A stretch of 52,043 nucleotides of DNA. It comes from an uncultured Rhodospirillaceae bacterium. GTDB taxonomy: Bacteria; Pseudomonadota; Alphaproteobacteria; RF32; CAG-239. The notes under the pieces are model-generated. The model did not search any database, was not told the DNA's origin, and was given only the letters and a program-made list of their open reading frames with translations. Location: positions 1-52,043 of the forward strand of contig ONLJ01000070.1 of NCBI GenBank assembly GCA_900318605.1, written 5' to 3'. The translations under genes and the position numbers were made by a program. Within the stretch, counting starts at the first letter, position 1. Each line of letters begins with the position of its first letter. Shown one piece after another: positions 1-52,043 of this stretch.

Positions 1-1052
1 GCAACATCCCAAGCATTTCCGTCATCAGCATAAGTAACATACTGCATGCCTTCGTCATCGGAACGACGCATTTTCAAACAAACCATACGTTTTCCGCTAC
101 GCATAACCATATCGCCGATACCCTCAACAATAATCAAACGATTATTCGGACCTTTAGTTCTAAAACCGACCGGAGTTTCAACACGCTCGACAATAAGTGT
201 TACAATCGGACGCTGAACCATATTAAGAGCCTTTTCGCCCAAATCAATATAAGTGAAAATATCATCACGCCAAACTCTCTCCGGCGCAATAATCACATCA
301 TCAGGATTAGGCACATAAATTTCGATATCAAAACGGAATTTTGACGGATCAAGCGGAATACTTTTGAGCCAATCTTCTTTCTGGAAACGACGTGTATAAG
401 TAGCATCAACCAGCTTTCCGCCCTGACCGGCAACCGCATTAACGTGATTATACGAACCGCCCGAACCTAATACACCCGGACCGCTACTGGGACTACCTCC
501 ATTATTGTTACCATCAACCACATCGATATCAATAATTGAGTTGGTCAGCCTTTCAGTTTGAACACCTTCACTCTTAACATAGAAAACATATTTATTACCC
601 GAGCGACCGAATAAAATAACGTTGGTATCAACACCGACATTAGCTCCGCTCTTCGGATAGAGCAAAACCGTATTCGGACTTGACGGACGACCGTCAAACG
701 AACTGCTGTCGCCGATATAAATATTTTCAATCAACTCCCATTCCGGAAAGTTAATCATCGTAATCATACCTTCACGCAAACGCACCGGAAGCACTAAATC
801 CGGTGTCCAATAATATTTGGAATAGGCAGGTTTGCTTTGACCTTCACCCAAGTTTTGCAACGGATCCTGCCAAGCGCTTTGAATCATTCCGAGTGAATTA
901 TTAAACCCGGCATAATTCAAGTTCATCGGCTGATAATTACCTTGAGATTGATCGGCGTATTGATCCAAACTGTTGGTAGTAACCTGAGCAAATACGTTTG
1001 ATGAAGCCAAAAGACTTAAGACCAAAATCATTTTATTCAAACTTATTCTCAT
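1..1052 (-). CDS. virB9: VirB9/TrbG/CagX-family outer-membrane T4SS core protein, N-terminal 350 codons (C-terminus off window)
   Basis: Not in the ORF track because it is open at the window edge. A minus-strand ATG (CAT at 1050-1052) opens a frame that stays open to base 1. My own translation gives MRISLNKMILVLSLLASSNVFA (Sec signal), then ...YYWTPDLVLPVRLREGMITMINFPEWELIENIYIGDSSSF...VWRDDIFTYIDLGEKALNMVQRPIV..., which fits the remembered VirB9/TrbG pattern. It begins 10 nt after the stop of the second virB8. Confidence 0.8.
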   Translation of the reverse strand, partial: MRISLNKMILVLSLLASSNVFAQVTTNSLDQYADQSQGNYQPMNLNYAGFNNSLGMIQSAWQDPLQNLGEGQSKPAYSKYYWTPDLVLPVRLREGMITMINFPEWELIENIYIGDSSSFDGRPSSPNTVLLYPKSGANVGVDTNVILFGRSGNKYVFYVKSEGVQTERLTNSIIDIDVVDGNNNGGSPSSGPGVLGSGGSYNHVNAVAGQGGKLVDATYTRRFQKEDWLKSIPLDPSKFRFDIEIYVPNPDDVIIAPERVWRDDIFTYIDLGEKALNMVQRPIVTLIVERVETPVGFRTKGPNNRLIIVEGIGDMVMRSGKRMVCLKMRRSDDEGMQYVTYADDGNAWDV

Positions 1053-1062
1053 TGTTTTATCC

Positions 1063-1806
1063 TTATTCCTTAATTTGTTTAGTGCTGTATGATACGATTT
1101 TAAATCCGACCGGATTTTTCAATCTTTCTTTAAACTGAACAGGGCGGCGTTGATATTGAACTTTCAGCGTTGACCTGTATTTAATTGTTTTCGGTTGGAA
1201 CGAAGTCGGCAAATAATAGTCAACCAAATATTCGACCTGCCAAATTCCGTTATCAACTTCATTAACCGTCAAAATTTTAACGCGGCTGGTTAAACCTTCC
1301 TGTTTCATTCTTTGCATCAGCTTACGGCCGGTATTTTCAATAAAGTCCTGATAGACCTTAGCCGAAGACATTTCCTGTAAATCACCGCCGTTCTGCCAAC
1401 GAGATTCCATTTCTTCTAAATCTGAAAGCAACGTGGTTCTGATTAAAATATACTTACTGACAAACGTTTCGGTAATAGCCTTTTGCGTTTCCATATTTCT
1501 GGTATAAGGAATCACGTTATAAACCTGCTCTTCCTTACTGGAAAGCGTTAAAAGATAAGGCTCAACCCGATAAAGCGGAAGCAAATTGGCAATCGTGAGA
1601 AGGAGAATAAAATTACAGCAGATACTGATGGCCGTAACAACGGCAAAAGCACGAGCTGTCCACAAATACCTTTTTTCACTGGCGTTTACCAAGACACTGT
1701 CATCGGACGAAACAGCCTGAACAACCGGTTGTGCGTCATAGTTTTCCTGCACCTGACCGGAAATCATTTTCTGTTCCGTATTATTTATGCCCAACTGTTC
1801 TGCCAT
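1063..1806 (-). CDS. virB8: VirB8-family bitopic inner-membrane T4SS protein, paralogue 2
   Basis: 247 aa with an N-terminal cytoplasmic tail and a single TM (AFAVVTAISICCNFILLLTIANLL). The periplasmic part contains FVSKYILIRTTLLSD..EMESRW...VYQDF, typical of the VirB8 NTF2-like domain. It is clearly paralogous to 2163-2912. Confidence 0.75.
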   Translation of the reverse strand: MAEQLGINNTEQKMISGQVQENYDAQPVVQAVSSDDSVLVNASEKRYLWTARAFAVVTAISICCNFILLLTIANLLPLYRVEPYLLTLSSKEEQVYNVIPYTRNMETQKAITETFVSKYILIRTTLLSDLEEMESRWQNGGDLQEMSSAKVYQDFIENTGRKLMQRMKQEGLTSRVKILTVNEVDNGIWQVEYLVDYYLPTSFQPKTIKYRSTLKVQYQRRPVQFKERLKNPVGFKIVSYSTKQIKE

Positions 1807-1822
1807 AAGCTTTACACCTTAA

Positions 1823-2011
1823 CTATATTGTTTCCAAAAACCAATCCGGAAGATTTTTAATTGTCTCAATTTGCATGCAAGCGCAAGGAGAGAGTTTAAG
1901 CTCGTTAATATCCTTACCCGGACCGACAGCTTCCGGTTCATAATAAGAACCAAACAGACTGCAAGCGGATAAAATTATCAGCAATCCTAAAATTATCAAT
2001 TTTTTATACAT
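1823..2011 (-). CDS. virB7: small lipoprotein, VirB7-like by size, lipobox and position
   Basis: 62 aa. Signal plus lipobox MYKKLIILGLLIILSAC|S. It sits between the two virB8 copies, just upstream of virB8/virB9. There is no further sequence motif to lean on. Confidence 0.55.
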   Translation of the reverse strand: MYKKLIILGLLIILSACSLFGSYYEPEAVGPGKDINELKLSPCACMQIETIKNLPDWFLETI

Positions 2012-2162
2012 TTTTCACCTCATTTGCAAAATTTATCCAATCATTTATAAAACAATCGGCAACACCTGTATTTTCCTGAAGTTACGACAAACATAACAAC
2101 AGAAAAGATACACTCTTTGACGTGATATTAAAACAAAAAGATTAAAATAACTTAAACAAAAA

Positions 2163-2912
2163 TCACTCTCTGATTTTATCTTGACTATATTTCATTACCG
2201 TAAAACCCATTGGATTTATCAAACGCGGCGAAACAAAGCCTCTGTAAGATAAAAATCTCGGAGTAACCGAAGCACGATATTTGGCTTCTTTCAAGACCAG
2301 AGCGCCACCGCTTTCCTGAGTACGAGATAAATTAAACACCGTAAAATAAACAATCCAAACCGGACTGTTTTCGCCAATTCTGCCGATTTTATCAATTCTG
2401 ACCTCGCTGGAATAATCATTATCAAACATATTTTCCACTTTAGCCGCATTTTTACCGACAAACTCACGATACACATCAGGTGCCGACAAATAAGCTACTA
2501 TTCCTCCCGGTCCCCAACGGGTGCGCATTTCCCGCTCATCGTTAACCACCGTATTTCGCATAATAACATATTGTTTAACGAACATCTCGGTCATCTGCTT
2601 AAGCGATGACATTTTGGTATTCATCGGCTCATATCTGACCACTTCATCGGAAGAATTTTGACTGATTATCAACAGCGGCTCAACCAAAATTTCCGGTGCA
2701 AGCCGAAAAACAACCAGCGACGAACACAAGAAAAAGCTCAAAGAAATAACGGCGCACAGCACGACCAATCTTGAAAGCCATCTGAAATACACAAGCTTTG
2801 CCGAAGACGTTACGACTTCTTCATCGGTTATATAATGTTGTTGTATACTTTCTTCTTTACCGCCAGCTCCGGCAATTAAAAGTTTTTTATATCCGTCTCC
2901 CAAAACAGCCAA
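2163..2912 (-). CDS. virB8: VirB8-family bitopic inner-membrane T4SS protein, paralogue 1
   Basis: 249 aa with one TM (LVVLCAVISLSFFLCSSLVVF). It contains FVKQYVIMRNTVVND..EMRTRW...VYREF, aligning by eye with the other copy at roughly one third identity. Confidence 0.75.
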   Translation of the reverse strand: MAVLGDGYKKLLIAGAGGKEESIQQHYITDEEVVTSSAKLVYFRWLSRLVVLCAVISLSFFLCSSLVVFRLAPEILVEPLLIISQNSSDEVVRYEPMNTKMSSLKQMTEMFVKQYVIMRNTVVNDEREMRTRWGPGGIVAYLSAPDVYREFVGKNAAKVENMFDNDYSSEVRIDKIGRIGENSPVWIVYFTVFNLSRTQESGGALVLKEAKYRASVTPRFLSYRGFVSPRLINPMGFTVMKYSQDKIRE

Positions 2913-2932
2913 CTTATTTCTCCCGCATTAAC

Positions 2933-5900
2933 TTATTGAACATATACCGAGCAATAAACCGGCTCTTCATGCTCTATTTTTTCGTTTACGTATTTGTCGC
3001 CTCTTTCTCTTTCTTTATCGAGGATTGCTTTGTCGGTTTTTTCGGTCTTAATTTTTTCGCCGAGTTCTTCTATGCTTTCATCACCTGTTATCGAAACGAC
3101 TTCATCGGCATCCAATTCCAACAAAGCGATTTTTTTCAACAATTGTTCCCTACGCGATATCATTTCATCGAATGTCAGATTCATATTTCCGCCTTCAAGC
3201 AATTTTTTGGCCTCGCGCAGATTTGTTTCTTTACGAGCATTCAAAATATTTTCCGCTTGTTTATAATATGTTTCGTCGCTCAAATCAAATTTTTCGCGGT
3301 CAAAATCATATCCCATAGCCGCAAAAGATTTATACAACATATTTACGAAAACCAAATCATCGACATTACGGCTGTAAAGACTGTTTTTCATTTTATCTTT
3401 AGCTTCCAATGCCATTCTTTCAATATCCATTTTTTCAAGATAATCGGCGAACTGACCGCTCTGCGGTAAAACTCTGTTATACATATTGTACTGCGCACTG
3501 AACTTAATTTCTTCTCCCTCTTCAAATTTATCAAGATAATTTACCAAAAAACTCATTGCTGTCAGCAATTCTTTTCTGAAAGACAAGAATTTAATGTCTT
3601 TTTGTTTTGCCGACAATCCGAGCTCATCGGCAAGCGGCAATCCGTCAACACCGAAGACACCGACCTTAGCATTAGTATATTCCAAAATATTTCCGAGTTC
3701 GCTCGCGCCGATTGCCGAAACAGTATCTGCAGGATTGATACTGATGCGCTCAAATCCTTCCGAAGCACTGACATCATAATAACCGTTTTTATCTTCAGCA
3801 ACAGCCTGACACTGCGGCAAAGTTCCGTATTCTGCAGGAGCAACCGATAATTCGGCATATTGGAGATTTCCCTTTCCGTCAGGAACAACATCAATGATTT
3901 TCCCGGCACTCAAACACGGATAAATACCTGAACGACCGAGTGCATAGCTTTCTTTTTTATCATGATTTAAGAACTTTTCCAAATCCAAATCTTTTTGCAC
4001 AAACGGACGATATGACAATACCAGCTTCCAAATTTCCGGCAATTCCAATCCGCTTTCGAGCAAGCTGTTTTCAACCAGCAAAACATTAGCACCGTTTTTA
4101 GTTGCCTCAGTGATTTTGGAACTGATAATCTCATTATTTTCTCCGGCTTTAAAATCCGATGAGGCATAATAATCGATATAATTCAAATCAGCCAAACCGA
4201 ACGAAAAAATTTCCCTGAGCGGAGCCGACGAAAAATCGACCGGAGCCTTCGGTGCCGCCAAATCTTTTTCCTGAGCGATAAGTCCGACAAAATACCGACT
4301 GTCCGGCTGATAACAGCTGACTTTATCGCAAACATTCGAGAACAAACCGGTCAAACTTTCGGCATATTTCACTACAAGCGCTGCTGCGGCATCGTCTAAA
4401 CCAAGCTCGGCAATCACATCATTAACATCAGGTTCTGTAATTTTCTTGAGCATATCGGTATGAATTTGCACAACCTTCGGATTATTTTGAGCATAATACA
4501 GACTGTCGGCATTATTATTTTTCATCTTTGACAACTTCTCCAGAGCTTCTTCAGCCTTTTTGGCAGCATATTCTCTGAAATAGTCAATTAACTCCTCAGC
4601 CTCTCCCAATACCGTAAGCTTAGTCACGGCAGAAAGCACTTGTTGCTGAATTTCACTTAGAGTATTATCTTCAACAATATCTTCTAAACCTGATTTATAT
4701 TTTTGCTCGGCATTATAATACGCCAAAACCTTATCCGCCCTGACTTCATTGATTTCGGCCTCAATTTGCTTTATTTTCTCCAAGATAATCTTTTTGGAAT
4801 CGTTTACATTGCGCAAACTGTCGCCGGCATTATTTCTGGCGATTTCCGCATTTTGCTCTTTCTGCGACTGTTCTTTAATATTACGATTATACTTATCGGT
4901 CAAAGTTTCATGCGGATTATCCGGATTTTGAAATTGTTTATCAAAATCTGCTCCGAAACCGGCCTGCTCATTATAGTCTTCGGAATAGTTAATTACCTCA
5001 TTTTGCTTTTCGATTTCTGCATGCAAATCAGCCTGTTTTATATTAACATCTTCGAGTTCTTTATAAGCGGCAACTCTTTTCTTCTCGAGTTCTGCCAATT
5101 TTTTATTATGCTCGGCGGTAATATTTTCCAAATCAACTTTTTCCTGAGCCAAAATTGCTTCGATTTGCTCAACTTTAGAATCACGATCATCGCCGATTGC
5201 TTCAATAAGCCCGTTAATTTCCTCGGCAACTTCTTTTCTGATAGCTTCAACACTCTTGGTTATAATACCGTCGGCATTTCTCTCCGCCTCATATTCGAAA
5301 GTTTCGTTTATTTTCAGACCAAGCCCGAGAATTTCCTTAAATAATGAAGCATTAAGGAAATAATTTTTGATATTTTCATATTTATCGTCGATGTACTGAT
5401 TATAAAAATTCATCTGGTCATTCCAAAGCGGGAACGGCTTAGTATTAACTCCGAACTTACTTTTACCGGAAACACCGTTTACATCTTTATTGATTTCCTC
5501 GTTGGCAAGCGCACCGACACTCGTATTAAGCCGACCGAGAACTCGCATTTTTTCCAAATACTTATCGGCAAGGATTTCTCCGTTTTCAATTTGATATTTA
5601 TAGTCCTTTGCCGCCCGATAATCGGTATTCGGTCCGACTTCTTCATCAGGCTCCGGTTCCGAAGTCGAAGCTTTAATAATATAATTTTCCTCTTTCGGTT
5701 CAAAATCCGACAGTTCATCTTTGGCATTAAGATACATATTTATCAACCAACCCGACATTCCGCCGACTTCATTGTATGCACTTGATGAAAGCTTATAACA
5801 CTTTTGCGCGGCATTATCAGGACAAGCCACATCATAAATACCCTCACTTTCGCTGTTATCACTGAAACTTTTTGCCGGACTATAAGCACAGACATATCCT

Positions 5901-7099
5901 TCTTTATCGTCCACCATACAGTTATCAAGCCAAACTTTCTGACTGTTATCATACCTTTGTGCCAGATAGTTCAGCACGCAAGTCTGTGATTTTTGCAGAT
6001 TATCCGATGCTTTAAGGTGCATTTTTTCCATACTGTGATAATCATCAAAAACCCTTTTCATCTCCGGAAGTTGTTGTTTCAAGTTATGGCTTTCGAACGC
6101 TGCCGATAATTTATCTTCGACCTCATGAAAGACCGCCATTGCTTTTATATCGGCTTCTTTTCCGTCAAGAGGTGTTTTCAAATCAATTTGATTATTTTCG
6201 CTAAAATCAAACTTTGAATCCGGAATTTCCTCTACAATCAACTCTTCATCTTCGATTTCCTGAGAAGCATAAATATTGCTTTCGGTCAAATAACCGCTGA
6301 CTTTGGAAGTTTTTTGTTTTTTACCCGAATACGGTTTAGGTTTAACGCCCTGTCCCAAAGTTCTTACAGCCTCATATTGAGCGCGCATAGCCATCAGATA
6401 TTCGTTTCTCTTCATTATTTCATCATAGATATCGGCAACCAATACGGCATTACGACGATAACACATTTCATCTTCGCTTCCGTCATCTTTCTGACAATTA
6501 AACTCCTCCATATCTGCCGCCTTACAACCTTCGGCATCATTCAGAATTATGCACTTTTCTATAACATCGAGTTGCGCCAACATAACCGTCAGCTCTTTAT
6601 CCATTTCTCTGGCTGTAATATAAAGTTCCAAAGTAGTATCTTCAACAAACTGTTCTCTTTTTTCCTTATACGAAGCCTGAACTTCCTCATCATCGGACGG
6701 GATATAAAGAAAATACTTTTTGAATGTTTCTTTTACCAACGCCACATCATCAAGTCTGGTTTTGGTTTGTTTTATCATACGGGCATAAGAAACCGGCTTT
6801 TCATCACTGTCTTTTTTCTTCCATTTATCTTTATATTTGCTCAAAAACTCCTCTCCCTTACCTCTGGCATATTTTTCGAAATGTGCCTTAGTTTCATCTA
6901 AGACCCCTTTTATATTTTTGTTTTCGACAACTTCTTTCATAGCTTTGATAGCGCTTGCTTTTGCCGCAAGTTGCTCAGAGGTACATTCTGCACAAAATTG
7001 TGCAGCCACACTGCTGAGCGGAGTTAAATCCGGCCCGATAGCATAAGATTTGAACGAAAATAAAATTGAACAAACACAAAACAACCAAAACTTTTTCAT
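2933..7099 (-). CDS. giant (1388 aa) secreted coiled-coil-rich, Cys-pair-containing protein of unknown function, T4SS-associated by position
   Basis: An uninterrupted 4.2-kb ORF. An RBS GGAG lies upstream of the ATG at 7099. Sec signal MKKFWLFCVCSILFSFKSYA|IG, with no other hydrophobic helix. Long K/E/Q-rich heptad-like stretches alternate with globular parts carrying paired cysteines (FCAEC, EKC..EGC..FNC..EMC, DNC..YVC, VAC..QKC, NVCDKVSC). I recognise no family motif. Confidence 0.8.
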   Translation of the reverse strand: MKKFWLFCVCSILFSFKSYAIGPDLTPLSSVAAQFCAECTSEQLAAKASAIKAMKEVVENKNIKGVLDETKAHFEKYARGKGEEFLSKYKDKWKKKDSDEKPVSYARMIKQTKTRLDDVALVKETFKKYFLYIPSDDEEVQASYKEKREQFVEDTTLELYITAREMDKELTVMLAQLDVIEKCIILNDAEGCKAADMEEFNCQKDDGSEDEMCYRRNAVLVADIYDEIMKRNEYLMAMRAQYEAVRTLGQGVKPKPYSGKKQKTSKVSGYLTESNIYASQEIEDEELIVEEIPDSKFDFSENNQIDLKTPLDGKEADIKAMAVFHEVEDKLSAAFESHNLKQQLPEMKRVFDDYHSMEKMHLKASDNLQKSQTCVLNYLAQRYDNSQKVWLDNCMVDDKEGYVCAYSPAKSFSDNSESEGIYDVACPDNAAQKCYKLSSSAYNEVGGMSGWLINMYLNAKDELSDFEPKEENYIIKASTSEPEPDEEVGPNTDYRAAKDYKYQIENGEILADKYLEKMRVLGRLNTSVGALANEEINKDVNGVSGKSKFGVNTKPFPLWNDQMNFYNQYIDDKYENIKNYFLNASLFKEILGLGLKINETFEYEAERNADGIITKSVEAIRKEVAEEINGLIEAIGDDRDSKVEQIEAILAQEKVDLENITAEHNKKLAELEKKRVAAYKELEDVNIKQADLHAEIEKQNEVINYSEDYNEQAGFGADFDKQFQNPDNPHETLTDKYNRNIKEQSQKEQNAEIARNNAGDSLRNVNDSKKIILEKIKQIEAEINEVRADKVLAYYNAEQKYKSGLEDIVEDNTLSEIQQQVLSAVTKLTVLGEAEELIDYFREYAAKKAEEALEKLSKMKNNNADSLYYAQNNPKVVQIHTDMLKKITEPDVNDVIAELGLDDAAAALVVKYAESLTGLFSNVCDKVSCYQPDSRYFVGLIAQEKDLAAPKAPVDFSSAPLREIFSFGLADLNYIDYYASSDFKAGENNEIISSKITEATKNGANVLLVENSLLESGLELPEIWKLVLSYRPFVQKDLDLEKFLNHDKKESYALGRSGIYPCLSAGKIIDVVPDGKGNLQYAELSVAPAEYGTLPQCQAVAEDKNGYYDVSASEGFERISINPADTVSAIGASELGNILEYTNAKVGVFGVDGLPLADELGLSAKQKDIKFLSFRKELLTAMSFLVNYLDKFEEGEEIKFSAQYNMYNRVLPQSGQFADYLEKMDIERMALEAKDKMKNSLYSRNVDDLVFVNMLYKSFAAMGYDFDREKFDLSDETYYKQAENILNARKETNLREAKKLLEGGNMNLTFDEMISRREQLLKKIALLELDADEVVSITGDESIEELGEKIKTEKTDKAILDKERERGDKYVNEKIEHEEPVYCSVYVQ

Positions 7100-7111
7100 T
7101 TTTCATCTCCT

Positions 7112-8320
7112 TCAAATTCTATGCCACAAATCCTTAACTTTATCCTTATTTTGCTCAAGGAACTCTTTTCCTTTTTTAAGCAAATCGTTTTTTTTCAATT
7201 CATAAGAATCAAAATCAAATTCCGTTACCGGCTTTTTATAATCATAAAGATGATATTTATTGTTCCAAGAAGTCATATCTTGCGAAGTTTTCAATCTGAT
7301 TTCGGCAAGCAATGCTTCGGTAAAGCGCGCCGCCGCTTTAGCATTTTCGATGATTATTGCGATATTGGCATTTTTCAGCGCATAATTTCCCTCAACATCT
7401 GTTGCCATCTCCGTATATTGTGTAACTTGCTCTTCCAAATCGGCGGAAGCGGCCGTACCGACAACCGCAACTTCCATAGCTTTTTGCAAAGCATCATAAT
7501 AGGCTCTTTGGCGGTTTTTCTTAATTCTTGCCATATTTTCGCTTGAAGTTTCTTCTGATTCTTTTAAGAATAGTGCCTCTATCTCGGTTTGATAAATCGA
7601 CTGATTTTCTTTGGAATCGGTTTCGTCATCAAACAAATCGGCATTTTCCGCCTGTTCCTGAAGTCCTGCTTTAACAGCCGTATCATCAGCTTCCGGCTTC
7701 AGTTTTTCAACTTCTTTAGCGGCTTTTTTTTCCTTATCTTCCAATCCCTGATAGGTTTCATCATTTATCGGCTGGTCCAGAATATGTTGTTTCTGCGCCT
7801 CCAAATCGGCAATTTCATCGACCAGTTTTTTATGATCGTCTTCACTGAGATTACTGCTTTGAACTTTGGCTCTCAATTCGGTCAAACGCTCATCAATTTG
7901 CTTTATTTTTTCCATCTGAGCATCTTTTTGTGCCGCGATATAATCATCTTTTTGCGCCGTTGCCGCCGCCAATTTATTTTCGGCTTTTTTCAATTCCTGA
8001 CGCTTTTGTTTGGCTTTGGCAACTTCCTGCTCTATTTTTTCATCAACATAGCTTCTGGCATATTTTCCGGCTTTATCCGCGGCATATTTTTTAGCCCTCT
8101 CTGCAAGCTCACCGCTTGTAGCCAAACGGATAATCTTATTTGCCTCGGTAACCACTCCGTCAACAGTTTCCTGCGCCTTATTGGCATAATCTTCGATTAC
8201 CGGCAGATTTGCTTTAACCGCTCTGATAGAACTACTGAGCTTTACTACGGCAAAAGCAGGCGTAAACAACATAGCTTGCGCCGCGATAATAAGGATTAAC
8301 ATTTTACCAAACTTTGTCAT
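7112..8320 (-). CDS. secreted coiled-coil protein (402 aa), unknown function
   Basis: Start revised from the track (8401) to the ATG at 8320 (CAT 8318-8320), which has an AGGGGA RBS 7 nt upstream. This removes a 62-nt overlap with the upstream gene. Sec signal MTKFGKMLILIIAAQAMLFTPAFA|VV. The body is K/E/A-rich and helical. Confidence 0.7.
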   Translation of the reverse strand: MTKFGKMLILIIAAQAMLFTPAFAVVKLSSSIRAVKANLPVIEDYANKAQETVDGVVTEANKIIRLATSGELAERAKKYAADKAGKYARSYVDEKIEQEVAKAKQKRQELKKAENKLAAATAQKDDYIAAQKDAQMEKIKQIDERLTELRAKVQSSNLSEDDHKKLVDEIADLEAQKQHILDQPINDETYQGLEDKEKKAAKEVEKLKPEADDTAVKAGLQEQAENADLFDDETDSKENQSIYQTEIEALFLKESEETSSENMARIKKNRQRAYYDALQKAMEVAVVGTAASADLEEQVTQYTEMATDVEGNYALKNANIAIIIENAKAAARFTEALLAEIRLKTSQDMTSWNNKYHLYDYKKPVTEFDFDSYELKKNDLLKKGKEFLEQNKDKVKDLWHRI

Positions 8321-8339
8321 ATCAATTCCCCTTATTAAA

Positions 8340-9035
8340 TCATTCGCCATCCTTGTTTTCGTCTTTTTCATCCTCTGCTTCATCAGGCTTAACTGCGGCA
8401 AGCTGTTTCATTGAAGTCTGAGCCATCAAGCTTGCATCTTGTTGAAGCATTGATATCCACCGATTATTAGCCCGTTGTATAGTCTCGGTAAACACCGTCT
8501 GCACACCGGCAACATTATTAAAATCCTCAATTTTTTCCTTCTTTTCGTTATCAAGTTGGAAGCGACGCACCAATCCTCTGGCATACATTGAAGAAACATT
8601 TTCAATCATCAAATCATTGGTCATTTCTTCCAGCTGTTTATTTTTCTCGACATCATCGCTGCTGCGCTTTGAAACCGTAAATATTTTTTTCGCCGCATCT
8701 CTCATCAACGGGTTAGAACCGACACCGTTAATAATACTGGTAAATTCACTGGGAACTTTGTCGTCCAGATTCCATCCGTCAACAGCCAATTTCAGTGCAT
8801 CTTTTGCATTACTTTTCAATTCATCGACATTAAAATTCGCTGCTTTATCCGAAACCAAATTTTGCGATTTTTCCTGAAGCAAGGACATAGCGTTTTCGTT
8901 GATTTTCCCTATTCCGTCTTTTTGCGCAAGAGTAACCAATTCCACCATATAAGTTGATATATCGAAATCGGCATACGCAAAAGAAGGCGATATCATCAAC
9001 CCCGCAACGATAAAATAATTCCAAAATTTTCTCAT
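8340..9035 (-). CDS. secreted helical protein (231 aa); a VirB5/TrbJ-like role is possible from size and position only
   Basis: Sec signal MRKFWNYFIVAGLMISPSFAYA|DF and a predicted all-helical, hydrophilic body. The size matches VirB5-type minor pilins, but I cannot see a diagnostic motif. Confidence 0.6.
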   Translation of the reverse strand: MRKFWNYFIVAGLMISPSFAYADFDISTYMVELVTLAQKDGIGKINENAMSLLQEKSQNLVSDKAANFNVDELKSNAKDALKLAVDGWNLDDKVPSEFTSIINGVGSNPLMRDAAKKIFTVSKRSSDDVEKNKQLEEMTNDLMIENVSSMYARGLVRRFQLDNEKKEKIEDFNNVAGVQTVFTETIQRANNRWISMLQQDASLMAQTSMKQLAAVKPDEAEDEKDENKDGE

Positions 9036-9050
9036 CGCACTTCTCCGAAT

Positions 9051-10130
9051 TTACTTATCAATTTCCTCACACTCGCCGTTTGAACAAGAAATCATAATAC
9101 TGTCATCGGAAGCGTGAGCAAAAGTACCGTCCGGACAATTTCTGCGTTCGCAATTCAAAACAGTTGCTCCGTTTTTTTCTCCGTAATTACAATATTCACA
9201 TGTTCTCGCATCAATAAGCTGCCAACCTATTCCGTTGACATTATTAAAACTTATGTCGCCCGAAACATTCTGCGGCGAAGAATTTTCGCTCACACTAACC
9301 TTTACACACTCTTTATTTTTGCATTTCCAACCGACATTATTATCATTAGGATCGGCATATTCCCCGTCAGGACATACTTCATTTCGACATTCCGGTTTAT
9401 TATCTTCTCTCTTAACACAGAATCTGCACTGACCGTCTCCGACAAATTGCCATTTATCCGTAAGCACATATTCTTCCGCAACGATTGTATTAACCACTTC
9501 AGCTTCGGCACCACCGGTTGAACCGGCCGAACTTTCCGAATTTTCCGCTGCTTGATTATCTCTATCCTGAGCATCTTGCAACTCACTGATTGAGGCAACT
9601 TCGGTCAAAACATCTTTACTGATATTTTCGATATTGGAAATAGCCAGATATTTAAGCTGTTCTACATACAAGTCTCTGAAACTGTTAACTACCGAAGTCA
9701 ACACTGCATTGGTATTGATTGCCGCTCCGTCAACATCATTTACTGTTTTAGCATTAGCATTTACTTCGGCAACTTCTTCGCTTTGTTTAAGATAATATCC
9801 GGCAACCGCTGCACCTTTAGCCACAGCAAGTGACATCATTTCCTGCAGTTCATCGGCTTTGATTTCGTTTAAGTCTTTCAAACCTTCTCTTGCAATTTCG
9901 GCATTACTGCTTCGACGTTTTAGTGCCAAAGTATTGATACAATTCCGCAGTTTCTGCGGGTCTTTAACCATATCTTCCGCCGAAGTTTTGCAGTGTGTAG
10001 CCATTGTATTCGGAATCAGCTGATAACTTTCCTTATAAACACCGGAAAAAACCTCCTCTTCAGCCTTAAGCGAGTCGCAAACAAAAGCCGAAACAACTAA
10101 CATCGCAAAAATTTTCATCAACTTTTTCAT
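9051..10130 (-). CDS. secreted protein (359 aa) with a helical N-half and a duplicated 6-Cys C-terminal module
   Basis: Sec signal MKKLMKIFAMLVVSAFVCDSLKA|EE. The C-terminal part contains two copies of W-Q-x-[VI]-x-D-x(2,3)-C-x-[FY]-C-x(8,10)-C-x(3)-CPDG-x-[YF]-A-x(8,10)-C-x-N-x-EC. Confidence 0.7.
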   Translation of the reverse strand: MKKLMKIFAMLVVSAFVCDSLKAEEEVFSGVYKESYQLIPNTMATHCKTSAEDMVKDPQKLRNCINTLALKRRSSNAEIAREGLKDLNEIKADELQEMMSLAVAKGAAVAGYYLKQSEEVAEVNANAKTVNDVDGAAINTNAVLTSVVNSFRDLYVEQLKYLAISNIENISKDVLTEVASISELQDAQDRDNQAAENSESSAGSTGGAEAEVVNTIVAEEYVLTDKWQFVGDGQCRFCVKREDNKPECRNEVCPDGEYADPNDNNVGWKCKNKECVKVSVSENSSPQNVSGDISFNNVNGIGWQLIDARTCEYCNYGEKNGATVLNCERRNCPDGTFAHASDDSIMISCSNGECEEIDK

Positions 10131-10166
10131 AACCGCAAACTCCTTAATTTTTAAAACTTGTTACCT

Positions 10167-10688
10167 TTATTTGCCCCTAATGCCAATTTTTTCATCGATT
10201 TGAACATTCTTTTTATTTACCCAATTATAGGCCTTATTAACTTTTGCTTTGATATTTTCTTCGGCCTTTTCACGATTTTCATCAATTTTTTTACGAGCGG
10301 AACTTATTCCTTCTTTAAGTTTTTCAAATTTGTTTTTAGCTGTTTTCTGGGATTCTTCGCCTGCTTCTTTTTTGGCTTTTTCCTTTTTTTCCTGCTCAAG
10401 CTTATACTTATCAAAGCCTATTTTTTTAGCATCTTTAACAAACTCACCGATATTTCCGCTGGCCACATTTTTTAACATACCGACCACTCCCCAAAGCGAA
10501 TTTTCTTTTATCCTTGAAACTGTTTGATTGACTCGTTCTTTTACCATAGATACAGTCGAGACTTTTGTTTCAACCTGAGTTAAATTCTCGCTGATACTGT
10601 TGGTAGGCAACGGATAAGACCACGCATTATCCGAGCAGATGAACACAGCAAAAACCGCAATAAATGAAATCAAGCTAAATTTTCTCAT
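10167..10688 (-). CDS. small secreted Lys/Glu-rich protein (173 aa), unknown function
   Basis: GGAGG RBS upstream of the ATG at 10688. Sec signal MRKFSLISFIAVFAVFICSDNAWS|YP. The C-terminal half is KEKAKKEAGEESQKTAKNKFEKLKE-type charged helix. Confidence 0.65.
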   Translation of the reverse strand: MRKFSLISFIAVFAVFICSDNAWSYPLPTNSISENLTQVETKVSTVSMVKERVNQTVSRIKENSLWGVVGMLKNVASGNIGEFVKDAKKIGFDKYKLEQEKKEKAKKEAGEESQKTAKNKFEKLKEGISSARKKIDENREKAEENIKAKVNKAYNWVNKKNVQIDEKIGIRGK

Positions 10689-10707
10689 GACAGCCTCCTT
10701 GTCCTTA

Positions 10708-10736
10708 ATTATATGCTATCACATAAGTTCGTTTAA
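10708..10736 (-). promoter_or_regulatory. possible internal sigma70-like promoter ahead of the five-ORF block
   Basis: On the minus strand: TTAAAC, then 17 nt, then TATAAT (rc of 10731-10736 and 10708-10713). It lies in the 68-nt gap after virB4 and just upstream of the GGAGG RBS. Confidence 0.3.
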
Positions 10737-10756
10737 AAAAAGACTTTTTTAAAAAC

Positions 10757-13186
10757 CTAGGCAATATTTAAATATTTTGTAACAAATCCGTCTTCGCCAT
10801 ATTCCTTTATCAGTTGCTGAACGAGCAAAACATTCTTTCTTCCGGAGTTGTAAATCCTCAAATATTTACCCAAACCGCCCAAATTAACGTCTAAAATAAC
10901 CGATTCACCGGTAACAGGACGTGAAAGCAAAATAGCATACGGAAAATCGCGATAACTTTTACCGAAAATAAAGTCGAGTTCACTCTGAGTTAAGTTCCAG
11001 TTGGCATAATCTTCAACTTGAGCTTGCGGATTTCTAAAGAAAATAACCGTCTGACATTGACCGCGAATAACCTCGCCGACACCAAGTTTATCAACGATAT
11101 TCGGTTGTTGGAAAGCACACAGATAGGCCTGACGTTTTTTACGTCCTTCTTGCAAACCTTGAATAAAATAATCTCTAAACATCGGGTGCTTCAACATCGG
11201 CGCCGTTTCATCAATCATAATAAGAGATGGCACACCGGTTTCTCCGGTTTCTGACTGAATACGATGCATAATATAGCTGATAACAGCCGGCGCCAAATTT
11301 TCATCTTCGAAAATATGGGTAAAATCGAAGGCCATAAATCTGCGGCTTTTCAAATCCAAACTGTCATCTTGCGCATTAAAAATCGCACCGTACTGGTCAG
11401 GATTAACCCAGCGGAAAAGTTCGCGACGCATATTACCGGTCGGTGAAAAACAGCTCTTATAAAGATTTTTAAGCAAACGCTCTTCCGGCCTCAAATAATC
11501 AAATGCCGTAGTAACAGCGCGCGAAACCTCACGCTCTGCCAAAGCATCATCAACCATTGTGATTGATTTCAGCCAACGGCGCAAAAACGCACGATTTTCC
11601 GGAGTATTATTACAGTCAAACGGATTTAAGGAAACATTCTTTTCATCACCGTCAAAACCGACATAAGCACCTTTAATCGCACGCGTAAAAATTTCAGCAC
11701 CCAAATGGCGGTCGAAGAAAAACACTCTCAAATCGCCGTGACGCATAGCCTGTCCGGCTAAAAAGGTCAGCAATGTTGTTTTACCTTGACCGGTAGGACC
11801 GACAATACAACAGTGAGCCACTGCCGATTCTTCGGAAGAAACGTGAAATTGAAAACGGTAAGCCGAACCCGACATGGTTCTGAATACGGTAATTGCCCCG
11901 TTACCCCAGTCACTTTTACTAAAACCTTCTGCCGGCTTATCCATCGTTACCGCCATTGCAATCACGCGTGAAAGATAGCGATAAGTTCTCGGATAAGTAT
12001 CATAAGTCGGGAATTGGGTAAAGAACACAGCCTGAGCCACCCAGCCCTCACGCACCGGAGTAACGCCGAACGAACGACAGATTCTTTGAACTTCCGATTC
12101 GCCGAAATTTATCTCGTCCATAGTTTCGGCTTTCAAAATAATCGTCATTGAATATTCGCATAAGGACTGATAATTATTGTCGCTATCATCAATCGCCGCC
12201 AAAGCCTGAGAATATTGTTCAACCACCCCCGGCGAGAAACTGGTCATCGTTGCCATTCTTTGTTGTTGCATCAAAAGAAGTCTTGCCTGCGAACGGAATA
12301 TCGGACGAATATTATGCAAAATAATCATCTCGCAATCGATAGCATTAAGCGAATATATCATACTTTCATCCATAGTATCGCCGGTAGCTCTGATACCGAT
12401 TGCAATCTCATAAAGCTCTTTTTTTCCGGAGAAAAATTTGATAATACCCTCTTCGTCAGTAAAATGAATATGGTCGGCAGTCAACATTTCGCAAAGTCTT
12501 ACACCCTCGGCATTACGAACTTTTGGGAGTGGTTTTGAAATCGGACTGCATATTTGCGAAAACAAATAAAAAGGACTATCTTCGGCAGAACTTTCTTCAG
12601 TTTCATACATCGGACTGACATTGTATTCTCCAAGCGTTGAAATCAAACTTTGCGAAGCATAGTTCAAATCTTTCAAGGCATCTTTCCTATCGACAACCGA
12701 CATAACGACATAGTGCTTATTGGAGTAAACACGGCTCATATTACTGAACCAAACCTGAGAAATCGTATCAAGAAGGGCATTATTAAAATCCCGTTTTTCT
12801 TTTTCGAGCGAAATTCTGTCGCGTACGGTAATCACTCGACAAACCACCTGCATATTAGCCATATCGTCAATCCACGATTTTCTGGCTTCCATCATTGAAT
12901 AAACTTTTTCAGCAGTGGCGGAAGACAAATCCACACCTTCCAACCTAAAGACACGTGCATAAGAATTATTGCTACATTGGATTGTAACACCGTCGGACAT
13001 CAATTTCGCAAACGGCAGAAAATCTGAAACGCGTGATTCTCTAGGTTGAGGCAGAACCCAGCTACCAAATCTGGTGGCTAGCAAAACCGCAAAAGCCGCT
13101 GCCGAAACAATACCGATTAAAGCAATAATAACCTCAATATTACTGAGGCCACGCACAAAGATACTGAAAAAATCCTGCTCACTCAT
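10757..13186 (-). CDS. virB4: VirB4/TrbE-family T4SS ATPase
   Basis: 809 aa. N-terminal TM (VIIALIGIVSAAAFAVLLA), Walker A CCIVGPTGQGKTTLL, Walker B-like PSLIMIDETAPML. A 4-nt ATGA overlap couples it to virB3. Confidence 0.9.
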   Translation of the reverse strand: MSEQDFFSIFVRGLSNIEVIIALIGIVSAAAFAVLLATRFGSWVLPQPRESRVSDFLPFAKLMSDGVTIQCSNNSYARVFRLEGVDLSSATAEKVYSMMEARKSWIDDMANMQVVCRVITVRDRISLEKEKRDFNNALLDTISQVWFSNMSRVYSNKHYVVMSVVDRKDALKDLNYASQSLISTLGEYNVSPMYETEESSAEDSPFYLFSQICSPISKPLPKVRNAEGVRLCEMLTADHIHFTDEEGIIKFFSGKKELYEIAIGIRATGDTMDESMIYSLNAIDCEMIILHNIRPIFRSQARLLLMQQQRMATMTSFSPGVVEQYSQALAAIDDSDNNYQSLCEYSMTIILKAETMDEINFGESEVQRICRSFGVTPVREGWVAQAVFFTQFPTYDTYPRTYRYLSRVIAMAVTMDKPAEGFSKSDWGNGAITVFRTMSGSAYRFQFHVSSEESAVAHCCIVGPTGQGKTTLLTFLAGQAMRHGDLRVFFFDRHLGAEIFTRAIKGAYVGFDGDEKNVSLNPFDCNNTPENRAFLRRWLKSITMVDDALAEREVSRAVTTAFDYLRPEERLLKNLYKSCFSPTGNMRRELFRWVNPDQYGAIFNAQDDSLDLKSRRFMAFDFTHIFEDENLAPAVISYIMHRIQSETGETGVPSLIMIDETAPMLKHPMFRDYFIQGLQEGRKKRQAYLCAFQQPNIVDKLGVGEVIRGQCQTVIFFRNPQAQVEDYANWNLTQSELDFIFGKSYRDFPYAILLSRPVTGESVILDVNLGGLGKYLRIYNSGRKNVLLVQQLIKEYGEDGFVTKYLNIA

Positions 13187-13473
13187 GGCTCAAATTTGTT
13201 TCCTTTCACCTCATAGAGGTTAGTTGTCTTCTTATACGTTTGCCCAAATGCCTGCATCATAGTCGATAAATGCGGCTCTCTTTGACCGGCAACAACCAAT
13301 GCTCCGTGAGCCAGAATAATACTCACAACAAAAGCCAAAGGGTTCATATCGGCAACTCCTATTCCCATAAACAACATCGGGAACTGGATACCTAAATTTA
13401 TTATGGCAGGTACGAACGGAGCAAATAAAAACTTAGGAGGCTGAGCTACGGCTTTTAAAATATAATCCCTCAT
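13183..13473 (-). CDS. virB3: VirB3/TrbD-family small inner-membrane T4SS protein
   Basis: 96 aa with two hydrophobic segments (FAPFVPAIINLGIQFPMLFMGIGV and LAFVVSIILAHGALVVAG) followed by REPHL. It lies immediately upstream of virB4 and overlaps it. Confidence 0.8.
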   Translation of the reverse strand: MRDYILKAVAQPPKFLFAPFVPAIINLGIQFPMLFMGIGVADMNPLAFVVSIILAHGALVVAGQREPHLSTMMQAFGQTYKKTTNLYEVKGNKFEP

Positions 13474-13916
13474 CTCAATCTCCCAAGTTTAACAGACAAT
13501 TTTGCGACAACATCGTCATCGCGAGATGATTGTAACGCAATATTGGTTAATTGATGGTAAAAATATTCGTCATGTTTTAAAATTAATTCATTTTTATCGG
13601 CAACAAAGCGCTTCACAAACCGCTCTGTTTCTTTCAAAATATCTTGTCTTTGCAGCTCTTGCGAATTACCGGAAGCAATTTTTTCGATTTCTTCTTGTCC
13701 AAGTTTTTTTGCAAGTTCGGGCTTTTTTTCATAAAGTTCTTCAATTTTTTTAAGTTTTTTTAATATGATATCGTTGGAATTATTGAGCATATAAAGATTA
13801 GTCGTTTGTTCATTGGCCGTAGCCTTGGCATCGCCTTTATTCTCGACCTCTAAATACGCAAAAGCATGAGATATAAAAGAACAAAAAACAAAAGAAACGA
13901 CTAATAATAACCTCAT
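13470..13916 (-). CDS. secreted helical protein (148 aa) between virB2 and virB3, unknown function
   Basis: Start revised to the ATG at 13916 (CAT 13914-13916) with a GAGG RBS. Sec signal MRLLLVVSFVFCSFISHAFA|YL. A 4-nt overlap joins it to the virB3 start. Confidence 0.6.
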   Translation of the reverse strand: MRLLLVVSFVFCSFISHAFAYLEVENKGDAKATANEQTTNLYMLNNSNDIILKKLKKIEELYEKKPELAKKLGQEEIEKIASGNSQELQRQDILKETERFVKRFVADKNELILKHDEYFYHQLTNIALQSSRDDDVVAKLSVKLGRLR

Positions 13917-13926
13917 CTTTAAACCT

Positions 13927-14301
13927 CTAATGTCCACTACTAAACGTATCGACAACACCCGAAATAAAGTCTGTTGACCCGCTGGTATCGAAACCGCTTA
14001 TCGGAGCAATTTCTCCCGGTTTTGCCCGCACCCATGTAATTGCTGCTGTCATTGACGTTAAGAAAAAAGTGCTGATAGCAATATATGCAAAAGTTTTCCA
14101 ACTGATTTTATTAAACATTGCCGCTACCGCAAAAGCAATCAAGCCCAAACCGGCTATAATATAGCCAACCTTTTGGAGGTTATTGCCCAAATTTCCGGCA
14201 CGCAAAGCGAGTTCATCAAAAACATCTCCGGCATAGGCATCTCCGGCAAAAACCAACGCTCCGAGTAGGAGTAAAAATTTTAAGATTCCGTACTTTTTCA
14301 T
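13927..14301 (-). CDS. virB2: VirB2/TrbC-family pilin paralogue c (124 aa)
   Basis: Start revised to the ATG at 14301 (CAT 14299-14301) with an AAGGAG RBS. Signal ends GDAYA|GDVFDE. Two hydrophobic helices are separated by FNKISWKTF, followed by a hydrophilic Gly/Ser-rich tail. Confidence 0.7.
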   Translation of the reverse strand: MKKYGILKFLLLLGALVFAGDAYAGDVFDELALRAGNLGNNLQKVGYIIAGLGLIAFAVAAMFNKISWKTFAYIAISTFFLTSMTAAITWVRAKPGEIAPISGFDTSGSTDFISGVVDTFSSGH

Positions 14302-14320
14302 CTTTTTTCTCCTTTCACGC

Positions 14321-14716
14321 TCACTTTGTCGGGACAATTTTATCAAGAAGTTCAGATATTCCGAAACCGCTGTATCCGTCCATACCTTCGCCGGCGAACA
14401 TATCAGCACCCTGGTTAGGATCACCTGAAGCCGCCAAAGATATAATCAATACACCGAGCATAATTGCCGCCAACCATTTCCAGTTAAAATTACCGAACAT
14501 ACCGGCAATACAAACACAAGCCAATCCGATTGTTGCCGCCGGATAGATAATTTTCACGATTCCCTGAAAGATATTGTTTCCGGCTGTTTGTAAAGATTCA
14601 AAAACCGCGTATGCGTCCGTTGTATAGAAAAATAGTGAAACAACCAAGAAAAGTGTGCACTTATTCTCTTTTACGAAACTATACAACATTTTCCCTATTT
14701 TTTTATACAACATCAC
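14321..14716 (-). CDS. virB2: VirB2/TrbC-family pilin paralogue b (131 aa)
   Basis: GGGAGG RBS. Signal ends TDAYA|VFESL. Two hydrophobic helices are separated by FGNFNWKWL, followed by a divergent hydrophilic tail. Confidence 0.7.
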   Translation of the reverse strand: MMLYKKIGKMLYSFVKENKCTLFLVVSLFFYTTDAYAVFESLQTAGNNIFQGIVKIIYPAATIGLACVCIAGMFGNFNWKWLAAIMLGVLIISLAASGDPNQGADMFAGEGMDGYSGFGISELLDKIVPTK

Positions 14717-14733
14717 TGCCTCCCTTGGGTTTC

Positions 14734-14758
14734 AAGGAGCGGAGAGCTTCCGCTCCTT
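14734..14758 (-). terminator. GC-rich intercistronic stem-loop after the first virB2 (attenuator or mRNA stabiliser candidate)
   Basis: AAGGAGCGGA (14734-14743), a 5-nt loop, then TCCGCTCCTT (14749-14758), giving a perfect 10-bp stem. There is no strong T-run, so partial termination or a processing barrier is more likely than a full stop. Confidence 0.45.
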
Positions 14759-14788
14759 ATTAAATTCCCTGTTAAAATACTTTATGTA

Positions 14789-15166
14789 TTAGTCATAATC
14801 ACCGATTACACCGCCTGCGGCACCAGGTCCGGAACCTAAAGTATCATTAAATTTACTTCCCGAAGCACCTTCGGTATTGGCAGCATAGTTAACGATAGCA
14901 CCGGCAGCGGCAACAACTGCCAAACCGAATGCCAATGCTGCAAACCACGGCCATTTTACCTTACCGAAAATAGCTTGGAATGCCAAAGCAACCAAACCGA
15001 AACCACCGATAACGAAGATTATCATTTTGGCATTTCGGAAAAGTTCAACCAGTTTTTCACGAGCTGATTCAAAAACCGAAGCGGCATAAGAACCATCAAT
15101 CATTACGAGCGTAAACAAAAGTGTCATCGCCATAATGCTTAAGATATTATTTTTAAAGAATTTCAT
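14789..15166 (-). CDS. virB2: VirB2/TrbC-family pilin paralogue a (125 aa), first gene of the T4SS operon
   Basis: Start revised from 15502 to the ATG at 15166 (CAT 15164-15166) with an AGGAG RBS. Signal ends DGSYA|ASVFES. Helices are separated by FGKVKWPWF, with a Gly-rich tail. The track's N-terminal extension is a translation of the upstream tandem repeat. Confidence 0.75.
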   Translation of the reverse strand: MKFFKNNILSIMAMTLLFTLVMIDGSYAASVFESAREKLVELFRNAKMIIFVIGGFGLVALAFQAIFGKVKWPWFAALAFGLAVVAAAGAIVNYAANTEGASGSKFNDTLGSGPGAAGGVIGDYD

Positions 15167-15379
15167 TTTGTTTCTCCTAATAAATTTGACCTTACACTTA
15201 TATATTATCGCATTTTTTATAAAACTTCCAGCTTTTTGTGTAGTTGTTAACATATTGTTTTTACAACAAAAAAAGCCTTGTAACAAAAAATTCATAATTA
15301 TATTCGTGCAACATACGAACTTTTTTCTATCACTAATTGGTAAAAAAATTGATAACGTTATATGGAGATTTTCACACAT

Positions 15380-15460
15380 GTCATTCCGAGGAGCTTTTTT
15401 TATATTGTCATTCCGAGGAGTTTTTTTTATATTGTCATTCCGAGGAGCTTTTTTTATATT
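15380..15460. repeat. 3 x 27-bp perfect-phase tandem repeat (GTCATTCCGAGGAG + C/T + T7-8 + ATATT)
   Basis: The units are 15380-15406, 15407-15433 and 15434-15460. Units 1 and 3 are identical and unit 2 differs by C->T. Each unit starts with the left arm of the REP-like element that follows. Confidence 0.9.
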
Positions 15461-15498
15461 GTCATTCCGAGGAGCCGCAAGGCGACGTCGGAATCTCC
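15461..15498. repeat. REP/MITE-like palindromic element, copy 4 of the family in this window
   Basis: GTCATTCCGAGGAG-CCGCAAGGC-GACGTCGGAATCTCC. It has ATTCC/GGAAT-type terminal pairing and an inner GCC..GGC pairing, the same architecture as the elements at 25890-26060. Confidence 0.8.
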
Positions 15499-15677
15499 TC
15501 AAACAAGCGACTCATTCAAAAAAAATCATCTGTTATTTATGACCTACATGCCACGAAAAACAAAAAAATTTCGCCATTAACTCTATTTTAACATAATGAG
15601 ATGTATCCTTGCCGCAAGGGAAAGGGCATTTTTATGTCTGTTTCTTGGATTTCAGGCACTTTGAAACGAGGATTCTT

Positions 15678-17192
15678 ATGCCTAATTTTGGAATAAAATG
15701 CTTCTTGGGAAGCTTTATTTTCTCTCTTTTGGCGGTTTTTGCCGCTACCAGAGGGTATTATGTGTTGACTGAAGATAACCCTCAGCCGCAATCCCAAAGT
15801 TTTGCCGAAATCAAAGATATTGAACTGTTTGCTCAGAATGAAGAGTCCGACAAGATTTATGAAAAATTTAAGTCATTATCGTCGCCGTCGCAGGTTCAGG
15901 TTCCTCTCAACGATGAAGTTTCCGATGAGGTTTCCGAGGAATTAAATGAAGAATACGACGATATCAGCGACACCTTAGCCTTTGACGGCGAGCAAACCGG
16001 CGACATAATTTATGATCCGGACGAAGAAGAAGCTCCTTCAAATGCTTCGCAAAAACACAATGATGAAACCAGAAAAGAATTAGCATCAGCTGAAGAACAA
16101 ATACTCGAAAACGATAAAGATTCCGATGAGTTGATAATTGCCGATGCTTCGGAAGCACCGCAATTTATAATTCCGCTGAAGCACAATTTCGGCACCACTT
16201 CCATCAGCGGCACTTCTGTATCCTCAAGCACGGAAAACGGTCCGACCGCTTTAGCTTCACAAAACGTAAATGCACAAGCGCAAATCAAGAACAATACCGA
16301 TATTGAGACAAATCCTTGGGAAACAGCCGAAGTAGGCAATCGCTATATAACAAAGAATAAAATGAACGAATTCGAAAAAGAGCATAAAGAGGACATGGCT
16401 GCTTTAGATAAAGAAAAGAACAGCGAGGCCAAATCGGAAAATGAAACAAAGGTAGCTTATAAAATGGTTAAAAACATTTTGATACCGATACCTGATGAAA
16501 TTGCCAATGATGAGAATCTAACGCCTCAGCTTTCATATTCTGCGAAAAACAAAAAAATTGATGCCAATTTGAAGAAAAAACAATCGCAGGAAAATACCCT
16601 TAAAGGAAGCCAAACAACTTCGAAACAGACGGAAAAAATAGATGACGCTCAGTCAAAAAGCTTAACCGACAGTATAACCGATTGGTTTGCTCAAGGCAAT
16701 AAGAATAAGGAAAAAATAAATATTGTCGCTCAAGACGATGAAAGCTCAAAAACAAGCGATGAACAATCTGATGAAGATTATGATGATGACGATGATGAAG
16801 GTAATGCTTTCAGCCGTTTATTAGGCTTAAAAAAGAAGAAAAAGAATACAAAAACCATAATTCCGTCAGAGCTTAAACTTTCTTTCCAACCGAACCGCGC
16901 CGAAATTTCCGGACAAACATTGGAATGGCTACGAGCTTTTTCCCAAAACGCCGTAAAAGACGACGATGTAATGGTTGAAATTCGTATAGACGGTTCATGT
17001 TCTTATGAATTACAACAAAAGCGATTGAACCTTTTATACACAATTTTTGCAAATAATGGGGTAAATTATGATAAAATTAACATAATTTTTACCGCTAGAG
17101 ATCCAAACTCATTTATTATTAGGAATGTGAAATATGCCGCGGAAAATACAAAGGACAAAGCTGAAAACAAACGCAGCGGTCCATGGTATTGA
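15678..17192 (+). CDS. membrane-anchored, highly acidic low-complexity protein (504 aa) with a structured C-terminal ~110 aa; first gene of the pilus operon
   Basis: Start revised to the ATG at 15678 with a GAGGA RBS 5-6 nt upstream. N-terminal anchor or signal MPNFGIKCFLGSFIFSLLAVFAA. D/E/S/K-rich middle, including DEDYDDDDDEGN. The C-terminal part (LKLSFQPNRAEISGQTLEWLRAF..VMVEIRIDG..RLNLLYTIFANNGV..INIIF) looks like an alpha/beta domain, weakly reminiscent of OmpA/MotB. Confidence 0.6.
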   Translation: MPNFGIKCFLGSFIFSLLAVFAATRGYYVLTEDNPQPQSQSFAEIKDIELFAQNEESDKIYEKFKSLSSPSQVQVPLNDEVSDEVSEELNEEYDDISDTLAFDGEQTGDIIYDPDEEEAPSNASQKHNDETRKELASAEEQILENDKDSDELIIADASEAPQFIIPLKHNFGTTSISGTSVSSSTENGPTALASQNVNAQAQIKNNTDIETNPWETAEVGNRYITKNKMNEFEKEHKEDMAALDKEKNSEAKSENETKVAYKMVKNILIPIPDEIANDENLTPQLSYSAKNKKIDANLKKKQSQENTLKGSQTTSKQTEKIDDAQSKSLTDSITDWFAQGNKNKEKINIVAQDDESSKTSDEQSDEDYDDDDDEGNAFSRLLGLKKKKKNTKTIIPSELKLSFQPNRAEISGQTLEWLRAFSQNAVKDDDVMVEIRIDGSCSYELQQKRLNLLYTIFANNGVNYDKINIIFTARDPNSFIIRNVKYAAENTKDKAENKRSGPWY

Positions 17193-17233
17193 AACGGTAT
17201 TGAGAATTTAACCTGTAGCAATAGGAAAAGATT

Positions 17234-18004
17234 ATGATAAAAAAATATGAAACAAAAACATCTTTCAGTCTTTTGGGAATGATTGTTTGTTTATTTATGA
17301 CTTCCGGATGTGCGCGCGATATCAATGCCGCCGGCACACAATGCGCTGACGGAATCTGTACCAGCAACAGTGATTATACTGCCGTTTGCCAAGAAACCCC
17401 TGACGGATACAGTATTTGCAACGAAGCTGCACCTCAAGGAGTTAATTACACCAGAACGGCTGCCGACTTTAGAGAATACGGAGAGAGAACACCTCGGGAT
17501 TATCGCATAACCCAAGCCGGAGCAGGCAACAATATGTCTGCCGTCGTAAGACCGACCATTGAGGATGAGGTTGTTGATTATGAAGCTCAGGTTATAGCTC
17601 AACAAAGCGTTCCTCAACCTGCAGCGACACCTGCGCAGCAGGCAGCTGCGGCGCTTAATCCTAATCCTAATCCGGTTCCGGTAAATTATCAGCAACAACC
17701 ACAGACAACTGAAAATAATAGCGAAGCAAAGGAATTAGTAAAAGATTGGCTTGCCGAAGAAGGTCAGAGTTTGAAAGAACTGCTAACCGCATGGAGTGAA
17801 GAAGCAGGATGGAGATTGATTTGGAAAACCAATCGTAACTATACCCTTAATGCAGGAGCAATGTTCAGAGGAAACTTTGCCGACGTATCGTCAGCATTGG
17901 TAAGAGCCTTTGCTCGTGCGAGACCGGCTCCGATTGCAACATTTTATAAAGGAAACCGCGTTTTAGTGATTGAAACAATGGAGGACGAAAATGCGTATGA
18001 CTAA
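17234..18004 (+). CDS. pilL: PilL-like lipoprotein with a C-terminal TcpQ-type domain
   Basis: Lipobox LFMTSGC|A. The C-terminal WLAEEGQSLKELLTAWSEEAGWRLIWKTNRNYTLNAGAMFRGNFADVSSALVRAF....IATFYKGNRVLVI matches the remembered TcpQ/PilL domain pattern (W..G.tL...L..W....GW.l.W......G.f..A...L......fy.N.vl.V). Confidence 0.75.
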   Translation: MIKKYETKTSFSLLGMIVCLFMTSGCARDINAAGTQCADGICTSNSDYTAVCQETPDGYSICNEAAPQGVNYTRTAADFREYGERTPRDYRITQAGAGNNMSAVVRPTIEDEVVDYEAQVIAQQSVPQPAATPAQQAAAALNPNPNPVPVNYQQQPQTTENNSEAKELVKDWLAEEGQSLKELLTAWSEEAGWRLIWKTNRNYTLNAGAMFRGNFADVSSALVRAFARARPAPIATFYKGNRVLVIETMEDENAYD

Positions 18005-19625
18005 TTGGTATAAATTTGGAATTTTAGGAATTTTAGGGATTCTCGTTGCATGTTCCGTTTCTCCGGAACTTGATGCCGAGATGGCCAATCAGGCAAAACA
18101 AGCTTCTGATTTGAAGCAGAAATCTGCCGTTCCGGGTGAACCGATTCCCGATGATGTCGTCAGAGTAAAAAATGATATTTGGCTCGGCGATACCAGTAAG
18201 ATTGAGTTTGAAGGCGAACCGATTCCGGCATATTTGGAAAAAGAAGACGGTATTACCCTTATCAGCAACCGCCCGATTACGTTGTATGAAATCGGCAGCA
18301 TGATAAGCAAAATCACATCCATTTCGGTAAGATATGCCCCTGAGCTGGAAAGCACGGCGATTTCGGCTGCAGACAGCAATCCTCCGGAGATGAAAGATCT
18401 CGGTGCGCAATGGACCGATTCCACAAAGATGATTGTAAACTACAAAGGACCGATGAGCGGTTTATTGGATGAAGTAGCCAATCGCTTTTCAATTTGGTGG
18501 AAATATGATAGAAATGAGCTTTATTTCTATAAATATATAACAAAGACATTTACCATTTATTCTTTACCTACCAATCCGTCTTTAAGTGTTTCCGTCGGCG
18601 GTTCCGGCGGTTCATCCAGCATCAGCCAGAGTAGCTCTGTTGATGGTTTGGATATGTGGGCAAATATTGAAAGTACCATCAATGCAATGGTGACGTCGGA
18701 TGCGAATTTAGTAATTGACAAAGGTAACGGAACCATTTCATTGACCGCAACTCCAACTGACATCAGACGCGTTGCTAAATATGTCAACGAGCAGAATGCC
18801 CGCTTATCGAAACAAGTTGCCATCAGTGTAAAAGTTATTCAAGTTAACATCAAAAACTCTGATCAATACAGCTTAGATTTGGATGCGGTATTTAAGGCTC
18901 GTGGTTCAATTAAAGACATAACCGGCGCAACTACTGCAACAGCCGAAAGCCCTATCAGTTCTTTGACGATGGGTATCAGCTCTAAGCGTTGGAGCGTTGA
19001 TGCGGCAATAAATGCTTTGTCGAGTGAAGGTCAAACCAATTTGGTTACCAGCGGTACCGTAACGACGATGAACAACAAGCCGGCACCGATTCAGGTAGTT
19101 AAAACACAAAACTACGTATCACAGATTACCAAAACCAACAGCGGTGACAGTGATAACTATGATATTTCGGTTGATACCGAAGAAATCGAAACCGGTTTCA
19201 CGATGGGCGTATTGCCGAGAGTCTTGGATCACGGTCGTATTTTGATGTTCTTTAACCTGACATTATCCGACTTGCTTGCTTTGGATAAAGTAAATGTCGG
19301 CGGCAAATCTGGTTCATCCGGTGGAGATGATGAGGGTGGTGATGAAGGCGATGACGATGATGAAGGCGACAGCGAATTCATTCAAAACCCTGTAATCGAA
19401 ACCCGAGGCTTCACACAAGAAGTAGCTATGAAGTCTGGCGAAACATTGATTTTGGCAGGTTACGAGCGTGTTGAAAACACCATCGATAAAAAAGGTGTAG
19501 GCACACCGGAAAACAACCTTTTAGGCGGTTCTTCAAGTGCCGGCAGAGACAGAACAATTTTGGTTATCATGTTAACACCGGTTGTTTTGGAATCTCCGCT
19601 CTCGCCTGAATCGAGAATGAATTAG
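17991..19625 (+). CDS. pilN: type IVb pilus secretin lipoprotein, R64 PilN family
   Basis: Start set at the ATG at 17991 with a GAGGAC RBS at 17981-17986. Lipobox ILGILVAC|S. Secretin C-domain motifs: LVTSGTVTTMNNKPAPIQVVKTQNYV, GFTMGVLPRVLDHGRILMFFNLTLSDL, IETRGFTQEVAMKSGETLILAGYE, RTILVIMLTPVVL. Confidence 0.85.
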   Translation: MRMTNWYKFGILGILGILVACSVSPELDAEMANQAKQASDLKQKSAVPGEPIPDDVVRVKNDIWLGDTSKIEFEGEPIPAYLEKEDGITLISNRPITLYEIGSMISKITSISVRYAPELESTAISAADSNPPEMKDLGAQWTDSTKMIVNYKGPMSGLLDEVANRFSIWWKYDRNELYFYKYITKTFTIYSLPTNPSLSVSVGGSGGSSSISQSSSVDGLDMWANIESTINAMVTSDANLVIDKGNGTISLTATPTDIRRVAKYVNEQNARLSKQVAISVKVIQVNIKNSDQYSLDLDAVFKARGSIKDITGATTATAESPISSLTMGISSKRWSVDAAINALSSEGQTNLVTSGTVTTMNNKPAPIQVVKTQNYVSQITKTNSGDSDNYDISVDTEEIETGFTMGVLPRVLDHGRILMFFNLTLSDLLALDKVNVGGKSGSSGGDDEGGDEGDDDDEGDSEFIQNPVIETRGFTQEVAMKSGETLILAGYERVENTIDKKGVGTPENNLLGGSSSAGRDRTILVIMLTPVVLESPLSPESRMN

Positions 19626-19642
19626 AAAATGGGAGAAAACCA

Positions 19643-20890
19643 GTGGCAGAAGATCAAGTAGAAGAAAAAGCATGGAAGTCCACCTTCACGGAAGGTGGTA
19701 CGACCTATGCGGCGAGTTTGTTCTGGCAGCCGTTACTGAATGAAAACAATCCGTTATCCGAAGTAAAGGAAGCCGCAGAAAATATTTTGGAAGGCGCTGA
19801 TCTTTATGTTACGCGTAAGGGCAAATCTTCTCAGTTTGGTCTTGCTGCCTCCAGCCAAGGTTTTACAAAAGGCCTTCCTTCCGCGGCCATAGCACTCGTA
19901 TCAAGTCTCGGTTCAATAACCTCGTTTTTGGGTGTATTTAAGGTAGATACCGGATGGTGGTATATCTGTTATCGTAATGACGTTATTCTTTCCGATGGTG
20001 ATACCTTATTTGTAGATGAAAAAGAGGCTAAAGACCAATTTATTTCGATGTTGGCGGTACCGGACTGGGATGTTCTGTTTGCTCCGAAAGAATGGGGCAT
20101 TGAAGACACAAATCCTGATCCTTTAAGCAAGTACATCAGCAAAGGTGTTCATACAAAACTCGACAAGATTAACGCATCCAACGACACTTTGATGCTGGCG
20201 GCAATTATTGTCGGTTTTGCCATTATTCTCTGGTACGGATACACCAGTTTGCAAAGCATGCTGTTTACCGCGCCCGAAAAACCGATTATTGCGCCTGTGG
20301 AACAGGTTGAAGCCGAAGTTGTTCAGCAGGCTCCGGAAACAAAACCGTGGGAAGAATTGTCGAACCCGATTGATGTCATGAAAAATTGTTATGAAGCGAC
20401 CAAAAAAGCCGTAGAAATAGTAACACCGGGATGGCATATTGAAGGAATTACCTGTAACAAAAAAGGACTTGTTACCTCGTGGAGACGTGAACTGGGAAGA
20501 TTAACATGGATGGATCAGGCCCTTGAAACATCAGGAGTACGATTGACATCAAAAGTCATATCCGAAGACGGTAACACCTTTATGGTAACGATTCCGGTTG
20601 ATAAAGTATCCACACTTAATTCCCCGCCGGAATTTAAGCCGGAGGACTTAAACAATATCATCAATGATATCAATCAAACTTTAAACATAAATATCAGCAC
20701 TACCCAAAAGACATGGACATCACCGAGAGGCAGTGTTTACAATGTCATGGGATTTTCAATAACATCAAACAACGATCCGTTGATATGGCTTGAATTTCTT
20801 ATGAAATTTTCCGGTTTGACAATTAACGAAATTACATATAATATCAACAACAGATCTTGGACTTACAATGGAGAGATTTATGAGTTATAA
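19643..20890 (+). CDS. pilO: PilO-like type IVb pilus assembly protein (415 aa, single central TM)
   Basis: GTG start with a GGGAGA RBS. It has an N-terminal cytoplasmic domain (..YAASLFWQPL..) and one TM (LMLAAIIVGFAIILWYGY). Position and size fit R64 PilO. The motif-level support is weak. Confidence 0.5.
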   Translation: MAEDQVEEKAWKSTFTEGGTTYAASLFWQPLLNENNPLSEVKEAAENILEGADLYVTRKGKSSQFGLAASSQGFTKGLPSAAIALVSSLGSITSFLGVFKVDTGWWYICYRNDVILSDGDTLFVDEKEAKDQFISMLAVPDWDVLFAPKEWGIEDTNPDPLSKYISKGVHTKLDKINASNDTLMLAAIIVGFAIILWYGYTSLQSMLFTAPEKPIIAPVEQVEAEVVQQAPETKPWEELSNPIDVMKNCYEATKKAVEIVTPGWHIEGITCNKKGLVTSWRRELGRLTWMDQALETSGVRLTSKVISEDGNTFMVTIPVDKVSTLNSPPEFKPEDLNNIINDINQTLNINISTTQKTWTSPRGSVYNVMGFSITSNNDPLIWLEFLMKFSGLTINEITYNINNRSWTYNGEIYEL

Positions 20891-22451
20891 TTTGAAAAAT
20901 AAAGCCGTAGTAATATTTGCCATCGCATTTTCGCTTTCATTAGCGTTGGCCGGCAATGTCAAAGCTGAAGAAGAAGTTGCCGAAGCAGCGGTTACGGTTG
21001 AAGAACAGCCTGTTGAAAATGTTCAAGAGGCAATCCCTGCTGAAGATGATCCGTTCGGTATTGAAGATACACCGGAAATTCAGGACAGTGAAATTCCCCC
21101 TGCCGAAACGGCTCCGGCGCCTGCGCCTGAACCTGTAAATAACGGTATTGCGCCTGCGGAACAGAGTTTTCCTGAATTTAACGGTATGCCGGAAGATGTT
21201 ATCGGTTCTAGCGATGATGCAAGCATGGGATTGGCTGAAGCTAATGTAGATCCGGAAACTCCTAAAACTCCGATTGAAAAATACGGAAACACGATTCTTT
21301 CAAGAGTTGATAACGAATTGTTCAACCAGATGTCTGAAATTGAAAAACAGACAACCTTGCTCAATTTGGAATTAAAACGCGAGGAAGTAAAGAACCGTAT
21401 TGAAGCCTTAAAAGCTCAACGTGAAAAAGCCAAGCAGGAAGAACTTGATCGTCAAGCTGCTCGCGAAAAACAAGCTCGTGATGAAGAGTTAAAGCGCCAG
21501 AAAGAACTTTTGCGCGAACAGATGCGCTTAAAAGAAAAAGAGATGGAGCTTGAAAAGATAAGACAAGCTAAGATTTTGAGCGCTTATATGAATGAAATGC
21601 TCGTATCCAACCAACAGTGGGTTGAGACTAATGCCAAGCTTTCGGCACAAATTAAGAAACTCCAAGACGAGCGTATGGCTATTTTGGCAGAAAACGATGC
21701 CCGTATGGAAAAAATCGGCAACAGAGTGCTTATAACCGCTCAGAATGCCGAGGATACCCGCGTTGCTTATGAGAGAAAAATTTCCTCTTTCAATAAGCAG
21801 ATTGAGGAATTGAAACAAATAATCAAAGATAAAGATGCAGCTTTGGCAAACATGGCAGAAAATGGTGGTTCTTCGGATAATCCGTTTGCCGCAACCGAAT
21901 ACATCGACGAAGATACCGTAGATATGTCCAAAGAATATGCCATTATGGATATAACCGGAAAAGGCGATAATATTGTTGCCAAGCTTGTAAGTCAAGACGG
22001 CACGACATTTACCGTACGTAAAGGTTCTATTTTGAAAGGCGGCGAAGTTGTTGTCAGCATTACCGATAAGATTATTACCTTTGAAAATCACGGAGCAAAG
22101 AGTTATCTTTATACCGGAGGTACGGTAATGCAATATGAGCCAACAGAAGCGTTTAACGATGCAACAAAGACACCTGAAGTTGCAGTAGGAGCTCCGGTTA
22201 AAGTACAGGAAATCCGCAATGTCAGAGGAGCTACTCCTAACAGCAACTCATCAACCTTAAAGAATGCCGTTGATAATGCGGTAAATATGCCGCCACAGAT
22301 AAATGAGAAAACCAAGCGTTCTTCTTCGACCTCTGTTTCATCGTCCTCGAAGTCAAATACCTCTGCTTCGAATACTGCAACAACGTCATCATCATCGTCA
22401 TCCTCAAACAAAGGAATAGCCTCTTTCAGTCAGGGGATGATGGTAAAATAA
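20880..22451 (+). CDS. pilP: PilP-like protein expanded by a long coiled coil and a Ser-rich tail (523 aa)
   Basis: Start set at the ATG at 20880 (GGAGAG RBS). Signal MSYNLKNKAVVIFAIAFSLSLALAGNVKA|EE. Pro/Glu-rich linker, then a ~170-aa K/E/R/Q coiled coil, then a beta-rich segment EYAIMDITGKGDNIVAKLVSQDGTTFTVRKGSILKGGEVVVSITDKIITFE resembling the PilP secretin-binding domain. It ends in the tail SSSTSVSSSSKSNTSASNTATTSSSSSSSNK. Confidence 0.55.
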   Translation: MSYNLKNKAVVIFAIAFSLSLALAGNVKAEEEVAEAAVTVEEQPVENVQEAIPAEDDPFGIEDTPEIQDSEIPPAETAPAPAPEPVNNGIAPAEQSFPEFNGMPEDVIGSSDDASMGLAEANVDPETPKTPIEKYGNTILSRVDNELFNQMSEIEKQTTLLNLELKREEVKNRIEALKAQREKAKQEELDRQAAREKQARDEELKRQKELLREQMRLKEKEMELEKIRQAKILSAYMNEMLVSNQQWVETNAKLSAQIKKLQDERMAILAENDARMEKIGNRVLITAQNAEDTRVAYERKISSFNKQIEELKQIIKDKDAALANMAENGGSSDNPFAATEYIDEDTVDMSKEYAIMDITGKGDNIVAKLVSQDGTTFTVRKGSILKGGEVVVSITDKIITFENHGAKSYLYTGGTVMQYEPTEAFNDATKTPEVAVGAPVKVQEIRNVRGATPNSNSSTLKNAVDNAVNMPPQINEKTKRSSSTSVSSSSKSNTSASNTATTSSSSSSSNKGIASFSQGMMVK

Positions 22452-22462
22452 AGTAAGATACC

Positions 22463-24172
22463 ATGGCAGAAGATAATTTGGTAGAAGAAATTTTAGACAC
22501 GGACGAAGCCGAAAATATAAAAAAGTCGGCGAGTCCGCGTCCCGCTTTGCAAGAAAAACCCAAAACATCCGGCGATATTCAGCAGGATGAAGAGGATAAC
22601 AGCAAGGGAAATATTTTTGAAAGTCTTTTTGCCAACGGAAATACTTTAGTAACAGCCGAAAAGGGCGAGCTTGCCATCGACAGCGAAACCCGCCGAATGG
22701 TTGCTTTGTTCTCGGACGGAACTTATCTGGTTGATGCAGCTCACCGTTTTGACGGTAAGGTATTGAACTTTACCTCCATTGCCCGCAGAAGAAAATTTCA
22801 GATTTTTCCTCCGGAATATGTGTCAGCGCAAGAAATTGCCGCAATATACGCATACGCCGAGCGCGGAATGGGACAGATTGATATTTCTCCGGAAGAAACC
22901 GAAGAATATCAAATGCAGATTGACTTTTTGAGTGTTATTAACCGTGCCGCCTCAAAAAAAGTATCCGACGTACACATTGTCGTTGCCGATTCAACATTGG
23001 TTATGTTCAGAATGGCAGGTATGATGGAACGTGAGCTCGAATATTCGAAAGAATGGGGAGAAGCGTTTGTTCGTGCAGCTTTTGCATCAGCTGATATTTC
23101 CGATGCCAACTACGCCCAAAATGAATTTCAGGGCGCACAAAAATTAGGTTCGACACCTTTGCGCGGCACCAACGGAAAATTAAAACTTCCGCATAACGTA
23201 TTGGCTATTCGTTTACAATTTAACCCGGTTGCTTTCGGTTCGCAATATCTGGTAATGCGTTTGTTGTATGCCGACGATAATCCGAACGGAAACGGCGATT
23301 TGAAGGGATTGGGACTGGGCGATCGAGAAATAAATATGTTTTATCGTTTGCGGGCAAATGCGATAGGACTTAATATTATTGCCGGCCCGACAGGTTCAGG
23401 AAAATCTACTACTTTGCAGCGTAATATGATTAAGCTGATTCAGGAACACAATAACGAGATTAACGTTATCACGGTGGAAGATCCACCGGAGTATCCGATT
23501 CCCGGTGCAAGACAAATGCCTGTTACCAATGCCAATACCGAAGAAGAAAAAGATGAGGAATTTACCAAAGCCTTATCCGCAGCACTTCGTTCCGACCCTG
23601 ACGTCATGATGGTCGGTGAGATTCGTTCGCTTTCGGCGGCAGGCCTTGTGTTCAAGGGCGCCTTGTCCGGACACAGCGTTTGGACGACACTGCACGCCAA
23701 CTCGGCACCGGCGATTATTACCCGTTTACGTGATATGGGTGTTCAGCCGTATATGCTTTGTGATCCTGAGCTGATTAAAGGACTGATTTCTCAACGTTTG
23801 TTCAGAAAGCTTTGTCCTTATTGTCGAATTTCGGTAAAAGAGCGTATGCTTGACCCTTCTTTTGAACGCCTTAAGACAGCCCTCGGCGATTATGGAATTG
23901 AAAACACCTATTTAAGAGGTCCGGGATGTAAAAATTGCGGACACAAGGGAGTTATCGGCCGCATGTCGGTACCGGAAATCATTATTCCGGATGCCAATTT
24001 ATTAAAGATGTTGGTCGAAGGCGATACCAAAAATGCGATTGATTACTGGATAAGCGAGCTTAATGGTCGTCCGCTCCGCGAAGCTGCAATTGAACGTATG
24101 CTTAAAGGAATGATTGACTTGGATGAAGTCGAACGCTGGTGCGGTTTATTGGATCAACGTCCTATTTATTAG
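22463..24172 (+). CDS. pilQ: GspE/PilB-family pilus assembly ATPase (R64 PilQ-like)
   Basis: Walker A IIAGPTGSGKSTT, Asp box VITVEDPPEYPI, Walker B DPDVMMVGEIRS, His box GHSVWTTLHANS, tetracysteine CPYC...CKNCG. Confidence 0.9.
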   Translation: MAEDNLVEEILDTDEAENIKKSASPRPALQEKPKTSGDIQQDEEDNSKGNIFESLFANGNTLVTAEKGELAIDSETRRMVALFSDGTYLVDAAHRFDGKVLNFTSIARRRKFQIFPPEYVSAQEIAAIYAYAERGMGQIDISPEETEEYQMQIDFLSVINRAASKKVSDVHIVVADSTLVMFRMAGMMERELEYSKEWGEAFVRAAFASADISDANYAQNEFQGAQKLGSTPLRGTNGKLKLPHNVLAIRLQFNPVAFGSQYLVMRLLYADDNPNGNGDLKGLGLGDREINMFYRLRANAIGLNIIAGPTGSGKSTTLQRNMIKLIQEHNNEINVITVEDPPEYPIPGARQMPVTNANTEEEKDEEFTKALSAALRSDPDVMMVGEIRSLSAAGLVFKGALSGHSVWTTLHANSAPAIITRLRDMGVQPYMLCDPELIKGLISQRLFRKLCPYCRISVKERMLDPSFERLKTALGDYGIENTYLRGPGCKNCGHKGVIGRMSVPEIIIPDANLLKMLVEGDTKNAIDYWISELNGRPLREAAIERMLKGMIDLDEVERWCGLLDQRPIY

Positions 24173-24184
24173 AAGGAATGAACG

Positions 24185-25312
24185 ATGCCTGAAATAAAAA
24201 AGATTAGTGCCTTTAACAGAGCTTTAAGAGGAAGCACCAATAAATATGTTGCTTCAATAGCAAAAGCTTTTTCCATGATGTCGAACAAACGACGCCTGAA
24301 AATATACCGCAAATTGGCAGCCCTATTAAAAAACAGGTTTTCTTTGATGAATTCCCTTGATATGATATACAATGGCTTATCTGATGAAGGAAAGAACCCG
24401 TATGATCCGATGGCGATTGCAGTCAGTTCGTGGGGACGTGCTCTGCAGGAAGGTTTACCGTTCTCCGATGCCTTAAAAGGCTGGGCTCCTAACCGCGAAC
24501 GCCTTATGTTGTCGGTCGGTGACGTTTCCGACTTGGAGAGTGCGTTATTAAACCTTATTAAGGTGGCGGAAGGTTCAACCCGAATGATTCGCCCGATTTT
24601 AAGCGCCATTACATACCCGTCATTCTTGTTAATGATGTCGGTTTTGATTTTGTATGCCATCGGTGTCTATATGGTTCCGCCGATGCTTGATGCCGCACCT
24701 AACACTAAGTGGACCGGAACGGCAAAAACTTTGATTAACTTGTCGGAGTGGATTCAAGTAAACTGGCTGACGGCATTTTCAATACTTCCGGCCATCGGCT
24801 TGCTTATTTACCTTACCATCGGAATTTGGACCGGTCCGTTAAGGGTAAAATTTGATCGTTTTCCACCATGGTCCTTATATAAGATTTTTACCGGTATTAC
24901 TTGGCTTTTAGCCTTATCAGCCTTAGTAAAAGGCGGTGTTCCGGTTTCGGTAGCTTTAACTTCTTTAAAGCGTGATTCCAACCGTTATTTGGTTGAGCGT
25001 ATTGATAGCGCTCTCGACCATATTAAAAACGGTGAAAACTTAGGACAAGCCTTAGATAAAGCCGGCAAAGAGTTTCCGGATAAGCAGATTATTTCCGATT
25101 TGAAGATTTATTCCGAGTTGGATAACTTCGAAGAAGCCTTAGATAAACTGGCGAATGAATGGTTGGAAGAATCAGTATACATCATCGAACAACGTTCCGA
25201 AATTATGAACATGATTGCGATGCTGACCGTTTCCGGTATTATTGCATGGGCGGTGTTCGGAACATTCGATATGCAAGATCAGATTACCAGTGCCATGGGC
25301 AAAGGCGGCTGA
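24185..25312 (+). CDS. pilR: GspF/PilC-family inner-membrane platform protein (R64 PilR-like)
   Basis: 375 aa with three hydrophobic spans (ITYPSFLLMMSVLILYAIGVYMV, WLTAFSILPAIGLLIYLTIGIW, MIAMLTVSGIIAWAVFGTF) and two helical cytoplasmic repeats. It lies directly after the ATPase. Confidence 0.8.
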   Translation: MPEIKKISAFNRALRGSTNKYVASIAKAFSMMSNKRRLKIYRKLAALLKNRFSLMNSLDMIYNGLSDEGKNPYDPMAIAVSSWGRALQEGLPFSDALKGWAPNRERLMLSVGDVSDLESALLNLIKVAEGSTRMIRPILSAITYPSFLLMMSVLILYAIGVYMVPPMLDAAPNTKWTGTAKTLINLSEWIQVNWLTAFSILPAIGLLIYLTIGIWTGPLRVKFDRFPPWSLYKIFTGITWLLALSALVKGGVPVSVALTSLKRDSNRYLVERIDSALDHIKNGENLGQALDKAGKEFPDKQIISDLKIYSELDNFEEALDKLANEWLEESVYIIEQRSEIMNMIAMLTVSGIIAWAVFGTFDMQDQITSAMGKGG

Positions 25313-25313
25313 T

Positions 25314-33894: not shown

Positions 33895-34875
33895 ATGGGC
33901 AGAATTAACGAACACTACTATTCCGATTACTACATTACACCGGATAAACAACTGTTTGTGCCTGATCCGGAAACGGAAGCCGGTTTAATTCCGTACAGTG
34001 CCGAAGATTTTGATGAGTTTTATCATTTACTTGAATCAAATTATCAAGGGCGTTCAAGTTATTCGGTAATATATGAAGGATATTTTTTCCGCGTTGAAAG
34101 AACGGTTTCAATGTACGGCGTTATGTACTGTATGCGTAAAATGCCGAAACAGGTACCTGACATAAATCAGTTAGGATACAACAGAAATCTGGTAGAATAC
34201 CTTTCAAACTTAGGTTCGGCATCGGGTTTAATTTTGTGGGGAGGAGCAACCGGTTCAGGAAAAACCACATCCATTTCCAGCTTATTAAGAGAATACTTAA
34301 TCCGAAACGGCGGCTTTGCCTATACGATTGAAGACCCGTTTGAAATGCCGCTTGATGGCGAGTACAAGGCCCAAAACGGTTCGTGGGGAATGTGCAAACA
34401 AACCCAACCTGTCAACGACGACTGGGGAGCATCTCTGCGCTCGGCATTACGTTCCCGCCCGCGTTATATTCTGGTAGGCGAGATTCGCACACCTGAAGCA
34501 GCGAGCGAATGTTTACGTGCAGCAACTTCAGGACACTTGGTATTATCGACGATTCACGCCAATAATGTTGCCGATGCGATTGATGCGATTGTAAAACACG
34601 CTTCTGCCTCAGAAATGAGTGAAGAATTGGCATACGACTTACTTTCACGAGGATTGCTCGGAATAATCCACCAAAATTTGATAGGTGTAAACGCCAACCG
34701 CCGGCCGATTGTCCAATATATGTTTGCCAATCCGGACACCACTCAAGGTGACCAAACCCGAAGCATCATCAAGAGCGGAAAAATCAATGTTGCAACCACA
34801 ATTGAAATGCAGATGTTACGTTTAACTCAGGGCCGACCGCTGTTTGAAAAAACCGCACGAGACAAAGTTATTTAA
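33895..34875 (+). CDS. PilT/VirB11-superfamily secretion ATPase, divergent (326 aa)
   Basis: FFRVERTVSMYGVMYCMRKMP (PilT-like N-domain), Walker A WGGATGSGKTTS, Asp box YTIEDPFEMPL, Walker B RPRYILVGEIRT, His box SGHLVLSTIHANN. Confidence 0.75.
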   Translation: MGRINEHYYSDYYITPDKQLFVPDPETEAGLIPYSAEDFDEFYHLLESNYQGRSSYSVIYEGYFFRVERTVSMYGVMYCMRKMPKQVPDINQLGYNRNLVEYLSNLGSASGLILWGGATGSGKTTSISSLLREYLIRNGGFAYTIEDPFEMPLDGEYKAQNGSWGMCKQTQPVNDDWGASLRSALRSRPRYILVGEIRTPEAASECLRAATSGHLVLSTIHANNVADAIDAIVKHASASEMSEELAYDLLSRGLLGIIHQNLIGVNANRRPIVQYMFANPDTTQGDQTRSIIKSGKINVATTIEMQMLRLTQGRPLFEKTARDKVI

Positions 34876-36344
34876 TCCTTGACTTGTTTTTTGATAAGAT
34901 TTATCAACTCCTCATCTTCGCTTTTGAGCGCATATTCAAGAGCGATTTTGAGGTTTGCTTTAGCCGATTCTTTATCTCCGCTTAAATTTTCAATCAGCGC
35001 CAAATTAGCATAATCGGCAACCATACCGAACGAGCGGTTATTACGCTGTTCTAAATGAAGAGATTGCTGAATTAAAACCTTTGCTCGTTGCAGCTCATTT
35101 TTTTTCAAATATATAAGCCCCAGCAAACCATAAGCATTGGCATGATGAAAATTAACGCCGTATTTTTCGCTTATTTTAAGGATTCGCCTCAAAATGTCTT
35201 CCGCTTTTTCGAACTTATTTTTCTTAAAATAAACGGTAGCACTTAAATACAAACACTCGCACAGAGCCGAAAAATTTTTTTGCTTTAAATACAATTCTCC
35301 AGCCTTATTCGCAAAATCCAAAGCTTTGCGCGGCATATTTTTATTGTTGTATAAATGCGCCAAAATTTGCATACTCAAGGCAATTCCCCGTTTATTTTTG
35401 ATTTTCTGATGAATTTCGAGAGCATTATCGGCAGCCTTAAAACTTTTGGAGAAATTTTTATCGGCGATTTCGAGCAAAGCGATTTGATTTAAGATTTCGC
35501 CTTTTGTTTGTCTTAAAGACATATTTTCAAGAGCCGAATCGAATTTTTCGCGAGCCTCCTCGATACGACTTCCGAAAACCAACAACATACCGAGAACAGC
35601 CTTCGCCTGAGCCTCAAAAAGATTAAGCGAAAATTTTTCATAAATTTTGATTGCCGATTCAATCATTGTCTGCGCAACATCATTAACACAGCTCATTCGA
35701 TATATTTCACCCAAGATTAAATATGTTTCAGCTTCCTCTACCGGCATATCATGTTTCTGAAAATATTTTAATGCACTTGAAGCGTTAACCGAAGCTGAAA
35801 GCATATCGGCATCACGAATATAGATAACGGCGGAAATTTGATTATATAACGCCTTATTTAAGCCGTATAATTTTTTAGGACTGATTTTTTTTAAGCTTGA
35901 GCGCACCGAATCATAATCAAAAAATTTTTCCGCCAGAGAAGCAAACAACAACGCATAAAAAATATTATTTTTCCAAATTTTTTTATTTTTTTTCAACTCC
36001 GTATATGCTAACTTAACATCATGATGAGCTTTTAACAACAAAGACAAAGCCTTATCTTTTTGCGCCAAAAATTTTTCCGCGGTCTTGGTTTTTCCGAAAA
36101 TCAATTCAGCCAAAGCTCTTTTAGCTTTTTTATTCGCAGAAAAAAATAACTTCTGCACGCAGTTTTTTATGATTTCTGCGGAATAAAAACTGACATCAAG
36201 ATTTTGCTGTCGGCGCAAAATACGGATTTTAGCCATTTTTACAAAATGATTATACCTGATAAATTTAGCAATCACGAAACCGCAGATAAAAGTAAGCGTG
36301 ACAAGCAAAAAAAGAGCCGGATATTCAAAATTTATCATTTGCAT
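34872..36344 (-). CDS. membrane-anchored TPR-repeat protein (490 aa)
   Basis: N-terminal TM YPALFLLVTLTFICGFVIAKFI, then many 34-aa A/Y/L-patterned repeats (e.g. AYGLLGLIYLKKNELQRAKVLIQQSLHL). Its 3' end overlaps the ATPase gene by 4 nt, in convergent orientation. Confidence 0.7.
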   Translation of the reverse strand: MQMINFEYPALFLLVTLTFICGFVIAKFIRYNHFVKMAKIRILRRQQNLDVSFYSAEIIKNCVQKLFFSANKKAKRALAELIFGKTKTAEKFLAQKDKALSLLLKAHHDVKLAYTELKKNKKIWKNNIFYALLFASLAEKFFDYDSVRSSLKKISPKKLYGLNKALYNQISAVIYIRDADMLSASVNASSALKYFQKHDMPVEEAETYLILGEIYRMSCVNDVAQTMIESAIKIYEKFSLNLFEAQAKAVLGMLLVFGSRIEEAREKFDSALENMSLRQTKGEILNQIALLEIADKNFSKSFKAADNALEIHQKIKNKRGIALSMQILAHLYNNKNMPRKALDFANKAGELYLKQKNFSALCECLYLSATVYFKKNKFEKAEDILRRILKISEKYGVNFHHANAYGLLGLIYLKKNELQRAKVLIQQSLHLEQRNNRSFGMVADYANLALIENLSGDKESAKANLKIALEYALKSEDEELINLIKKQVKD

Positions 36345-36414
36345 TTACATTATATTAGCAATTTCAGGTTTAGCATAAAGCAAAATTGTATTCATTATAC
36401 GGGATTTTTTGAAA

Positions 36415-38850
36415 ATGGCTATTACAAAATTAACTTCTAACCAACTTTATCGTAAATGCGACACATCAAAATTCGGCTTCAACACAACCGCCGAATTGGA
36501 AGAACGTCTTTCCGCCCTCGGTCAGGACAGAGCAATCAGCGCCGTAGAATTAGGAATCCACATTCGTTCCCGCGGTTACAATTTATTCTGCTTAGGTCCC
36601 GAGGGAACGGGTAAGACCAGTCTTGTCAAACGAGTGCTTGAAAAAGAAGCGGCAAAACGCAAGACACCGGATGATTGGGCGTATGTATACAATTTTGATG
36701 AACCATATAAACCACGTGCGATTCGTTTTCCGGCCGGCGAAGCAGCGGAGTTTGCCAAAGATATCGATGGTTTATTGGATGAGTTTTCGGTAACTCTGCC
36801 GGCATTGATTGAATCGGAAGAATACAAAGCCGCGCTGGGAATTATCCGCCAGAAATACAAATCCAAAAAAGATTCCTATATTGAGATTTTACAAAAAAAA
36901 GCCAAGGGCAAACGAGTATCGCTTTTGCACATGCAGATGGGTTTGGTTGTTGCCCCGATGAAAGACGGAGAAGTTCTTTCGCCTGATGTATTCGACCAGC
37001 TTCCCGAAAATGAAAAAAAGCTGATTATGGATGATTTAAATGCGATGCAGGAAGAGATTGAAAATACTACCCAAAGCCTGCCGCATTGGGAAGAAAAACA
37101 AAAAGCCGAAATTGATTCTCTGCGCGAAAAAATCGTAAAAGCGGCAGTCAAAGAACCGATAGACCAACTGCGCCAAAAATATAAACCTTTAGCCCAGGTA
37201 AATCGCTTTTTGAAATCGATTCAAGACTATATTTTGGATAATGTCGATGAGTTTGTTCCGGCCGATTCCGAGCGTCAACCGGCTCCCGGCGACGAAAATG
37301 ATCCTTTGCAGATGTTACTGAGCCGGATGAAACAACCGGAAGAAGATAAATTTGCAAAATTCAAAGTCAACGTAATCGTTAAAAATACGGCCAATTCGGG
37401 CGCTCCGATTATTACGCTTGACCACCCGACACAGGGAAATCTAGTCGGAAAAGTCGAGCGTATTCAGCAATACGGCGCTTTATTGACTGACTTTACTTTG
37501 ATAAAAGGCGGAGCGTTACACCGAGCCAACGGCGGCTATCTTTTACTTGACGCCCGCAAACTCCTTGAACAACCGTTTGCCTGGGATTCCTTAAAACGAG
37601 CGATTGCCTCAAAACAAATCAAGATTGAAGCTCCGAACGAAGAAACAAGCTTTACGACGATTTCGCTTGATCCGGAACCGATACCGCTTGACTTTAAGGT
37701 AGTATTGACCGGCGATTTTGAAATTTATGATTTGCTGAGCAGTCATGATCCTGATTTCCGTGACTTTTTCAAAGTTGAAGCCGACTTTGGAACAATCATG
37801 GATCGCAACACGGAAAACGAAATAGAATATGCCAAACTTATCGGCTCGCTTTCAAAAAAGAAACATTTACGTTCGCTCAATCGCCAAGCGGTAGCTCGTG
37901 TAATCGAATACGCATCACGCCAGGCTGATGATGCCAACAAACTGACGGCTCACATTTCCTCAATCGGCGATTTGCTGCGCGAATCCGATTATTGGGCGCG
38001 CAAATCTAACTCAAAGCAAATCGGCAAAAACCACATTGAGCAAGCGATAGATGCTAAGGTTTATCGTGCCGACCGAGTTAAGAACTATATGTTGGAGGAA
38101 ATTGAAAAAGGCACGATTTTAATGGATATCAAAGGAGAGCGTGTCGGACAGATTAACGGTTTGGTGGTATATGATTTTTCGACTTATTCATTCGGCAAAC
38201 CGGCACGCATTACCGCGCAAGTACGTATCGGCAAGGGCGATTTTGTGGATATTGAGCGCGAAATTTCCTTAAGCGGTCCGATACATACCAAAGGTGTACT
38301 GATATTAAAATCCCTAATAGCCAACCGATTCGCCAAACATTCTCCGCTTTCGCTGTCAGCTTCGATAGTCTTTGAGCAATCATACGGCGGTGTTGATGGC
38401 GACAGTGCTTCTTCAACCGAATATTACTGCCTGATTTCGGCAATTTCTGAAATTCCGATTAAACAAAGCATTGCGGTAACAGGCTCGATTAACCAGTTCG
38501 GTGAAATTCAACCTATCGGCGGCGTAAACGAAAAAATCGAAGGCTTTTTCGATGTTTGCAATCATGCCGGTTTAACCGGTACTCAAGGTGTGATTATTCC
38601 GCGCACCAATGTCGGCAATTTAATGCTCCGCAGCGATATTTTGCAAGCGGTGGAGGAAGGAAAATTTACGATTTATGCAATAGACACGGTTGATGACGGT
38701 ATTGAAATTTTAACCGGAATGAAGGCCGGCAAAGCCGATAAAAACGGAGAATTTGAAAAAGACAGCGTAAATTATCGCGTACAAGAAAACTTACGCAAAT
38801 ACTATAAAGATTATGCACGTTATGCTAAAGAAACATCAGGCAACTTATAA
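36415..38850 (+). CDS. Lon-related AAA+ serine protease (COG1067/LonB-like, ~811 aa)
   Basis: I prefer the ATG at 36415 to the track's TTG at 36409. Walker A CLGPEGTGKTSL. C-terminal Lon proteolytic domain with GGVDGDSASSTE (catalytic Ser) and IGGVNEKIEGFF (catalytic Lys). Confidence 0.8.
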   Translation: MAITKLTSNQLYRKCDTSKFGFNTTAELEERLSALGQDRAISAVELGIHIRSRGYNLFCLGPEGTGKTSLVKRVLEKEAAKRKTPDDWAYVYNFDEPYKPRAIRFPAGEAAEFAKDIDGLLDEFSVTLPALIESEEYKAALGIIRQKYKSKKDSYIEILQKKAKGKRVSLLHMQMGLVVAPMKDGEVLSPDVFDQLPENEKKLIMDDLNAMQEEIENTTQSLPHWEEKQKAEIDSLREKIVKAAVKEPIDQLRQKYKPLAQVNRFLKSIQDYILDNVDEFVPADSERQPAPGDENDPLQMLLSRMKQPEEDKFAKFKVNVIVKNTANSGAPIITLDHPTQGNLVGKVERIQQYGALLTDFTLIKGGALHRANGGYLLLDARKLLEQPFAWDSLKRAIASKQIKIEAPNEETSFTTISLDPEPIPLDFKVVLTGDFEIYDLLSSHDPDFRDFFKVEADFGTIMDRNTENEIEYAKLIGSLSKKKHLRSLNRQAVARVIEYASRQADDANKLTAHISSIGDLLRESDYWARKSNSKQIGKNHIEQAIDAKVYRADRVKNYMLEEIEKGTILMDIKGERVGQINGLVVYDFSTYSFGKPARITAQVRIGKGDFVDIEREISLSGPIHTKGVLILKSLIANRFAKHSPLSLSASIVFEQSYGGVDGDSASSTEYYCLISAISEIPIKQSIAVTGSINQFGEIQPIGGVNEKIEGFFDVCNHAGLTGTQGVIIPRTNVGNLMLRSDILQAVEEGKFTIYAIDTVDDGIEILTGMKAGKADKNGEFEKDSVNYRVQENLRKYYKDYARYAKETSGNL

Positions 38851-38869
38851 TTAGATAATTTTCATTTCA

Positions 38870-38899
38870 AAAGGCTCATGATAAAAATTATGAGCCTTT
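38870..38899. terminator. rho-independent terminator between the convergent Lon-like and zinc-ribbon genes
   Basis: AAAGGCTCAT (38870-38879), a 10-nt loop, then ATGAGCCTTT (38890-38899), followed by GTTT. Confidence 0.6.
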
Positions 38900-38901
38900 G
38901 T

Positions 38902-39294
38902 TTAAATTTTAAATCCGGCTTTCAGCATCAAATAATAAACAACCGCAAAAAGCAAAAAAGCCAACACAAGATAGAAAGAAACATATAATATAAGGATAAA
39001 AAAGGCTAAAGCACCTATTGCCAACAAAACATTCATCAAGGTTTGAATCCAAGGGTTCATATTTTTAGCAAACAGTTCGATTTCATTTTTATCTTCGCCG
39101 CTTAATTGATGTTTGCACTTAACACATGTTTTGGCCGAAACAGGATTATCGGCACCGCAAAAATCACAAATTCGATAAAATCCTTCTCCCGAATCGGTTA
39201 TTCGATGCTTGCAATAAGGGCAAAACTTCAAGAACCAAAATCCTTTTGGTTCAACTTCCTTCTGACAATAAAAACAATAAAATTTCTCAGCCAT
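38902..39294 (-). CDS. double zinc-ribbon protein with a C-terminal two-TM anchor (130 aa)
   Basis: Start revised to the ATG at 39294 (CAT 39292-39294) with an AAGGA RBS. Motifs CFYC..x14..CPYC and CDFC..x12..CVKC, then hydrophobic LMNVLLAIGALAFFILILYVSFYLVLAFLLFAVVYYLML. Confidence 0.6.
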   Translation of the reverse strand: MAEKFYCFYCQKEVEPKGFWFLKFCPYCKHRITDSGEGFYRICDFCGADNPVSAKTCVKCKHQLSGEDKNEIELFAKNMNPWIQTLMNVLLAIGALAFFILILYVSFYLVLAFLLFAVVYYLMLKAGFKI

Positions 39295-39416
39295 TTTTTT
39301 CCTTTCTTTGACTAATTTAATATTTAATTTTCTTCTTCGCAAGCTTTTCTTTAACTTGACTAATAATCAATAATTTGCTAGAGCTTGCAAAGATATATTT
39401 TCTGGAGAAACGACTG

Positions 39417-40958
39417 ATGAAACGAGTGGTCATAATCGGTGCCGGACCGGCAGGAATAACAGCTGGCTATGAGTTAATGAAAAAAAAAGGATACAAAGTA
39501 ACGATTCTGGAAGCTGAAAATTCCATCGGCGGACTGGCAAAAGCCGTTTTACATGCGAATAACAGATTAGATATCGGCGGCCACCGCTTTTTCACCAAAA
39601 ACTGGAAAGTAAACTTATGGTGGCTGAAACTTTTTCCGATTCAGGCCCGACCGGCTTACGATTATTATAAAACACAGCGGAAACTAAATCTTCCGGAAAC
39701 CGGTCCCAGCCCGCATTTAGATGATATTGTAATGCTCAAGCGCCAACGTTTTTCGCATATCATTGACGGCAATAAAAATTATCCCTATCCGATGCGTTTC
39801 AATTCAAGAACAATTTTAAATATAGGCATAAAAAACACCTTTAAAGCTCTATCCGATTATCTTAAAATCAGGCTCAAACCCTTAGAACAAAATTCTTTGG
39901 AAGATTTTTACATAAACCGATTCGGCAATTTTCTTTATCGAAAATTTCTCGAGAGTTATCTTGAAAAGATTTTAGGTAAACATCCGAAAGATTTATCTGC
40001 CGACATGGGCGCACAAAAAATCAAAGGTTTAACTTTAGGAAGAATCATTAAAAATTCCTTTTACCGCACATTTCATCTGAAATGTTATACCGAGCCGTCG
40101 CTGGCAAGGGAATTTTACTATCCGAAATTCGGTCCCGGACATTTTTGGGAAACGGTTGCCTCGAAAATTACATCATCAGGCGGAAAACTGGTAAGAAATG
40201 CCAAAGTTGTCGAAATAAAACTTACCGAAGACGGCAACGTCGATGAAGTCGGCTACAAACTCAACGGCGAACTTTTTTACGTTAAAGCCGATGCCGTAAT
40301 ATCAACCATGCCGCTCAAAGATTTGGTAATGTGTCTGCCCGATGTTCCCGAAGATATCTGCCAGATTGCGAAAGATTTACCTTTTCGGGATATGGTTACA
40401 ATCGGTATGATGGTTAAAAAACTCAAACTGAGAAACACGACAAGCATAAAAACCTTAAACAATATCATACCGGACACATGGCTTTATATCAGAAATCCGG
40501 AAACCAAACTTTCGCGAGTGCAGATATACAACAACTGGTCGCCTTATCTTTTGCGTGATCCCAAAAAAAACGTTTGGCTCGGATTGGAATATTTTTGCCA
40601 GGACGGCGATGACTATTGGAAATTAAACAAGCAGCAATGGCGCAATGTTGCGGTAAAAGATTTGCTGGATTCCGGCATATTGGCAAACAAAAAAGATGTG
40701 CTAACTTATTGCGTAAAAAAAATATCTCATGCCATACCGCTTTACTGCGGCTCATACAATCAGCTGGATAAATTGCTGGAATATTTGGACTCAATCGGCA
40801 ATCTTTACAGCATCGGACGCAACGGTCAGCACCGTAACAATACGACTGACCATTCAATACTGACCGCCTTTGCCGCCGTCAAACACATAACCGGCAGAAA
40901 CGATGATAAAAAGAGAATCCGACAAATCAATAACGCGGCTTATGCGGATAAAAAATAA
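39417..40958 (+). CDS. FAD/NAD(P)-binding oxidoreductase (amine-oxidase/UDP-galactopyranose-mutase-like fold), specific function unknown
   Basis: Start revised to the ATG at 39417 (GGAGA RBS). Rossmann dinucleotide motif VVIIGAGPAGITAGYEL..G..VTILEA. C-terminal GRNGQHRNNTTDHS resembles the FAD-contact end of this superfamily. Confidence 0.65.
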   Translation: MKRVVIIGAGPAGITAGYELMKKKGYKVTILEAENSIGGLAKAVLHANNRLDIGGHRFFTKNWKVNLWWLKLFPIQARPAYDYYKTQRKLNLPETGPSPHLDDIVMLKRQRFSHIIDGNKNYPYPMRFNSRTILNIGIKNTFKALSDYLKIRLKPLEQNSLEDFYINRFGNFLYRKFLESYLEKILGKHPKDLSADMGAQKIKGLTLGRIIKNSFYRTFHLKCYTEPSLAREFYYPKFGPGHFWETVASKITSSGGKLVRNAKVVEIKLTEDGNVDEVGYKLNGELFYVKADAVISTMPLKDLVMCLPDVPEDICQIAKDLPFRDMVTIGMMVKKLKLRNTTSIKTLNNIIPDTWLYIRNPETKLSRVQIYNNWSPYLLRDPKKNVWLGLEYFCQDGDDYWKLNKQQWRNVAVKDLLDSGILANKKDVLTYCVKKISHAIPLYCGSYNQLDKLLEYLDSIGNLYSIGRNGQHRNNTTDHSILTAFAAVKHITGRNDDKKRIRQINNAAYADKK

Positions 40959-41066
40959 AACCATCAATATCCGAAAGTTTATCTTTGAATTTGAGAATCG
41001 AAACATATCTCCAAAAACGCAAACATCAAAGTTTGTTTTTGTTTCAACATTTACAGGAGATAAAAA

Positions 41067-41225
41067 ATGAGATTAAATAACAACAAAGTATCGGCATCGT
41101 CTTCAAAATCAAATGATTCATGTTCAAACGGTAATCAGAGTTCGACATCAACCAAAAAACCTTCCGGATGCGGTTGCGGTTCTGCAAATGAAAAAGAGAT
41201 GGATATAAACTTAAATCAACAATAA
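41067..41225 (+). CDS. unannotated 52-aa Ser/Asn-rich peptide with a CxxxxGCGCG cysteine cluster
   Basis: Below the track's length cutoff. A strong AGGAGA RBS lies 7 nt before the ATG at 41067. My own translation: MRLNNNKVSASSSKSNDSCSNGNQSSTSTKKPSGCGCGSANEKEMDINLNQQ*. It is followed at once by a good terminator. Confidence 0.5.
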   Translation: MRLNNNKVSASSSKSNDSCSNGNQSSTSTKKPSGCGCGSANEKEMDINLNQQ

Positions 41226-41244
41226 AAAAAATCTGATTTTTTTC

Positions 41245-41282
41245 AAACAGTCTTGTGTTATCTCAAGACTGTTTTGTTTTTT
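41245..41282 (+). terminator. rho-independent terminator after the small peptide gene
   Basis: AAACAGTCTTG (41245-41255), an 8-nt loop, CAAGACTGTTT (41264-41274), then TGTTTTTT. Confidence 0.7.
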
Positions 41283-41345
41283 AACCAAACCTTAAAATTT
41301 TTACGATAAAATCCGCTCAATATTTGTGTCCGGAAAGGTTTGAAT

Positions 41346-44300
41346 ATGTTAAAAAACAAGATATTGATAAAGACCGTAAGTTTAACTGCGTTGATTTCGT
41401 TTGCGCTTGCCTCCAGCCCCAAAACTCCCGAAGCGGCAATGCTTGTGCCGATTTCGTTTTCGCAGATGTACAGTTTAGCGCAAAACGGCGAAGTTGAAGC
41501 GTTGAGAGGCTCTGTTCACCGCGGCATGAACATTGATGTTATGAACCAAAACGGCGACACCGGACTATGCGTAGCAGCCAGAAGAAGAGATTCATACACA
41601 TACAATGCCTTTAGAGCCGCCGGAGCCAACCCTCGGCACCCTTGCACTCAATCCGTTCCCGGCTATGAAAGTTTCGTAAATTCGGCCAACACCGCACCAA
41701 TAAATTCAACATCGCGCACTGCCTACGGAATGATGGGAAAAGAAACCTACAAAGTTTCCCCGTGGGTATGGTGGGGATTAGGAGCCGTTGCCGTCGGAGC
41801 AGGCGTTGCCATAGCTTTAAGCGGTGGTGGCGGCGGTGGCAAAGATGATCCTGCACCAACACCAATTCCACCAATTCCACCTCTTCCACCGGTAGTTAAC
41901 CCAATTGACAGTGCCGGCAAAAACCTTGCCGTTAACGGAAGTATACTTGATACAGCCGCAAGCGGAGAAAACAAAACTAATACCTCCGATTTAAGTATGA
42001 CCAATGAAAACAGTTCCATCAGAGGAATGAATTTCAATAAAGACGTAACAAATAACAGTTCAATTTTGAACGTTATGCTGAAATCAACCGATGGCGGACA
42101 ATATACCAACAGCGCCGGAAAAGATTTGAATGCCGACTCTGGGGTAGTAGCGATGTCAGCATATAAAGGCAGCACAATAACAAACAACGGATATCTGAAT
42201 ATTACCGGATACAATGCGGCGATTGGCATGCTGGCAGGACATAATTCAACGGCCATTAACAATGGTAATGATGCATCAAACAATATAAACCTTACATTTT
42301 CCGGTTATAATATGACTGATTCCATAATCGGAATGTACGCTGATGCCGGCTCAAACATATATAACAACGGCAAAATCAACGGCACGGCATCATTGACTTC
42401 GGCCTCAGGAGGCACAACAACAGCCACCAAAGGCTCAATGGTAGGCATGGAAGTAATGGTAATCAATGCCAACACCGATTCAAGTGCCACGACATCGAGC
42501 GCCACCAATGCAGGCACCATAAAACTCATTGCCGGACAGAATTCCACCGGTTCAACCGAAAGTGTTGAAGTCAGCATTGTCGGTATGGGAACATATTTGG
42601 ATGACGGTTTTTTGAATGGTTCTAAAAACATTAACCGCGCCGAAAAAGCTAGTATAATCAACGGCACCGATATTGAGCTTTCATATTTGGGAAAATACTC
42701 ATCAAGCGACGATTATCTGCGTCAAGGTACGGGTGGTATTGTCGGCATGAAAGCCGATGCCAACGGTACAGCCATCAACAACGGCAAGATTACAATTGAT
42801 ATGTCCTCGACCGATTCGTCGGGTTCAACGGATTATGCCGTAGCCGCCGGCATGCAATCGGTACACGGCGGAGTCATTACCAACAGCAGCAGCGGCAATA
42901 TAAATTTATCGGTAAGCGCAGGAAACAACCGTATAGCTTATGGTATGGTTGCGGTTGAAGGAAGCGGAACGGTTTCCGGACTTTATGATATAGCCCCGAC
43001 AGTTAACAATGCCGGCAACATAACACTTGAAATCAGCAACGGTTACGGCATGGCATCATACACCGGAGGAACACTTAACAATTCAGGTACCATAACCTTA
43101 GGAAAAGAAGATGACACCTTATATACCAACAACATCGGTATGTACGGATCATCTTCAAAAAGCACCGATATAATCAACAGCGGAGATATAAATATTTATT
43201 CAAACAACTCGACAGCCATGCAAAACGACTTTGAAGGCGGCACAACAATCACCAACGCAGGCAACATAACCATTTACAAGAGTGCCACAGATTCGCACCC
43301 GTTCGCCGGCAAATACAGCAATATAATCAATAGCGGTACCATAAATTATCAAACCACACCTCAAGATTTGAGCGGAACAACCGGTACGTTTCCCGATAAC
43401 TTCAGTTTTGATTTAAAAGATGCCATAATCAATACCGACGGGGAAAACTCTTTAACTCCAAAAACCGTTGCATCATCAACTACGGTCAAGATAGATAACA
43501 AAGCAGGCGCACATATAAACATGACCGGTTCGTCATACACAGCGGCAATTGCCAACAATCTAGCTTTAGGCCATGTAGAAAATAACGGTATTATCAATAT
43601 TGAAGACCGCGACGATGGCTCGGCAATTAAAAACATCGGTATTTATGTTTCAAGTTCCGTTGCCAACGGTAACGAATCAGTGAATAATAACGAAATTACC
43701 GTTAACACCCGATACTCAGCGGGCATGGTAAGCGATGCCTCAGCCGAAAGCGTTTTATTAACGAACACCACTAACGGAAAAATAACTCTTAAAAAAGATT
43801 ATTCGATTGGTATGTATTCTTCTAATAGCAGTTCCGTCAACAACTCCGGAGAAATTACATTAAAGGGCAACAATTCCTACGGCATCGTGGTCAAAGGCAC
43901 GGGAGAGGCTGCTCATCGCCAAGAAATAACCAACAATAAAATTATCTTAGACGGCACCGACTCGACCGCAATTTATATTGCTAACGGCTCAACTGCAGAA
44001 ATTCTTGATGCTGGCAAAATTACCATCAATGCTGTCCGTGCTACCGGAATCCGCTATGGTAATGATGTTACTTTAAGCGCCATGCCTAATTTTGAAATAA
44101 CTGACAGCGCTAAAAACACTTTTACCTATTTCAATATTGGTCACGGAACTTTAGCTCTCAGTCTTCCTAACCAAATTTCCAACGGTCAAACCTTTGTTCT
44201 TATCAACGACTCCGGAAATTTAATAAACAATACTAACCTAATAACCGGACTTGAAGGCTCAACCTTATTTAAGGGAATAGGCACCGGAACCACTTCAGAA

Positions 44301-52043: not shown

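Follow-up and report, generated by a model that had tools for sequence, protein, structure and literature searches.

Five families of exported proteins fill the virB4-virB8 interval of an undescribed type IV secretion system variant in uncultured gut and rumen Alphaproteobacteria

The window that we analyzed (the whole stretch of DNA, 52,043 nucleotides long) carries part of a type IV secretion system (T4SS) operon on its minus strand. At the upstream end are three genes for VirB2/TrbC-like pilin paralogues (14789-15166, 14321-14716, and 13927-14301; PF04956 is found in the orthologues). Between virB2 and virB3 lies F11 (13470..13916), which encodes a 148-aa signal-peptide protein with a conserved AGEQNTNLYRLN motif and no assigned family. 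Next are virB3 (13183..13473; 96 aa; PF05101, E = 0.0019), whose synteny is conserved, and virB4 (10757..13186; 809 aa with an N-terminal hydrophobic helix; PF03135, E = 2.5e-17), which is the upstream boundary of the block of genes that is our subject. The downstream boundary is a first virB8 paralogue (paralogue a, 2163..2912; 249 aa; PF04335, E = 3.8e-11), followed by a VirB7-like lipoprotein (1823..2011; 62 aa; lipobox LSAC), a second virB8 paralogue (paralogue b, 1063..1806; 247 aa; PF04335, E = 3.2e-22), and the 5' part of virB9 (1..1052; CagX family, 534 aa in full), which is cut by the contig end. The genes past the window can be read in relatives: these are virB9, a gene for a ~1600-aa bitopic repeat protein, a ~1400-aa virB10, and virB11. 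The full order is three copies of virB2, the gene for the 148-aa protein, virB3, virB4, the block, virB8, virB7-like, virB8, virB9, the repeat protein, virB10, and virB11. No break interrupts the operon between virB2 and virB11, and in relatives the virB11 end adjoins engB and yidC.

The interval between virB4 and the first virB8 is filled by five minus-strand ORFs. In most T4SS operons, this is the place of the genes for the pilus-tip protein VirB5 and the channel protein VirB6. ORF A (10167..10688; 173 aa) has the mature N-terminus YPLPTNSI; ORF B (9051..10130; 359 aa) has a helical domain that an acidic linker connects to two Cys-rich beta modules; ORF C (8340..9035; 231 aa) has the mature N-terminus DFDISTY; ORF D (7112..8320; 402 aa from its ATG, with the longest ORF reaching 8401) has the mature N-terminus VVKLSSS; and ORF E (2933..7099; 1388 aa) begins, once mature, with IGPDLTPL...C..C. 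From virB4 through A-E to virB8, the intergenic gaps are 68, 36, 15, 19, 12, and 20 nt. All five signal peptides show a basic n-region, then a hydrophobic core, and end in a small residue at −1; at −3, four of them also have a small residue, and ORF B has Leu. A Kyte-Doolittle scan (19-residue window, threshold 1.6) found no hydrophobic segment past the N-terminus in any of the five proteins, while the same scan found 3-6 segments in four canonical VirB6 proteins. The initial annotation of this DNA was thus right about the sizes and positions of five packed ORFs on one strand, about their N-termini (its quotations were exact, with a Sec-type signal in each), and about the lack of a further hydrophobic helix. 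Two other parts of that description need qualification. First, it called the proteins K/E-rich and heptad-like: charged residues do make up 27-35% of them, but they are not coiled coil alone, given the beta modules of ORF B and an alpha/beta domain in ORF E. Second, the block was said to be half of the locus. It accounts for about half of the operon as far as the window shows it, but for only one quarter or so of the whole, which runs on past position 1.

Comparing virB4-virB8 intervals, as had been proposed, showed the block to be present and in order in every related locus examined. Its synteny is kept in 27 loci from MAGs at the species level, in 80 loci from metagenomes, and in three remote loci; besides the remote relatives, these come from human-gut and rumen metagenomes. 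We therefore reject the simple insertion of unrelated cargo into a T4SS operon. More broadly, it is scarcely credible that the block is cargo or that its ORFs are spurious. The one point in favor of this view is the absence of matches in databases, whereas the GC content of the block equals that of its flanks, a GGAG-type Shine-Dalgarno site precedes the ATG of every ORF (5/5), and the reading frames are unbroken down to 24% identity. Nor is the block "lineage-specific" as first described, which understates its spread: the family of ORF E alone comprises 253 clusters at 50% identity. Literature searches turned up no relevant account of this T4SS in gut Alphaproteobacteria of RF32, Rs-D84, or CAG-239. 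A-E are a conserved, fast-evolving part of a widespread and undescribed T4SS variant in uncultured gut and rumen Alphaproteobacteria. The subtype is common in these never-cultured bacteria, and in more than 100 loci the slot after virB4 holds only exported proteins without a known family. Like A-E, the members of these families in relatives carry a Sec signal peptide and lack TM helices throughout.

Searches of Pfam, NCBIfam, and PDB sequences with A-E gave no meaningful match, and this includes searches with family profiles for A, B, D, and E. In particular, there was no match to VirB5 (PF07996), to VirB6/TrbL, or, in Pfam and NCBIfam, to the SLT or lysozyme-like domain of VirB1, which agrees with the failure of the initial annotation to recognize any of the five. 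The Pfam and NCBIfam searches also found no adhesin, toxin, enzyme, or AB5 domain in A-E or in remote homologues of E. (A combined query, in which the four smaller mature proteins were joined end to end, found no homologue, probably because K/E-rich words filled the candidate list.)

The five proteins differ in architecture. The family of ORF A has a length of ~270 aa and the mature N-terminus FPLPTxD(M/I)xRLAQ, and ORF A is a shortened version; in a distant clade, family A is fused to family B (hhalign probability of 99.9% for the B part and 77% for the A part). ORF B has a conserved helical domain (residues ~25-198) and, beyond the linker, Cys-rich modules at 224-279 and 302-358; its 29 homologues have one or two such modules each. 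Members of family C range from 230 to 590 aa, share the consensus N-terminus DLDPTSLIQ, and match family C2 (hhalign probability of 97-98%). ORF D is helical and K/E-rich with a conserved C-terminal region, and its family has the consensus N-terminus ISKLDFF; profile searches of the PDB with this family gave only matches of the coiled-coil type, including weak ones to IpaD (E = 0.12-0.3). ORF E is predicted to contain a Cys-containing helical N-terminal half (at low confidence), a helical hairpin with ~80 residues per arm, an alpha/beta domain, and a helical tail; neither ORF E nor its remote homologues have a TM segment or a Pfam match.

The initial annotation had suggested structural models for each protein. 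We obtained AF2 models of moderate confidence for B and E (for B, the pLDDT is 65.6 overall and ~80-88 in the modules), and both are helical with long helices. When these models were compared to the PDB with Foldseek, nothing matched with E < 0.01, and generic long-helix proteins dominated the list. The best E-value for ORF E was 0.019, and ORF B had no match with E < 0.1 and no PDB sequence match either. The best non-significant matches of E and B include the ClyA-family toxins AhlB, SmhB, MakA, and AhlC (E = 0.04-1).

A-E are five mutually dissimilar families. An all-against-all comparison with hhalign linked A to D (68%), C to D (88%), and D to E (58-68%), but these links partly reflect signal peptides or coiled coil. 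The possible paralogy of the five, which was raised at the outset, is thus weakly supported (50-88%, driven in part by the N-termini), and we claim it only for C with C2 and for the A+B fusion.

The extreme N-termini of these proteins stand out. When segments are ranked by conservation, the first ten mature residues come within the top 6-15% in each of families A, Bd, C, D, and E. In family A they resemble the start of mature VirB5: the motif is FPLPTMDMGRLAQ in A and WPTLDISS in the fused A-B proteins (more widely, WPT(L/V/F)DI), and annotated VirB5 proteins begin with ELPVIDGANLVN, QGVPVVDTQNIAQ, GIPVAID, or QVPVLDS. Judged against GIPVAID, QGVPVVD, ELPVIDG, QFVVSDP, and QVPVLDS, family A and the fused clade have a counterpart of the VirB5 motif (xΦPVxD or, more loosely, x-hydrophobic-P/V-V-x-D) that leads into a helix, a likeness at the motif level only. 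Distant homologues of E have P-T-(F/I/L)-D at the mature N-terminus, while C, D, and the E of the window have N-terminal motifs unlike that of VirB5. Also, ORF A has a Sec signal, is soluble, and is encoded directly downstream of virB4, which is where VirB5 is found in pTi, IncN, IncX4, and Lichenicola plasmids. From its sequence, ORF A is a candidate VirB5-like subunit.

More generally, A-E are similar to the VirB5/TrbJ minor pilins (TraC of pKM101, TrwJ of R388, and CagL) in being soluble, helical, Sec-exported products of genes that follow virB4; family A further matches them in its length of ~270 aa and in a hydrophobic-Pro-x-hydrophobic-Asp motif followed by a helix. In contrast to those systems, there are five families here, the largest protein has 1388 aa, a VirB6 partner is not seen, and neither profiles nor folds match. 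PF07996 had no match in A-E at E ≤ 1 and none in 13 members of family A at E ≤ 5; hhalign of A, Bd, B, C, C2, D, E, and F11 against an alignment of six VirB5 sequences gave probabilities of at most 1%; PDB profile searches found no VirB5 and no other T4SS protein; and Foldseek matched the B and E models to none of TraC, TrwJ, and CagL. (The fold of TraC and CagL is a three-helix bundle that bears an appendage.) However, VirB5 function can escape detection by sequence or fold, as with TraH of the F plasmid (bioRxiv 10.64898/2026.07.31.741991). The nearest annotated VirB4 (38% identical) belongs to the conjugative T4SS of plasmid pMVF16-3 from Microvirga sp. VF16, and the corresponding slot of this plasmid encodes a 273-aa protein with a full-length but sub-threshold match to PF07996 (E = 0.17). 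The VirB5-like N-terminus of A and this weak match suggest that at least one of the five may be a divergent VirB5 equivalent. These two observations make the earlier proposal that the block replaces VirB5 doubtful.

The five proteins change much faster than the machine around them. Between the window and the related locus L005, identity is 97% for VirB4, 93% for VirB3, 84-91% for VirB8, and 89% for VirB7, but 33% for A, 55% for B, 49% for C, 50% for D, and 55% for E. Protein length and module number also vary among close relatives. Both kinds of change fit exposure to a target, although fast evolution is also expected of secreted substrates.

Our preferred explanation, to which we give a little less than an even chance, is that A-E are VirB5 equivalents that serve as subunits of a pilus tip, a stalk, or an adhesin. 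They would be soluble proteins, exported by Sec, that are integral to a distinct chromosomal T4SS, borne by uncultured gut and rumen Alphaproteobacteria and by more distant relatives, and would together form a VirB5-equivalent module of minor-pilin, tip, or stalk proteins. After cleavage of the signal peptides, the conserved mature N-termini would dock the proteins into the machine or the pilus. The fast-evolving distal parts would face the target; in B these are the Cys-rich beta modules, and in E the long helical hairpin together with the alpha/beta head. In known assemblies, VirB5 projects its N-terminal part, much like the pore-former ClyA (PMC9259494). If the five are tip and stalk parts, then VirB5-like proteins, already difficult to recognize, span a wider range than is known, and A-E point to the molecules by which these commensals touch host or neighboring cells. 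The size of the families (253 clusters for E) suits covariation analysis and multimer modeling, so this question is open to computation.

A second possibility is that A-E are not at the surface but form a periplasmic scaffold in an enlarged core complex, comparable to CagM, Cag3, and CagT or to the extra core proteins of Dot/Icm. The whole system is indeed enlarged: across relatives, VirB9 has 534-580 aa, the bitopic protein has 1150-1730 aa with 17-residue repeats, and VirB10 has 1400-1750 aa with beta-flower repeats. A-E would build this oversized machine or brace it. They are always encoded together with the machine, the hairpin of E could span periplasmic distances, and the lack of adhesin or toxin domains also suits a scaffold. 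Still, we consider it unlikely. The core scaffold parts of this system evolve slowly, whereas A-E are at 33-55% identity in the same species pair and differ in length and module number between close relatives, and a scaffold leaves the VirB5-like N-terminal motif unexplained. The Cag system of Helicobacter, whose parts include CagL, CagI, CagH, CagM, Cag3, CagX, and CagY, is likewise an enlarged machine, with a VirB9 of ~550 aa, a giant repeat-rich VirB10, and system-specific exported proteins of unassigned fold. However, we found no sequence kinship between A-E and the Cag-specific proteins (in PDB and Pfam), and Cag has both a VirB6 (CagW) and a VirD4 (Cag-beta).

A further point against the VirB5-equivalent module is the missing VirB6. 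In the current view, T4SSs have a VirB5-VirB6 stalk in common, out of which the pilus grows and which serves as the passage for substrates. To our knowledge, a VirB6 pentamer forms the stalk/protochannel and pilus base of every characterized T4SS. In known systems, VirB5, a pentamer at the pilus tip, needs this VirB6 pentamer as its seat (PMC9259494), and no such seat is seen in the operon. VirB6 is integral to the membrane, which it spans with about four to six helices (PMC12857230), whereas A-E have only the signal peptide, and the TrbL/VirB6 profile from Pfam had no match in A-E at E ≤ 1 and none in remote E homologues. Scanning the 52-kb window for ORFs with at least three TM-like segments gave no VirB6 candidate (the only real one was a PilR/T2SSF gene), and in 2.2 Mb of related loci, no real operon gene had four or more. 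(The multi-TM matches there were YidC, Bax1-I, other neighboring genes, and antisense shadows.) A virB6 just past the window was also considered and rejected, as the genes there are virB9, the repeat protein, virB10, and virB11. The claim that the locus has no VirB6-like polytopic protein thus holds both in the window and in and beside the operons of relatives; the further step of the initial annotation, that the block may replace VirB6, goes beyond these loci. This raises the idea of a T4SS subtype that does without polytopic VirB6, in which N-terminally anchored A-E themselves build the periplasmic stalk/protochannel and pilus base. We view this as speculative and rather improbable, but if it is true, a T4SS built without a VirB6-type translocon component would be a first. 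If VirB6 were absent from the genome altogether, the current model of assembly would need an alternative.

Conversely, A-E might be VirB6 in origin. The initial annotation drew a comparison with rvh loci, which it described as having four to five virB6 paralogues after virB4, and this accords with the literature: the rvh system of Rickettsia has five VirB6 paralogues and no VirB5 (PMC2653234). Rickettsiales rvh loci further share with our operon a duplicated virB8, a ~60-aa VirB7 lipoprotein, several genes after virB3-virB4, and the lack of a recognizable VirB5 (PMC2653234). With five genes in the same slot, A-E could be degenerate counterparts, now without membrane domains, of the five RvhB6 proteins, but we find this very improbable. 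RvhB6a-e are hydrophobic proteins with a VirB6 domain (PMC2653234), and A-E have neither a TM helix nor a match to that domain. Also, the number of slot genes is not fixed at five (the fused clade has four, and one remote locus as many as eight), and their sizes do not correspond to those of RvhB6. Other hallmarks of rvh differ as well: rvh includes VirD4 and has its genes scattered in islets, whereas this operon is contiguous, with a TM-free slot.

In relatives that show the operon complete, no VirD4 was found inside it or in the ~10 kb around it. This, together with the Sec signals of all five proteins, raises another possibility, that A-E are substrates (a multi-subunit toxin or adhesin) that are exported by Sec and then expelled by a T4SS that lacks a coupling protein. 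Subunits S1-S5 of pertussis toxin are exported in two such steps via the Ptl system, and fast evolution would fit secreted proteins that face a host. We know of no conserved extreme N-terminus among the features of two-step substrates, and this counts against the proposal. VirD4-less systems such as Ptl do use a two-step route (PMC12857230), but A-E and the remote E homologues lack recognizable toxin or enzyme domains such as an ADP-ribosyltransferase or an AB5 B-subunit. Moreover, the genes are embedded between virB4 and virB8, not placed at the end of the operon. Finally, the slot logic and the N-terminal motifs persist in remote systems whose slot proteins are quite different, which fits structural parts better than cargo. 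Overall, we consider the substrate proposal improbable.

For VirB5-equivalent tip or stalk subunits, a parallel is the Trw system of Bartonella, which lacks VirD4, has multiplied VirB2 and VirB5, and has a proposed role in adhesion, not in translocation (PMC12857230). Like our operon, it combines several VirB2 paralogues with several variable, exported, pilus-associated proteins (PMC12857230). With three pilin paralogues and no VirD4, the operon is therefore closer to Trw, as a pilus or adhesion system, than to a conjugation machine. Trw differs in that it keeps recognizable VirB5 (TrwJ) and VirB6 (TrwI) and in that its variable genes are tandem duplicates, as opposed to five mutually dissimilar families in an operon from which VirB6 is absent.

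The T4SS of pMVF16-3 is a conjugation machine with a VirB4 of the same subtype. It has the same gene order (virB2, virB3, virB4, slot proteins that are annotated as hypothetical, a small lipoprotein, virB8, a ~550-aa VirB9, virB10, and virB11). Unlike the chromosomal system, the plasmid encodes a relaxase and VirD4, has one VirB8 and no E-like giant, and carries, along with its weakly VirB5-like protein, a possible small VirB6 of 228 aa with three TM segments.

The slot between virB4 and the first virB8 of the T4SS operon holds five exported-protein ORFs, A-E, all on the minus strand: A (10167-10688, 173 aa), B (9051-10130, 359 aa), C (8340-9035, 231 aa), D (7112-8320, 402 aa counted from ATG), and E (2933-7099, 1388 aa). 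The block is bounded by virB4 (10757-13186, PF03135) and by a VirB8 gene (2163-2912, PF04335), its gaps are 12-68 nt, a GGAG-type ribosome-binding site precedes every ATG, and its GC content is that of the flanks. The initial annotation had described this same-strand arrangement correctly and had quoted the signal peptides exactly. It had also claimed that A-E are TM-free and that a VirB6-like polytopic protein is missing from the locus, and both claims hold: a hydropathy scan found zero hydrophobic segments beyond the first in all five proteins (as a positive control, four canonical VirB6 proteins gave 3-6 segments each), and there is no plausible polytopic VirB6 in the entire 52-kb window. 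The 68 nt that separate virB4 from A contain a sigma-70-like site (10708-10737, minus strand; TTTAAA-18-TATAAT, 10 of 12 positions), which, by its match to the consensus, is a possible internal promoter of the five-gene block.

The window, which spans the whole contig, ends within virB9, and part of the operon was therefore out of reach of the initial annotation. We recovered the locus from other assemblies by exact look-up and homologue searches. A scan with the E-family alignment, using one genome per species, gave 27 loci, the majority labelled as uncultured Alphaproteobacteria and derived from human gut and rumen (other names, probably wrong, are attached to a few bins), and a metagenome scan added 80 loci. 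Clustering of all called proteins gave a single conserved gene order: two or three copies of virB2; F11, a signal-peptide protein of ~148 aa; virB3; virB4; A, B, C, D, and E; virB8; a 62-aa VirB7-like lipoprotein; another virB8; virB9 (~550 aa); F10, a bitopic protein of 1150-1730 aa with ~17-residue repeats; virB10 (1400-1750 aa, beta-flower repeats plus TrbI); and virB11 as the last gene. The downstream flank, which we examined in one clade of loci, contains the opposite-strand housekeeping genes engB, yidC, and Bax1-I. A distant clade has A and B fused into one protein (hhalign probability: B part, 99.9%; A part, 77%).

When the E profile was compared to 1.84 billion representative proteins, 253 clusters matched at E < 1e-3, including 155 below 1e-30. 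The 148 newly listed matches are mostly ~1200-1850 aa long (the shorter entries are probably fragments), 143 of them have no hydrophobic segment beyond residue 40, and six remote matches contained no Pfam domain. Three remote members share this architecture over the stretch that their contigs cover: virB3, virB4, four to seven signal-peptide proteins, E, virB8, the 62-aa protein, virB8, and virB9. The slot's signal-peptide proteins in these three loci had no Pfam matches, and the one remote locus that we scanned has no polytopic slot protein. Because the order is conserved across related and remote loci, the A-E block is a constant component of a T4SS subtype that is widespread, and we rejected the idea that it is an insertion; that A-E are cargo or an artefact is scarcely credible. 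A-E are a real, conserved, uncharacterised module of a T4SS subtype, for which our literature search found no published description.

As first proposed, A-E belong to no recognisable family: none of the five matched Pfam or NCBIfam, and PDB profile searches with families A, B, D, and E found no T4SS protein. Coiled coil, suggested by the heptad-like sequence in the initial annotation, does not make up the whole of the proteins: B ends in a pair of Cys-rich beta modules, and an alpha/beta domain is present in E. The AlphaFold2 model of B (29 homologues, pLDDT of 65.6) comprises the two beta modules (pLDDT ~80-88) and a helical domain that includes helices of 50 and 37 residues. In the model of E residues 21-1200 (12 homologues, pLDDT of 59.9), a poorly defined N-terminal half is followed by a confident region with a helical hairpin of ~80 residues per arm and the alpha/beta domain. 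Foldseek comparison of both models to the PDB gave nothing under E = 0.01; the best matches short of that threshold were proteins with long helices, among them AhlB, SmhB, MakA, and AhlC, toxins of the ClyA family.

A conserved motif opens the mature protein in each family: FPLPTxD(M/I)xRLAQ in A, WPT(L/V/F)DI in the fused A-B clade, D(L/F/I)D in C, (I/V)SKLDFF in D, (I/F)(W/F)PD(Y/F)TPLxPxAPQxCxxC in E, and P-T-(F/I/L)-D in distant E homologues. The first ten mature residues rank among the 6-15% most conserved windows of their own families. Annotated plasmid VirB5 proteins have the mature starts GIPVAID, QGVPVVDTQNIAQ, ELPVIDGANLVN, QFVVSDP, and QVPVLDS, and at the sequence level the motifs of A and of the fused clade fit this pattern. 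The VirB5 model did not match any of 13 family-A members even at E ≤ 5. VirB5 membership of A-E is not established because comparison of the families by hhalign with an alignment of six VirB5 proteins was negative; the agreement is in position, export, size, and N-terminal motif only. [quoted passage not shown])

A-E evolve much faster than the T4SS machine components. Between the window and the related locus L005, identity is 97% for VirB4, 93% for VirB3, 84-91% for VirB8, 89% for VirB7, and 78-84% for the pilins, versus 33% for A, 55% for B, 49% for C, 50% for D, and 55% for E. Relative to another locus, L004, VirB4 is 90% identical versus 26-35% for the five. Protein lengths and the number of Cys modules in B differ between close relatives. 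Our most likely reading, which we hold tentatively, is that A-E are a VirB5-equivalent set of tip, stalk, or adhesin proteins; they would dock through their conserved mature N-termini, and their variable distal domains would be exposed. The analysis demonstrates the export signals, the operon membership, the conservation, the rate contrast, and the motifs; where the proteins are located and how they dock is inferred. The R388 structure shows a VirB6 pentamer carrying a VirB5 pentamer; the pilus grows between them, and the N-terminal part of VirB5 projects like a pore-forming protein, perhaps toward the recipient membrane (PMC9259494). In Trw, VirB2 and VirB5 are multiplied, and the system is thought to build variable adhesive pili (PMC12857230). 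A less likely explanation for five exported proteins in this operon is that they form a periplasmic scaffold of an enlarged core.

The defining feature of VirB6 homologues is four to six membrane helices (PMC12857230). Across 2.2 Mb of loci, no real operon gene has at least four TM-like segments, and neither VirB6 nor VirD4 was found in the operon or within ~10 kb to either side in related loci. The conservative expectation is that VirB6 is encoded elsewhere in the genome; a T4SS that genuinely lacks VirB6 seems improbable. That A-E, with their single N-terminal hydrophobic segments, are degenerate VirB6 paralogues of the Rickettsia type (PMC2653234) is very unlikely. As for VirD4, systems without it are known (Ptl, ComB, and Trw; PMC12857230). 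A-E could also be Sec-dependent substrates that are secreted in two steps, like pertussis toxin, which we consider unlikely.

Among annotated VirB4 proteins, the closest (38% identity) is encoded on a Microvirga plasmid. The slot there is occupied by a 273-aa protein with a full-length but sub-threshold VirB5 match (E = 0.17), a protein of 228 aa with three TM segments, and one of 428 aa with a signal peptide. This locus (Microvirga sp. VF16 plasmid pMVF16-3, 671-686 kb) encodes a conjugative T4SS that shares the VirB4 subtype and comes from a cultured bacterium, and might be a tractable model for this T4SS subtype. The annotation lists its VirB4 and each of the three slot proteins as hypothetical.

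F10, which lies beyond window position 1, between virB9 and virB10 (L002:17816-22615, L004:17583-22637), has a nearly invariant N-terminus, THSDRYVRKTNRIIL, and TM segment, followed by dozens of ~17-residue 'DxNGNVIGxV' repeats. F11 (13470-13916, minus strand, 148 aa), between virB2 and virB3, has a conserved AGEQNTNLYRLN motif, occurs in 18 loci, and had no family match. In the distant clade, the core of the third VirB2-like pilin, with two TM helices, forms part of an unusual giant protein of 690-940 aa, in which a K/E/A-rich extension precedes the core and a long, Cys-containing one follows it (L025:278-2626, L028:206-3010, L029:11-2845, L030:21-2651, and L031:129-2198). Apart from the operon, a 326-aa VirB11/T2SSE-type ATPase gene (33895-34875, plus strand), flanked by nucleotidyl-transferase and TPR genes, is either a relocated virB11 or a paralogue; in relatives, virB11 encodes 324 aa at the operon's end.

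Divergent from the T4SS operon is a cluster for a type IVb (thin) pilus of the R64 type (15609-25853, plus strand). Its products are a signal-peptide protein of 527 aa, a TcpQ-like protein, a secretin, PilO, another 527-aa protein, an ATPase of the PilQ type, and a PilR/T2SSF protein. In L002 and L004 too, the first pilus gene lies next to the T4SS operon on its upstream side, so the pairing of operon and cluster seems to be conserved. Between the divergent operons, a 27-bp tandem repeat (15379-15475, 3.6 copies, 97% identical) has a promoter-like TTGTCA-17-TATATT on the plus strand in every unit and could be a regulatory array. The window also encodes two giant envelope proteins, one of the AsmA family (28782-32957, plus strand, 1391 aa) and one with a BigA beta-sandwich domain (41340-46121, plus strand, 1593 aa).

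Follow-up and report, generated by a model that had tools for sequence, protein, structure and literature searches.

Cag and Dot/Icm are expanded type IV secretion systems (T4SSs) built with lineage-specific periplasmic subunits, and we know of no homologues of these subunits elsewhere. What replaces VirB5 in rvh-type systems has, to our knowledge, been an open question since the Rickettsia system was described. Small-genome alphaproteobacteria of the order considered here are common gut inhabitants of humans, ruminants, and other animals; none, as far as we know, has been cultured, and we found no literature on the T4SS of this lineage. In the rvh T4SS, the virB6 paralogues directly follow virB3-virB4, and there is no block of secreted ORFs (PMC2653234).

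The window analysed, a whole stretch of 52,043 nt from an uncultured Rhodospirillaceae bacterium, contains a T4SS locus that encodes a large secreted protein, here called giant. In every one of the approximately 20 related loci examined, the gene order was o429, giant, virB8a, virB7 (putative), virB8b, and virB9, with giant always between o429 and virB8a. As in the rvh T4SS, two virB8 copies flank a putative virB7 and are followed by virB9, five VirB6-like ORFs occur elsewhere in the genome (on another contig, C63), there are several virB2 genes, and virB5 was undetected (PMC2653234). The putative virB7, a 62-aa ORF separating the two virB8 copies, was named by its position; the VirB2 pilin paralogues (n = 3) lie upstream of giant; and a Pfam search did not detect VirB5 (PF07996) in the locus. 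In this genome, which is incomplete, neither virB4 nor virB9 was seen in duplicate. Judged from sequence, the duplicated virB8 around a putative virB7, the multiple virB6 genes, and the lack of virB5 suggest that the locus fits the rvh type. Unlike rvh, it has a block of secreted ORFs (PMC2653234). The operon of giant encodes four further proteins with signal peptides, and the smaller secreted ORFs beside giant vary in number and size and diverge quickly; giant is the largest, is single-copy, and is fixed in place. In relatives, VirB9 is approximately 530 aa long with a SPOR domain, a separate downstream virB10 (approximately 1395 aa) carries PF03743, and a beta-flower repeat protein of 1261–1996 aa is encoded between the two. 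A type IVb pilus locus adjoins the T4SS locus within the same window.

Gene structure and predicted domains of giant

The gene is an uninterrupted ORF encoding 1388 aa on the minus strand (the initial annotation gave no strand). Its coordinates in the initial annotation (2933–7099) check out, as do the ribosome-binding site (RBS; AGGAGA, 6 nt ahead of the start codon) and the end of the gene 20 nt before virB8: the start codon ATG lies at 7099–7097 and the stop codon TAA at 2935–2933. The intergenic gaps are 12 nt on the o429 side (o429 stop codon at 7114–7112) and 20 nt on the virB8a side, where GGGAGA lies within the gap and virB8a starts with TTG at 2912; each gene has its own RBS. The ORF is a genuine gene and not a chance open frame, because it has 265 homologous clusters (E ≤ 1e−3) and a whole-gene dN/dS of 0.07–0.26 (six species pairs).

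Table 1. Giant, its predicted segments, and the adjoining genes (positions in the window; residues numbered along giant)
Feature	Positions	Strand	Remarks
giant	2933..7099	(-)	1388 aa
o429	7112..8401	(-)	Upstream secreted coiled-coil ORF, 429 aa; always adjoins giant; not its paralogue
RBS	7106..7111	(-)	AGGAGA, 6 nt before the ATG of giant
Predicted Sec-type signal peptide, residues 1–20	7040..7099	(-)	MKKFWLFCVCSILFSFKSYA; A-x-A cleavage site; no lipobox
N1 module, residues 21–255	6335..7039	(-)	Helical; Cys36/39 and Cys183/192/202/213
Linker 1, residues 256–325	6125..6334	(-)	Length varies; low model confidence; gene-fission site in relatives
Central helix-plus-beta domain, residues 326–470	5690..6124	(-)	AHNLK motif; Cys374, Cys394/404/426/434; pLDDT 74–86
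Linker 2, residues 471–515	5555..5689	(-)	Acidic; variable; low model confidence
Helical domain, residues 516–640	5180..5554	(-)	Near-invariant FPLWNDQxxFYxQYIDGKYxNI
Predicted antiparallel coiled-coil hairpin	4670..5179	(-)	Arms at residues 641–722 and 733–810; ~12 nm
Helical region, residues 811–930	4310..4669	(-)	Cys924/929
Beta-rich domain, residues 931–1175	3575..4309	(-)	Motifs APLREIF and LPEIWK; family-wide pair Cys1062/Cys1097
C-terminal helical domain, residues 1176–1388	2936..3574	(-)	Ends in conserved PYCSVY with Cys1383
virB8a (PF04335)	2163..2912	(-)	Downstream gene; begins 20 nt past the stop of giant

The Sec signal proposed in the initial annotation was recognized by eye and in a hydropathy scan: the N-terminus, MKKFWLFCVCSILFSFKSYA followed by IGPD, has a charged n-region, a hydrophobic h-region, and an A-x-A site. 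The cleavage site is kept in the homologues of giant, among which the mature N-terminus PDxTPL...APQxCxxCT is also conserved. The signal peptide is the sole hydrophobic stretch (the Kyte–Doolittle 19-residue mean peaks at 1.57 at residue 4), and no 19-residue window exceeded 1.6, indicating no further transmembrane segment. With a signal peptide, no lipobox, and no further transmembrane segment, giant is predicted to be a Sec-exported soluble protein. Its mature chain has 16 cysteines, and all the cysteine strings quoted earlier are present (FCAEC at 35–39; EKC, EGC, FNC, and EMC at 183, 192, 202, and 213; DNC and YVC at 394 and 404; VAC and QKC at 426 and 434; and NVCDKVSC at 922–929). The family shares this cysteine pattern only in part, keeping just Cys374, Cys1062, Cys1097, and Cys1383 (in 117–124 of 133 family representatives).

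In some species, the N1 module has an exported ORF of its own, and in some species the giant gene is split into two ORFs, with one signal peptide each. Cys374 of the central domain is family-wide; the helical domain at 516–640, in which W559 is conserved in 132 of 133 family sequences, belongs to the core that giant has in common with the 620-aa homologues described below; and beyond the order, no segment is conserved as widely as the C-terminal helical domain. The AlphaFold2 (AF2) model of residues 600–1388 (pLDDT 81, pTM 0.69) consists of a hairpin followed by helical, beta-rich, and helical domains; the N-terminal half was modelled poorly (pLDDT 58.6).

The two hairpin helices (model residues 42–123 and 134–211) mostly have an AF2 pLDDT of 84–95, and the family-averaged hydrophobicity of both arms has a period of 3.5–3.6 residues, the observed power being reached by none of 500 shuffles. 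Residues 641–810 are accordingly modelled as an antiparallel coiled-coil hairpin of two long, heptad-periodic helices. The initial annotation had described several hundred residues of heptad-like sequence; the stretch that it quoted, at 646–699, does fall within the coiled coil, but the confident part covers only approximately 170 residues, and the protein outside it is helical or mixed globular. Its suggestion of a long fibre is not borne out: the coiled coil is one folded-back hairpin of approximately 12 nm and not a long rod. The arms, of 82 and 78 residues, have the same lengths in 25 relatives despite just 24–26% identity; across the 133 family representatives, arm lengths vary, mostly within 77–92 residues in a noisy alignment. 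Furthermore, the hairpin is absent from a 922-aa homologue (in a second family of the order) and from the 620-aa core homologues, so that the core function does not require it. The varying arm lengths and these absences weaken the idea of a strict ruler.

Family membership, distribution, and evolutionary rate

Giant belongs to no known family and is without annotation anywhere. Pfam and NCBIfam returned no family for giant, 13 family members, five extra-long relatives, or four core homologues; PDB sequences gave nothing significant for the single protein or for profiles A2, A4, and A8; and Foldseek, run with both models on PDB and with the C-terminal model also on BFVD, gave no match at E ≤ 0.001, returning only generic coiled coils (SH3BP5, SMC arms, AhlB, and tape-measure proteins). 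VirB10/CagY (TrbI, PF03743) was rejected, as giant and 13 family members had no Pfam match at E ≤ 0.1 and the inner-membrane anchor is missing, the sole hydrophobic stretch being a cleavable signal peptide; the initial annotation had likewise seen no VirB10-like C-terminus, which agrees with the empty Pfam result and with the separate virB10 of the relatives. VirB6/TrbL (PF04610) was rejected because giant has neither a transmembrane segment nor a Pfam match, and the five VirB6-like ORFs on C63, hydrophilic extensions included, did not match the HMM of giant. For VirB5/TraC, no PF07996 profile match occurred in giant, 13 family members, the core homologues, or the neighbouring ORFs. As for the VirB5 fold, a three-helix bundle bearing a globular appendage, Foldseek with the poorly modelled N-terminal half gave only generic coiled coils. 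PF07996 was present in 1 of 81 genomes of the class, a homology search with that one VirB5 returned only its own query, and the small-ORF profiles did not retrieve TraC, TrwJ, or CagL from PDB sequences. F-type TraN/TraG_N had no Pfam or NCBIfam match in giant, and a Sca-type or other autotransporter adhesin was rejected because there was no Pfam match and the C-terminal 213 residues were modelled as helices (pLDDT approximately 70–80, and below 60 over the last 20), not as a beta-barrel. Paralogy with the o429, o173/o231, and o359 families was also rejected, the best hhalign match being signal peptide against signal peptide, and the beta-flower repeat protein of the relatives is unrelated to giant.

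Within its order, giant was found in 196 of 201 genomes and in all 22 genera by a search with a profile of its C-terminal part. Of the five genomes without it, three also lacked VirB4 and two were broken by contig ends. It is a single-copy gene without a paralogue in its own genome, clustering of its family at 50% identity gives at least 231 clusters (E ≤ 1e−10), and its synteny persists across genera in which identity drops to approximately 26%. The proposal of a very large T4SS-linked exported protein is borne out by this distribution and by the fixed slot between o429 and virB8a. Among 400 genomes drawn from across the class, the giant family occurred in only eight relatives, three from its own family and five from four others. 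In other alphaproteobacterial families, the same slot between virB4 and virB8 is filled by shorter homologues (622–714 aa; the 620-aa core homologues), and their C-terminus matched that of giant with an hhalign probability of 99.1% (E = 6e−19). They retain the Cys374 equivalent and the C-terminal cysteine, plus two more cysteines that are 10–15 residues apart in L047 and L050 and far apart in L049 and L048.

Giant is under purifying selection. In addition to the low whole-gene values, every domain that allowed an estimate had a dN/dS below 0.4, and the domain-wise analysis gave no sign of positive selection, with no domain near or above 1. Neither of the findings that the initial annotation named as refuting turned up: the searches revealed no homology to a non-T4SS family, and none of the relatives retains the locus while lacking the giant gene. 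Meanwhile, giant diverges approximately 10 times faster than VirB4 and 3–6 times faster than VirB8 and VirB9, the hairpin being its fastest-evolving domain. In a mirror-tree analysis (partial Mantel), giant correlated positively with all the VirB proteins, so that no specific partner was singled out.

Candidate roles in the secretion machine

The export signal, the operon position, the co-occurrence with the T4SS, the purifying selection, the domain layout, and the shared core together suggest that giant is a lineage-specific, Sec-exported, disulfide-stabilised structural subunit in the extracytoplasmic part of an expanded rvh-like T4SS, a reading that we prefer and consider evenly balanced. 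It is the genomic context that points to this structural role; homology and fold searches gave no match to T4SS subunits. The conserved core, which would dock onto the T4SS machine, comprises the Cys374-bearing central helical region, the LWNDQ helices, the segments PLREIF and LPEIWK, and the helical domain at the C-terminus, up to Cys1383. The chain ends are probably joined by a putative Cys374–Cys1383 disulfide; the two halves of giant were modelled separately, and these cysteines fall in different models. The lineage-specific additions, namely the separable N1 module, an extra cysteine-rich beta region, the 12-nm hairpin, and the enlarged beta-rich domain, would project outward as a diversifying arm. 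The site of giant may be a periplasmic ring or stalk or, alternatively, the outer face of the machine. Evolution as fast as that of giant is seen more typically in exposed or pilus-associated proteins and in substrates than in ring subunits, and so runs counter to a ring-subunit role.

Giant may possibly, with a clearly lower probability, be a surface adhesin or pilus-tip protein that is carried to the far end of the T4SS or pilus and does the work of VirB5 (or of IcmX or CagL/CagI); its hairpin and beta-rich domain would contact a host or bacterial target. It occupies the usual virB5 slot in a locus without PF07996, and virB5 is lacking in rvh-type systems (PMC2653234). The three upstream pilin paralogues, the rapid divergence of giant and of the secreted ORFs beside it, whose number and sizes vary, and the position of the hairpin as the fastest-evolving domain are also consistent with a distal role; however, no domain has a dN/dS near or above 1, giant is six times as large as any VirB5, and VirB5 similarity was absent from giant, 13 family members, and the core homologues. 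Nor is giant paralogous to the neighbouring small ORFs, and its single copy and fixed synteny are unlike the amplified Trw adhesin genes. We consider rather improbable a more specific version, in which the giant family is the distal T4SS component in the place of VirB5 in rvh-like systems, and intermolecular, head-to-tail Cys374–Cys1383 disulfides would polymerise the subunits or lock a penta- or hexameric ring; the resulting covalent tip or spoke assembly would have a fixed reach to the target cell set by the 12-nm hairpins.

No enzymatic or toxin domain was detected in giant with Pfam or NCBIfam, its architecture is mainly coiled coil and helical bundles, and its gene is placed inside the group of structural genes, neither before nor after it. 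These features make it unlikely that giant is a Sec-dependent T4SS substrate, exported to the periplasm, oxidized, and then released like pertussis toxin by Ptl, even though its signal peptide, conserved cysteines, and fast evolution would suit one. The four other signal-peptide proteins of the operon might be co-released, and a separately exportable N1 polypeptide is compatible with multi-subunit cargo, but a single copy throughout the order, with a core version in other families, is unusual for effectors. That giant is a periplasmic or envelope protein merely travelling with the operon, with no T4SS role, would accord with its lack of homology to T4SS parts and with a link to secretion that is drawn from genomic context. 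We regard this as highly improbable, as only 12 and 20 nt separate it from the flanking genes, the synteny outlasts the fall in identity to approximately 26% across genera, giant tracks the presence and absence of VirB4, and distinct alphaproteobacterial families have the same slot filled.

Comparison with known secretion systems

An rvh-like T4SS in almost every genome searched in the order, together with the type IVb pilus locus, suggests a contact-dependent lifestyle, and the secreted-protein block that includes giant distinguishes this machine from all characterised T4SSs known to us. The C-terminal half of giant has a confidently predicted fold without a match in PDB or BFVD. Placing giant in the machine would reveal T4SS enlargement in a third lineage, beside Cag and Dot/Icm, and could also reveal the VirB5 stand-in of rvh-type systems.

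Like F-type TraN and TraG, giant is a cysteine-rich or large extracytoplasmic accessory protein of a T4SS; unlike TraG, it has no transmembrane segments, and unlike TraN, which has approximately 22 cysteines, its family conserves only four. Like the minor pilin VirB5/TraC/TrwJ (PF07996), it is Sec-signalled, helical, encoded after virB4, and fast-evolving, and the canonical VirB5 is otherwise absent from its locus; unlike VirB5, it is 1388 aa rather than approximately 220–250 aa long, has no PF07996 match in itself or in family members, and is unrelated to the adjacent small secreted ORFs. As regards the subunits of the expanded systems, giant resembled none of them in the sequence and Foldseek searches, and, unlike CagY, it has neither a VirB10/TrbI domain nor a transmembrane anchor. 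By analogy, giant nevertheless resembles Cag3, CagM, and CagY of Helicobacter and DotF, DotG, and IcmX of Legionella in being large, exported, and encoded in a T4SS operon. As with the Cag and Dot subunits, it is without a counterpart in the minimal VirB/D4 set and bears coiled-coil or repeat-bearing extensions, and its system has enlarged VirB9 and VirB10 proteins.

The gene and its T4SS locus

The gene encodes a 1388-aa exported protein (hereafter, the giant) within a T4SS operon. As the initial annotation had proposed, a 4.2-kb ORF with a ribosome-binding site and a Sec signal stands ahead of virB8. It lies on the minus strand, and every sequence string cited in that annotation was found in the protein. 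Its N-terminus, MKKFWLFCVCSILFSFKSYA followed by IGPD, reads from the sequence as a predicted Sec signal with an A-x-A site, and no membrane span was detected beyond it (maximum Kyte–Doolittle 19-residue mean of 1.57, at residue 4). The mature chain contains 16 cysteines, and the full protein is strongly acidic (258 D+E vs 178 K+R). Twenty nucleotides, including GGGAGA, separate its stop codon from the TTG start (2912) of a VirB8-family gene.

In minus-strand order, three VirB2-like ORFs are followed by a 162-aa secreted ORF, virB3, and virB4 (PF03135). Next come four ORFs with signal peptides (173, 359, 231, and 429 aa), the giant gene, and virB8a, and then a 62-aa ORF (putative virB7), virB8b, and virB9 (PF03524), which extends past the window end. 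The 173-aa and 231-aa ORFs form one paralogous family. None of the four small secreted ORFs had a Pfam or PDB-sequence match, and this group differs by species (4–5 ORFs, 200–570 aa). VirB6 was not found in the T4SS locus of the window; five tandem VirB6-like ORFs sit on a separate contig of the same genome. Yet another contig carries a third VirB8-like ORF, which has diverged to 25–28% identity with virB8a and virB8b.

Longer contigs of relatives show the operon running on beyond virB9; these downstream genes are unassembled in the window's genome, which is 85% complete. VirB9 of the relatives is approximately 530 aa long with a C-terminal SPOR domain, and its gene is followed by that of a membrane-anchored beta-flower repeat protein of species-dependent length (1261–1996 aa), composed of 4-fold and 5-fold repeats (DENGNVIGYVD...). 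Their VirB10, of approximately 1395 aa, also carries beta-flower repeats in its N-terminal part. VirB9, the beta-flower protein, and VirB10 are thus all large, indicating that the machine is enlarged in several parts.

A type IVb pilus gene set adjoins the T4SS in divergent orientation, among them genes for a TcpQ-like protein, a secretin, a PilO-like accessory protein, a T2SSE ATPase, and a T2SSF platform protein. The window also holds two more very large ORFs, neither related to the giant. It further encodes a Lon-like protease of 813 aa, LonB/LonC in type, in which AAA_32, LonB lid, LonC helical, and Lon_C domains were recognized.

Coordinates of the giant gene, its predicted domains, and associated features
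Feature	Position	Strand	Remarks
Giant ORF	2933–7099	minus	1388 aa
Ribosome-binding site	7106–7111	minus	AGGAGA, upstream of ATG at 7099
Stop of the gene upstream	7114–7112	minus	
Giant stop codon	2935–2933	minus	TAA
Four signal-peptide ORFs	7112–10688	minus	between virB4 and the giant gene
Type IVb pilus gene set	17234–25312	plus	
Two further large ORFs	28782–32957; 41340–46121	plus	one 1391-aa AsmA-family, the other 1593-aa with BigA-type beta-sandwich domain
Lon-like protease	36409–38850	plus	
VirB6-like ORFs	contig C63, 960–12642	minus	688, 684, 477, 780, 1005 aa; weak PF04610, just under cut-off
Third VirB8-like ORF	contig C46, ~9616–10233	minus	
Downstream operon part, four relatives' loci	L031 16139–24266; L030 16201–24320; L029 16134–24236; L032 7018–15135		
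Split giant loci of relatives	L015 9941–14267; L027; L028 5884–10769		
Two long antiparallel helices	residues 641–722 and 733–810		~12 nm; AF2 model
Helical region	residues 811–930		AF2 model
Beta-rich domain	residues 931–1175		AF2 model
Helical C-terminal domain	residues 1176–1388		AF2 model

Distribution and evolution of the gene

Pfam, NCBIfam, and PDB-sequence searches gave zero matches for the giant or its relatives. Among 5.8 billion proteins, word-indexed searching returned 12 relatives and the query, all unnamed proteins, and an exhaustive search using a profile of the C-terminal 574 residues detected 265 clusters (at 50% identity) with E ≤ 1e−3, 231 of them at E ≤ 1e−10, in which most proteins are 1200–1850 aa long. 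The relatives come from uncultured Alphaproteobacteria of gut and rumen (RUG, RGIG, and SGB MAGs) with genomes of 1.1–2.0 Mb. The gene, a single copy in its genome, was present in 196 of the 201 genomes drawn from the order, probably RF32 of GTDB, and in all 22 genera (22/22). Three of the five genomes without a match also lacked VirB4, and the other two had VirB4 together with an N-terminal match truncated by a contig end; therefore, no retained locus without the giant gene was found. The initial annotation had raised the loss of the gene in relatives that keep the locus, and no such case occurred among these genomes. Furthermore, the order 429-aa ORF, giant, virB8a was kept in all loci examined.

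Between species of the genus, the giants share 26–54% identity, compared with 82–97% for VirB4, 68–95% for VirB9, and 58–84% for VirB8a in the same loci; in mean Kimura distance, the giant stands at 1.49, VirB8a at 0.44, VirB9 at 0.26, and VirB4 at 0.14. The dN/dS check suggested in the initial annotation revealed constraint, with whole-gene values of 0.07–0.26; in the least saturated pair, the ratio was 0.137 for the giant vs 0.024 for VirB8a. Each domain with an estimable ratio had dN/dS < 0.4, showing no sign of positive selection at the domain level, and dN of the helical hairpin was the highest or near-highest in most pairs. The combination of low dN/dS and high divergence therefore indicates that the gene is constrained yet fast-evolving, without domain-level positive selection. 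A search for correlated evolution singled out no specific partner of the giant.

A split of the gene at linker 1 (residues 256–325) occurs in at least three lineages, giving one ORF for the N1 module (residues 21–255) and another, with its own signal peptide, for the remainder. Because the N1 module is encoded apart in these split genes, it is a separable exported unit. One in-frame TAA was seen in the giant gene of another relative's locus (L016).

Predicted architecture and the shared core

The AF2 model of residues 600–1388 was good (pLDDT 81.1, pTM 0.69), and that of residues 21–640, built from an 18-sequence alignment, was poor (pLDDT 58.6, pTM 0.31), with confident parts at about 360–460 and 590–630 (chain numbering). 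The heptad coiled coil described in the initial annotation is present, but its clear extent is approximately 170 residues rather than several hundred. In both arms of the hairpin, the family-averaged hydrophobicity peaked at a period of 3.5–3.6 residues, with a power reached in 0 of 500 shuffles. The arms are exactly 82 and 78 residues long in 25 full-length sequences at just 24–26% identity, and mostly 77–92 residues in 133 more distant representatives, for which the alignment is noisy. Foldseek searches of PDB with both models and of BFVD with the C-terminal model yielded nothing at E ≤ 0.001, generic coiled coils being the only hits; the C-terminal half has a confidently predicted fold unmatched in PDB or BFVD.

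A second family of the order has, in the same slot, a 922-aa homologue without the hairpin. In this protein, the N-terminal part is retained, as are the PREIF and LPEIWK motifs and, at the C-terminus, ...YCPIY. Outside the order, homologues of 622–714 aa occur in virB loci of 5 of approximately 396 genomes from other families of the class, placed after virB4 or directly before virB8, as far as the contigs extend. These short homologues align to the giant at about residues 314–390, 480–595, and 1203–1360, the C-terminal match having an hhalign probability of 99.1% (E = 6e−19). A search with one core homologue found 37 proteins including the query, the sole named one being a “hypothetical protein” of an Alphaproteobacteria MAG. 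The only family-wide conserved cysteines are Cys374, Cys1062, Cys1097, and Cys1383. Since the core homologues keep the Cys374 equivalent and the C-terminal Cys, we infer a Cys374–Cys1383 link tying the chain ends of the giant; alternatively, the link may be intermolecular. Two further cysteines are also kept by the core homologues, with a spacing of 10–15 residues in two of the four examined and a wide separation in the remaining two. With the chain ends so tied, the giant would have gained its hairpin, N1 module, and enlarged beta regions as later additions projecting from that base.

Possible function and relation to known T4SSs

Several known identities were rejected, that of VirB5 at the profile level. 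The giant cannot be assigned to VirB10 or CagY because it has neither a membrane anchor nor a TrbI domain, the latter agreeing with the initial remark that a VirB10-like C-terminus is missing, and because a separate virB10 exists. It has no membrane spans and no match to the VirB6-like ORFs, excluding VirB6. The VirB5 profile, PF07996, did not match the giant; nor did the profiles of TraN, TraG, and autotransporters, and its C-terminus is modelled as helical. Paralogy with the neighboring secreted ORFs or the beta-flower repeat protein was also rejected.

We give about even chances to the giant being a Sec-exported, disulfide-stabilized structural subunit in the extracytoplasmic part of an enlarged rvh-like T4SS (rvh, Rickettsiales vir homolog). 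In this reading, the conserved core would attach it to the machine, and the parts added to that core would project as a diversifying arm. The leading alternative is a surface or pilus-tip adhesin in place of VirB5, as the slot occupied by the giant and its evolutionary rate would suggest; however, any VirB5 signal is missing and so is positive selection, and we regard this role as rather unlikely. That the giant is a Sec-dependent substrate released from the cell appears improbable, and that its gene is an unrelated passenger in the operon, very improbable.

Enlarged T4SSs with lineage-specific accessory subunits are a known phenomenon; the protein family of the giant is undescribed. The rvh T4SS of Rickettsiales is characterized by two virB8 copies flanking virB7, by five paralogues of virB6, and by the lack of a detectable virB5 (PMC2653234). 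The system of this genome shares these hallmarks: virB8 is duplicated around a putative virB7, virB5 is undetected, and the VirB6-like ORFs number five, as do the rvhB6 paralogues of Rickettsia.
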